NCBI RefSeq assembly: GCF_001194135.2
Contig: NC_068994.1
Location: forward strand, 36,517,093 to 36,581,092
Length of the DNA: 64,000 nt
Source of the DNA: Octopus bimaculoides
Lineage: Eukaryota
Direction of reading: 5' to 3'
Position numbers and translations under genes: made by a program. Shown piece after piece: positions 1 to 64,000 of the stretch. The notes under the pieces are model-generated. The model worked only from the letters and a program-made list of their open reading frames with translations. It did not search any database and was not told the origin of the DNA. Within the stretch, counting starts at the first letter, position 1. Each line of letters begins with the position of its first letter.

Positions 1-900
1 TTAAGGAGATACAGGTAGTATAACAAGCAACCCATGAAGGATTAGTTGCTGTGTTGTTGAAAACATGGATTATCAGGCAGTGCAGAAAGCCATCCTAAAT
101 AATTGTTGTAGAGGTACCCTTATCAACTCCTGTGGGACACACTGGAGAGGAGCTGTTACTTAGGACTTGAGTAGATCAATCAAATTTTGAAAGTATATAA
201 AAGAGATTCTCTAAAATTACTACCAGATTATCTTAAAATGCAGTTTCAGTGTGTCTATGACACAGAATCATAAATGCCATATTCCTTGTGACAAAATTAC
301 AAAAGAAGTTCTTAACTGAGAACAAAACACTACTTTGTATATATTGTTTTGGAGAGAGTATTTGTGAAAAACTCTTGTTCTATAGTCTGGTTTCCTCTAA
401 GGAAATAAATATTAATGAATGGCATTGATATCAGTTCAAGGCATGAATGAAGTAACTGGAAGCAAGGTTAGAGATGGCAGTCTCTGCAGTAAGGAAAGTG
501 CAAAAGAGTCTTAAGATGTTGTTGGTAATAAGGAGTTTATTATTTAATAGCCAGAACATTAGTGGAATATGTGAAATGAATATCATAGATTTGTGGAGAG
601 TGGATAGAAATAAAGAGACAATATTCCATTGGACTTGTAATAGTAAATTGTATGAAAAATGTAGTACAAACTACTTGAGAAATCATTTGTACATTAAAAC
701 CATTGGCTGAAGTAAGCAGTAGAAATGTTTATGGTATAAGGACAAGTACTAAGTAAAAAATAATTTGTGTTGATAGTTAGATGGTACACACTATGGAGTG
801 TGACATAAAAGATTGAGGAGGAATATTCAGGTGTGATACAGACTGCTTGACTTTGAAGATATGATGATAGATTACAAGTAGCAATAGTCTGTGAAGCAGA
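1..900 (+). mobile_element. Highly decayed RTE-clade LINE reverse-transcriptase remnant
   Basis: About 270-340 translates to INAIFLVTKLQKKFLTENKTL, resembling the RT motif DAIFLVRQLQEKFLAKNKPL. A Cys-rich patch lies near 600-670. Many stops and frameshifts; boundaries approximate. Confidence 0.55.
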
Positions 901-982
901 CTGATGCAATCTAAATTAATATAACAAATGGATTTCAAACTATTGACGATGGTTATACATACATACATACATATACACTTGT

Positions 983-1145
983 CATCATCATCATCATTTT
1001 TATGCCCACTTTCCACACTGGCATGGGTTGAATGGGTCATCAAGGTCTGAATCATCTATTGGAAGCTGCTGCTTCCATGAACTGATATTTGTATGTGGCA
1101 TTTGACTTGGTTTCTATGACCAAGTGCCCTTCCTATCCCCAACCA
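983..1145 (-). mobile_element. SINE/LINE 3'-tail copy with (GAT)n tail
   Basis: Reverse complement matches the 3' end of the RTE at 54.6-54.8 kb (GGAAGGGCA...CCATGCCAG...GGAAAGTGG...GATGATGAT). Confidence 0.65.
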
Positions 1146-1333
1146 TTTTACACACACATGCATGCAAACACATATATACATACATAGGTATATGTATATG
1201 TGTGTATGTGTGTATATATATATATAACACTTATACACACAAGGAAATATGAAGTGACTGTTATTTGAAAGTTTTGTAATGGCTCATCTGAGTGTACTAT
1301 TATTGCTAGTGAAGCATTGAAGGCAAAGAAACG

Positions 1334-1439
1334 CTGTATTCTTGCCTCATAACTAGACTGTATTCTTGCCTCATAACTAGACTGTATTCTTGCCTCATAA
1401 CTAGACTGTATTCTTGCCTCATAACTAGACTGTATTCTT
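1334..1439. repeat. 24-bp minisatellite, 4 perfect copies plus 10 nt
   Basis: CTGTATTCTTGCCTCATAACTAGA starts at 1334, 1358, 1382 and 1406, with a partial copy at 1430. No spacers. Confidence 0.95.
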
Positions 1440-1740
1440 TGAGTCATTTCCAGTTTCCAATGGCTTTTTTCATTTAATTTTAAGAACATTAACTTCAAAT
1501 CAAATATATATACAATACATATATACATGTATAAGTTTGTTTGTATAAATGGGAGGAAAAGAAATGAATATATAAATTTGAGTATGTTTATCATTTATTA
1601 GCAGTGAAATTACATAAGTGACTCAAAAGTATAGAGTTTTGTGCTTAGGAACTTGGCAACTGTTTTGGCCACTTATATGACTTCACAGTGAATAATACAA
1701 TTGGATACACATAAATACACATACACACATATATGTATAA

Positions 1741-1780
<40 letters not shown>

Positions 1781-2977
1781 CCATATGTCATGACAACCTC
1801 TATGTGTCCAAGGAGTTAAAAACCCATGAGATGGCATATGTATATGTGTGTGTGTATACATATATATGTAGGTGAGTAGGTCAATATATGAGTTTATGTA
1901 TGTATTGTATGTAGGTGTGTGTATATGTATGTGTGTGTGTATCTGTGTGTGTATATGTATGTGTGTGTGTATCTAAGTATGTAAATGTATGTGTGTGCAT
2001 GCATGTCCACACATGCTGAAATATGTATTTAGGTTAATATCAGGTTAATAATACAATAAAGTAAATGATAATGTTATTGTTGAAGAATCCATTCATTTTT
2101 CATTATATATATTGTTCTTATTTTTGTCACTTGAAAGAAAAACCTATTAGTATCTCTGTATATTGTTTCAATAAGTGAAGCAGTGTAGCAGATTGTAAGA
2201 TAGATTTATATCCTTTCATGGTTGGCAAAAATTGGCCTTGTTTTCCACAGCAACTATTGCAAGTTGAGAGTTGTATGAAATTTGGTTGTTTCATTGGAGA
2301 TAATTTAATTGTTGGTTAATGCTGCGTTACTTTAGATGTTAGATGAGGTCTATACATCAGAGGAAAGCGTGTCTCAGGAATGACTGCTTTGACATAGACT
2401 ATTAAAATTGAATAAGGTATTAGAAATAGCCACATTGTAGTAGGACCTGTAATTCTATTTCTGAAGTACACTGAAATCTGTCCAGTAGATTAGTTCTAGT
2501 TCAATGGCGTATGTGTTTGCACATCGTTCAAGTATACTGGGTAGTATTCAATTGATGTTTAGGATCATTTACTTCTCTCTCAAAAAACAGCAAAGTAGCT
2601 GACCCCATGGGCAACATAAAAGATGCTTGTAACAGAGATGTAATGTTGTGAAGAGAATTTATGCATGAGTAGAGCCTCATATAACAATATTGAGTTAACT
2701 CTTTTTACTGTCAGTGCTGTAGCAAACAGACATATCTAAGTATTTACATTAGTTTCCAAACAGCAGTCCTTATTATTTGATAGCAGACATGCAAGTTACT
2801 TACATTACGTGCTTAAATGGATTTTGTGAGCATAGTTCTCTGACAGACTACGTTTTGAATAGTGTTGAGATATGCTCTTGTAAAATGTATACATAAAAAT
2901 ATCCCATGAGTATAGTAACTTTTATTTGGTAAGAGTTAGAGTTATTATATGATAAAATATCCCTTATTTGTAGATTG

Positions 2978-3183
2978 TCAAGTTTGTGAATACAAGCAAC
3001 AATTGGTTACATCAACTTGTGTAGATTTTAAGTTAATGATATTTTTGTCTTGGTTAAAATATCTAAAGTAATGGTGGTTCATACATTTGCTTGATGTGCC
3101 AGTGTCTTTAGGTTTGCTGAGTGGCTGGAGTAAGGGCTTCTTACCTGAACTTGCAGTCTGTTCTTGCGGAAAATATTTTAGAC
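2978..3183 (-). CDS. Protocadherin gene A, probable terminal coding exon (G-LKYFPQEQTASSGKKPLL...CLYSQT*)
   Basis: Acceptor TTCTTGTACAG|GT at 3184/3183 is phase 1, matching the phase-1 donor at 5543. Frame is open 67 codons to the stop at 2978. AATAAA on the minus strand at 2926-2921. Internal in-phase donor CAG|GTAAGA at 3145/3144. Confidence 0.55.
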
Positions 3184-3474
3184 CTGTACAAGAATAAAGA
3201 TTCAATAATATAAAATCATATTTGAACATATTTGCATGTGAAACTATAAAACATGCATGTCAACAAAGATATATGCATGTAAAAGTATACAAACTTCTTT
3301 TCTATGTCATATTACTAATATGATTAAATAATGTAGTCGTAAAGTGTATGCATGTATGTATAGGTCAGTTTTGTTCTTTACTAATGATAGAAATTATTAT
3401 CAGTAAATAAATTGCAGTAGTAGTGGCAGCAGTAATGGTAATTATTAATAAATAACTTATTCACCATCCTCATT

Positions 3475-3720
3475 ACCATTTTACATCTGCTTTACATACT
3501 GGCATGGATTGGATGGATCATAACAAGTTAGTTTTCATTTGGAGTTACTGCCTTTGTAATCTGGTTCAAGATTGACGTCGTAATTATACATTTCACTCTT
3601 GGTATGATTTCTATGCGTACATGCCCTTCCTAACACCAACTTATCTACTTGATTATGTTGTCTCTGTTCACTCACCAACAACTTTACAGAGTGTATTGGG
3701 TGCTTTATATCATGGCACCA
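3475..3720 (-). mobile_element. SINE/LINE 3'-tail copy in last intron of gene A
   Basis: Reverse complement contains AAGCACCCAATACACTCTGTAAAG, GTTGGTGTTAGGAAGGGCAT and CCAATCCATGCCAG, homologous to the RTE 3' end at 54.6-54.8 kb. Confidence 0.65.
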
Positions 3721-4699
3721 ATATTTGATTGACTGCCTTGTTACAGCAAGCATAAAACAAAAAAATCTTCTCTATTCTACATTGTCTTACTCTTTCAAGA
3801 TTTTTATGACTAAGAGCATTGAATAGGAAAGGATAATAACTATGAAAGTGAAAGAAGAGACAGTAGGAATGTAATGGAAGAATGAGATTGAGAAGAATGT
3901 GACAGAGAGACAGTTGGTTTTGGTATGAGGATGAATGGGAAACTGTTGTTGTTACTATTGTAATGTTTGTTGTTGATGTATGTTGAAGTACCAGGTTATT
4001 TTTAATAAAACTGTTAAGCGGGATTTTATCCAATTCATTTAGATTAAAGATTTCACAATGATTGTGTCTGTAGTCCATTACTTGAGACAAATTTTGTCCT
4101 TTAGATATTTATTTCATTCATTTTAATTGTCAGTAACTAATAATATAAGCAAGCATCTTCTGGGTGAGTAGGAAGAAAAGTTAGTTACAAACCAATGTAG
4201 CACCGATTACACCCACAAAAGAAAATTTGGGGCAAAATATTAATATGGAGTTTAAAAAGAAAAACAGTCATTTACACTTAAGCATATAAAAAAAGCAAAA
4301 ACATGTGTAGACATTGATGTGTTGCTTGTTGTCACTTTTGCAATATAATATAAGTAGCTTGTGTGGATATGATATGAAATAGTACGTAAATATGCAAGTC
4401 TTTACACTCCTTTAAAACTCAAGAACTTATTCCAGGGCTATATTCCATTAAAGGAGAAGAAAGGAAAACAGCGACATTGGTTCCAGTAACAAAAGGTGAT
4501 TATGTTCATGGGATGCTCTGAAGCAACCTAGGTGGTGACTTCAAACTCATGTGTGGGTGGGTTGCCCTTATTTTTGTTCCACTCTTCATTTTTATATTAA
4601 TATACTTTTGTGTATCCTCAGATATATTATAAACCTTTTTCATAACATGTATGAATGAACTAGACTTTATGGGAAATTAAGTGATAAGTTATTGTTGCT

Positions 4700-4905
4700 G
4701 CAGTTCTTGTGCTACATAAAAAGCACCCAGTCCACTCTGTGAAGTGGTTAGGATTAGGAAGGGAATCCAGTCATACAGACCAAGCCAAAACAGACTATGG
4801 AACCTAGTGTAGTCCCTGGCTATATCAGTTCCTGGTATGTCAAGCTGTCCAACCAATACTTGCATGGAAAATGGATGTTAAATAACGATGATGTTGATGA
4901 CAACG
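4700..4905 (+). mobile_element. SINE/LINE 3'-tail copy in last intron of gene A
   Basis: AAAAGCACCCAGTCCACTCTGTGAAGTGG...TTAGGAAGGGAATCCAG...GCATGGAAAATGGATGTTAAATAACGATGATG. Confidence 0.7.
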
Positions 4906-5542
4906 ACGGATTTGCAATATTTTCAGGTTTCTTACTGCTGTTTGGAGTATATTCTTTCTGTAAAACTTCTGAGTTTCCACCGAGTGCCTTTCATATTTAC
5001 AGCTTATGTCAGCATTAGTTAATTTTATTGGAATTTAAAATGTTCTAGTCTGTTGTTGCTGCTGTTGATTATGCATGTGCATGTGTGTGTGTGTGTGTGT
5101 ACATATATTTATATACATAAATTTATAGCATATATACATGTATATATATATATATATATATACATATATACTCACATATGGAAATGGTTATATGTGTATA
5201 ACTATATGAACATACATTATTGTATTCTGCATCATTCTTGAAGATAACGTGTGTGCTTAGCATTAGTTTTTTTGCTATATTCTAAATAAGAGACTAATCC
5301 TGTTGATAAGAGTAGTTGAAATTCCAATTCACAAACGATAAATGAATATTGGAGTCTATGTTTAAAAATGGTATAGAATGATATGGTTTGAATAAAGAAA
5401 TCTTATGCCTGAAATATTAACAACTCTCATATAAAATATAATTTATTTCTCTTAAGCTTTGTTTTAAAATCATCTAAAAAATCACAAGATTTTATGAAAA
5501 TAAACTTAATCTTTTATTACAAGAATAATGTCAAATTTATAC

Positions 5543-5699
5543 CTGGTAGTGTTTCATAATGTCCTGCATTTCTTTCATTCCATTCTTGATTATTTTCTGC
5601 ATTTGATTGGATTGTTGATATATCATTAAGACGGTCAAGAGACACTATTATAGGCTCATGTTGGCCTATGTCCGAGGCCCTGCTTGAGAGAAAATTGAT
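5543..5699 (-). CDS. Protocadherin gene A, cytoplasmic-tail exon (INFLSSRASD...WNERNAGHYETLP-G)
   Basis: Acceptor TTGTATTTACAG|ATC at 5700/5699 is phase 0 and matches the donor at 6946. Length 157 nt = 52 codons + 1. Donor CCAG|GTATAA at 5543/5542. Homologous to the exon at 44812-44662. Confidence 0.8.
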
Positions 5700-6945
5700 C
5701 TGTAAATACAATAGGCGGACCACTGTAAGGTAAAACTACATCTGGAATTATAGACTAAAATGTATAAGGGATAAAACTACTGTCAATCAGTAAGTTTATA
5801 TGGAGACTTGATATAGCATTATTACTAAATTAAATTTAAAATAGTATTGAATCATGAATTAAAAGTCTAAGTACAAAACATTGGCATCAACAAGATAGGT
5901 AAATACTAATGATTTATTAGAAAAAATATTTTTTTAAATATCAGTTTTGCTATAATCAAATTGTTCTCTCTGATTACTATCTCTATGCTTAATCTAATTG
6001 AGATGCTGCGTTGTGATAATTAATGTTTTTTTTCTTGCATATTAATTAGAAAATACAATTAATCATGTAAATAGCTGAAAAAAAGTTCATGTAAACACTT
6101 TTAGAATTTTTTCATTGCTAGTATTAAGTATCCTTAGCAATAATGTTAATGTATTTGATACACATCTGCTTATACACGTGGGTATGCAATTTGTGGTATG
6201 TTATTATGTCAATGCATAATGAATCACTTGTTTCTAAATGAAATGATATGTATTCTGTTATATGGGGTATAATTTATTCTCTGTTATATTATGTATTCTA
6301 TTGTAAAATGCAGCTTATAATTATTTATATCATATGTTAGAAGAGATGGTATGTATATACATTGTTGTGTAAATCCATTCCATAACGGCATGCATATTAA
6401 TAACCATTTTAAAATCATAAATATCTCTGAAGGTAATTTGAGAATATCAAATTGACTAGTTTCCTAAGGATGAAAATGGAAATTATCTTACTCAGAGTTT
6501 AAGGGAATAGAAGAATAAATATAAAAATAAACTACAAGAAAATTTCTATCATTCAAGATAGAAGGAAACTCAAGTGGGATGTTTGTATTTCAGTTCTTCA
6601 TTTTTCTATATCTTTTGAAAATTTAAATGCTAAGGAAGATAAATTATTGTTTATGAAAATATTTATTATTTTCACCATTTTCTTGTACTCTCTGATTTAT
6701 ATAATTTCCGTTTCTATGAATTTTAATGCTAAGCAATTAACCTATTATATAAATCATTGAAGGCTTCTTAACTCCACTGCATAAGCTATAATAATCTGTG
6801 ATGTAATGTGTATTCTACAGAAATTTCAGCTTAATGGTAAAGTTGAACATAGGTTTAGAGGAAATTACTTCTGGTGTAATAAACATTGATAATTGCAGGA
6901 AAGGAAACAAAAGAAAGAGAAGTAGGAATGAATGAAAATACAAAC

Positions 6946-9333
6946 CTGGTGAGATTGTGTAGTAAGGAACTGAGGATGAACTTCTGCAGAGGAAACTTCC
7001 CAGTCACACCCAGGTTCATAATCAGAATTTGGGTCTCTTCTTATTAGTGTTGCTTTAGGGGTGCGATTGCAATCTGCATCTGTTACCATAGCAACTGGGA
7101 TATCATATTTAGGTGACATAAGTTCACAAACATACCCTGACTGTCTTTGTTCACCAACAAACTCATTGTTTGTAGCATACTGGACATCTCTTTGATGCCT
7201 TTTATGGACAACACATACTATCACTGAAACTACAATGGCAACTGAAACTATCACTGCTGCCACCACAATTATAATCATCAAGTTAATATGTATTCTGTTG
7301 TCTGATTCTGTGTCTTCAGCTGTGTACATTCTGGCTGTTGTATTGCTAACAGTTAGTGTCAAAGACAGTGTAGTAGTTGCTGATAAAACTGGAGTGCCAC
7401 TATCTTTGACAACTAAATTCAAAGTATATGATCCAGCATCATTTTGGTAAATAGGACGAGAGAATGATATAACACCAGAATAGGGGTTAACTGAGAATAA
7501 TTGCCTGTTATTTCCTCCAAATATTTCATATCTGAGGAAAGCATTCACATGACTGTCCCTATCAGACGCTCTTAATGTTGTTATGTCGGTGTTACTTTGT
7601 GGATGGTAGTGGACATCCAGATTAAAGGGATCAACACTAGGAAATGTAAAATATGGAACGTTGTCATTTTTATCCATCACTTCAACAATTATATTTGCTG
7701 TATCACTTAAAGATGGTATTCCTTTATCTTCTACCAAAACTTTGAACTTATAAACATCTTGTTTTTCATGGTCTAATGTTGAAATTGTTGAAATAAATCC
7801 AAAGTTTGAAATCTTGAATGGGAGAATATCTTCATTGTTATTCAATAGAGAATATTTTAATTCTCCTCCAGATCCTAAGTCTGGATCTGAGGCATTTATA
7901 AAGCCCACAGGAAAGTTTGCTTCTTCATTTTCATAAGTTTGGAATCTAAATAATGATTTGATAAATTCTGGTTGTACATCATTTATATCCATTACTTGTA
8001 TATAAAAATGTTTGTCTGTCTTTAGGGGTGGAAATCCTTTATCTTCACAAGAAATGGTAAAATTGATATAACTCTTACTTTCTCTATCTATAACCTTTTT
8101 TACTATAACTTTATATTTATTTCTTCCAAGACCTTGGAGCTGCAACTTATCATGGTGAAGCAAACAATGAACTTCACCGTTTTGTCCAATATCATTATCA
8201 GTGACTTTTACATAAGCAATAAAGCTACCAATTTTTACTCCCTCTGAAATACTGGCTAGATGTGCTGCTGATTTTGATATAAAATTCATGTCTATATCAG
8301 GAGGATTGTTCTCTTCACTATTTATATTCACTAAAACCATAGCAACTGAACTCAAAGATGGATTTCCTCCATCCTTGGCTTTAACATACAGTTTGTATAA
8401 TTTTTTTGATCCTGGTGGAAACTTTTGCTGTTGCCAGATTTCTCCTGTTGATTCATTTAATTTAAAATAGGCTCTGGCACTCACCGATGTTTTGGAACTG
8501 AACTCATAGATTACTTTACCATTTTCACCAGAATCTAAGTCAGTTGCCGATAAAGTGACTATAGGCATTGATCGTTGATAACTATTTTTGATAGAAACAT
8601 TGTAAATATTTTGGGAGAAGATTGGAGAATTGTCATTTTCATCTCGAATTAATATTTGGAGATTTAGAACACCTTCCTTTGGTGGATGGCCACCATCTTT
8701 TGCAATAACTTGAAGTTGATAAGAATCTTTCAATTCTCTGTCAAGTTTCTCTTGTAAAACTATTCCAAGTTTAGCAGAACCATCTAAGTTTCTGAAAACA
8801 GATAATGTGAAAGGTTCTTGTTTTGTTTTCTTTAGATGATAAGTTATCCGTGAACTTTGAATGCTTACATCATTATCCATAGCATTTGGTATTGCTGTCC
8901 AAGATCCAATACTGTCTCTTTCTGAGAACATTATTTGTACTTGTTTCTCTGGAAATTTAGGTTGATTGTCATTGGCGTCTTCAATAATAACTTTGATTTC
9001 TAATATTTTTACAAAAGATTCTTTGTGACTGACTGCAACATCTACTATTCTGAAACATTCTGTCTTGTATTTACAAAGAGATTCAGCATCTAATATTAAT
9101 GAGGTATAAAATTTCCCTGTCTTAGAGACATTAAATAGCTGAGAACTGCTAGTGAGTTGGCTAAACCAAAGAAGACTGTGATCTTGTGATGGAATACTGC
9201 TTCCTAAATGTGAGTCAATAGCAATGTCTCCAATGTATGTGCCTGGAGCTTGGTTCTCTTTCACATTATAGGTTATGTCAACAGTTTGTGATAATTTCGG
9301 AAGAAATAGTAGTAACAATATTGGCACCAACAT
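6946..9333 (-). CDS. Pcdh: Protocadherin gene A, large coding exon: signal peptide, six cadherin repeats, TM helix, proximal cytoplasmic tail (aa 1-796)
   Basis: 822-aa ORF with hydrophobic leader MLVPILLLLFLP. Repeat-end motifs DANDNQPKF, DENDNSPIF, EENNPPDI, DINDVQPEF and DKNDNVPYF; LDRE/IDRE/LDHE and A.D.D motifs; TM IIIVVAAVIVSVAIVVSVIVCVV followed by HKR. Acceptor TTTTTTGGTTTCAG|A at 9373/9372, 39 nt before the ATG. Phase-0 donor CAG|GTTTGT at 6946/6945; the last 26 aa of the listed ORF are probably intron read-through. Symbol is family-level only. Confidence 0.95.
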
Positions 9334-10482
9334 TATCTTTATAATGATTTTATGAAGTCATTGATAGTAAATCTGAAACCAAAAAAGAAATGCACTTCTC
9401 AAATACCTATTTACAACAGAATATCAAGAAAATATACATATGTTTCACATTTTAATATTTTGTTAGATAATATTTAGAATTTACAAGCTGCTGTTTCTAT
9501 TATTGATAATATTTAAAAGAAAAAGTCTTTAGCTGACAGTATATATTATTCAGTGGTTCAATATTGTAGTATTCAATATTTTTAAGCATATTTTCAGCTT
9601 TGAATTTTTCAGATATTATAAATTTTTCCTTAGTCAAATTGACATTGTAATCATTCAATAAATTGCCTCTATTATGATCAAATTGTCTAAATCAACTGTA
9701 AAACAGTAGTATGTATGTTGTAGACTGAATGCTGTATCTAAGTTGTAAGCAGTACATTCTAACCACCATGAGAAAATAAATTTTCTTATCAGAGCCAATA
9801 TCTTAGTCTTTCTATTAGGCCTACCGCTGATTAATATCCTTTCTGTGGGGAAACTCATTGTAACCTAGATTCTGGCAAGATTTAATGCAGAAATTTGGTT
9901 CTGCAGGATATAAGCAGGGAAGGTTCAATCAAATAGAATATGGGTGAAGTATCTTGATTTCTTTTCTTTTCTTTTTCTTTTCTTTTCTTTTTTTCTTTTC
10001 TTTTTTCTTTTCTTTTTTTTTTCTTTTTTGCTTCAAATGAAGTAAACAGTGTAAGAATTGCTATGCTGTACCACATTGACTATTATCTTCTTGGCAACAA
10101 CACCTTATTAATGAGCAAATCGTGCAGGCAATGTAGTGAAGAGATTAATCTGAAAAGAATACATTAACAACAAAGGGTTTTTTTTCTGCTTTGCTCACAA
10201 TTCATTGATGAGACAAGTCTTCTGCTAGTTGGACTTCTAACAAGAAGAAAGTAAGAGATTACATGTGGGATTGGGTTAGGAAGGTGGTAACGATTGAGGT
10301 TAGAGGTGAGGAAGCAGGCCTTATCTTTGATTCAAGATGTTCTTCAAAGATGCTAGAGGTGGATATGAAAAAGGTTGTGAGGAATGCTTCCAGGTTAATG
10401 AAGGTGAGCGGTCAAAATGGGTTTTGTTAACTCACTTTCAATATAAAGCAGTTATGGTGGAGTGGAGTAGGGTGGTGGTGGG

Positions 10483-11052
10483 NNNNNNNNNNNNNNNNNN
10501 NNNNNNNNNNNNNNNNNNNNNNNNNNNNNNNNNNNNNNNNNNNNNNNNNNNNNNNNNNNNNNNNNNNNNNNNNNNNNNNNNNNNNNNNNNNNNNNNNNNN
10601 NNNNNNNNNNNNNNNNNNNNNNNNNNNNNNNNNNNNNNNNNNNNNNNNNNNNNNNNNNNNNNNNNNNNNNNNNNNNNNNNNNNNNNNNNNNNNNNNNNNN
10701 NNNNNNNNNNNNNNNNNNNNNNNNNNNNNNNNNNNNNNNNNNNNNNNNNNNNNNNNNNNNNNNNNNNNNNNNNNNNNNNNNNNNNNNNNNNNNNNNNNNN
10801 NNNNNNNNNNNNNNNNNNNNNNNNNNNNNNNNNNNNNNNNNNNNNNNNNNNNNNNNNNNNNNNNNNNNNNNNNNNNNNNNNNNNNNNNNNNNNNNNNNNN
10901 NNNNNNNNNNNNNNNNNNNNNNNNNNNNNNNNNNNNNNNNNNNNNNNNNNNNNNNNNNNNNNNNNNNNNNNNNNNNNNNNNNNNNNNNNNNNNNNNNNNN
11001 NNNNNNNNNNNNNNNNNNNNNNNNNNNNNNNNNNNNNNNNNNNNNNNNNNNN
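10483..11052. other. Assembly gap (N run)
   Basis: N run. Others at 15287-15338, 16948-17356, 29536-29581, 35770-36675, 37712-37721, 40075-40429 and 51400-51409, mostly flanked by microsatellites. Confidence 1.
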
Positions 11053-11774
11053 CCCCCCCCCCCCCTCTCTCTCTCTCGTATTAGCTCACTTGAAATTCAA
11101 GAAATTTATATTCTTGCAACATGACCAATAAAACATTGAAGCAAATGAAAAGAAAACAAAGCAACTGTATTAATTATTGCAAAGTGATTTCTTTAGTGCA
11201 GTTTGCTTATCTTTGTTTCAAGTCTGCATTATCTTCTAAAGGAACAACTTTGATGTAATATTGTAAATTGATATCTAATTTAACTGAAATGTAGTTGATC
11301 AACATATAGCATTTTAGAGCATTTAAGCTAATTTATATGTATACTTTTTAGCTCTAGCACAATATCACTGATGATATGAGAATCACATACATGTTGCTTA
11401 ATTTAATTTGTAATGTTTTAACATTGATTAAGTTAACTTTCAAAGAATGTAATTGTTAAAGACGGTGCCTTATAATTGCAACTTTAGCTTGAAGTCTTAA
11501 TACAATTAAATCTTAATACAATTAACAAAATTTGTAGGCTGAATGAATGTTGAATAAAAGAAAGAAAACACCAATTTAAATTGCATTTGACAAGAAACTA
11601 AGTCAGTCAGTGTGTATAAACAGTTTTGAAATTTCTATGTGAATGATAAGAATTTGAAATATATGATGTACTTATTGATAACTAATCACATAATTCCAAT
11701 GCAATTAATAATAGCCAATACTTGTACATGTTCATATTAATTTTTACACCTTTCTTTATAAGTATAGAAGCTAA

Positions 11775-11785
11775 TAGTAGTAGTA

Positions 11786-11836
<51 letters not shown>
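11775..11836. repeat. (AGT)n/(AAT)n trinucleotide microsatellite
   Basis: Direct reading. Confidence 0.95.
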
Positions 11837-11994
11837 CTAATAAATGCATTCTTCATAAACAAACAGAGCTAAAAATGTCATACAATGTTTAAAATAAATA
11901 TATATTCAAAGATTGACAACATATACCAACTGTACCAACTGCTTTTAAAGAAGGCTATCATGTAACTAACTGAGTTAAATGTATATTGGTATAT

Positions 11995-12046
<52 letters not shown>

Positions 12047-12424
12047 GTTTATATGTATACACACACACTCATGCACACATCATCATCGTCATTGAACATC
12101 TGTTGTCCATGCTGACATGGGCTGGATGGTTTCATCTCGGCTGGTATATATATATATATATGTATGTATGTATATGCATGTATACATGTATATGTAATAT
12201 AAAAATGTGAATGTATATACACATACACGTGCAGACACTTCCATGTAAACATCATCCATACAAATATGCATATTTATTTATTTATTTATTTGCGCGCGCG
12301 CGCGCAATATGTGGATGCAACAACATTTTAGTATGTATATATACAAGCACAAAATATATTGAAAGTAACAATACTTCCAGACAAATATTGTTTATACACA
12401 TACATATATAAACATATATGTATA

Positions 12425-12551
<127 letters not shown>

Positions 12552-14045
12552 GTATCTAATTAGGTATACCTACTTATATATACACATTTAAACACACACG
12601 CATATATACACACATATATGATGTTTGTCTGGAAGTATTGTTACTGTCAGTATATTTTGTGTTTATATATATTCATACTGCAATGTTGTTACTTCCACAT
12701 ACCATCACAATATATACACTTGCATGCCACTATATGAAATTTAATGCATTTTATGTCAGTATTTTTTCTGTGTATGATTTTTGTCAATGCATTATGTATG
12801 TGTGTTGTGTGTATTTTGTGTTTATTGCCTGTATGTGTATGTATATACTTACCCATATCTGTCTATCATCTATGACCATCCATTCATCCATACATATATA
12901 TATATATATATTTATTTATTTATTATCTACATATGTGTGTCGTTGATATACACACACACATATACCTCTGTGTATTTAGTGTAAGTTTCCACAAAAATAC
13001 TTTAGTGTCTGATAAAAGCTATTGCATATAGTCTTCAAAATATATTATATTATTTACTAATTTTGTTTCACTAATTTTTGATAAAATGTAATATTTCAAT
13101 ACCTGTCATACATGTGTGTGTGTGTGTATGTAAATATATACATACATGCATGCATATATATATATAAATACACACACACACACACACACACATGTATGTA
13201 TATCTTTGTATCTATGTTGCTGAATAATATTAGTTAAACATAATTATCATGTGGTTGATAACATGAAAAAAAAAAATATCATGCAAACCAAATGTGAGAT
13301 ATTTCTAAATAACAGAATGTCACCAATTTTATATTACCTGAATGTCACATATACTTCACTGAAATGAAATGTCAAATATTCAACAATAGACTAAATTAGT
13401 GATATTTCAAAATAGCCAAATTTGAGATATTCATATAGATTAAATGTTAGTTATTCAGTAAAGTATTTCTAAAAATGCTATATGAAAATTATTTAAAAAG
13501 TATGTGTTTATCATAAGAACAAAGTAAAATGTATTTAACAGAGTTAACTTTCTTCAATAAAATGTCTTTAAAGTATTTTTCTGTAGTATATTGAAAAATA
13601 ATTTTACTAATAAATAGTATACTAGAGTCATTTTAAGTTGAGATTATATACAATTCCTTTTCTTTTCATTTACTTTTTTAAACATCTGAGTGATGTAACT
13701 TTATTTCTCTAGGTATTTGTAAAAAGAACTTAAAGTAATTGTACATGTAATAAAACTGAACACTAAAGATAATTTCTTTAATGATTAGATTTTAGTTATG
13801 AAGCTGTATAGATTACCCTCTCTATTTAAAAAGTATACTATATTTTAAATTTTAAACATTATATAGTTATCTATATACTGTTGTATATTATATACTTTTC
13901 AAAATTCACAACACTTGATTCATTTTAACTTGTAAAATGAAGTATCTGATTTTGATATTTTTTTAAGTGATACTTTTAATTTTTCTGTAATAGAATGCAA
14001 TATAAAGTAACTGTCTTTAGAAAGAGAAAAGATGTGAGCACTTAC

Positions 14046-14333
14046 CAATACTGCAAAATTTTCTCCAATGTGCCGATAGCTGAACTGTGTATGTATCCTG
14101 CTGTAGAGTTGTACAGTTACTGCTGCTGATGTGAGCCAGCAATACTGTGTGGCTTGGTCTGTGTTGTGTGAGTATGAGAGAGAGAGGTTTACATTTCTAT
14201 CAAGTATAGTGTGTATGTAATGTCTGCTACAACCAATAACAGGCTGTTTATGGTTCCCATGGAAGGAAAACGGAAATTCTGCTTCAGATTCCAGCTGTAA
14301 AGAAGTAGATTTAATACAGAGATGAGTCACGTA
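14046..14333 (-). promoter_or_regulatory. Probable promoter or non-coding upstream exon of protocadherin gene A
   Basis: Consensus donor TTG|GTAAGT at 14046/14045 upstream of the 9372 acceptor. Unique, GC-richer island with no ATG in the last ~145 nt. CCAAT at 14233-14237, CAGCTG at 14292-14297, TGAGTCA at 14323-14329. Confidence 0.5.
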
Positions 14334-15203
14334 TATTCTTAAAAACACTAAATAATTGTTATATATACACTTATTTATTGCTAATGTAAAAGAAAAGAAA
14401 AATCTATCAATAAGTATAGACATGCAACTGTTTGAAAATACCTTCATACCTGTTAAAAGAAACCTGTAAACCTATGATAACTAGGTGTTTTTTTTTTTCA
14501 AAAACTGAAACATCAATCACTTTTTCCCCCCATTTACAAAATCTTAATATTACTGTGACTTTTTTTTTTCCTTATCAGTTCAGTTCTTATTTGATGAACA
14601 TAGATTTATCCATAATCAAAGTAAAAGAATTATCAATAATAAACATTACAAAGAAAGGTTTAAGATTTGAGTGATCTACGTCAATATGAAGAAAGAAATT
14701 TGTCTTATAATAATAATAAAAAAAAAAAATTCAGAAATCTGAAATGAAAGAACTAGTGCTATCAAAGAAATGTGTATTGCGATATTATTAAAAGAGAGAA
14801 AATAATACTTTTCCTGAAAACACTCAAACTAAATAAAAGGAGTAAAAAAAAATGTTGAATGAAAACTATGATGTCTCAAATTTTCTTTTGCTATCAAAAG
14901 ACACTTATTTTATTTTTCAATAGAGGTATTGGAAAAAGTGAAAGTGTTTAAATATAAGAGTTGAATTAATATTTCTAGCCTTAGTAGGAAAAGTAAAGTT
15001 TTAAAGTTGCCCAAAACCAAACATAATTAAGAGCTAAATATCTCATTTTTAGTGATAATTTGTGTTTTTGAAAATACTTTCTATTCAAGGTAAAGAACAA
15101 AGTTGGTACCAGAAACAAAATACATGTTAAATTTTACACATATGAACACATGCAATCTTACATACCAGTGCACACTATTCTGCGCTATGCACACACACAC
15201 ACA

Positions 15204-15286
<83 letters not shown>

Positions 15287-15338
15287 NNNNNNNNNNNNNN
15301 NNNNNNNNNNNNNNNNNNNNNNNNNNNNNNNNNNNNNN

Positions 15339-15380
<42 letters not shown>

Positions 15381-18300
15381 AATATTAAGTTACATCTTGC
15401 AAGGAAAGGAAGGTTACTTATATCATGAATTTAGCAAAACTTATTAATTAACAAGGGAAATAACTTTATGAGAATGTTTACAAAAATTTCTTGTTTTGAA
15501 TCAAATCAAGAAAATCATTTCCTCAGCTTATGAAATTGGAAGCCATCAACATTTTGAAATACATTTTTCTTTTTCTTTTTTCAATAAAATGTCAGTAATT
15601 TAATTTAACGGATGAAGTTCAAGTGATCTCACTTAAAATGTTGAAACCATATAAGTTTTAAAATGAATGTAATAAAATGAATTAAATAAAGAAATCACTT
15701 GATAATAAACATTATGGGCATTAAAATGTCAAATTAAGAAATGTGAGAGTATCTTAAAGTGAAATGTATGTAATTTGATCTGAAATAATTGTAAGAAACA
15801 ATGTCATTTCTCTAGATAATAATGTGACCTTGTTTTGTTTAACAATTTCTATTTTTGTCAAATACTCTTTCTTTACCCCTCATTATTTGATATTACCATA
15901 GACAGTATTAGAAGAACAAAATATATTGATGTATTAAATCAAAATGAAAATATAAGTTATAAGAGAATATTGGCTTTTTATCATGTTAATTTTCTGATAA
16001 TTTTATAAAATATTCATCTCTCAGTAGAAAAAACCCCCCAGAATATATAATATATAATATATATGCAACAGAAAAGACATCCAAAAGATCTTATTACATT
16101 AAAGTAGCTATTATGTATTCTGATTACTTTCCAAACATATCTCAGCCAAATTTTACAGATCCTCCAAAACTAGGAAATCTTTATGTAGTGTTGCCAAAGA
16201 TAATAGTTTGGCTTCACCTTTTCAGTTTCAGCTTCTGCTTTGATACTTGATGTTAAAATATCATTACGGTAACATACTGCTTCCTTTACAGTAACATTTG
16301 GTGAAAAATTCAATGTCAAAATTTTATTCCTATTAGATTTATTGAAAAGATGTACCATATAGTCCCCCACTCACATTCAGTTTATATCCAAGCTATTTCA
16401 GTATTGTAACCATGCCTCATGAAAACATGCCAATATTTTACCATAACAAACATAGAGAAAATCTTTTATCTCTCTCTTCTTTCCAATATTGTAAAATAGA
16501 AAAAAATGAAACTGTTTTGTTTCTCTAAACTTTACTTCTTAGTGTCTGTTCTTTAAAGCAAAGTGATTGATTACCTTAGTTATAAGCAAGTGGGTTACAT
16601 TCATAAAATATTTAGTTAAAAATAGCAAATACATCTTATAGTGATTTCTGAACTAGGTGCAAATCCTATCTTTCTTCCTTTTTCTTCCTTCTTTTTTTTC
16701 TTCTTCTTGCAAGTGTGTGTGTGTGTTGGGGAGAAAGGAGAAAGGGCTTAATTATATTTAATTGAATTGTTTCAATATATTACTGGTATATTTCAACACT
16801 TAGCTCTAATTCAGAAAAATTTAGATGAATAAACTAGATAAAAATGTCCAGCTAAATATTCTATTGTTTAAAAAATGTTGTACCTGACTAAAATTTACAT
16901 ATACATCTGTATCTATCTATCTATCTATCTGTCTATATATATATATANNNNNNNNNNNNNNNNNNNNNNNNNNNNNNNNNNNNNNNNNNNNNNNNNNNNN
17001 NNNNNNNNNNNNNNNNNNNNNNNNNNNNNNNNNNNNNNNNNNNNNNNNNNNNNNNNNNNNNNNNNNNNNNNNNNNNNNNNNNNNNNNNNNNNNNNNNNNN
17101 NNNNNNNNNNNNNNNNNNNNNNNNNNNNNNNNNNNNNNNNNNNNNNNNNNNNNNNNNNNNNNNNNNNNNNNNNNNNNNNNNNNNNNNNNNNNNNNNNNNN
17201 NNNNNNNNNNNNNNNNNNNNNNNNNNNNNNNNNNNNNNNNNNNNNNNNNNNNNNNNNNNNNNNNNNNNNNNNNNNNNNNNNNNNNNNNNNNNNNNNNNNN
17301 NNNNNNNNNNNNNNNNNNNNNNNNNNNNNNNNNNNNNNNNNNNNNNNNNNNNNNNNCTCTCTCTCTCTAAAATTTGCATATCATAATTGATAAAACAGAT
17401 GATAAGACATGATTCAAAATAATTCTCTCAGGTTCATGTCTTTGTATAAAGAAAATTTACCCCAGAGCCCTGAGTGACTCATTGTTCTAATAAGTTTCTT
17501 TATATTCAATAACAACAATGAAAAATAAATCAATTTTTGTCTTCTAAATACTCCTAAAAATGCTTTATGCACTACAATGATGTTTTTGCAACGTTTCTCA
17601 AACTTTTAAGATTGTTCTTAATTTTGAAGTAGGTGTAAAATAAAAATAAAAGCCTATAAATATTTCTTGGTATGCTGTATGTATAGAAAATAACTTCTGG
17701 AATTCTTCAAAATTATATTAAAAATGTTGGTACTAATTTCAACACTGGTCATACTAACAGCAGCACAAAACTATTTACTGAAATCTAACTAAAATCGTAT
17801 CAAACCCGACTTTGTTTAACCCTTTAAGCATGGAGGTCATTAATAAGCAATTTGATGAATGTATGCCCAGAGCATAAGTCAGCAATAAGCAATTCTGATT
17901 GTCATACAATTTCTGAATAGTATAAATTTCAATTTTAAAATATTAATTGTCATGCTGAAATATTACTTAGTGTAATGAAAGGGTTAGGAATAAGAATTCT
18001 TACACGGCTAAAATTCTCTTTAACTTAAACATTTCGATGATATTGAAGAAATTAATAAATGGTAACAGTTTGTAAAATATTGATTTCTAACATTTGTGAG
18101 TAGCATACACCTGATTAAGTTGACTGTAGAGCTTTACTGGTACTTTATTCTGTTGACCCTGAAAGGGTGAAAAGGAAAGTTGACGTTGGTGTAATTTGAA
18201 TTTAAGTCATAAAAAGCTGTTGTCAAAACAAGTTTGTCATGCTTCTTTTCTAGTTATACAAGTGCTCCCTTGGAAGAAAAGATGTTTTTAATAACTGTAA

Positions 18301-18574
18301 AGAATTTTGATTGGGATTTCCAAAGAGATATCTTAAGAAAACTATGCTAATCTAATATGCTTTAATTTAGCTGCCTCACGATTATCCATTAAACCACATA
18401 CAAATGAAATCCAGTGTAGACCTCTAAAGTTTATTTATGTAGCAAAATATTAATATTTCATTTCTATGTTAATTGGTATATGACATACCTTTGAGTTCAA
18501 AATCTACATCTGTAACAATACAAATCAGTATTAGAAAGTATCTATAGGAAAACTGCTGTTTGACTGGCAAACTA

Positions 18575-18859
18575 TCAATAATCTGTTCCCCAGTATATAC
18601 CACTGAACTGTTTACCTACTACTCTTCTCATCTTACTTGCCTTAATCTCCACCCACTTCAATACCTTTATCTGCCATTTTCTTGTCCTCCTATTAAGCAT
18701 CTTAACTTTTCTCTCTAGAACTTCGTTGTGTGTGGTTTCATCCCCTGGCCAAATAATGCAAAGTGTAAGAATCTGAATGCTAACCTCCCACAGAACTTTT
18801 TTAACTCCAGAGGTGATAATGAACTTTTGGCTTCTGTCCTTCTCCTCCAGACAATTCAA
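18575..18859 (-). mobile_element. Decayed LINE RT C-terminal remnant
   Basis: ILTLCIIWPGDETTHNEVLERK...RRTRKWQIKVLKW resembles the LINE motif RILRISWxDxxTNEEVLxR...RRxLxWxGH. Confidence 0.55.
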
Positions 18860-21295
18860 TAGAAATCCTGGAAACTAAAGAGCTAATTATATCTCCCTGG
18901 TTGATGTAAAATGTGAAGAAGACAAATGCTTCAGATAATATATAAATTCTAATACTTAGTTTCTGTTGCAATAATGATAGAGAGATTAACATATTTTAGT
19001 GGATGAGGGAGTTAAATGGATTCCCACTAACTTCAATTCATTCCTCTGTTTAGTCAACTTAAACTTTGCTTAATGTTTATCATGCTAATATTTCATATTA
19101 TTCTTTTAAAGACATTAACAACTAATCATTTGAATGTTACATGTCCTTGTAAGACAATGGCTATCTCTGCTTCATTGATATGCATCTTTATCATTGTGTT
19201 GATCATCTTCATTCCCCCTGCTTATGCCTTCATGTGAAGTGTAAATGTATTTTGTTTGACAGTTTGTTTTCTTTTAAATATCAAAATGTTATTTTCAACA
19301 TCAGTTAGGGTGACATGATCAGTCCAGTATACTGATCATACCATCACATCACTCTAAAAGGAATGGTATAATTCTGAGACATTTACCATACTTCAAGTAC
19401 TAGAGATGATGAATTCACTAATTCTAGAGTGTGTTCCTTCCGGCATTTGTCAAAGAGTTTTTAGATTAGCTTCTTCCTGAGATTGATTGTCATCTTCAAG
19501 ATTTGAAGGCCTTTTTTTTTTTTTTTCTTAAGAAGGGTAATTGTAAACATGAATAAGAATTATAGCTGGTAGAATGACATAGCAAGACAATACAATGAAG
19601 AAGAAAAAACATTAATAAAAATGGCTGAGTGGCATCAAGGAAGCTGGACAGATATTGAGTTTTAGAATTACATAAAATGTAGTTATGCATCATGTTGTCC
19701 AGAATGAAACAGATGGTTTGTAATTAATTTTGTAGTATCTTCAATTTTAGTTACACGTATACCAAACAAAAATTTGACTAAAAGATCCGTATCTTCAAAT
19801 TAATATTGAAGACAACTTTGGGTATAATAAATTGCCTATAAATAATACTAATAATATAGTATGTACATGTAACTGTTAGGAAAAATTTTAAGTTGGAAGA
19901 TGTGCAAATTATTAACTTTCTCCCTACTTCAGTATGAAAGTAAATCTTTAGTAATATAAGCAAGTTAAACTAATTCTCTAAAATATATGTTTATTAACAA
20001 CACAAAGAAATAATATATACTATATTCAATATCTTTTTATTTTCCACTTAGTGTTTTGAAAGATTTTCAATGAAAGTCAGAATGCAAATAATTCCAGAGG
20101 GTATTTGCATTAAGCTTCCTTGTTTTTTTTTCCCGTTTTTTTTTCTCCAATTTTTGAAATATATGTTATTGTTTATTAACAGGAGTCTTTTCATTCAATT
20201 TTACCATTAGAAAGAAATTTGTATTTTTTCTTTCAGAAATGTGAACTAAATTTTATGTTAATTTTACACTTAGAACAAAAGTTGTAATGAATGTATCATT
20301 TTTTTTTTTACATTTTAAGATATACACAATGATGACACCCTAACTAAACAATTTCTATTGCGCTCATTAATAATGAAAATATAGTTTTTATATGTCACTA
20401 ATCAAATAAGAAAAAATATTATTTTTGCTTTCACTCATACTTAATTATTAATACATCCTTACAAAACAGTTACCTGAAGGCATAAAGTATTGCAATTAGA
20501 GAATACAATTAATTTTCTATTTCTAACAAATCTTTTAAATGGCTTCTAATGGCTAACCTTCTTTTCCTTGTCATGAAAAAAGTTTTTTCAGATATTTTAT
20601 AGCAATTATAAAACAATAGATGGACAAAAAGCAAATATTTATTTTATGACTAATCACTACTATTTTTTGAGATTATTTATTATTGACAACAAATTTTTAT
20701 TCAAATGGGTTGTTTTGCTCTCCTCTAATACTTTTAATTTGCTATCTGAATTGAATTGGAAAACAGATTGAATAGTAGTGTAATAACATACATAATAAAT
20801 TTATTTCATAATTTGATTTGAGTATAAAGTGTTTTTAGAAAGAAAATCTATTTAATTATTTATTTTCCAACTGCAGCAATGGCAAACCTAACCTTGAAAT
20901 TTTAAAATACTATTTAATAGCTATGTGCATATATTGCTTGAAGCATGAAGTAATTTTTAACAAAATTTTCCTTTTTGATTATGAAATTTTGTCATAAAGT
21001 TGAAATGAAAAATGTCACACAAATTCATTCTCATAATTAATTTTCATTACTACATTTATTAATCCTGAATATTATTTTTTTTTAAATACCAATTTATATA
21101 ACCAAATATTTCAACTAGATAGTATAAAACATTTTTATAAATTTTGATTAGAAGGTTTAAAAGGAATACACACAAAATTCATCTTCATCAGAAGAGCCAT
21201 TTTTAACAGATTAGAAAATAAGTAACTTGTTTATTTCCATTATTGCCACAAACTCAGAAATATGATCAACAAATCTTTAGATGTAAAAGTAACAC

Positions 21296-21331
<36 letters not shown>

Positions 21332-21380
21332 GTTCATCTGTCTGTCTGTCTGTCTGCCTGCATCCTACTCTCTCTATATA

Positions 21381-22651
21381 CAGGGGTTGGACAAAATAAT
21401 GGAAACACCTAGCATCATAGCATCATAATTTTGAAATATCTATAAAACCGTCAAAAGCTTGGTTATTTTTGTTTTTTGATTTATTATTTGTGTTGCTTAA
21501 TATATTTTGCTAAAATTGCTGTTTCTTTTCAGATATCATCAGAAAAATGTAATTAAAATTCATTAAAATGACAGATCTATTGAACTTTCAAAGAGGTCAA
21601 ATTGTTAGTGCTCGTATAGCAGGCGGTAGCGTAACAAAAACAGCCAAAATGTTTGGTGTATCAAGAGGTACTGTCTTGAAAGTAATGACAGCGATTGAGA
21701 AAGAGGAAAAAAAACCTCCTCGTCGAAACAAAACTCTGGAAGAAAACCAAAACTTTCAGAGAGGGACTGTCAGACTCTTACGTGAATTGTTAGAAAGGAT
21801 CACAAAAGTACAGCTCCCAAAATTACTGCTGAGCTTAATGACCACCTTGAGAACCCAGTTTCCACAAAATTTGTTTGCTGGGAGTAACACAAAGCCGGAT
21901 TTCATGGGAGGGCTGCGATCAGAAAACTGCTACTTTCAAAAACAAACGTTGCAAAATGTTTAGAGTGGAGTAAAAACCTACAGAATTGGTCCCTAGAGCA
22001 GTGGAAGAATATTATTTTCTCAAACAAATCATCCTTTACCCTATTTCCGACCACTGGCTGAGTATACGTGTGGAGACAGCCAAAAGAAGCATTTGATCCA
22101 GACTGCCTTTTTCCAACTGTTAAACATAGAGGAGGATCTGTAATGATTTAGGGAGCTATATCTTGGAAATTCGCCAGCCCAATAGTTTTTCTTCATGGCA
22201 GAATTAATAGTCAAGACTATTTAAGCATTTTATCTGATCAAGTTCATCTTAAGGTTACAGAACTGTTTAGAGGGAAACGCAATCTTTCAAGATGATAATG
22301 CACCAATTCACACAGCTAAAGTTGTTACTGAATGGCACGAGGAACATTCTAGTGAAGTTGAACATCTTATCTGGCCACCACAGTCCCCAGATCTCAATAT
22401 TATTGAACATTTATGATGCATTTTAGAAAAACAAGTAAGAAGTCAATATCTTCCACCATCGTCACTACAAGAACTGGAGACTGTTTTAGCTAAAGAATGG
22501 ACAAAAATTCCTTTGGAAACAATTCAAACTTTGTACGAGTCCATACCTCATAGAATTCAAGCTGTAATATCTTCCAAAGGCAGTCCTACCTGATATTAAA
22601 ATTAATTTGTTTGAAATTTTAAGGTGTTTCCATTATTTTGTCCAGCCCCTG
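21381..22651 (+). mobile_element. Full-length inactive Tc1-like DNA transposon with DD36E spacing
   Basis: 30-bp TIRs CAGGGG(T/C)TGGACAAAATAATGGAAACACCT at 21381-21410 and 22622-22651 (29/30 identical). TA on the left, TG on the right. Transposase relic 21568 to about 22593 with frameshifts and stops; FQDDNAPIH and QSPDLNIIE motifs. Confidence 0.92.
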
Positions 22652-24026
22652 TGTATATTTGATGCTGTTGGTAGAGATTTAGTGTACTGGGTGAAATAAT
22701 TCTTATTGTTATGCTCCAGTTTTAGAATATCAAACCATAATGAGTTGTTGGTTCTTAAAGTATGAAGATCAGTAACATCATTATTGATATTCTAATGAAG
22801 ATTATGCTGATTAATAATGCTGTCAATGTTTTTAAAAGCATATGTATAATTTTATATAACAAGGTCTATCAAATATCTAAGGAATATAAAAAGTAAGATT
22901 GAAACTTATAGAACTACCAAATCTTTAGACAAATTTTAATGTTGTTAGAATTTTACATATGTGTAATTCTTCTGCACTGGAAATCTTTTATTGTTCAGTA
23001 AATATCTAATTTTAAATCAAATGATTTGTATTTAAATGTGTAAGCTTTCTACTTTTGTTGGGTGAAAATTAGTTTTTAAGGAAATCAAATTTGTTGTTAT
23101 TTTTCATCTTTGTTGTCATTAAACATTAATCTAATAATGATAAGTTATAACTTCCATCATTTCATACAGTTCACAACTTCAATTTTAGCTATTAAAGTAT
23201 TACATTTATATCAAAAAAAAAAAAAAAATCCCATTGTGTGCTGCATATGGTGGGTATTAGTGAGTAAAATACTTTGTCTCTTAACAAAAACAAATAGAAT
23301 GAAAGAAAGAAAAGTAAACAAGATATTTGAAAGTTTAAAAAAAATATTTTCTTCCAAATTCTTAGTTTACTCATTAGTTAAATATTTTCTCTAACTAATC
23401 CCAGTTGAAGTAATGAATATAGAAATAAGTAATTAAATGTTTAACAACAGTGGACTGCACTGTTACTTAATGAATATAGCTTGTTCAAAAATTGAATAAA
23501 TTGGTTTGCTGTAAAGCAGTGGTTCTCAAGGTCCTTGAAGATTTGGTGGTGGCGGTGGTGGTGGGGATCCATACATAAGGAAAGGCTGTACATTTCGGTA
23601 GAAACTGATCACTGCCTGGCAAAGGATACTGGTCAAGTGTTGAACTTTACACTTTCCTCAGAGCAAATCAATTCATTCTACTTATTGAAGATTAGAAAAT
23701 GTAGTTTTACATGACTTAAACCAGCAATTTTAGAAATGTTTGTTTTACAAAAATTGGATCTACATAGATTTTCATAATTCAATCAAATTTCAATCAAAAT
23801 GCCTTTCAAATACAAATAAAAAGATTTTGCCGAGTCTCTCAGTTTTCTACAGCTTTTCATAAAATCTACTTTGGTGTTAATCATTTAAATTTGAATTCTT
23901 TGAAAATAATATCTAACCTTTCTAATCAATAAACAAATTCTCAGAACACAGGTTAAGTACTTCCAGGAAAACATATCAAAGTTTGTTTCAAACTAAACTT
24001 CTAAGTGAGAGTATGGTATCAAAGTG

Positions 24027-25269
24027 AGAGGTGGTATCAAAAAATTCCCAGTCTAGTTCTGCTGTGCACTAACTGATGGCAGCACATGATTGTATGCACA
24101 GTGAGAGCTAGCAATGACCTTCATGAAGCAGTGTGCTGAGTGACATTGCTGTGTTTACTCCACAAATTGTGAAAGTTGTGTTTTTGTGATCACATGTATG
24201 CTGTAGCCTGTGATTTTGTCATGGACAGAAAATTGGAACAAAAAGCCAATGTGAAATTTTTCATTAAACTTGGAAAGTCTGCTGCAGAGACATTGAGCAT
24301 GCTTTGGCAAGCTTACAACAACAAGGCAGTGGGTCGTACACTGGTGCTTAAAAAGCAGAAGAAAATCCCTGGAATACAATGGGTGCTCTGGAAGACCTGC
24401 CATGATCGTCATCGCTGGAAATGTGAAGAAAATTCATCATGAAAATCGTCGGAGGACAATCAACAACATTGCTGATGCTGTTGGTCTATCATATGGGTTT
24501 GTATAGGTAATCCTAACTGCGAAGTTTGTCCCCCCCATCTGCTGGCCACTTAGCAGAAAGAACATCACATTGAAGCCTGTCAAGATCTCTGTCAGCATGC
24601 CACTTATGACCCATCCTTCATGTCAAGGATCATCACTGGTAATATGAGTTGGGTCTATGGGTACGACCCTGAGATGAAGTAGCAGTTGTCACAATGGAAG
24701 AGCCCTTCATCTCCACTGCTGAAGAAGGCACGACAGAGCCACAGCTCAATCAAGAGATACTCATCGTTTTTTGTGACATCTGTGGTATTGTGCATTGAGA
24801 ATTCGACCCCATGGCCAGACCATCAACTGAGAGTTCTACTGCAATGTTTTGAAGCATTTAAGGGCGGACATTTGATGAAAGTGACCAGATCTGTGGAGCA
24901 CAAAGAATTGGATTCTTCACAATGACAATGCACCCTGTCATCAAGCTCTCTTCACTTGTGAGTTTCTCACAAAAACAACATGGTATTTCTTCCACACCTG
25001 CCCTTTTCATCAGATTTAGCACCAGTGGACTTCCATCTCTTCCCCAAGATGAAAATGCAATTCAAAGGTTGCCATTTTAACACTGTTGATGAGATCAAGA
25101 GCAAATTGCAGAAGGTCTTCAACTGGCTTATGGCAAATGACTTCCAGGCTGGATTCCAAAAGTGGCAGGAATGCTGGGACTCGTGTATTACTACACAAGC
25201 GACTACTTTGAAGGAAATGATACTAAAACTTAAACATAACTAATCTGGGAACTTTTTGATATTACCTCG
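24027..25269 (+). mobile_element. Full-length inactive mariner (DD34D)
   Basis: Degenerate TIRs (GAGGTGGTATCAAAAAATTCCCAG / CTGGGAACTTTTTGATATTACCTCG-TA). Transposase fragments MDRKLEQKANVKFFIKLGKS, IITGN, YDPE, HNDNAPCH and SSDLAPVDFHLFPKMK; 34 residues between D2 and D3. Confidence 0.9.
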
Positions 25270-25361
25270 TATATAGAGGCTGAAAAGAATGAGAGTGTTC
25301 ATAGTAAAATTGTACTGGAAATAGTGTTTCAGGAATTAATAAAATTATTATACTTATAGGT

Positions 25362-25768
25362 GCATGCATAGCTGTATGGTAAGAAGTTTGCTTCTCAACT
25401 GCTTGGTTCAGGGTTCAATCCCTTAGACAAGTGTCTTCTACTATAACCCTTGCCTGCCCAAAGCCTTGTGAGTGGATGTGATAGATGGAAACTGAAAGAA
25501 GCCTTTCAACTATATATATTTATAAATACATGTCTGTGTTCTTATGTTGGTATTTGTACCCCACCACTGCTTGTGAACTTGTGTTAGTTTGTTTACATCC
25601 CCATAACTTAGCAATTCAGCAAAAGAGACTGATAGCATAGGTGTCAGACTTGAAAAAAAAAAAAAAGACACAAAAAAACTACTACTGAGGTTAATTAATT
25701 TGACTAAATACTTTAAGGGACTACCCCAGCATGACTGCAGTCCAGGGACTGAGACAAATAAAAGATAT
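25362..25768 (+). mobile_element. tRNA-head SINE followed by a second SINE segment
   Basis: Head TAGCTGTATGGTAAGAAG...GGTTCAATCCC. Body ...CCAGCATGACTGCAGTCC...GACTGAGACAAATAAAAG recurs at 26335-26520, 36686-36830, 36915-37112 and 46030-46225. Confidence 0.7.
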
Positions 25769-26104
25769 GAATTAATAGAAGCACTGCACAATGGTAAATC
25801 ACATAATGTTTTCTTTCTTAATGTATCCATTTTATCACCAGTTGCTATGTAATGTGAATTAAACACACCAATTTAGTTTTGTCTGAATGTGTGTATACAT
25901 TATAAAACAAAAAAGCTGCTATTTTCTCCATCACCTGGAATGAGCAACAAACCTTTGATGAATCTTTAACAGTAACTGAAGCTTACCCAACATGACTTGT
26001 TTTGCTGGCCACATACAGGAAAAGTGGCAGTTTAACCAAGGCGCCAGACTAAAAGTCTATAAAAAAAAATTGAAGTTTACCATAATTTCTACTTGCATGC
26101 ACGT

Positions 26105-26145
<41 letters not shown>

Positions 26146-26172
26146 ATCTCTCTCTCTCTCTCTGTCTCACTC

Positions 26173-26213
<41 letters not shown>

Positions 26214-27320
26214 TTCAGTCATCATTTTATCAAAAATATTTCTGCTGAAATATGTCAAATACTATATGTAGCTTGTGCCCTGCTCTGTTCCTCACAAGCA
26301 TTACTTGAAGGAATATTATATATGTGTCTGTGTTTGTCTCCCCTCCCCAACTACATGACAACTGTTGTTGGCTTATTTACATTCCTGTAACTTAGTGGTT
26401 CAGCATAAGTACCAGACTTAAAAAAAGAAATAAAAGAATATAAGTACTGGGGCTTGGTTTGACTAAACAACTCAAGTGGTGCCCTCACTTTGCTACTATC
26501 CAATGACTGAAATAAGTTAAAGATATATGTTGTTACAAATGCTCCATACTCATATTTCTCTATTGCTGTTAATACTATTATTATCACAGTACTGTGACAT
26601 AGATACATATAGTAATTTTTGCATTGAAATCATTATTATTCATTTATTCTTTCATTCATTTAATATCCGTTTTTTGTATTCATGCTAGAATGGATTGGAA
26701 AGAAATATGTGAGGAAACATTTTATGGCCAAATGGCTTTCCTGTAGCCAATCTTACCCTTTTTTTTTTTCAAGTAAGGGATCTTTTTATTTCACTGATTT
26801 TCAAAAATGCAGAGCAGTGAGTTATGTGACATATATCAACAATGAATTATTTTTAAATTTCAAACCACTTCACACAAAAGGTATCAAGCAAAGCTGTAGA
26901 ATGCTAACACATCCACACACATCTATAAAAATTATGAACTTACATCCAGTTTCCTTCTACCAATTTTATGCCAAGGTATTGGCTGGCTGGTGGCTATAAT
27001 AGAAGATTCAGCCCTAGATACAGCACAGTGAGACTGGACCTGAAACCATCCTATTTTAACCATTCAATTATGTCTGTAATTATATCTTAGTAATAATATG
27101 GATTAAGGATGAAGCTCTGCATATTATATTAATTTTATCATTTTGTCGATATTTTTTTATCATTGTTTAAGTGAGTCCATCTTATTTCTATGACCAACAA
27201 TCTAGTGTTATGGTTAGCACTTAAATTTTAAAAGAAAGTTTTCCCAAGTGTATTTGTCTACCCATTTATGTATTAAAATATATCTGCCATTTCAGAGTTT
27301 TACTACTTTTTTCACAAAGA

Positions 27321-27351
<31 letters not shown>

Positions 27352-30300
27352 TGAGAGAGAGAGAGAGAGGGGGTGGAGAGGGAGTAAAAGTTGAGTTTGT
27401 TGCGTTACTAATTTTGAGACTTGGCAAAGAATATATAGAACTTGTCTACAAAATAATGTTTATATATGATCCATTGTTTTCTGTTAGAGCAATCAAGTAT
27501 GATTATTTTTTATATGTAGTTAAGCAAGATCACTTTCATGATCATATTTTTTAAAGGCTATTATTCTGCTCATATTCTTTTGATTATCATCAGCCCATGT
27601 AATTAGGTATTTAATTTTCTCTGTAAATCTTCTCTTCTTTCAGTAACAAGCTTGAGAATGAATTTCTATGTTCATTTGCTCTGAGCTCCATGTAATAAAG
27701 CTTCAAGTTTTTGTATTCATAAAGCTAAGGCCAGTGATATGGTGAATACTTAATAAATACTGAATTAATCTGAGATGTTGACTTTGGTCTTCGTTTAGTG
27801 CTATAATACATTGACTAACTAATCATAAGATGCCTTTCACCAATGTTTAGCTTTTTTCTAAAAAGATTTTCAGATTTGAGCATGTTGAAACAGATTGTCT
27901 CTCATACAGAAAAAAAAAAAAGAAAAACAAGTTACATATATATGGTATAAAATAATGAAGGGATATTTTGTTAGTGGTCTCTTGTTTTAAGTAAAGGCAT
28001 TGTGTTATCTGAGATTAATGGGTTTTTTTTTCTCTCTAAGAATCTCAGAAAGCATGACATGTTTCTCAGCTTACACTCTATTGATAGTCATGCATGTATA
28101 TATTGTTGTGATCTATATCGCTGTCCCTTTAATCAGATCAATATAGATTAGTTTCTTTCCACTGATAATTCAGGCTGTGCATCCTCTCAGGAACACTTCT
28201 AATGTTTTCTGTTTTTATTGTCACAATGCTAGCACCAACCTTATTAACTTTATATATACATATATATTTCTTTCTTATTGATATCATGATTTGTCTTCAC
28301 CATCTGACATGCAATCTTCTCACATTCCATCCTGCTTACACCATATTTAGAATATTCATGCTGGAACTACAACCATTCTTGCCAATTATATATGCTTTCT
28401 AGACTTCTAGCTATTTTACTAAGCATGATGAGATAAGAAGTATTTTATTCTATTCTCTAAACATGATGAAAAGTACTCTATTCAGTAACCCTTCTTGAAC
28501 AAAACTCTGGCTGAGGAATACTTTTATAGCCTAAAACAGCAAGACGGTGGCTGTGTTTGATATATAGAAAAATGTAGGCTTGCGTTCAATAACAGATACA
28601 CAATGGAATCAGTGAATGTACTGTATATTTAGTAGTTTTTTTTATGTAGGCTTACTGTGAATGAACACCTCAACTTATAGAGATACAGAGAAGCCTATGA
28701 AATAAACACCTGAAAGACTAAAAAATGTTAATAAATGTTGGAATTTATTATTGTAAGAAGAGGAGCAAATATGTTAAGATTTTAAATATAAGGTAGAGGT
28801 AATTTTATTATATATCCAACCATTCTCTATATAAAAGAGTGACTGGTTTATATTTAGTTCCAGATCAGCCTGGAACATGCATATATATGATTTAAAGGCA
28901 TTCCAGCTGTGACTATTTCACTTTTCTTGTATATATTGGATTACAATTACCAATGTCTCCTTATATTTTAAAATGGTATGGCATGATTTAATGGATTTAT
29001 GGCTACTATTTCTAGCAGGTCAAATGATTTTGAAGAGGCTCCCTCATTAGTTTTAGTGGCATGGTATGGATATTAGAAGTGCAGTACCATTAAGCATTAA
29101 GACATAGGCAAAAATAGCTGCATAACCTTCCATTTTTTAATGGAATACTTTTGAGTGATACAATCTGATATATATATATATATATATATTATTTTATTAG
29201 ATGGATGTAAGTTCATCCTTTAATTGGAATTATTTCCAAAGTTTTCTAATGTCTTTTCTTCATACTTTACTTTTGAATTATCTTATATAAATTTGTATAG
29301 GTATGAAAGCTTGTTAATTACTGATTATTTACACACACACACACACACACACATATATAATACAAATAATAAATGAGTATATGCATATATACGTACATGT
29401 ATGTACATACCTACATGTACATGTATATATAGATGCATATCTGGATACAGGACGTTGCAAAAAAACGTGGACAAAATGATAAACAGAGTACAGAAAACAC
29501 ACAGGCCACACACACACACACACACATATATATATNNNNNNNNNNNNNNNNNNNNNNNNNNNNNNNNNNNNNNNNNNNNNNTATATATATATATGCACAC
29601 ACACACACACACCTTTCATTCTATCTTTCTTTTAATCTTCTCATCTCTATACTTTCCTTTCCATTCCTATAGAACATTATTTTCCATCGCATTACTTATA
29701 CACATGCCTATGTAACTATTATAATACACATATAAAAGCACACACACACACACACACAAATGTTTATATAGATGCATGTATAAGCGTGTATATTTTACAT
29801 AGTTAAGCATTTTTAGCTTAGAATGCACAAAACATTTTCTGAATTTTAGTTAACCTTACTAGATTTCTAAAACCAGTCAATGAAACCAATATTTGGTGAC
29901 TGAGTTGAGAGTGCTCAGGAATTAACAGGCTAATTCTCTTGGTGTTGAATGATAGTCAATAAAATATTCAATAGATTATATTACAACCCGAATTATATTG
30001 AATATAAACTTTGTGGCAAATAGACACTATGAAATACTCTCTTAATTATAAATTATTTACTTCATCCCATTTTGTTGACAGTAAACAATAACATTGACAA
30101 TTTATTTTGAATAATTGTTATATAGAAATAATCATGTTGTAAAGTTATAGTTATTATTATTATCATTTTTAATATAAAATCAACATAAAACTGAGTCAAT
30201 TAATCTTAAGTTCAGATTTCGTTGAATGCAAAAATAAAGATAATAAAAAATTGTAATAACAAAAATTATAATGACATTTATGGACTATGAATTTTTGTCT

Positions 30301-32214
30301 TTTGAGAGAAAACAAAAAGAAAGCGGTTTAGATAAGAAAATTTTTTAGAAAATAGTTACAATATTGATATAAATACTGATCAATAATCATAGATAAAACA
30401 TTATATGACCATAAGATTCTTCGTGAGGCCTTTAGGTTAGAGGATCATATTCTTTGAAAGACAGTTTTAAAATATTAGAATAATAAAAAGATTATGATTT
30501 CTTTTTCTTTTTTTGAGAATATCACATTAAAATGCTAAATTTTTCATTATTGCTGTCCCCCATTTCATTTTTTTCCCCACATTGTAATAATTCATTTTGT
30601 TTCAAAAGAAAAGTGACCATCATGTCAATTCTAAAATTAGTTTAAAGAGGTGAAGCAAGATTACATTGAAATTCTTAAAATATGCTTTAAATTAATACAT
30701 AAATATTGATAATTTGTACTTTAAGAAATCAAACAATTCAAATTGGATAAAACTAAAAAAGTATCTTAAGGCTTACTAAAAAAAATAGAATTAAAGAATT
30801 AAATTAAGCTATATAGTCACAGTTATTCTTACAGTTAATTTCTTTCTTTCCAAGTTTATGAATAAAAAGAAAAGCCATTTTAATTTGTCAAATGAATTTC
30901 TGATCAAAATGAATGAACCTTTTCTTTTAAAAATCAAAACTTTTTCAATTGTAATTATATTTTCAGATTTAACTATTAATTGATACTTGAAAAGATACAA
31001 TTCATTTAATTGATATAGCACTTAACAACTGTTATATGTTACAATTATAAATAAAGAGAAAGGAAAAAGAAATATATATAAAATTTTCTTTTCTTATATC
31101 TATTTTTATTGCTATTATTGCTTTTTTTTGAAATTTTAGATGATTTTATGGTGCCATGTAACTAATTGTGAAATTAAATTGTTCATGTAGAAAATGACAA
31201 GAACAATACTTTTAGAGAATGATTACATTTTGAAATCATTAAACTATATTCTATAAAAGAACATCATTATTGTTTCCAGAAACAATAAAAAGTAAAAAGA
31301 ATGACTGTTAAAATTTTTTGCATTCATAAGGGATATCTAAAAGTAAACAGTAACTATTAATCTATAGAATTAAACAAAAATAATTAGATCTTTAATTTTC
31401 TTAGGTAATGATGTGAGACTAAACTTAGTATATACGAAACTGAAGCATATAAAGAAATCCTTAATTTGTCAAATTAATTAAAGGCTTTTATTTCTGATGT
31501 CATTATGTCATGATTTGAACCTCATTTAAATTTTTTGTTCCTGAAGGATGTTTTAAGACTGTTGCTGATTTGTGTTCTACTGATTCTTTCTCAAAATTCT
31601 AGAGTCATATTTTTGGCACACTTATTTTAAATAATTGAGAAGTAGTGCATTAATTTTGTCATGGAACAAAAACATTACTCCTCATGCCTCTTGGACTCAA
31701 AGAACAACTATAGCAACAGCTGCAGCTGGTATAACCAGCTGTATAACTTCCTAAAATGTGAGGCCTTGTGCCTCTAGCAGAAACCAATACAGTTTTTTAC
31801 AATTTGTTATGGCTCATTGATCGTGTTTGATTCGTATAATGTTAAGTTATTAAACCGTTTAAGTTACAGCAGAACAAATTTTTCATATTCCATCTCTGAA
31901 TATACAAATCAACTTTTGGTCATTATATGAATGCAACATTTTTATTGAAATATGGTTTCTGTAATCATGTATTACCTCTTTGTTCATAATTTTTCATGAT
32001 TAAGTTATATATTTGTTTGTGTATTAGTGATAAATTATTTCCCTTGTATTTTATCAAGACATTATTTTTTTATTTTTTATTTGTATGTCTGTGACCTTTT
32101 GCCAGTCTCTCTAAAAATAAATATATCAAACTGAACTTATCAGATGTTTAATAGCATTGTTACATCCTTATTGTATTAAATATATTTTACTAGATTTTTG
32201 AGATTTCACTAGTA

Positions 32215-32830
32215 CATGGTCTGATCAATAAGTATACGGACTGTTACCATCGTAACGAGGCTAAAGCATGTAGAGCAAAGCTGCTTAGCACAGATTGATT
32301 TTAAACACTGCTATGCATGTGCACTAAGCTTTAACGTTCTAGCTTACTTCCGCTGTTCACAGCAGTGCTTGGAAGGAAGGTGTCTAGTGTGTGATCATCA
32401 CATTGACCATGACAGAGAAAGTTGAGCAGAAAATCTGCATCAAATTTTGCCAAAAGCTTGGCAATACCTGCTCAGAGGCCTATGCAAATTTTTCAAAGAA
32501 TTTTCATCATTCTTGGCACATTCAAAGAGATCTTGTGCAATTGAAACCCAAGTGGCTTTTTGTTCAGCTGAAAGCAGTTTTGGCACAAACTTGGCAGATA
32601 CATGTCGCATCCCCAAATCTTCAGTGATAGTGGACTGAACTGAACCATAACTAATCTTCACAATCTCTGATAACTCACAGATGGTGATTTGACAATTTCT
32701 CCTCACAGCTGCATGCACATCTGCAATGTTTTTCTCAGTTCTACTGGTTGCGGGTCTCCCAGAACATTCGTCAATATTGACATTTTTTTTTTTGGCCATC
32801 TTGGAAATGTCTGAACCATTTTTAAACTTA
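32215..32830. mobile_element. Truncated mariner with internal inversion
   Basis: Left TIR-like TA-CATGGTCTGATCAATAAGTATACGGAC. Plus-strand N-terminus MTEKVEQKICIKFCQKLGNTCSEAYA (32409-32488). The continuation (KWFRHFQDG...SGRPATS...AKFVPKLLSAEQK...ENSLK) is on the minus strand at about 32830-32489. Confidence 0.85.
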
Positions 32831-32849
32831 TGTTAATATGATGATTGAA

Positions 32850-33070
32850 GAACAAGTGTTAAGGGATGGATGTAAGGAATAGTGGATAAGGTGTGGATTT
32901 GTGTGTCGAATGAAGTGCAGAGCAGAATTGTAATGCTGATACAGTAGACAGGGTTAAGATGAAAGTGAGAGAGAGATGACATATGGTTGTGTAAGTTGTC
33001 AGAATGTGATGGGGGGGGGGGGTACGATGATGCAGGCATAGCGTAAAGGGAGAGTGAGAGGCACATGGTG
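32850..33070 (+). mobile_element. Decayed RTE LINE C-terminal remnant
   Basis: Purine-rich stretch ...GAGAGAGATGACATATGGTTGT...GTGATG resembles the coding of RRLxWYGHVMR; heavily mutated. Confidence 0.4.
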
Positions 33071-34659
33071 AAATGGAGAAATAGTTTGGTAGCTCAGGGA
33101 TGGGAGTGATCAGGGTTAAATGTGGGTAGAAAGGACAGAATCAGGATGACTGATGGCTTATCAAGTGAAATGTTTATGGGTAATGAGAAAGCTTAGAAGT
33201 ATCAAGGAAATGAAACAGTTAGACAGATGATGGGCTGTGGAGATGTCTTGAGGAGGAGATGGGGTGAAAGCTGTGCATATATTGGGCTTCCAGAACTTAG
33301 TTTCACTTGTTAGGGGAGGTCTTCCTGGGAACTGCATTATAGTATGTTGCCTGTTATCCCAGAAAATATGTATTCATGTGTGTGTGTGTGTGTGTGTGGA
33401 GAGAGAGAGAGAGATAAATATACATATGTATGTGTATGTCTGTACATACATGTATACATAGATTACATACATATACATGTGTATATGTATATATATGTGC
33501 ATGTACTATATATTATGTACATATAACTTTTGATTTTGTATTTTTTTTTCATTGATGCTTTCAGTACAAGAGCATTTGGGGAAAAATGAAGTGTGAAAGA
33601 AATAGCAAATAACTAATTGTGCATACAGGGATGGGAAGCGTTTAGAATGGGAAAGGAAGGGAATTTGAGAGAGAGAGAGAGAGAGGGAGAGATATAGCAG
33701 CTGTAAGTGGAGAGAGATGAGTGTGAAAATGAAGCACAGATTTAGCATAGAAAGAAAGGAGATGAATGTTGGTCAGTTTGAGGCAGCCTGTGGTATGCAG
33801 CCTGTGAAAACCATTATTCATATTCTTGTCTTTACATACTTTATATACATATACATGAAAGCAGTGGAAACTGGACTACTAGCAGAAAAATATTCATGCA
33901 TAAGAGATATATTTATGAATACGGAGTTGGATATGAAGAGTCACATAGAAAGAGTGTATATTGCATTACTAGCATGTATGTTGTATTACTAGCATGTATG
34001 TTCTAATATATATGCATAACACACACACACACACACACATGCATGCACACACACACACACACACATGCATGCACACACACACACACACACACATGCATGC
34101 ACACACACACACACACAGACACGCACAGAATGGTACATGCACTTGTAATGAACAATATCATGTGTATATATGAAACCTGAACACTTGCAGAGAGCGGACA
34201 TGGTGGAGTAAGAATTGAGGTGATTATGGGGTTGCAAAATACAGAATTGAAAGTTATATTCTGCAGCCTTCCTTCTTATTCCAATTCCATCTGCCTGTTG
34301 AAACTATCTTGTAGATTCCCTTCCTCTTTCTCTCTTATCAATTTGTTTCCTCCAAACACTTCTCTCCAGTACATATGCGGCATTTTGCAATTTTCTGTAT
34401 TTCTTCACACATCCCTTATTCTCAGATGCTAAAGATGAAGAACCCCTTTTCAAGTTTTCCAAAGAGAAAATGTATTATTTTATAATCATAAAAGTAACAG
34501 TTGATTATTGTTAAACACCTACAGCATTACCCATATCATATGATATTCCCCTCACCATTATCATCATCATCGTGTGTATATGTTTGTGTGTGTGTGTGTA
34601 TAAATATAAATAAACTAACATTTGTTTTTTTATTAGAAATGTGAGAACAGCAGAAATAC

Positions 34660-34748
34660 TGGGTAAATTTGTCAGCAAACAGTCATGAGACTCAAACCCA
34701 CATCCCTGAAGACTCCGGCTGAGTGTTTTACCATTAAGCTAAACTGCC
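34660..34748 (-). mobile_element. tRNA-derived SINE head
   Basis: Reverse complement GGCAGTTTAGCTTAATGGTAAAACAC...GGGTTTGAGTCTC has A-box- and B-box-like motifs but no intact cloverleaf. Confidence 0.6.
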
Positions 34749-34774
34749 TGCTGACAAGTTCATCTGCTAATCTA

Positions 34775-34974
34775 CAGGGTGTCCACAAGGTCTGGGTACA
34801 TGGAGTAAATAAAATCATAACATAAACAATTAAATATAAGAAATAATAATTTCTTAAAGTATGTGTTAATCCCCATGTGGGTACATGGGGTAAATAAAAT
34901 CATAATATAAACAATTAAATATAGGAAATAATAATTTCTTAAAGTATGTGTTAATCCCCATGAACCCAGTCTTT
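34775..34974 (+). mobile_element. Tc1/mariner-type MITE remnant with an 85-bp tandem duplication
   Basis: TA-CAGGGTGTCCACAAGGTCTGGGTACATGG left end. Units 34793-34877 and 34878-34962 are near-identical. Partial right TIR CCATGAACCCAGTCTTT. Confidence 0.65.
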
Positions 34975-35489
34975 CTGCTTCTTTCTTCTTTTTGTTTAAC
35001 ATCCATTTTTCATGCTGGCATGGGTTGGACTGTTTTATGGGTGTGGGCCAGCTAGGGAACTGTTCAGATTCCAGTTGTTTGTTGTGGCTTAGTTTCTCCA
35101 ACTGGATGCCCTTCCTAATGTTAGCGTACTTTACAGTGTACTGGGTGCTTTTTACATTCTACTGACATGGGTATGTTTATGTAGCACCTGCACGAGTGCA
35201 TTTTATATAGTACTGGAACCTGTAAAGGACAAGCCTGTATGTATGGATGACAGCGATTTTACTTAGGTTGATGCATCTTCTCAAGTACAACAAATCACTG
35301 CAACTCCCAAACCCAGGATATAGAATGATGAGAGAGAACAAATTAGGCTGTGTGGGTCAAAAAGAGCAAGTGTATGATGACATGTAGATGATTGACAGTA
35401 CAGGATAGGAAGGTGAAGTTACATATATACACACACACATGTCCGCCACTACAGTCCTCCATGGCACAGGTTTAATTTGTGTATACAAA

Positions 35490-35765
35490 TTTAATTTGCG
35501 GTCCATGGGAAGAGCCGTTTTAACGATGCATCCTGCCCAAATCTTCGAAACGCCGGTGTTAAAACGGGGGTAGCTGATGAAGGAAAATGTTCTCTATGTG
35601 GCTTGTGTGTTTTCTGTACTCTGGTTATTATTATTTTCTTGTCTACGTTTTGTTTACAATGTCCTGTACCCAGATATGCACCTATATATACAGGTAGACG
35701 TAGGTATGCACATACCTGTATGTATATATGCATATACTCCTTTATTATTTGTTTTATATATATAT
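35490..35765. repeat. Dispersed repeat; inverted homologue at about 29350-29510
   Basis: GTGGCTTGTGTGTTTTCTGTACTCTG...GTCCTGTACCCAGATATGCA matches the reverse complement of TGCATATCTGGATACAGGAC...CAGAGTACAGAAAACACACAGGCCAC. Confidence 0.8.
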
Positions 35766-36685
35766 ATATNNNNNNNNNNNNNNNNNNNNNNNNNNNNNNN
35801 NNNNNNNNNNNNNNNNNNNNNNNNNNNNNNNNNNNNNNNNNNNNNNNNNNNNNNNNNNNNNNNNNNNNNNNNNNNNNNNNNNNNNNNNNNNNNNNNNNNN
35901 NNNNNNNNNNNNNNNNNNNNNNNNNNNNNNNNNNNNNNNNNNNNNNNNNNNNNNNNNNNNNNNNNNNNNNNNNNNNNNNNNNNNNNNNNNNNNNNNNNNN
36001 NNNNNNNNNNNNNNNNNNNNNNNNNNNNNNNNNNNNNNNNNNNNNNNNNNNNNNNNNNNNNNNNNNNNNNNNNNNNNNNNNNNNNNNNNNNNNNNNNNNN
36101 NNNNNNNNNNNNNNNNNNNNNNNNNNNNNNNNNNNNNNNNNNNNNNNNNNNNNNNNNNNNNNNNNNNNNNNNNNNNNNNNNNNNNNNNNNNNNNNNNNNN
36201 NNNNNNNNNNNNNNNNNNNNNNNNNNNNNNNNNNNNNNNNNNNNNNNNNNNNNNNNNNNNNNNNNNNNNNNNNNNNNNNNNNNNNNNNNNNNNNNNNNNN
36301 NNNNNNNNNNNNNNNNNNNNNNNNNNNNNNNNNNNNNNNNNNNNNNNNNNNNNNNNNNNNNNNNNNNNNNNNNNNNNNNNNNNNNNNNNNNNNNNNNNNN
36401 NNNNNNNNNNNNNNNNNNNNNNNNNNNNNNNNNNNNNNNNNNNNNNNNNNNNNNNNNNNNNNNNNNNNNNNNNNNNNNNNNNNNNNNNNNNNNNNNNNNN
36501 NNNNNNNNNNNNNNNNNNNNNNNNNNNNNNNNNNNNNNNNNNNNNNNNNNNNNNNNNNNNNNNNNNNNNNNNNNNNNNNNNNNNNNNNNNNNNNNNNNNN
36601 NNNNNNNNNNNNNNNNNNNNNNNNNNNNNNNNNNNNNNNNNNNNNNNNNNNNNNNNNNNNNNNNNNNNNNNNNNNATATATATAT

Positions 36686-37112
36686 TTCCTTTTACTTGTT
36701 TCAGTTATTTGACTGCATACATGCTGGAGCACCGCCTTTTGTTGAACAAATTGACTCCAAGACTTATTCTTTGTAAGCCTAGTACTTATTCTATCAGTCT
36801 CTTTTTCTGACTTGAGTGGATTTGGTAGATAGAAACTGAAAGAAATCTGTCGTATGTATATATATATATATATATATGTATATATCTGTGTGTGTGTGTG
36901 TGTGTTTGTGTGTGTATTTGTCCCCACTACCACTTGACAACTAGTGTTAGTTTGTTTATGTACCTGCAACCTAGTGGTTTAGCAAAAGACCAATAGAATA
37001 AGTACTAGACTTAAAAAAAAACAACTCCTGGGGTCGATTTGTGCGACTAAAACCCTTCAAGGCAGTGCACCAGCATGGCCAATGTCAAATAACTGAAACA
37101 AGTAAAAGGTAA
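36686..37112. mobile_element. Inverted pair of same-family SINE copies
   Basis: 36686-36812 is the reverse complement of about 36982-37110 (GATAGAATAAGTACTAG...CCAGCATG...GTCAAATAACTGAAACAAGTAAAAGG). Confidence 0.85.
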
Positions 37113-37267
37113 AAGATAAAAGATGAGAAACTTTTAAGAAAACATTTTGACAGAGCAAAAATTATTGTGTTTATAATTCAGGATATGTTGCATATATTTT
37201 ACAATAGCTATATAAAGTAATACGGGTTTAAATATATGAATCCAGTATTTCATGTATTTCAAATTTT

Positions 37268-37450
37268 GGCACAAGGCCAGTAACTCTGAGGGAGGGGCAA
37301 GTCGATTACATCAACCCTAATGTTCAATTGATACTTATTTTATTAACCTCAAAAGATGAAATGCAAAGTCAACTCTTGCAGCACTTGAATTTAGAACATA
37401 AGGACAGACAAAATGCCACTTAGCATTTTGCCCTGTGCAATAACTGTTCT
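37268..37450 (+). mobile_element. SINE copy (third repeat type)
   Basis: GGCACAAGGCCAG...GATACTTATTTTATTAACCTCAAAAGATGAAATGCAAAGTCAAC. Related fragments at about 18115-18205 and 45110-45190. Confidence 0.6.
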
Positions 37451-39612
37451 ACCAGTTTTCCGCCTTATTTCTCTACTATGATATATTGAAAAAGATATAA
37501 GTTATTAGAGAACTAAAACAGCCTCTCATAATAGTAATATGTGTTCAGCCATTTCTAATTCTGTAAGAAATAACTGTTTAAATCAATAGATAGATAAACT
37601 AAATAATTATGATCAATAAAAACGTCTTTTTGTGATTGTAGTTTAAAATTCAATTACTAAAGTCATTATTGTCAAACATTGAGCATCAAAAGAGCATATA
37701 TGTATAAATATNNNNNNNNNNGCAGCATCCTATTAAATTATTGTTAAATTAATCTTTTCTCCAAAGTAATGGTAAGGTGATATTTAAGTATCATTATGGA
37801 GAACCTTTCAAATTAGATGCAAGCAGACAAATTTGCTCTACTTTATAGTATCTAATGTGGTTAGGTTTTTATTCCTATCAGTCATATATATATACATATA
37901 TATTCTTCCTTAGACATCAGTAAGATCAGAAATGCAGCAAAAATTTAAAATATTCTGGTCAAATTAAAGAGGATCATGGGAAAATGGCACATGATATGAA
38001 ATTAATAAAACTTGACTAAATGCAAAACTTCATCATAAAATACTATCTATAGCTTCTTAACAATATGCTGGGCTGGCTCTCCATCTAATATATCTATACA
38101 ATAAAAAGTAGAAATTACTAAAATTAGTCGTTACTCATTTTGCCCCACTCTTGACATTCTTATTTATCATTTTTTATTGAAAATTTAAAATTATCAAATT
38201 AGACATTTGCATGAAAAAAAAAATTATGTGGAATCCAACAGAGAAAAGAAATTTGATAGCTAAACATCAAAAATTGTCCAGATATTTTATTAGCAACCTC
38301 AATCACAAACAGGTCAAATTTGAGGAAAAATTTCTTGAAAAAGAAGTACCTGCCACCTGACTATGTTTCAAGCTCCCTCAACTCCAGCAACAGCCATGTT
38401 GACCAAATTTTACCCCCAAAGATGATGCAACAGTACAGAATAACGATGTAATGCTTACAGTGTAATGGTTTCAAACAGGTAGGAAGAAAATAGTAAGAGA
38501 TCAGAAATTACTTAATTCGCCCCCACATCTTCAATCCCATCACCCATTTGCTGTATTTCAAATTAAACTATGGATTCACAACTGTTACAGTTGAATTACA
38601 AGCAAGCTTACAGTGAAGAAAATCTTTGTATGTCACAGATAGAGTAAGAGTAGCCATGGAGGTTTCACTTGTCTCTTTAGAAATTGCTGATAGCTTCCTT
38701 AATAAAAAAAGAACCTAATAAGCATTAGAGGTTGGTGATCAGGCAGCATAGAATCTTGAATAAAACTAGGAGGCAGAATATATTTATATGTGAGTCTGTA
38801 CGAATATGCTTACATGCACATACTTGTACTAACATGCTATCCTGAAAGTAATGTTTTGGCTGTGACATGTCCTTTCACATGTAATGATTATTCATTTACG
38901 CTTATGTATTTGTTTTGCAAGATTCCTGATCTGAAATCATGTGTTGAAACAGATATTGATATATTTAGAGATGGTTGTTTTTTCCCCCCAAATAAACAGG
39001 CACTATATATTCATTCTTTACTTCAGATTCATTATTGTTTTTATTTTATGTCCTTTGTCTGGAAATATTTCATCACACATCCTGTAACCTCTTCAGTGAC
39101 TTTCCATCCCATGTTTCTCCATTTGTTCTGTTTAGTCCATCGTGTTTTTTTATGGTCTGTATTCTTGTGTGTGTGTGTGTGTGTGTGCGCGGGCATGTGA
39201 GAGTGTATGCTTGTCTAAATTTTTTCTGCGTGTGTGTACATGGGTTTGCGTAATATATTGTTTGTATCCATGCCCTTTATTTAGTTTTGCTTTTTACTTA
39301 TTTACTTATCCATATCTCTATTTTTCTCCAGTTTTGCGTTGGGTATGTGCATGTGTATCATTTGTATGTTTGTATATGTGTTGCATAGGATTAATGGAGT
39401 AAACAATGAAGCTCAACAAATGTAGGGGTAAATCACTGGTGTTGAGAATACATTCCCTGGAAACAATTCAGTTGTTAGTGTTTAGCCTTTGCATTAAACC
39501 TGATTGAGATGATCCTGCTCATCATTAATCCTGATTGACCATCCATCTATCAATATATTAAGGACTACTTTCTCTCATCTTATATTTTATTATAGATGCA
39601 TTTTGCTTTGTG

Positions 39613-39756
39613 CACTAGCGTAACTAGGTGTGCTGCCTGGGCGGCCCTTTCGTTTGCTGCCCCTGGACCCCACAAAAAACACATATTGCCTACAGCAATA
39701 ACCTACAACAGGATGAAAAGTGCCAGACCACCCCTACCCCACTAGTTACGCTAGTG
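39613..39756. mobile_element. 144-bp hAT-type MITE
   Basis: Perfect 15-bp TIRs CACTAGCGTAACTAG (39613-39627) and CTAGTTACGCTAGTG (39742-39756). 8-bp flanks GCTTTGTG / GCTTTGGG (7/8). Confidence 0.85.
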
Positions 39757-42700
39757 GCTTTGGGTTATTTGTTACTGGACAAACTACAAATCGGAGGTTA
39801 CCCCAGTAGATAGCATTCACACACACACACATATATAGTTTGTGTGTGTGTGTGTTACCTTTATGTCCATCATATTTTTGTAAGAGTAACTAGAATGGTT
39901 TTCTCCTTGGAAAAATGCACTCCTTTCCTACAACTTGGAAATACATGCATTCATGTTTTATATATTAATATGTATGTGTATGTGTAAGTATGTATGGACA
40001 GTGTCTCTCTCTCTTCCTCTCCCTCTCTCTCTTCCTCTCTCTCCCTCTCTCTCTTCTCCCCTCTCTCTCTTCTCNNNNNNNNNNNNNNNNNNNNNNNNNN
40101 NNNNNNNNNNNNNNNNNNNNNNNNNNNNNNNNNNNNNNNNNNNNNNNNNNNNNNNNNNNNNNNNNNNNNNNNNNNNNNNNNNNNNNNNNNNNNNNNNNNN
40201 NNNNNNNNNNNNNNNNNNNNNNNNNNNNNNNNNNNNNNNNNNNNNNNNNNNNNNNNNNNNNNNNNNNNNNNNNNNNNNNNNNNNNNNNNNNNNNNNNNNN
40301 NNNNNNNNNNNNNNNNNNNNNNNNNNNNNNNNNNNNNNNNNNNNNNNNNNNNNNNNNNNNNNNNNNNNNNNNNNNNNNNNNNNNNNNNNNNNNNNNNNNN
40401 NNNNNNNNNNNNNNNNNNNNNNNNNNNNNTTTCTATTTTACTATAAATATCATGTGTGTTTTAATCTAAAGGTTACACAAATTGGTACTTTTATTTATCT
40501 ATAATTTTCAGCATCATAACAAAGGGGTTTGAAACTGTAATTTCCCATTTAACAAATCCCCAGAATGCTGAAGATCTAAAAGTATATACGTACTTTTTTT
40601 TACAGCTGAAGTCAGCTTACCTATCATAAGATATAGCTTATAATGATCAACTTCTTAATGACGGCATTCTTGCACTATAAGCAGCATAACTAGTGTAGCA
40701 TTTACTTTTGAAGATAGATGTCAGGATTTATTCATATGCACATTTGAATGGAATTTGGAGTTGTTGAATATAGGAGGTTTTTATGGCTGAAATTTAACTA
40801 ATATTTTGTATGTTGTGAAGGCATGTAGACTGGTTCTTAGAGTGTTGCACTCATGATTGATAGATCATGGGTTTGATTTCCAGGCCAGGCAGCATGTGTT
40901 CTTGAGCAAAACACTTCATTTCATGTTGCTGTAGTGGGTAGGAGAGTAGCAGAATCATTTGCATGTTGGTAGAAATGTTTTATGGTATATCTTCTGGCTC
41001 TCTAAAATTCTGAGTTCAAATCCCACCTGCTTGGAGAAGACAATGGGAAACCATACAGTAATCATTTCAAGTTTAGTCATGGATAGCTGTAATTTCAGTA
41101 ATCTTAATGGTGGTAGGGGAGGGTATGGGTCATATAGAGAGTGCTGGAGAAGCTTCACATGCATAGGACTTGCATGTTGTATTTTATAGAGAAGCTAACT
41201 TAATGGAACTTGTTTAAAATTCTTGCGATATTGGTAGCATTTTAAAAGATGCTCATGTAAAAGTTTTAAGAAATTTCAAGCTGTACAGGTACCAACTTTA
41301 TGACTGCGTTCAGATTGTACCGTATTTTTTTGAACATGTGTTGGTATAAATATTGCTAATGAAATTAATATTCTTGTTGAAGCCACTCTCTAGTAAAACT
41401 TAATTGTTACAAAGATTACTCAATGAATATTTAGGGTATGAGATCTTTAATGGATAAAGGCTAATATTTTTAGTTAAATTCTTAGAGTGAATGATTTGAG
41501 TTTGTGAATAATTTGAGTTTGAACGATTTGAGTGAATGATTTGTGTTTGTGTTGAGCTGGTGAATGATTTGTGGTGATGTACTGTAATATTTCATTTGGT
41601 TTCCTTTAAGTGTTGTTTTGTAAATTTCTAAGTTTAAAGTAGTATGATGAAAGTGACTATATATATGTTTTAAGATTGGAGATTTTTCTCAAATCTCTTG
41701 GATTGGCAAGTTACTTAGGTTTAGTAAAATTATGATTATGGTACTAGACATCTAAATGAAAGTAAGATTAAATAAATTTAAGCAATCAAATTCAGAAACT
41801 CCTGTTGAACCTTTTGTCCTCACACTTAACACCATATGGTATTATCGAAAGATGGAAGGGATTTTCATACAGCATAATTTTTATGATTGATTCAATATTG
41901 GACATGTAATCTCTAGGAAAAATTAGTGCATCCTGGAAAAATTTTTAAGATAAAGGTGTACAAATCAAGATATAAAGTGACATGGCTTGCATAGTGCTAA
42001 CAATTAAAGTCTGACTTCTATACTTAAATTAGTGGCAAGACTTCTAAATTAGTAGAATCAGTTGCATTATTTTTGGCAAATATTTGCAGTGCTATAAAAT
42101 AAAAATCTTTGGTAAGTGGGACGATCCTTTTTTGCTCTTTTGTCAGAATATACAAAGATACATTTGGAGACATTTGAAGTTTTCAATTTTTACTTCAGAA
42201 AATTGTTGGCATTTATTATAAGACATACTGAAAAATTACAATTCTTACCAAAATAAAATTATCCATCTCCAATTGTTCAATAATTCATTTGTATGAGGGG
42301 AACTTTTTAAAATTTTGAAATAGGACTTATTTTTATTTAGTAGCTCAGTATCTCTGTCAAAGATGAAAAATTTCTATTGCATTACTCTCCATGAAATTTT
42401 CAATTCTGTAAATAAGATATTTAATAACTTTCTTATGGATCCTGATATTCTTTGCTAAAAAATTCTAACAAGGGCCTGTTCATCATGAAACTGTTTTGCT
42501 CTATTTACAGAAAAGTGCTCAAGTTTCACCTTTCACATTTTCAGACAATAGTGGAAGAGTATGTGCTCTTATATAAATTACTCTTGTAGTGAGGAGAAAA
42601 TCATCAATTTAATTATTATACCTAGTTATGAGAAGCTGAAGAGACTACTTCATAATTGAAATTGATTAAAATTATTTAAGAATAGAATGCATCTTTAGGC

Positions 42701-44298
42701 AATGTTTTGATATTATTAGACCTCATCAGCAAAGATTAGTTCAGCACAACTGTTTGATCTTAAGTGACTGGTGAGATATATAGGGTTTTAATTAATAAAT
42801 ACTCAGTTGTGTAATAACTTAAAAGAACAAGTGTAAAAAATATCCAGGAATGAAAAACTAGCAGTAAAGTGTCTGCTCGTAAACTTGATGTGATGGACCA
42901 AAAACATTGAAGTAACAGTGTACCAATAATGGGTGAAAAAATTATTTAATTGAATATATTTTGGTCAAGCGAAGCAATCAAATTGATTTAAAAATGTTAA
43001 TTCATTGTTTTCATACAAAACTTAACAATACTTTTTTTGTCATTGATACTTTTGTACAGAAATACTAGAAACTGTGATGGCGGTGAAAAGATTCTTCTCA
43101 TTGTCTAAATATATTTGGTATTTAAAAAAATAGAAATTTGGTAATAAATAGGAATTTATAAAAAGTGGTGGTTAAAATTTCACTATTAAATGGTTCATTT
43201 GCAGAGAGTTTTGTGTTATGACTGCCAGAAAGTTAACTCCTTCTGGATCAAAAAGGAAGATAAAAAACTTTTAAACATATTTATGAGATACTTTGATGCC
43301 AACATTGCCTGCAGACTTGAGAACCTATACATTTTAGATACTGTTATAAATGAATAAACTCCTCTAGTATAGGATTACATGAGGACAATGGTCTGTCAGT
43401 CTCCCTTAATATAAATAAATGGCCATAGCATGGACTATCAGTACAAAACGTTAAAATTATCAGTTTTTAGACATTACATTGCTCTTAAATGGAAAAAGGC
43501 AATACTCTTATACAAAAGGAAATTGAGTTATACAGAAAAATAAATGGAGCCAAATCACCAATTATCTTTCACAGTTATAAAACCCTTCAGAATATAAAAG
43601 AACACCCAAGATGTTCTGTGAAATACATATCTTCAATGAAACCACAGCTTATTACAATGATGCTTTAATAAGTAGTGACTACAAGAATATGTCGAACATG
43701 TCCCATATTACAGTGGAACTAGTGTCAGAAACATTTCTAGCACAAGTGTGGCATTCAATATTGCTGTGATTTTCAGTTACTAATACTGCACCTCAAATAT
43801 ACAGTCACAACTAAGAACTGCATTGATATAGAACTACATCCATTCCAATTGCAATTGTGGTAACACCACATCCCTCTCCACTTAACAGTGAATGTTTTAT
43901 AAAGGTTCCTGTGTAAAATCCAAAGATATGTGATGATGGCAGTAAAAGGAAGTGCATCATATTCATGGAAAATGCAGTCAATTCAGGCATACAGAGCACA
44001 CATTTTCTTCATATTTAATCCAGAGTGTAACAGCTCCAATTTTCCATTTCAATTTATTGGGAAACTGAAGAATAGTGAAACAAATAACATCCTTGTGAGA
44101 TGGTGCAGTGCTAAATCTGAAACATCATATTTCAATGTGAGATGCAATTTATATTTATAACATCTTGATTCAGCATTGCAGCATGTTAAATAAGAAGAAT
44201 GAAATTTTGTCTCTGTGAAGGCATATGAGCATATTCCATCTGAAAAACATTTCAAATGAAGACTCAGTAATAACCCAACTTCAATTTGCATAAAGTAG

Positions 44299-44432
44299 TC
44301 ATAGGAAATATAAGCCCCGGAAATAGTGGCTTGTTTGAGCCAGAAAAGAGCATGTGCACAAAACAGCAATCAAGTCAATACAGACTATCAACTTGCTATG
44401 GTTAACAGCTGAATTTCTGTCAGATGCTTCCC
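44299..44432 (-). CDS. Candidate terminal exon of a second protocadherin (gene B): G-EASDRNSAVNHSKLIVC...GLYFL*
   Basis: Acceptor TTTTTCCACTTATAAACTAACAG|GG at 44433/44432 is phase 1, matching the 44662 donor across a 229-nt AT-rich intron. Other in-phase acceptors at 44329 and 43908. Confidence 0.35.
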
Positions 44433-44661
44433 CTGTTAGTTTATAAGTGGAAAAACATGTTGGAAAATTCACTTTAAAAAATATGTAAATAAACTCTGCT
44501 AGTATAAGTGCAGAACTTATTAACTCATTCTAAGCTTGTTTAAAAAAGAAAGATTATGACATTGGTTGAAAATTGTATACCATAGACAGCATTTTTGCAA
44601 TGAAAATGAAATTAAAAATAGTACAAGATTGCAAACAATATAAAAATTTCAGTGCACTTGC

Positions 44662-44812
44662 CTGGTAATGTTTCATAGAGTACAGTATCTGATTCAATCC
44701 AACCATGCCCATTTTCAACATTGGAAGATATCGATATTTGTTCACTGAATTGGTCAGGAACCATAAACATATGTTCTTTTTCTTTACCAATACAAGATGT
44801 CATCATTGACTC
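44662..44812 (-). CDS. Cytoplasmic-tail exon of a second protocadherin (gene B): ESMMTSC...SNVENGHGWIESDTVLYETLP-G
   Basis: Acceptor TTTTTTTCTTATACATTTGAGCCTTCAG|GAG at 44813/44812 (phase 0). Length 151 nt = 50 codons + 1. Donor CCAG|GCAAGT. Aligns with gene A exon 5699-5543 (I.SN.EN...W.E.....YETLPG) with identical phases. Confidence 0.75.
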
Positions 44813-46224
44813 CTGAAGGCTCAAATGTATAAGAAAAAAAATTAAAAAATTAAAAGGAAATTATGCATTTTCATGTTATTGGTGTAATGGCACAAAACAT
44901 TCTAAAAGAGTATATTTATTATTATCAATATTTGAGATAAATAAACAATTTTGCATGAATTCAATAGATCAAATACAATTTTGTAAGTAATTATTTTGGT
45001 TATTTTTCCTGTTATAAGTTCTAGAAAAACAAGACTGTATGAAAGTAAGTAGCACAACATTCAGAACACATAAAATAGTGTGTAAATGTTGATAATTTAT
45101 CTCAATACAGCATTGGTGCTTAATTCATTTAGCTTAGAAGGGTAGAAGATCAAGTCAATCAAAGTAGGATTTCAACTCAGAGTTGTAACATACCAAACAT
45201 TTCATCTATTATTCAGTCCATTCTCAAAATTTACAACGATACCTTCTAACTTCATTATTATTGTCATATTTTTCTCTATTCCGCTGTTTGAATATAAAAT
45301 AACCATCCAGATGATGCTCATCATTCTCACATATTTGCTAGAATGGATTAGATGCATTATCCCGCTTGGCCATTTCATCGTTTCTTCCATATTCTAGCTG
45401 AACTTTTCTGAGTATCACTTCATCAACTCCTAATTACTATTATTTATTACTTATTGCTATATTTTAGTTTATTTTTTCATTCTGTTCTCATAAATAAGCA
45501 TGCACTAGCTTATTATCTTTAAATCCAAGCTGACTTCATATTCATCGCTCCTTCTCTGATTCATATATCACATTTATCACACAATCAATTCTTTCAAGCA
45601 GGGAGATCATTTTTGGATGATAGAGAAGATGTATTTGAATGAAATTATGCTGTATATTAGTGATACCTATTTTATCATAATCTTGTTGACAAAAAGGCAG
45701 ATTTGATACTATTAAGATTGAAATTGAGAAGCATGAGTCACCATAAAACACATGCATTCTGCATTCATAACCAACTACGCCAGCCTATATTTGACAAAAG
45801 ATAAATGTCAAGTTCCTTTGTTATTTCTACTAGTATTTTATTTGTATTGATTTTAAAGAATATTATACTTCTAAAAATGAATTAGTCTTTTTAGAAAGCA
45901 ATTTTTAATAACCATATGGAATGAATTCATAAAGTTTTATCAAAAGACTTTGAATCATTATTAACAAAGCATTGCTTACAAAACCTTGCATTCTTTTTAT
46001 AACATATCTCATACAGCTTCATTTCTCCTATTTTATCTTTTACTTTGTTTCAGTTATTAGACTGTGGCCATGCTGGGGCACCATCTTCAAGTGTTTAGTC
46101 AAACAAATAAACCTCAGTACTTTTTTTAAGTGTAGTATTTATGCTATTGGTCTCTTTTAACAAACTGTTGTTAAGTTATGGAGTTGTAAAAAAACCAACA
46201 CTGGTTGTAAAGCAGTGGTTGGAA

Positions 46225-46282
<58 letters not shown>

Positions 46283-47809
46283 CAGATATATATATAATAG
46301 GTGCCCATTCAGTTTCCGTCTACCAAATTCACTTACAATGCACTGATCAGCCTGGGGTTATAGAAGATACTTGAAAAGGTGCCAAGGATTGAGACTAGAC
46401 TTAAAACTATACAGTTACAAAGCAAGCTTCTTAGCCACATAGCCGTGACTGGACCTATAAATAACTTTTGCATGTTTATTGAAGTTGGTGTAAATATTGA
46501 GTAATTTTTTTATTAAATAGTAACCTGTAATATTTAAACAAGTGGTAATTTTTCATATATTCATTAAGACTATAATTCTAAAATAACTTCTCTTTGAAAT
46601 TTGCTGTATCTTAAGTCTTTATATTTCCTTTATAAATCTTTTCCCATTACTTAGTATTCTTCTTTTTTTTTTCTGCTCTTTCTTCTTCATAGCTTTGATA
46701 ATTGAAATTATTTCAAAATAGTAAGTTCCTTTTATGTATGTATCCCAGGCAGTAATGCAAAGTGCATTACTTCAAACCTCCTCATGGCTGTACCAACATT
46801 TTTATGTCCCATGGTTTTGCTCAGAATATTTTGTTTGTAAATGCTGTCTCTATGAAGAAAATCATATTTGCTTATGCTTTCTGGTATTTATATTTGACAT
46901 AGTTTACAATACTTGTAATATAGCGTCTGTGTCAAGCTTTACCTACTGAGCTAAATATTTAAAGTGTGTATATACAAACATATATATATGTGTGTGCACA
47001 TACACACATATGGACACACATGCATGTGCACACACTGGCACAAATCCACACATATACATTTAAAGGTATTCTCTTTTACACAAACTAAATATATTTTTGC
47101 AATGTGCATAATGTATTAAGTATAAAAATATAAAATCTTTAAAAAAAAATTGACTAATAAGTTGCACATAAATAATAAGGTTTTAAATTAGATAGACAAT
47201 AAAAATAATTACATTCTTAGCCTCAGTTATCTTGCACAGCATTCTTAATATGAAGGAAATAGGAGATAATAGAAAATAATGAATTTGGATATTGATCTTG
47301 CAGAGAAAGGTTAGTTTAATAAGAAAGAATAAATAAATAGAATGTAGAAAATGCAGAGATATATCCATTAATCCTCTTGCATCACCTATGATTAGATTTC
47401 ATTTACTTATTTTTGATTAGCTACCGAGTTTGGGGGAAGGAAAGCTAACACAGATTCTTAAGAATGTTGCACCAGTCCTTACATCTTTAATTATAGTATT
47501 TAAAGCACCTAGCATAATTTATTCTTAAATTATAATTTATACAATTATGGTAATACATGTATGTAGATGTTATCAGTATTGGCTTCTCCTAAGAATTGAC
47601 TCATCCCCTTTCAAGTTGTTGTTGTTGTTATACTCTTGCATTGCTGATTTGGATTAGAGAACATGTAATCAAATTTTCAGTCTATTCTAGTATTTAAAAG
47701 ATTAAATTTAGTTCTGTATTTCTTGGGAATTTCATTCTATGAAATTCCCAATTTTAAATATATCACAACTTGTTAATATGCACTTTAATGAATATATTAG
47801 TTGACCTGA

Positions 47810-47912
<103 letters not shown>

Positions 47913-47977
47913 GGGAGAGAAAGGGAAAGAGAGAAGAGGTAGAGTCTGTAATCTTTCTGTTTTTTAAACTTACTTAC

Positions 47978-47992
47978 CATAACCTCAGGCAT
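47978..47992 (-). CDS. Candidate 15-nt microexon (MPEVM, phase 0-0)
   Basis: TTTCTCACCTTGAATTTGTCAG|ATGCCTGAGGTTATG|GTAAGT. Frame-preserving and compatible with the phase-0 acceptor at 44812. Confidence 0.35.
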
Positions 47993-48861
47993 CTGACAAA
48001 TTCAAGGTGAGAAACTTAAAATTACTATTGAATGAAATGCTTTTCCATAATAATGTTTTATCCAACAGTTTTCATATGACTAATGATCTGCAGGGTACAT
48101 TTCCAAATGAGAAAGCACCTTCATAAGCCAATATACAATCTTTAATAAATTTTTTTAATTGTGAAATTGCATAGGGTTCAATATCTTTATACCAGCTTTA
48201 ATAATGAATATGGCCCTTTAGGGTTATTGACAATGATGTTGTCATCATAGTTGTTGATTGCAATAACAAGCTGAGAAACATCAGAACTGTTACACTGGCA
48301 TGCATGATGATTGTAATCTATAGTAAAAAGTAATCCAAAGAAGGCCCAAGGAGCCTTGCTCTGTGGAGTAAGTGATCTTAATAATTGTAGCATAATCTGC
48401 AGAAAAGCAGCTGCCCACCATTTAGTATCTTCTATTCAATTAGCTTTGATGGTCAAATTGATTTTATAAAGAGAAAACAAAACAGGAAAATGGTGTCACA
48501 TATTATGTCTCTTCTAGATGAGGAGTGTGCTTCTCAAGAAGATTTTATTATTTTTGTGCTTTATACTACAATTTTTGTAAACAATAGCTTCATTGGTTAA
48601 AGGTTCCCAAAAGTCAATCACTAGTTCACTGCATTTCTGAGGCAAGAGTGACAATGGACTCTCTGTAACTCAGGTAAAATAAATACCATGATATTTCTGT
48701 TTGAATGCATCAATTTATTAGTTTTTTTCACTGATGTGTACATTGACAAAAGGTATATACTTTATATATATATGCTCACTATTTTTTATGTTAAAAGTCT
48801 CTTGGCTGTCATTCCTTTTTATATATGCATCAATTAATATTGTGTGAAACTCTCACTAAAC

Positions 48862-49156
48862 CAGGGATCAGCAACTTATTTTTGTAATGACCCACTTTTG
48901 ATGTTTTTACATTTTCCCTTGACCCATTTGTATACTATATCACATCACACATTTAAAAATATCCAAACATATCACTTCATGTCCATCACTGGCAAGATTA
49001 TGTAAGCAAAAAAGAAATTTAAAAGTCTGTGGCACTAGACTTTAAACATCCATCATCTACTCAATGACCTACAAACACATTAAATATGAACACTTTTTGG
49101 AAAAGGTTTGAAGCCCACAGTAAACGATACAGTGGTTCACTTGTTGCTGATCTCTA
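48862..49156. mobile_element. hAT-like MITE remnant
   Basis: CAGGGATCAGCAAC (48862-48875) versus GTTGCTGATCTCTA (49143-49156), 12/14 inverted match. TSD is ambiguous (CACTAAAC / CTCTAAAC). Confidence 0.55.
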
Positions 49157-49271
49157 AACAAACCAGCAAGATTTCAAAACTTCCATACTTTCCTTCTCCT
49201 ATATAACATTTGTTCCATAACCTTTCCTTTTTCAAGCTGAAATTGCTTACAGTAATCTATAGGTGCAATAA

Positions 49272-49400
49272 TGACTGTGTGTTAAGAGATTTGCTTTCCA
49301 GCCACATGGATCTTGGTTTGATCCCACTGTGCTCCACCTTGAGCAAATAACTTCTGTCATAGTCTTGTCAGTGTAATTTAGTGGGTAGAAACTGTGGCAA
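49272..49400 (+). mobile_element. tRNA-head SINE copy
   Basis: GACTGTGTGTTAAGAG...GGTTTGATCCCACTGTG...CACCTTGAGCAA. Same family at 59276-59420 (+), 25362 (+) and 46290-46445 (-). Confidence 0.6.
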
Positions 49401-49749
49401 AAGGCAATTGCTTCAGGTGCAGCACAGTGTAATCAAATCAGAAACTGTACTGTTGTGAAATGAACTTTGTAACCACATAGCCATACCTTCACCTTAACTA
49501 TATACCATACCTCTATCTATAGATTAGTACTTAGCAACTTCAGACTGAAGAAGGAAAACATCAGAAAATATATGTTATGCATTAGAAGGAAAGGATGCAA
49601 GTTATGAGATCCCAGTGTTTAGATGAACCTTAAAAAAAGCACTAAAAATGCATTTTAAACAAGAATGAGGATATAGAAACCTTTAACATACAAGATAGCT
49701 GGACATTTTTAGGATGCAACCTGCTGAAAAACCATTGATTAGTCTTGTG

Positions 49750-50450
49750 CTTGGAGAAAGAAGCAAATCGTTACTTAGTAGCTCCATGATTAAGGCTCGA
49801 AATGTCATACAACAGTTCTTAAAAGTGAGAAAGAAAATTAGTAGTAAAGACTGATATCAGAATGCTGACTATCAGCTCCATTTGGGAAAAAGTGGTATGT
49901 GAATGTTCTAGCTATGATAGTGTAAGAGATGAAGTTTTACTAGTTTGCAAGACAGTGTGTTTGACTGATACAGGATTCTTTGAAAAGAAGTGCATCCAAA
50001 ATAACAATGACATTTTTAGGGACAGTGAAAGGAAATGGATGGGAGTATGATTTTAGGATAATGAAAGGGTACCTTAAATGGGACATGAAGAATGGCCAGT
50101 TACTTTATTAGGTTAATTTCAACTTGGTTACTCAGTTAACCAGAGTGATGATCCCTTAGTAGGTTCTCCTTGATTAATTGAGGCAGGGAATGTTGAAGGT
50201 GTGTCAGGAATAGTTGCTGAGATGTTCGAAAGCATCAAACTACATAAATAGTTACATGAGTAATAATAATAATAATGTTAAAATAACGAGATAATTAACT
50301 TAATGTATACAGAGCTCAGGTACACTACATTACATCAGAAAAAATAACCAAATCTGCATGAACAGATCATTGAACATTGAAGTCATGGGAGAATACACAT
50401 CACATTATGGGATTCCTCATTATGGGGAAACTTTTGGGAACACAACTTTT
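49750..50450 (+). mobile_element. Decayed RTE LINE RT remnant
   Basis: GGAATAGTTGCTGAGATG translates to GIVAEM, with weak downstream similarity to the NYRG.KL motif region; fragmentary. Confidence 0.4.
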
Positions 50451-50816
50451 GTGTAATGTGCGAAAGCTTGGGTGGAATTATGAAATAATTATTTTGCAAT
50501 ACACTTGTAATATGAAATAAAAGTAAAATATTGAGATATGTTTACTAACACTGTTTGGATTGATATTTAACTCTTTGAAACATAAATTTGTTCATTGAGT
50601 TCTCCTTATCCAACTTACAATATCATTTTCACCTCTCTTTTTTTTTTGTTTCATTGTCACTAAGAACTAATATAGTTGTGCCATCAGATTTTTCATTAAT
50701 ATCTGTTATAGTTCTCAAAATGCTTTCAATTTTCTGTTTACAATATTTATCCCATTTGGTAATCCTTTATTTGTTATATTCTTGGTAATTATTTCTATAT
50801 TTTGATTTATGGCCCG

Positions 50817-50863
<47 letters not shown>

Positions 50864-53800
50864 TACACACACTTTGCTCTTTTTTTCTCTTTTCTCACCT
50901 AATGATTGATTTAATGCAGTCTCCCATCAGGCTATTCATTTTTTTTCACATGAGCTCCTGGATCTTTAAAATTTTAATGGAGTTTCTCAAAAAGACTGAG
51001 CTATTCATTATGGCTAATAAAGCAAAACTTCAGAAGAGAGAATTTTCAGAAATTAGATCACATGCTACTTAATAAATTCTTCTTTGTGTTTATTGACTCA
51101 GAATGAAAGGGTGAGTGAGGTTAGTGTTGTTAATATTTCATATGAAATATTCATAATTAGTTTTGGAAGGTAATACATATGCAAATATGGAATTCCACAG
51201 CACTTCAGTGTATGTTAGTTATATGGTCATATCGTTACTGCCATCATCACCAAAGTTGTCATCATCATCATCATTATTATCATCATCCTTATTTAATATT
51301 ACTTTCCAAGTATGCCCGTTTTCCTATTACTTCAGATTTCTTGATGGAGAAGGAATTACCAGATACTTATATCAAGAAAGAGAGTCATCCCCTCCCCCCN
51401 NNNNNNNNNCCCCACGTGTGTATCTGTGTATGCTATATGAATTATGCTATCTGGAACAATTGTGCATATTTGATTGATGTATATATTAGGAAGGAATCTC
51501 AGAAAAGGTGACTTAGAAAGAAAGTATAAATAAGTAAATTTTTCATTAAGGCTAAGATAATGGTATCTTGTTTAGTACAGCAGAAAGTATTGTCAGATTT
51601 GCAGAGAAGTAAAGAGGAGTCATAGTTGCTGATGGACAAAAATACTGGAAGTTTATACTGGAAACAGTTTCATTTATAGAAAGAGTTATCTAGTTTATCT
51701 AGTCACTTATACAGTCAAAGAATAATAATGGTTGTAAAGTTATTTTTTTAAATTTTATTTTTAAGATTGTAAGTATAGAATATAAAATAAATGAAAACTA
51801 AAAAGATAAAAGACAATAACTTTAATTAACCGTGTGATGCACATGAATAAATATAACTGATGTTATGGCAACCTATAAAAACAAATGAGTTGTAAAAAGT
51901 GGGGAAAAAATAACTGATTTGTAAGCAAATTGTTTTATTGATTTCATAATCTGAATTTATCAACACTTTCCACAAAGGAGGAAGTAGCACAACATTGTGA
52001 CTGAAAATCTGAAATTAGATTAATACTGCCAAATTATATCGTTACGCATCTGAATTGATTACACAGCTATACATTTTAGATAAGATTTTTAATATAATAT
52101 TCAAATCTGGAGAATAATCTATGTATTATTAGCTTCATTGAGCCACTATGATGTCTAGAGTATAAAGAAAATAAGTTAGAACTTTGATTTCACTATCACT
52201 ATGCCTGTGATACTAAAATGTAGGAGTAGAATAATAAAATAGGAAGTGGAATAGAACCAGCGAGTGTGTTTATTGCTGGCATAATGATCCTCCTGTGATA
52301 CAGCAAAAAATGTCCGAATAATTAAGTTCACACCAAGAATCTTGCAAACCAAATAGTAAAGTGTAATATAAGACCACATCCAAAAAGAGAAAAAGGTGAA
52401 CCAACTGACTGACATAATGTAACTTGTCAACATGCACAAGTCTTTAAACCAGAGGGGTGAGGCTTCCTCTCTCTGTTATTTCCATTTTTACAGTAGTCTT
52501 GGGCCATCTCCATTTTCATCTCGCTCAGTTCCTCCTCCTTCTGTCACCTTAACTATGTCCCTTCTCCCTTACCATGACTTCCACTGACTCCTATGCCTTG
52601 GCTTTCATCACTACAATATTGGCACAATGGAATTTCCATTCACATTTTTTTTCTGATAACATGGAGCTATTCAATAGAAACAGTAATGCTAACAATCACG
52701 CTGGTTTCTGAATACTTTCAAAGCAATGGACACAGCCCATTTCTCCATACTGCCATCCACTTCCAAAAAAATTATGCTTGACATAAACACTAAAAATAAA
52801 GGTGTTTTATCTGCAATTGGAGATGGATAAATACAACAAACAAATCCAAACATAATATAAATCAGGATTCTTTTCTACCCTGAAGATATACATCTACTTT
52901 GGTGTTGATGACTGTTAATGTTTGGAAATGCTGTCTAGACTTGACTGTATTATATTACTGGTTCATTTACAATCCATTTGACAGTTTGATTGGCTTTTGT
53001 TCTTTCTCATAATTTTAAAATATTAAAGAAATGAAATCTGACAAACTAGTTGAAAAACTTTTTCAGTTGCTTGGGTTAGAAGTGAAAAGAAAGTTTAAAG
53101 AGAGCCTAGTAAATATCACTAGAAACTAATCCGAGTAGGTATAAGCACTTTATTAATAAGAAGACTATGTTCAGTAAATATGTATATGAAATAAATGTCA
53201 TTTAAAGAGGTGTATTGGTAGAGAAAGAATAAAAATGCATAGTGAATTAATGCAAGTGATGCTTTATTAAGTGCAGTGAATTGGCAGAGGCATTACAACA
53301 GTAGATATTTAGAACAGTATTTGTTCTAAATCTCTGCATACTGAATTCAAATCCTGCCCAAATCAATTTTGCTTTTTCCTTGCAATATTTATTCTGACTT
53401 TTTGTGTCCTCAGTTCGAATTCTTCAATGGTCAACTTGGTTAAGATACTTAATCCATTACCTGGTTTAGTACCAATATCACACACACACACATGTGCACA
53501 CACACATTAAAAAAAATGCTTGGAAAGATGACAAAGGAACTCAGAAAATTTACACAAGACATGGACCTACTCTTCCCTCATCAGTTCAGAACAATTTCAC
53601 ACCTGTAATGCTAATATTGTTAATTTTGATGGTGTCAACAACAAAAGGCTGCTTTGAATAAGTGAGCAAACATAAAGAATGGTGACAAAAATAAATGACA
53701 CAGGTTGTTGGTAGATATATAAATATACACATACGAATAAAGGCCTTATGGCTATGTGACAGCATAAAGATAAAACATATAAAAGGAAGGCTAATAGAAA

Positions 53801-54099
53801 ATGATATCCTATGGAACTCGAAAAGGTAAATAGAGAGGTATAAAAAAAGTGGGATAGAAGAAATAGAAAGATAGAATGGAAGCTGGGTAAACAAGAGGAG
53901 CCCAGGGCTGAAGGTAGATGCAAAGACAAAAGTATAAGACTAAACAGGTTAGTGGCCAAGCAGGAAAAGGAAGGTTGAAAGAAGAAATAGGATGCTCACA
54001 TGCAGGGAAGGAAAAGAGAGAAAACAAGTAGTGAAGGGCAGAAAGAAAGGCCAAGGAAGAGATAGAAAGCAAAGTAAAGATATATATATATATCTTCCT

Positions 54100-54806
54100 C
54101 ATCCCAGGAAGACCTGGGATGAGGTGGTGAGGCACGACCTTCAAACATTGGGCCTCACTGAGGTGATGACTTCTGACCGAGACCTTTGGAAATATGCTGT
54201 GCGTAAGAAGACCTGGCAAGCCAAGTGAGACCTAAATCCAAGGCCTCTGCCAGGAGTGTAGCCAGCCCACTTATGCATACCTTCCTTCATTGGATACTAA
54301 ACTCTGCTTGCGAAGACCTGTTGAGGCAAGTGAAATCGAACTAAATTCGATGGCTGGCATCCATGCCAACGTCGTCTCCTTCATTGGACATGAAACTCGG
54401 CTTGTGAAGACCTGTTGGGGTAAGCGAAATCGCGATGGCTCCTGTGCCTAGCGTCGCCTTCCTGGCACTTGTGCCAGTGGCACGTGTAAAGACATTCAAG
54501 CAAGATCATTGCCAGTGCCCCTGGACTGGTTCCTGTGCAGGTGGCACGTAAAATACACCACTTTGAGCGTGGCCGTTGCCAGTATTGCCTGACTGGCCCT
54601 TGTGCACACCTGACTGGCCCGGTGGCACGTAAAAGCACCCATTATACTCTCGGAGTGGTTGGCATTAGGAAGGTCATCCAGCTGTAGAAATTCTGCCAAA
54701 TCAGATTGGAGCCTGGTATAGCCATCTGGGTCACCAGTCCTCAGTCAAATCGTCCAACCCATGCTAACATGGAAAGCGGACGTTAAACGATGATGATGAT
54801 GATGAT
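54100..54806 (+). mobile_element. 5'-truncated RTE-clade LINE: end of ORF, 3'UTR and (GAT)6 tail
   Basis: PRKTWDEVVRHDLQTLGLTEVMTSDRDLWKYAVRKKT* (stop 54226-54228). GC-rich 3'UTR of about 560 nt with internal direct repeats. GATGATGAT tail at 54789-54806. Confidence 0.85.
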
Positions 54807-54877
54807 ATATATAGTAGAAATTTACAGAAAAACAAAAGGCCAAGACAGGTGTATGAACAACAGGCAGGTGTAAAGAG

Positions 54878-54925
<48 letters not shown>

Positions 54926-55759
54926 ATAGTGAACATTACTGCATATAAAGAAATTCTTAGATTTGTCTTTTGAGAAGTATTCTGTCAAATGAACAGAACT
55001 AGTATCATTTTTGAAAACTCACACACACACACACATGCATGCATATTATTTTGGTTGAGTTTAGTCTTTTGCTACCCAAAGTTTCACCCGTGGGTATACA
55101 GGATCTTTAAGCAAGTTATAACTTGCCTGAAACTCAAACTGACTAATCAAAATCGAATATATTATTATAGTATTGAGTATTCTTTTCTCAGATTGGTAAC
55201 ATACAAAAGAGTAATGCCATGAGGAACAACGACAATGGTTACAACAACAATAACAATGACAATGATACTATAGAGAAGAACAAACATACAAACATAGAAA
55301 GATACAAGCATGCCAAACTTAAGGACCAGATTAGCCGTAGTAGTAGCAGTAAAGATAAAGGAAACGTAGGGTCAGCAGAATGGGAGAAAATAGCCATAAA
55401 CTTAATGGTGGGGCAGTAATAACAGTAACAACAACAACTCTAAAAATAAGAATAATGGCAATAATGAGACTGCGTACAACTACAACAACAATAATGGAAA
55501 CAACTATGTAAACATGCAAACCAATGCAAATATTACTGACAACAACAATACACCACCACCACCACCACCACCACCACCACCACCAATAACAACAACAGAC
55601 ACAACCAAGGAGATGGTAACCAGAGAAATGATATGATAGTTAGTAGTACAATGGGTATAAATGACACCAACCCTTTCTATTCTTTATTCATCAACCAATG
55701 GGATAAATCATACGATATGAGCGGATATGAGCTGTATTTATCCGACAACCCTACCCTTC

Positions 55760-56445
55760 AACAAAAGAGTTTGCATCTCTCAACAGACAAATGACAAAAT
55801 AGAAGCATGCTTCACCATAGTCAGTATTAAACTTTGACAAATTTTAGAACAATGTACTAGTAAACGGAATGATGGTAGAGAAGCACAGCAACTTGACAAG
55901 AAGTCTGCAAGTGGCCTCCGCAAGCTCATACAGCGCACAAGAAATAGGGAAGTTGTGTGCTTCCCCATGGACAAGTCCGGCAGAATGTTGGTAGACAATC
56001 TGCCTAACTACATCCAAGCGATGCAACCCCACATCATCAATATCAGGGAAACAACAATACGAGAGTATGAGGAGAGGGAGAAGATCCTCAGTGCTCATAT
56101 GATGATGTCGTCAAAGGGGCAAAGAAGCACACAGCCAATGACATGCTGGCACTGTATGGACTGTGCAAGGACAATAAGATGACTACTGACCCAGTGACAG
56201 GACTACCGATGAGACCAGTCTGCAGAGCCAAAGTTGCCAACAACTACCGGATCTCCTACTTCTTCTCAATGATCATACGCCCTCTGATAAAAATGTCTCC
56301 AGATGTGTGTGACAGCACAGAGGACCTCCTCAGCAGAATCAATGAGTGCAACCATGCCTTCGACCTGATGCGATGCATAATAGGCAGTATGGACGTAGTG
56401 TCCCTATACCCATCCATTGATGTTGATTTTGCTATAGGGAAAAAA
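55760..56445 (+). mobile_element. Penelope-like element RT fragment
   Basis: PMDKSGRM, LPMRPVC and IGSMDVVSLYPSIDVD motifs across two overlapping ORFs (55955-56182, 56143-56469). GC-richer than the flanks. Confidence 0.75.
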
Positions 56446-56769
56446 AAGAAGAAGAGCAGTAATAAATGAGTGAAAAACAAATATATAGTGCATGTGTTTA
56501 TCTGTCGAAAAAAAAAATGACCATTCCGAAATGTAACAATATCTGTTTCAACCCATTTGTTTGTTTTTATATATACATTATTTTACTTCTTCCATTGGCC
56601 TACAAGCATCCTTCAAGATTTTAGTTCTTTATATTGACTCCAGTACCTATTTTATCAACCTCTGTTTGTCAGATGGCTTGTTTACAGCATATTAAGAGAC
56701 ACAAAATAAATAACACTGGTTTTAAGGTTGATGTAATCATAAACAGAAAAGCATACACATGCATACATG

Positions 56770-57866
56770 GGATCCAGACAAAATCCCCTCAAACAAAACC
56801 CCCTAAGTTAAAGTGCAAAAGCAGAAAACTTCCATGGCTATATTTTTGGTGGTGTACAATAAACATCCCAACACTTTTCTTTTTACTTTTTTCAGATTCC
56901 TATGTTTTTGTTATCAGAGATTCCGATTCTGACCAAAAATTGGCATTTCAAAATTTAGATTCTACCCCACAAATTCTTTTTCCTTGTGAAATTTTTTTTT
57001 TGGGGGGGGGGGATTCTACATAGAAAAATACAGCCATTATGATTCTGCAATAGTTTTATTCTAAAATTTCAGTTTGAAAAAAAAAAAAAAACAATTGACA
57101 CCCCTCCCACCCCACTCAACACTAATATTCTGGATGTTTTTAAACTTGTTCACTCATTTGCACATGTATAGGCGATTTTCAACCAGTGCATGCAGTTAAG
57201 CCTAGAAGTTCTCTCCACATGCTAGAAATAACAATTATAAAATATAATTATAAGAATAATAAATTATAACAATTTTTAAAATTATATGTAAACAAAAGCA
57301 GAAATTGCTGTTGCAAAGAACTTCTGTTTTCCAATATTCCAATTTTTAAATATACAAAAATATATTCAATTGAAAATAAGCATGTAGAATAAAATAACAG
57401 AACACAAGAGACTTTACTGCCAAATGTACATATTTTCTGAATTCTAACATATAATTAACTTCAAATGTCTTTTACAAGTCAAAAATATTCATCATCATCA
57501 CCATCATCATCATCACCACCACCAACATCATCACTGATACCATCATCATCAACACTATCTGTATCACCATCACCACCTCCAAAACTGTGACTAGTAATAA
57601 AACTACCATTACTACTACTAACAGCAACAAACTCAGTCTCATTTATCATGATCATGATCATGATTAACACTGCGTTTTAGGCAAAAAAAAAAAATGCTGA
57701 GTTTTTGTTAGGGTCTGAATCTCCATTGCAGAAAACGATGAGATCTGTAAAAAAAAAAAAAAAAAAAAATGGGTGGGGTGCTTTTTGTACACCTCTACCA
57801 AAAATATAACCAAGGTGGGGTGGTGGGTCTGAAGGGGTTTTGCCCCAGGGGTGTTTTATCCTACAC
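56770..57866. mobile_element. Possible old TIR element (degenerate inverted ends)
   Basis: GACAAAATCCCCTCAAACAAAACCCC near 56776 versus GGGGTTTTGCCCCAGGGGTGTTTTATCC near 57834. No clear TSD. Confidence 0.3.
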
Positions 57867-59422
57867 TCTGCATACATGCATGTGCACACAAATACATAAG
57901 TGTACGTGCACACACACACACAAATACATACATGTGCACACACATGCACACGACAGGATTTTATTCAGTTTAGGTGATTCACATTCAGCACAAAAGACAT
58001 TGGTCAGTACAAAACTACACCTAAGCTCCTCATCCAAGATGCTGCGGAGTGAGATCAGAGCTATTTGGTTTTGAAGCAAACTTCTTAAGTACAAAGCCAT
58101 GAATAATATAATATACTGTCATATATCACAACACACTTTTATAAATAAGAGTACATATGTGTATAAATATATATGCATATTTGTATGTATATTATATTAC
58201 TTATATATAAAAAAATGTGTGTATGCATATATATATATATATATTTATACATACACACAAACATTTATGCACACACATATTTAGGTATGTATGTATATTT
58301 AATGTATGTGTGTGTAAATATTAACGCCATATATCTTCATTAATGCCGTTGCAAGAAAAAAAAAATGGTAAGTGTTAATTTCCTCCAATAAACAATAATT
58401 CCAGAGTTCAAAGAATTCATAGGTTTAGGTGTATGGCAGCGATAAAAAATATCTTACTTGAAAAACATGAAAAAAATAACATCCTCCCTCAACAAGTGTC
58501 ATTTAATTCATCAAGCAATGGAAGAAATATATATAAAACTGATGAAGATGATGATGATGATGATGAAGACATACATGCAGCACGCACGCACGCGCGTACA
58601 CACACACACACACACACTAATTTTACCCATTGGTAAATGTAACCAGCTTATATTTCAGTATTGCATCTAAATTTTCTATCACTATCTTGATATGAGTCAC
58701 CTCCCTTGCACCATTTTCTTTGACCATCAAGTATATATATATATATATAAATATATATATATATGTATATATATATGTATGCGTGTGTGTATGTGTATAC
58801 ATACAAGTATATAACATGCACACATACACATGTACATGTACACTCACACAGACACGTGTGTTTGTGTATGTGTGTATAGATATATTGCTCTGCACATTCT
58901 ATGTGTATACATATATTGCATATACATTAAGCAGTTTTACATGTTTTCCTTTTTTTTTTATTATCTCAGACATTTTATTTTTTTACAATTTACTGTTAGA
59001 ATGATGTTGTCAAGAAATAAATGAATTGATAAACTAATAAATAACAAATATTTCTACTTCTCAATGAAACTGTTTTATCATTAAAAGCCATCAGACGGTT
59101 ATTAGAAGCTGACAAAATCAGGAGAGATCTAGTTAGAGAAACAGTGCCTAACGTTGTGACAACTACAAACATAAAAGTATTTAGCTTCTTAGATGTTGTC
59201 TTAAATCATAACATATGTATTGGGAACAATACAAGAAGTGTAATGACAATCTTGTTTACTAAAGTGCAGATTAGGCTGTGTGGTTTAGAAGCTTGCTTCA
59301 CAGCCATGTGCTCTTGGGTTCAGAACTACTGTGTGACACCTTGGGCAACTGTCTTCTACTATAGCCTTGGGTTGACCAAAGTATTATGAATAGAATTAGT
59401 TAACAGAAAGTGAAATAAGTTC

Positions 59423-59468
<46 letters not shown>

Positions 59469-59770
59469 GCCACTCATATTTTGTTAATTTGCTAGTTCAC
59501 TATGGTGAAGTGCCTGAAGGGTGACTCCCTCATTGCACTGGCTATTAAAACACCTGAAAGTTATAGATAGGTGAGGCAACTTTCCCCAGATCTCCTTCTG
59601 GAGTAATGGATACTGCTATTTTACACTTTTTGTGACTTATCAACAAAATGTACTGAATTGGACTTGAGATGAACTGAATTGCTAGTTTATGACTATATAT
59701 AAATGGTGCAAAAGCTATTTATATTTATGCCATGATGATGTGTACACAAGATTAAATTCAGTTATTTAAG

Positions 59771-59801
<31 letters not shown>

Positions 59802-60536
59802 AACATGTAAACTCATCTCAACATCATGTAAATGGTTGTAAATGAGTATCATTATTATACAAGCAAAATTGTTTTTTTTCCAGTTTTCTGTGAAATGCAT
59901 GTATAGTTATGGACAAATATTACCTTGCTTGGAAACAAGTGAGAGTGGGCAATAAGGGTATCAGACCACAGAAAATCTGCCTCAGGAATTCCGTCTGAAT
60001 CATGCAAGCATGGAAAAGTGGATGTTAAATGATGATTAACAAAAACTTCAACAACTCAACTTCCAGTTTTAAGAATCTTGTTAGCAACTTTCTTAAATGT
60101 ATTTCAAGTAGTACTTTAGACAGAACAACATTTGAGAGAGTTGCAAAGTACTATGGGAAATAATTAGAGAATAGAGAATTTTGAGAAAAGATTAACTCTC
60201 TTCCTAACATGAACAACTCTCAAAAAGTATAAAAACTAAAGCCATAATCTAACTGGTTTCAGCCTATCCTGTAAGCTCAATGGAAAATTCCTTATTTCCA
60301 AGAAATACTTAAATTTCTTTCAGAAACACTACTTCACAAAGCACAAATATACCAAGTTATTTAATTGGCAAAAATGAAAACTTACCTACTATAGCATGAT
60401 TAATAAAAATAGTCAGCACACAAATTATCCAATAGGTATCTCAGTGAACTTAATAATGTTACAAAGCTCAAAGCCAAATATGTGGATATTTCTCTGAATA
60501 TACATACAAACATACATGTGTATATATATATATATA

Positions 60537-60616
<80 letters not shown>

Positions 60617-60734
60617 AAATTGAAAACAGAACACAAAGGATATCGTGGTACACGTGTTTCAAGCTTTATAAACAATCTGTCATTACATCAGTATAGGTAT
60701 ATTGTTTCAGCTTTAATAATCAAGTATATATATA

Positions 60735-62019
60735 TTAGACTATCCCATAAATAATGCGTTTTTTTTCAATTACATGAACTAAAAGTCAGAGGGGGATGGG
60801 ATAAAGTACCTCCATCAACTTGCAATAAAAACAGGTAGTAATCGTACCTTCCCTTATTCTTAGTGCAAGTTCTGAAGAGTGCAGTTCTATTTTAACAGTT
60901 GTTTTTTCAAAGCTATAATGGAAGTGACAAAAGAGCATATTGAGCATACTTTACTTTACGAGTTCAATAAAGGCAACAATGCAATGGAAAATGCAAGGAA
61001 TATTAATGCAGTAAATGAGGATTGTGCAATAAATGTAAGCCAATGTCAATGGTGGTTCCAGAAATTCTGAGCCAGAAACCACAGCTTAGAAGACAAGCCT
61101 CATCCTGGAAGATCTGTAGAGCTTGATGAGGATGTATTGTAAACCCTGGTGGAACAACAAGATCCCATTGTAACTGTTGAGGAACTTGCTGAGAAGCTTG
61201 GATTTGGTCATTCAACCATTCATCGACACCTGTGTGCCATTGGAAAAATCAGCAAATTGGGTCAATGGGTTCCTCACAAACTTTCCAAGTTTAATGCAGA
61301 GAGTGAATGTGTGCTCTTCTTTGCTGTCATGTCTCATGAATGTACCGTTTTTGGACTGAATAGTGACTGGTGAAGAGAAATGGGTTCTCTATAGAAATGT
61401 TAAGCACCGAAGGCATTTGGTAGGGAAAGGAGAAACACTGGTACTCCAGATTAAAGAAGATCTTCACCCATGTAAGGTATTATTATGTTTGGTGGGATAT
61501 GAAAGGTTTAATCCACTTTGAACTTTTAAACCCATACCAAATGATAGCAAAGGAGATCTACTGCAAGCAACTTGGGTGGCTGCAGTCAGTGCTAGAAGAA
61601 AAATGACCATCATTGATTTCAAGACAAAAGGTGTTCTTTCATCAGGATAGTGCTCAGCCACGTACAGTGAGGATGACATTCCAAAGGCTGGAGTAGTTTG
61701 ACTGAGAAATGATGCCCCATCCACCATATTCACCGGACATTGCTCCATCTGATTATCATTTATTCTGTAGTCTTCAAAATCATTTGGATGGAAAATATAT
61801 GAATTCTGCAGACGAGGTCAGAACAGTACTGGAGGAGTATCTTTCATCAAGGACAAGTGAATTTTGGAAGAGGGGCCTTGCAAGTTTACCACATAGATAG
61901 AAGAACACTGTAGAAAATGAAGGAGAGTATATTTTAGATTTAAAAAGAATTTTGTTTATATAAATTTTGAAAAATAAAAGAAGTATAAATAAACCCACAT
62001 TATTTATGGGATTACCCAA
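60735..62019 (+). mobile_element. Full-length inactive mariner (DD34D)
   Basis: TA-flanked TIRs TTAGACTATCCCATAAATAATGCG / CACATTATTTATGGGATTACCCAA. Transposase relic MEVTKEHIEHTLLYEFNKG...GRSVE...WVPHKL...HQDSAQP...PHPPYSPDIAPSDYHLF with stops and frameshifts. Confidence 0.92.
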
Positions 62020-63382
62020 TATATATATATTCAGTTATGAATTTGAAGCAGTGCTAGTGTTGAAGAGGCACAAAAAATGGCAAAATATCGGTATCCATCC
62101 CTCCTGAATGAGATATGGGGTAAGTTGTCTTGCCAGTTTTTGGACATTCAGGTGTTTTAACAACCAGCACTTTGAGGGAGTCATCCCCACTGTGCTAAAT
62201 AGCAGTGCAACAGCAAACAAACAAAGCATATACATTGAGAAAATAGTGGCCAAAATAAGTTATGCTCTTGAGCAATTCGTGTAAATTTGACTCAATGATC
62301 TGCCAAGGCATACTTCCATTTTCAGGAGAGATATAAACATCTAGATCATATATCAGAATGTACCAGCTTTAAGAGCTTGTATTTAAACCATAAATTACTT
62401 TAGATATTCAGATGAAGAAAAACAACACACTATTATCAGGGTGTACACAGCACCTGAAAGTTTACAATATTCCCATCTTTTATGTCACATGTACCCCAAT
62501 GTTCAAATAGCAACAGTTTCTTTAATTATGAAAAATACTTAATCCTTACTAAAACAACAAATACAATAAAAATAAGGCCAGAGTTACAGATTGTTGTAGC
62601 AGAAACAAATTCATCTTTCAAACCACAACAAAACAATGAACTGGAGTAAATAAACAAGAATGAAAAGCTGTTTGACAATTATCCTGTACACAAGAACAAA
62701 CTAGAAATAAATCTGTCAAATTATGCTGATAAACTCTGAAGGAAATAGTTAGTTTTTTTAACAGCCATCCCATTCTGAGAAATATCTATGACAGAGACAT
62801 AGAACACTCTAAACTGGAACTATGACTATGTTTGTGTGTAAATTATGGCTATGACACTAAACTGCGTCCATTAGTAATGCTCCAGTTCAGAAGATGTTGG
62901 GGTATGCATGCAGTCACTACTTAATTACCATTACTTCCAAGTTTCTTCTGACCCAGTATGGTAGAACTTGTCAGAGTTAAATATATTTCCCAGGGGTAGA
63001 GGAGGCTTTCCTTATTTTTGACAAAGCTGTGGTGAAGGCAGCTCTTCTAGAACGAAGATACTCTGACGTTAAACTTACTGTCAAATTAGTACTAGTCATC
63101 TTGTGGTGCTTGTCACTAGAGCTTACTGTGGCAACCAAGAAAGTGACAAAAGTATTGCACAGGTTTTTTGTCACTTAAAACCAGTGATGTATGGATGTCT
63201 CATTATCATTTCATTTCTTGATTTATTTTCTATTTTATAAAGTCCTATGGTGATGGATGTTTGGTGTGAAAAGTCATATCTGCACACATACAGAGATGAA
63301 AGTAAATCAGAACAATTAGGCTGAATGTGAGATGGCTGTCATTTGACAAAGTGAGGCAATCATCATGTGTATGGACATATAC

Positions 63383-63455
63383 CTTTGTTTGAGGAGCTGG
63401 TTGTCTTTTTCTTCAGATCCATATAATTTAGAGTCAGATGAGGAACTCAGTTGAC
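63383..63455 (-). CDS. Candidate small coding exon (G-QLSSSSDSKLYGSEEKDNQLLKQ; phase 1 to 2)
   Basis: ATTTATTGAGTAACAG|GTCAACTG...CAAAG|GTATAT. Only the phase-1 frame is open. Ser-rich unique sequence; no homology anchor. Confidence 0.3.
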
Positions 63456-63524
63456 CTGTTACTCAATAAATATAACCCCCAGTTATATGGTTTGAGTGTT
63501 ACTTCCTTTCATCTGTTCACTCAG

Positions 63525-63580
<56 letters not shown>

Positions 63581-64000
63581 CAAGAAAAATGAAATTCATG
63601 AGACTCTTTATTCACTATGATCATGTTGGCCTATCAGGCATTGATACCTTGCAGGTGAGATGCTGTACCAACAATTGTGGTGCATCATAAATGCAGATGT
63701 GTCTCTTCAGGTGTCTTGTGAATCCCATTTCCTTTCTCTCATATTCTTATAAACTCTATGGACACAAAGGAATTCCTGAAGTAAATCCAGTGATATATAC
63801 CACCATACTGTTGATGACATAAGGTAGTGGAATACTGTCAACAGGCTTTAAACAGTATATCACAAGGTGTATAACCATATACAAAATTATTTTTTGGATG
63901 CGACTCTACTCTATACTGTTTTGTCTCTCATCCTTTTCTCTAATTCCCTTTTTATTCCCTTCACCATTTTCTATCTGTCTGTCTGTCTGTCTGTCTCTCT

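What the first reader, a model, noticed from the sequence alone, without database searches (positions are those of the whole stretch)
44662..44812. Orphan paralogous Pcdh tail exon: possible modular variable/constant splicing in an invertebrate cluster
Seen: a second YETLP exon with the same phase 0/1 boundaries, 35 kb upstream of gene A, with no cadherin-repeat exon between it and the window end (19 kb). All ectodomain-to-tail junctions here are phase 0, so an upstream ectodomain exon could splice to this tail, to gene A's tail (5699), or to the 63-kb candidates. Inference: either (a) a tandem gene with a long intron, (b) an ectodomain exon lost in the 51400 gap, or (c) combinatorial ectodomain x tail splicing, convergent with or the reverse of vertebrate variable/constant exons.
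Basis: partly seen in the sequence, partly recalled or inferred. Interest (0 to 1): 0.85.

Follow-up and report, generated by a model that had tools for sequence, protein, structure and literature searches.

The report
Second exon of neighbouring octopus protocadherin
The "orphan" exon is the ordinary, well-conserved cytoplasmic-tail exon of a second, already annotated octopus protocadherin gene whose large first coding exon lies just outside the window behind a roughly 40-kb intron, so it gives no sign of vertebrate-style mix-and-match splicing.

Summary
Window 44812..44662 (minus strand) is a 151-nt exon, phase 0 in and phase 1 out, ending in YETLP. It is a 31-36% identical paralogue of gene A's tail exon (5699..5543).

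The exon is not an orphan. It matches residues 122-171 of Octopus bimaculoides XP_014773890.1 (LOC106871765) exactly. That model joins it to one upstream transmembrane/juxtamembrane exon that is absent from the window.

In O. sinensis the orthologous gene (XP_029645609.2, protocadherin-18-like) has a 2.4-kb cadherin exon 45,130 nt upstream of the same tail exon. The window is collinear with that locus, which places the missing exon about 18 kb beyond position 64000. The 51400 gap hides about 64 nt at most.

The exon shows 1/151 differences against each of two other octopus species, while its flanks differ by 5-14%. It is therefore under selection.

Family-profile and cadherin scans find only two tails and one ectodomain exon in the window, and nothing at 63 kb. 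Three loci from three species show one private tail per ectodomain exon.

Reading (a), a tandem gene with a long intron, holds. Reading (b) is refuted. Reading (c) has no support and contradicts published conclusions.

One loose end remains. The exon that closes this gene's reading frame (14294..14046) has its own donor site and sits 4.7 kb upstream of gene A's coding exon.

The parts
44662..44812 (-). Cytoplasmic-tail exon (YETLP exon) of the second protocadherin gene, 'gene B' (O. bimaculoides LOC106871765). 151 nt, phase 0 in, phase 1 out, GC donor (CCAG|GCAAGT).
   Evidence: The translation equals residues 122-171 of XP_014773890.1. It differs at 1/151 nt from O. sinensis and at 1/151 nt from a third octopus, against 5-14% in the flanks. 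It scores 92 bits against the family tail profile.
44813..44819 (-). Seven-base extension used by an alternative upstream acceptor (tttgAG|CCTTCAG|GAG). It shifts the frame to PSGVNDDILYW and a stop (TAA 44786..44784).
   Evidence: This reading matches the C-terminus of O. bimaculoides isoform X2 (XP_052829094.1) and of O. sinensis XP_029645609.2. Both AG dinucleotides are conserved in three species.
44820..64000 (-). The part of gene B's long intron (ectodomain exon to tail exon) that lies inside the window. It holds no coding exon and only a 10-N gap at 51400-51409.
   Evidence: It is collinear with O. sinensis L003 30041..57478 at 91% identity. It has no cadherin or tail hits. The O. sinensis intron is 45,130 nt.
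14295..44661 (-). Intron between the tail exon and the exon that closes gene B's reading frame (about 30.4 kb, including seven N gaps).
   Evidence: Inferred from the only match in the window to the C-terminal residues AGI-stop of XP_014773890.1.
14046..14294 (-). 249-nt exon that ends gene B's reading frame (G|CT GGA ATC TGA = A-G-I-stop). It is otherwise non-coding. It has an acceptor (tttacag|) and a strong donor (TATTG|GTAAGT), and lies 4.7 kb upstream of gene A's ATG.
   Evidence: A paralogue sits in the same position upstream of gene B's ATG in O. sinensis (L003 4823-5073), 72% identical inside the exon, with both splice motifs conserved and the flanks unalignable. Homologous blocks ending in TTG|GTAAGT lie upstream of each gene in O. 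vulgaris.
6946..9372 (-). Gene A large exon: acceptor tttcag|ATT at 9372, ATG at 9333, signal peptide, cadherin repeats, transmembrane segment, juxtamembrane region, donor CAG|gtttgt (phase 0).
   Evidence: Pfam Cadherin hit at E=7e-67 with five stretches, plus Cadherin_2.
5543..5699 (-). Gene A tail exon (INFLSS...HYETLP, G|gtataa), 157 nt, phases 0/1. It is the paralogue of the 44.7-kb exon.

Best explanation
The 44.7-kb exon is the private cytoplasmic-tail exon of a second, complete protocadherin gene (gene B). Gene B lies head-to-tail upstream of gene A on the minus strand. It corresponds to LOC106871765 in O. bimaculoides and to the orthologue of O. sinensis 'protocadherin-18-like' XP_029645609.2.

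Gene B's large exon encodes the signal peptide, cadherin repeats, transmembrane segment and juxtamembrane region. That exon lies outside the window, roughly 18 kb beyond position 64000, so the intervening intron is about 37-45 kb.

The tail exon is spliced in phase 0 to that exon. Through a GC donor in phase 1, it is then spliced to a 249-nt exon at 14294..14046, which adds Ala-Gly-Ile and a stop.

The exon supplies a motif shared by the family (...SGHGW...YE[T/E]LP). Its function is unknown; I presume it is a docking or sorting signal in the cytoplasmic domain.

Genes A and B are products of whole-gene tandem duplication, and each kept its own tail. The shared intron position and phase are inherited. 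They are not evidence of exchange between the genes.

Shown here: exon identity, the junctions in the gene models, synteny, conservation and exon counts. Inferred: the position of the first coding exon in this genome, expression, and the role of the motif.
For: (1) XP_014773890.1 (174 aa) consists of a 121-aa TM/juxtamembrane segment, then this exact exon, then AGI.

(2) The same 90%-identity cluster holds O. sinensis XP_029645609.2, a 758-aa protein with cadherin domains.

(3) In its locus L003 the cadherin exon is 9903/9971..12348 and the tail exon is 57479..57629, giving an intron of 45,130 nt.

(4) The window's minus strand is collinear with L003: 64000 corresponds to 30041 and 32831 to 66684, at 91.3% identity.

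(5) The exon is constrained. It differs at 1/151 nt from each of two species, against 13.9% and 4.7-8.7% in the flanks (binomial P=4e-9 and 6e-3 to 2e-5).

(6) Exon counts are one to one. There are two tails and one ectodomain exon in the window, one of each in L003, and three tails for three genes in O. vulgaris L004.

(7) The parts have diverged together: ectodomain 61%, TM 72%, juxtamembrane 34%, tail 31% identity between A and B.

(8) The literature describes full-gene duplications with no shared final exons (PMC9068888).
Against: No transcript data could be examined, so the junctions rest on NCBI gene models, whose RNA support I could not inspect.

The first coding exon of gene B was not seen in this genome.

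Both O. bimaculoides models start at a Met just before the TM segment and lack the ectodomain. The cause could be an assembly gap or a real truncation.

The O. sinensis exon carries a 1-nt frameshift in an A5 run. This is probably an assembly error, but that is not proven.

The O. sinensis model and O. bimaculoides X2 use the acceptor 7 nt upstream, which removes the YETLP tail from the product.
Confidence: 0.85

Rival explanations
1. Combinatorial splicing. Several ectodomain exons of the cluster can each splice to this tail, to gene A's tail or to other tails, giving variable x constant diversity as in vertebrate clustered protocadherins.
For: All the junctions have compatible phases. The genes lie head to tail on one strand. 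The tail exon's downstream partner lies next to gene A, so some transcription across the gene boundary is conceivable.
Against: Every ectodomain exon seen has its own tail directly downstream, in three loci from three species. The tails are only 31% identical and have diverged in step with their own genes. No tail is shared or present in a single copy. The annotated models are one to one. PMC9068888 states the opposite. Phase compatibility is expected among duplicates.
Confidence: 0.04
2. In this species gene B is a truncated gene. Its ectodomain has been lost or disabled, and the product is a 174-aa membrane-anchored tail (TM + juxtamembrane + YETLP exon).
For: Both NCBI annotation releases for O. 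bimaculoides give LOC106871765 products that start at MFTSVDKK..., just before the TM segment, and call them 'uncharacterized protein'.
Against: The orthologue in O. sinensis has the complete cadherin exon, open throughout once one A is restored in an A5 run. The window's assembly has eight N gaps in 64 kb, so an interrupted 2.4-kb exon is an easy artefact. Strong conservation of the tail is expected for a working full-length gene.
Confidence: 0.12
3. The exon is a dead relic of a decayed duplicate and is not expressed.
For: It is isolated in the window. The O. sinensis orthologue has a frameshift, and the gene models are truncated or frame-shifted.
Against: It differs at 1/151 nt from each of two species where 7-21 differences are expected from the flanks. 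Both acceptors and the donor are intact in three species. It is included in NCBI gene models of two species.
Confidence: 0.02

Closest known systems
Octopus bimaculoides LOC106871765 (XP_014773890.1; isoform X2 XP_052829094.1)
   Same: The exon translates to residues 122-171 of XP_014773890.1 without a difference. The window also reproduces that model's last three residues and stop from 14294, and the frame-shifted end of X2 from the acceptor 7 nt upstream.
   Different: Nothing differs in the exon. The NCBI models lack the ectodomain, and their first exon lies outside the window.
Octopus sinensis XP_029645609.2, protocadherin-18-like (CM016872.1:3.95-4.01 Mb)
   Same: It is the orthologous gene in a collinear locus. 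The tail exon is 150/151 identical, and the acceptors and GC donor are the same.
   Different: The model uses only the upstream acceptor and so ends in PSGVNDDILYW. The exon carries one Ser-to-Ala change. The assembly has a 1-nt frameshift in the cadherin exon.
Tandem multi-exon protocadherin genes of coleoid cephalopods (Albertin et al. 2015; Albertin et al. 2022, PMC9068888; Styfhals et al. 2019, PMC6339937)
   Same: The genes are arranged head to tail on the same strand. Each has a large cadherin/TM exon followed by small private cytoplasmic exons. Diversity comes from whole-gene duplication.
   Different: Genes A and B lack the longer C-terminal exon (...PMKNSF...KPLP.IP) seen in other family members. 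The intron is unusually long (45 kb, against 1.2-1.5 kb in gene A and in the O. vulgaris genes).
Vertebrate clustered protocadherin alpha/gamma variable and constant exons
   Same: Both have large single exons that encode the ectodomain, TM and proximal cytoplasmic part, arranged in tandem and joined to downstream cytoplasmic exons.
   Different: Here each large exon has its own tail. The tails are as divergent as the genes. The large exon appears to be preceded by an intron rather than being a first exon. No shared constant exons were found.

Membership tests
Cephalopod tandem protocadherin gene unit (whole-gene duplicates) | A large exon encoding cadherin repeats plus a transmembrane segment | tested here: met
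   Gene A hits Pfam Cadherin at E=7e-67. For gene B this is seen only in the O. sinensis orthologue (L003 9971-12348, 61% identical to gene A), because the exon lies outside the window.
Cephalopod tandem protocadherin gene unit (whole-gene duplicates) | A private downstream cytoplasmic exon with the family motif (...GHGW...YE[T/E]LP, phase-1 donor) | tested here: met
   The profile of 12 tails scores 92 bits for 44.7 kb and 77 bits for 5.6 kb (both exons were in the training set). Independent family members align to it at E=1e-5 to 1e-15.
Cephalopod tandem protocadherin gene unit (whole-gene duplicates) | One tail exon per ectodomain exon, same strand, head to tail | tested here: met
   Window, L003 and L004.
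Cephalopod tandem protocadherin gene unit (whole-gene duplicates) | Transcripts join each tail to its own ectodomain exon only | not testable with these tools
   Only NCBI gene models were available. No spliced transcript contigs were found in the protein collection.
Vertebrate-type variable/constant clustered protocadherin locus | Many variable exons share one set of constant cytoplasmic exons | tested here: not met
   There are two tails for two genes at 31% identity, and three tails for three genes in O. vulgaris. No additional or shared tail was found.
Vertebrate-type variable/constant clustered protocadherin locus | Each variable exon is a first exon with its own promoter directly upstream | tested here: inconclusive
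   All four ectodomain exons seen have a pyrimidine tract and CAG|A 17-68 nt before the ATG. Each also has a conserved donor-bearing non-coding exon 2.9-4.9 kb upstream. This rests on sequence motifs only.
GC-AG introns | A GC dinucleotide at the 5' splice site within an otherwise consensus site, used in a spliced product | tested here: met
   The site CCAG|GCAAGT is identical in three species. XP_014773890.1 requires the junction after CCAG. Paralogues have GT at this site.

The most novel reading that the evidence does not exclude
Neighbouring protocadherin genes of this subfamily may be linked by splicing.

The tail exon of gene B does not end in a terminal exon of its own. It is joined to a conserved, largely non-coding 249-nt exon (14294..14046). 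That exon keeps a strong donor and lies 4.7 kb upstream of an acceptor 39 nt before gene A's ATG.

The same arrangement is found upstream of gene B in O. sinensis. Homologous donor-bearing blocks lie upstream of each gene in O. vulgaris.

This exon could therefore be the 5' leader exon of the downstream gene, borrowed as the 3' end of the upstream gene. That would give conjoined or read-through transcripts along the array.

The O. vulgaris annotation also has a 1,897-aa model that fuses two units.

If this is regular and regulated, transcription of one gene would be coupled to its neighbour. That would be a different kind of cluster logic from the vertebrate one.
Probability: 0.2. Interest if true: 0.6.

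Novelty: already known. Interest (0 to 1): 0.15.

Why it matters
Vertebrate-like variable/constant splicing in an invertebrate protocadherin cluster would have been a striking case of convergence. It would also contradict the published view of cephalopod protocadherin diversity.

The evidence shows the ordinary arrangement instead: a tandem duplicate with its own tail, separated from its main exon by a very long intron that runs off the window. The finding serves mainly as a caution that window edges and long cephalopod introns create apparent orphan exons.

Two things remain worth a look with existing long-read cDNA. One is the small exon shared, in position, between the end of one gene and the start of the next. 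The other is the 7-nt alternative acceptor that removes the conserved tail.

Tried and rejected
- A search with the 51-aa exon alone found only unspliced genomic ORFs from sequencing-run assemblies. These were useful only for measuring conservation.
- A search with XP_014773890.1 found no spliced transcript ORFs.
- Look-ups of the O. bimaculoides locus failed. I therefore could not inspect the first coding exon in this species.
- P0007 and P0011 are also not on record.
- I looked for a long C-terminal exon of the family (PMKNSF...KPLP) in the window and found none.
- I looked for a paralogue of the 14.3-kb exon downstream of gene A's tail and found none within 1-5543.
- Rfam gave no family above threshold in the window.
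- A hairpin scan of the conserved intronic islands gave energies within the background range.
- A Pfam scan of six other open frames in the introns gave only weak helix-turn-helix hits below the curated cut-offs. I make no transposon claim from them.
- My first two attempts at a conservation map used a linear coordinate filter that dropped most alignment blocks. I replaced them with a chained map.

Full report
**1. What is at 44662-44812.**

The feature lies on the minus strand. Reading 44812 down to 44662 gives an open 50-codon frame, ESMMTSCIGKEKEHMFMVPDQFSEQISISSNVENGHGWIESDTVLYETLP, plus one extra base.

- It is preceded by a long pyrimidine tract and ...ccttcAG|.
- It is followed by |GCAAGT. 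This is a GC donor in an otherwise consensus site, not the usual GT.
- The exon is 151 nt, phase 0 at its start and phase 1 at its end.

The window is AT-rich (about 31% G+C) and carries eight N gaps, so it is clearly animal genomic DNA.

**2. The paralogue and gene A.**

The one large open frame in the window is 9357..6868 on the minus strand.

- It has an ATG at 9333, a signal peptide, cadherin repeats (Pfam Cadherin E=7e-67, five stretches), a transmembrane segment and a juxtamembrane region.
- It ends at ...TQSHQ|gtttgt (6946, phase 0).
- Its tail exon is 5699..5543 (157 nt, INFLSS...HYETLP, G|gtataa).
- The two tails are 35% identical over 40 aa by tblastn (E=4e-4 within the window) and 31% identical in a global alignment.

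The exception is the "63-kb candidates". A profile HMM built from twelve family tails finds only the two known tails in all six frames of the window; the next best hit has E=0.54. Cadherin queries hit nothing outside gene A's exon.

**3. The exon belongs to an annotated gene.**

I searched with gene A's transmembrane-to-tail segment. It returned XP_014773890.1, "uncharacterized protein LOC106871765" of Octopus bimaculoides, 174 aa.

- Residues 1-121 are a transmembrane and juxtamembrane segment ending ...QRSHQ.
- Residues 122-171 are exactly the 44.7-kb exon.
- The last three residues are AGI.

Isoform X2 (XP_052829094.1) has the same first part and then PSGVNDDILYW. This is the window's sequence read from an acceptor 7 nt further upstream (tttgAG|CCTTCAG|GAG), which shifts the frame.

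The 121-aa segment is not in the window. Its only match there is the paralogous part of gene A, at 40% identity.

The last three residues and the stop have one match in the whole window to AG|C.GG.AT.stop: ttctttacag|CTGGAATCTGA at 14294 on the minus strand. My own estimate is that roughly 0.1 such matches are expected by chance.

The window reproduces the O. bimaculoides model exactly, whereas O. sinensis differs by one residue. The window is therefore most likely O. bimaculoides.

**4. Where the missing exon is.**

The 90%-identity cluster of isoform X2 also contains O. sinensis XP_029645609.2, "protocadherin-18-like", 758 aa. I fetched its locus as L003 (CM016872.1:3,946,176-4,013,682, reversed).

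- In L003 the cadherin/TM exon runs from an ATG at 9971 to 12348 (CAG|gtaggt, phase 0).
- The tail exon is 57479..57629, so the intron is 45,130 nt.
- The window's minus strand is collinear with L003's plus strand in 22 chained blocks. Window 64000 corresponds to L003 30041, and 32831 to 66684, at 91.3% mean identity over 24.6 kb.
- The cadherin exon of gene B is therefore expected about 18 kb beyond the window end.
- The 10-N gap at 51400 lies inside one continuous block (window 50508-53479 against L003 47097-50132, a difference of 64 nt). It cannot hide a 2.4-kb exon.

The O. sinensis exon is open throughout once one A is restored in an A5 run near L003 10,912. This looks like a homopolymer error, and NCBI bridged it with a small artificial intron.

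**5. The exon is under selection.**

I aligned three sequences: the window, O. sinensis, and a third octopus represented by 1.3-kb contigs from runs SRR11869394 and SRR11869384.

| Comparison | Exon differences | Flank divergence | Binomial P |
|---|---|---|---|
| Window vs third species | 1/151, synonymous GGG/GGC | 13.9% over 548 nt | 4e-9 |
| Window vs O. sinensis | 1/151, Ser to Ala | 4.7% locally, 8.7% regionally | 6e-3 (local) to 2e-5 (regional) |

Both acceptor AGs and the GC donor are identical in all three species. The exon is not a relic.

**6. One tail per gene.**

Between genes A and B (the latter taken from O. sinensis), identities are as follows:

| Region | Identity |
|---|---|
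| Ectodomain | 61% |
| Transmembrane segment | 72% |
| Juxtamembrane part of the large exon | 34% |
| Tail exon | 31% |

The tail has thus diverged exactly as far as the cytoplasmic sequence that is physically part of its own gene's large exon. This is the expectation for private tails, not for shared ones.

A full HMMER scan of 1.84 billion representatives with XP_014773890.1 found thirteen relatives at E <= 0.001. They include full-length cephalopod-type protocadherins in which ...SGHGW...YE(E/T)LP is followed by a further C-terminal region.

One of these, P0018, gave an O. vulgaris locus (L004; the assembly is identified in PMC10700109). It holds three head-to-tail genes in 26.6 kb and exactly three tail exons, each directly after its own cadherin exon.

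Albertin et al. 2022 state that cephalopods do not splice multiple first exons to shared final exons, and that the diversity arose by full gene duplication (PMC9068888).

Phase compatibility between the junctions is a consequence of common descent. The intron falls after a conserved SHQ codon triplet in both genes.

**7. Verdict on the three readings.**

- (a) A tandem gene with a long intron: supported.
- (b) An exon lost in the gap: refuted.
- (c) Combinatorial splicing: no support.

I could not examine transcripts. No spliced transcript ORFs turned up in the protein collection.

**8. A loose end worth recording.**

The exon that closes gene B's reading frame (14294..14046, 249 nt) is not a typical terminal exon.

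- After AGI-stop it is non-coding, and it ends in a strong donor, TATTG|GTAAGT.
- It lies 30.4 kb from the tail exon but only 4.7 kb upstream of gene A's ATG.
- Gene A's large exon has a good acceptor (tttcttttttggtttcag|ATT) 39 nt before that ATG.

In O. sinensis a paralogous 251-nt exon (L003 4823-5073) lies 4.9 kb upstream of gene B's ATG, and that gene also has an acceptor, 68 nt before the ATG.

- The two exons are 72% identical inside, with TTTACAG| and |GTRAGT at the same alignment columns. The flanks do not align.
- In phase 1 they read AGI* and VKPESKFSASPSREP*. The window copy would reach the same ...EP* stop if its earlier TGA were absent.
- No other paralogous block exists in the 4.7-4.9-kb intervals.

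In O. vulgaris, homologous blocks ending in TGTTG|GTAAGTAC lie 3.1 and 2.9 kb upstream of the next two ATGs. A third follows the last gene. These copies lack the acceptor.

The O. vulgaris annotation runs one gene through this block. It also contains a 1,897-aa model that spans two units.

This exon may therefore be the leader exon of the downstream gene, used as the 3' end of the upstream gene. Alternatively, undetected exons may separate the two genes. I rate regular, functional conjoined splicing at about 0.2. Only cDNA can settle it.

**9. Overall.**

The finding is a correct observation of an already annotated exon in a known kind of gene arrangement. Its apparent isolation comes from a very long intron and the edge of the window.

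Noticed in passing
window 14046-14294 (-); L003 4823-5073; L004 blocks ending at 6884, 16316, 25132: A conserved, largely non-coding exon with its own donor lies 2.9-4.9 kb upstream of every ectodomain exon examined. In the window and in O. sinensis it also has an acceptor, and in the window it supplies the stop codon of the upstream gene. It may be a leader exon shared between neighbouring genes.
   Followed up: partly
window 44813-44819 (-), stop at 44786-44784: An alternative acceptor 7 nt upstream shifts the frame and replaces the conserved tail by PSGVNDDILYW-stop. It is isoform X2 in O. bimaculoides and the only annotated form in O. sinensis. The stop lies 122 nt before the next junction, so the product may be a decay target or a tail-less receptor.
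   Followed up: partly
window 44656-44661 (-): The 5' splice site after the tail exon is GC (CCAG|GCAAGT) and is identical in three octopus species. Paralogous tail exons have GT.
   Followed up: yes
window 50951-51229, 51763-52109 and 48888-49046: Three islands inside the long intron are nearly identical to O. sinensis (2/279, 2/347 and 1/159 mismatches, against 8.7% background). They are closed in all six frames, have no Rfam match and no unusual hairpin. They are possibly regulatory elements or non-coding exons. The first has acceptor- and donor-like motifs on the plus strand.
   Followed up: partly
L003 about 10,905-10,915: The O. sinensis orthologous cadherin exon has a 1-nt frameshift in an A5 run. 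NCBI's model skips about 35 residues around it. It is likely an assembly error, but it could be a real lesion.
   Followed up: partly
window 25356-25642, 36813-37130, 46027-46458: A 300-430-bp interspersed repeat matches at least six places in the O. sinensis locus at 66-77% identity. It accounts for part of the bulk of the long introns.
   Followed up: no
L004 19247-26620: The O. vulgaris annotation has a 1,897-aa product starting here, about twice the size of one protocadherin. Two adjacent units are fused in one model, through either read-through transcripts or an annotation artefact.
   Followed up: no
window 5700-6945 versus 44820 to beyond 64000: The homologous intron is 1.2 kb in gene A and about 45 kb in gene B's orthologue, a nearly 40-fold difference between tandem paralogues.
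   Followed up: yes
window 21553-21960 (+), 24962-25240 (+), 32443-32832 (-), 55838-56466 (+): These open frames look by eye like transposase or reverse-transcriptase remnants. Pfam gave only weak helix-turn-helix hits below the cut-offs for the first and nothing for the others.
   Followed up: partly
window 1-5542: No exon that could follow gene A's phase-1 tail donor was found: no family C-terminal exon and no paralogue of the 14.3-kb exon. Gene A's last exon probably lies beyond the window start.
   Followed up: partly
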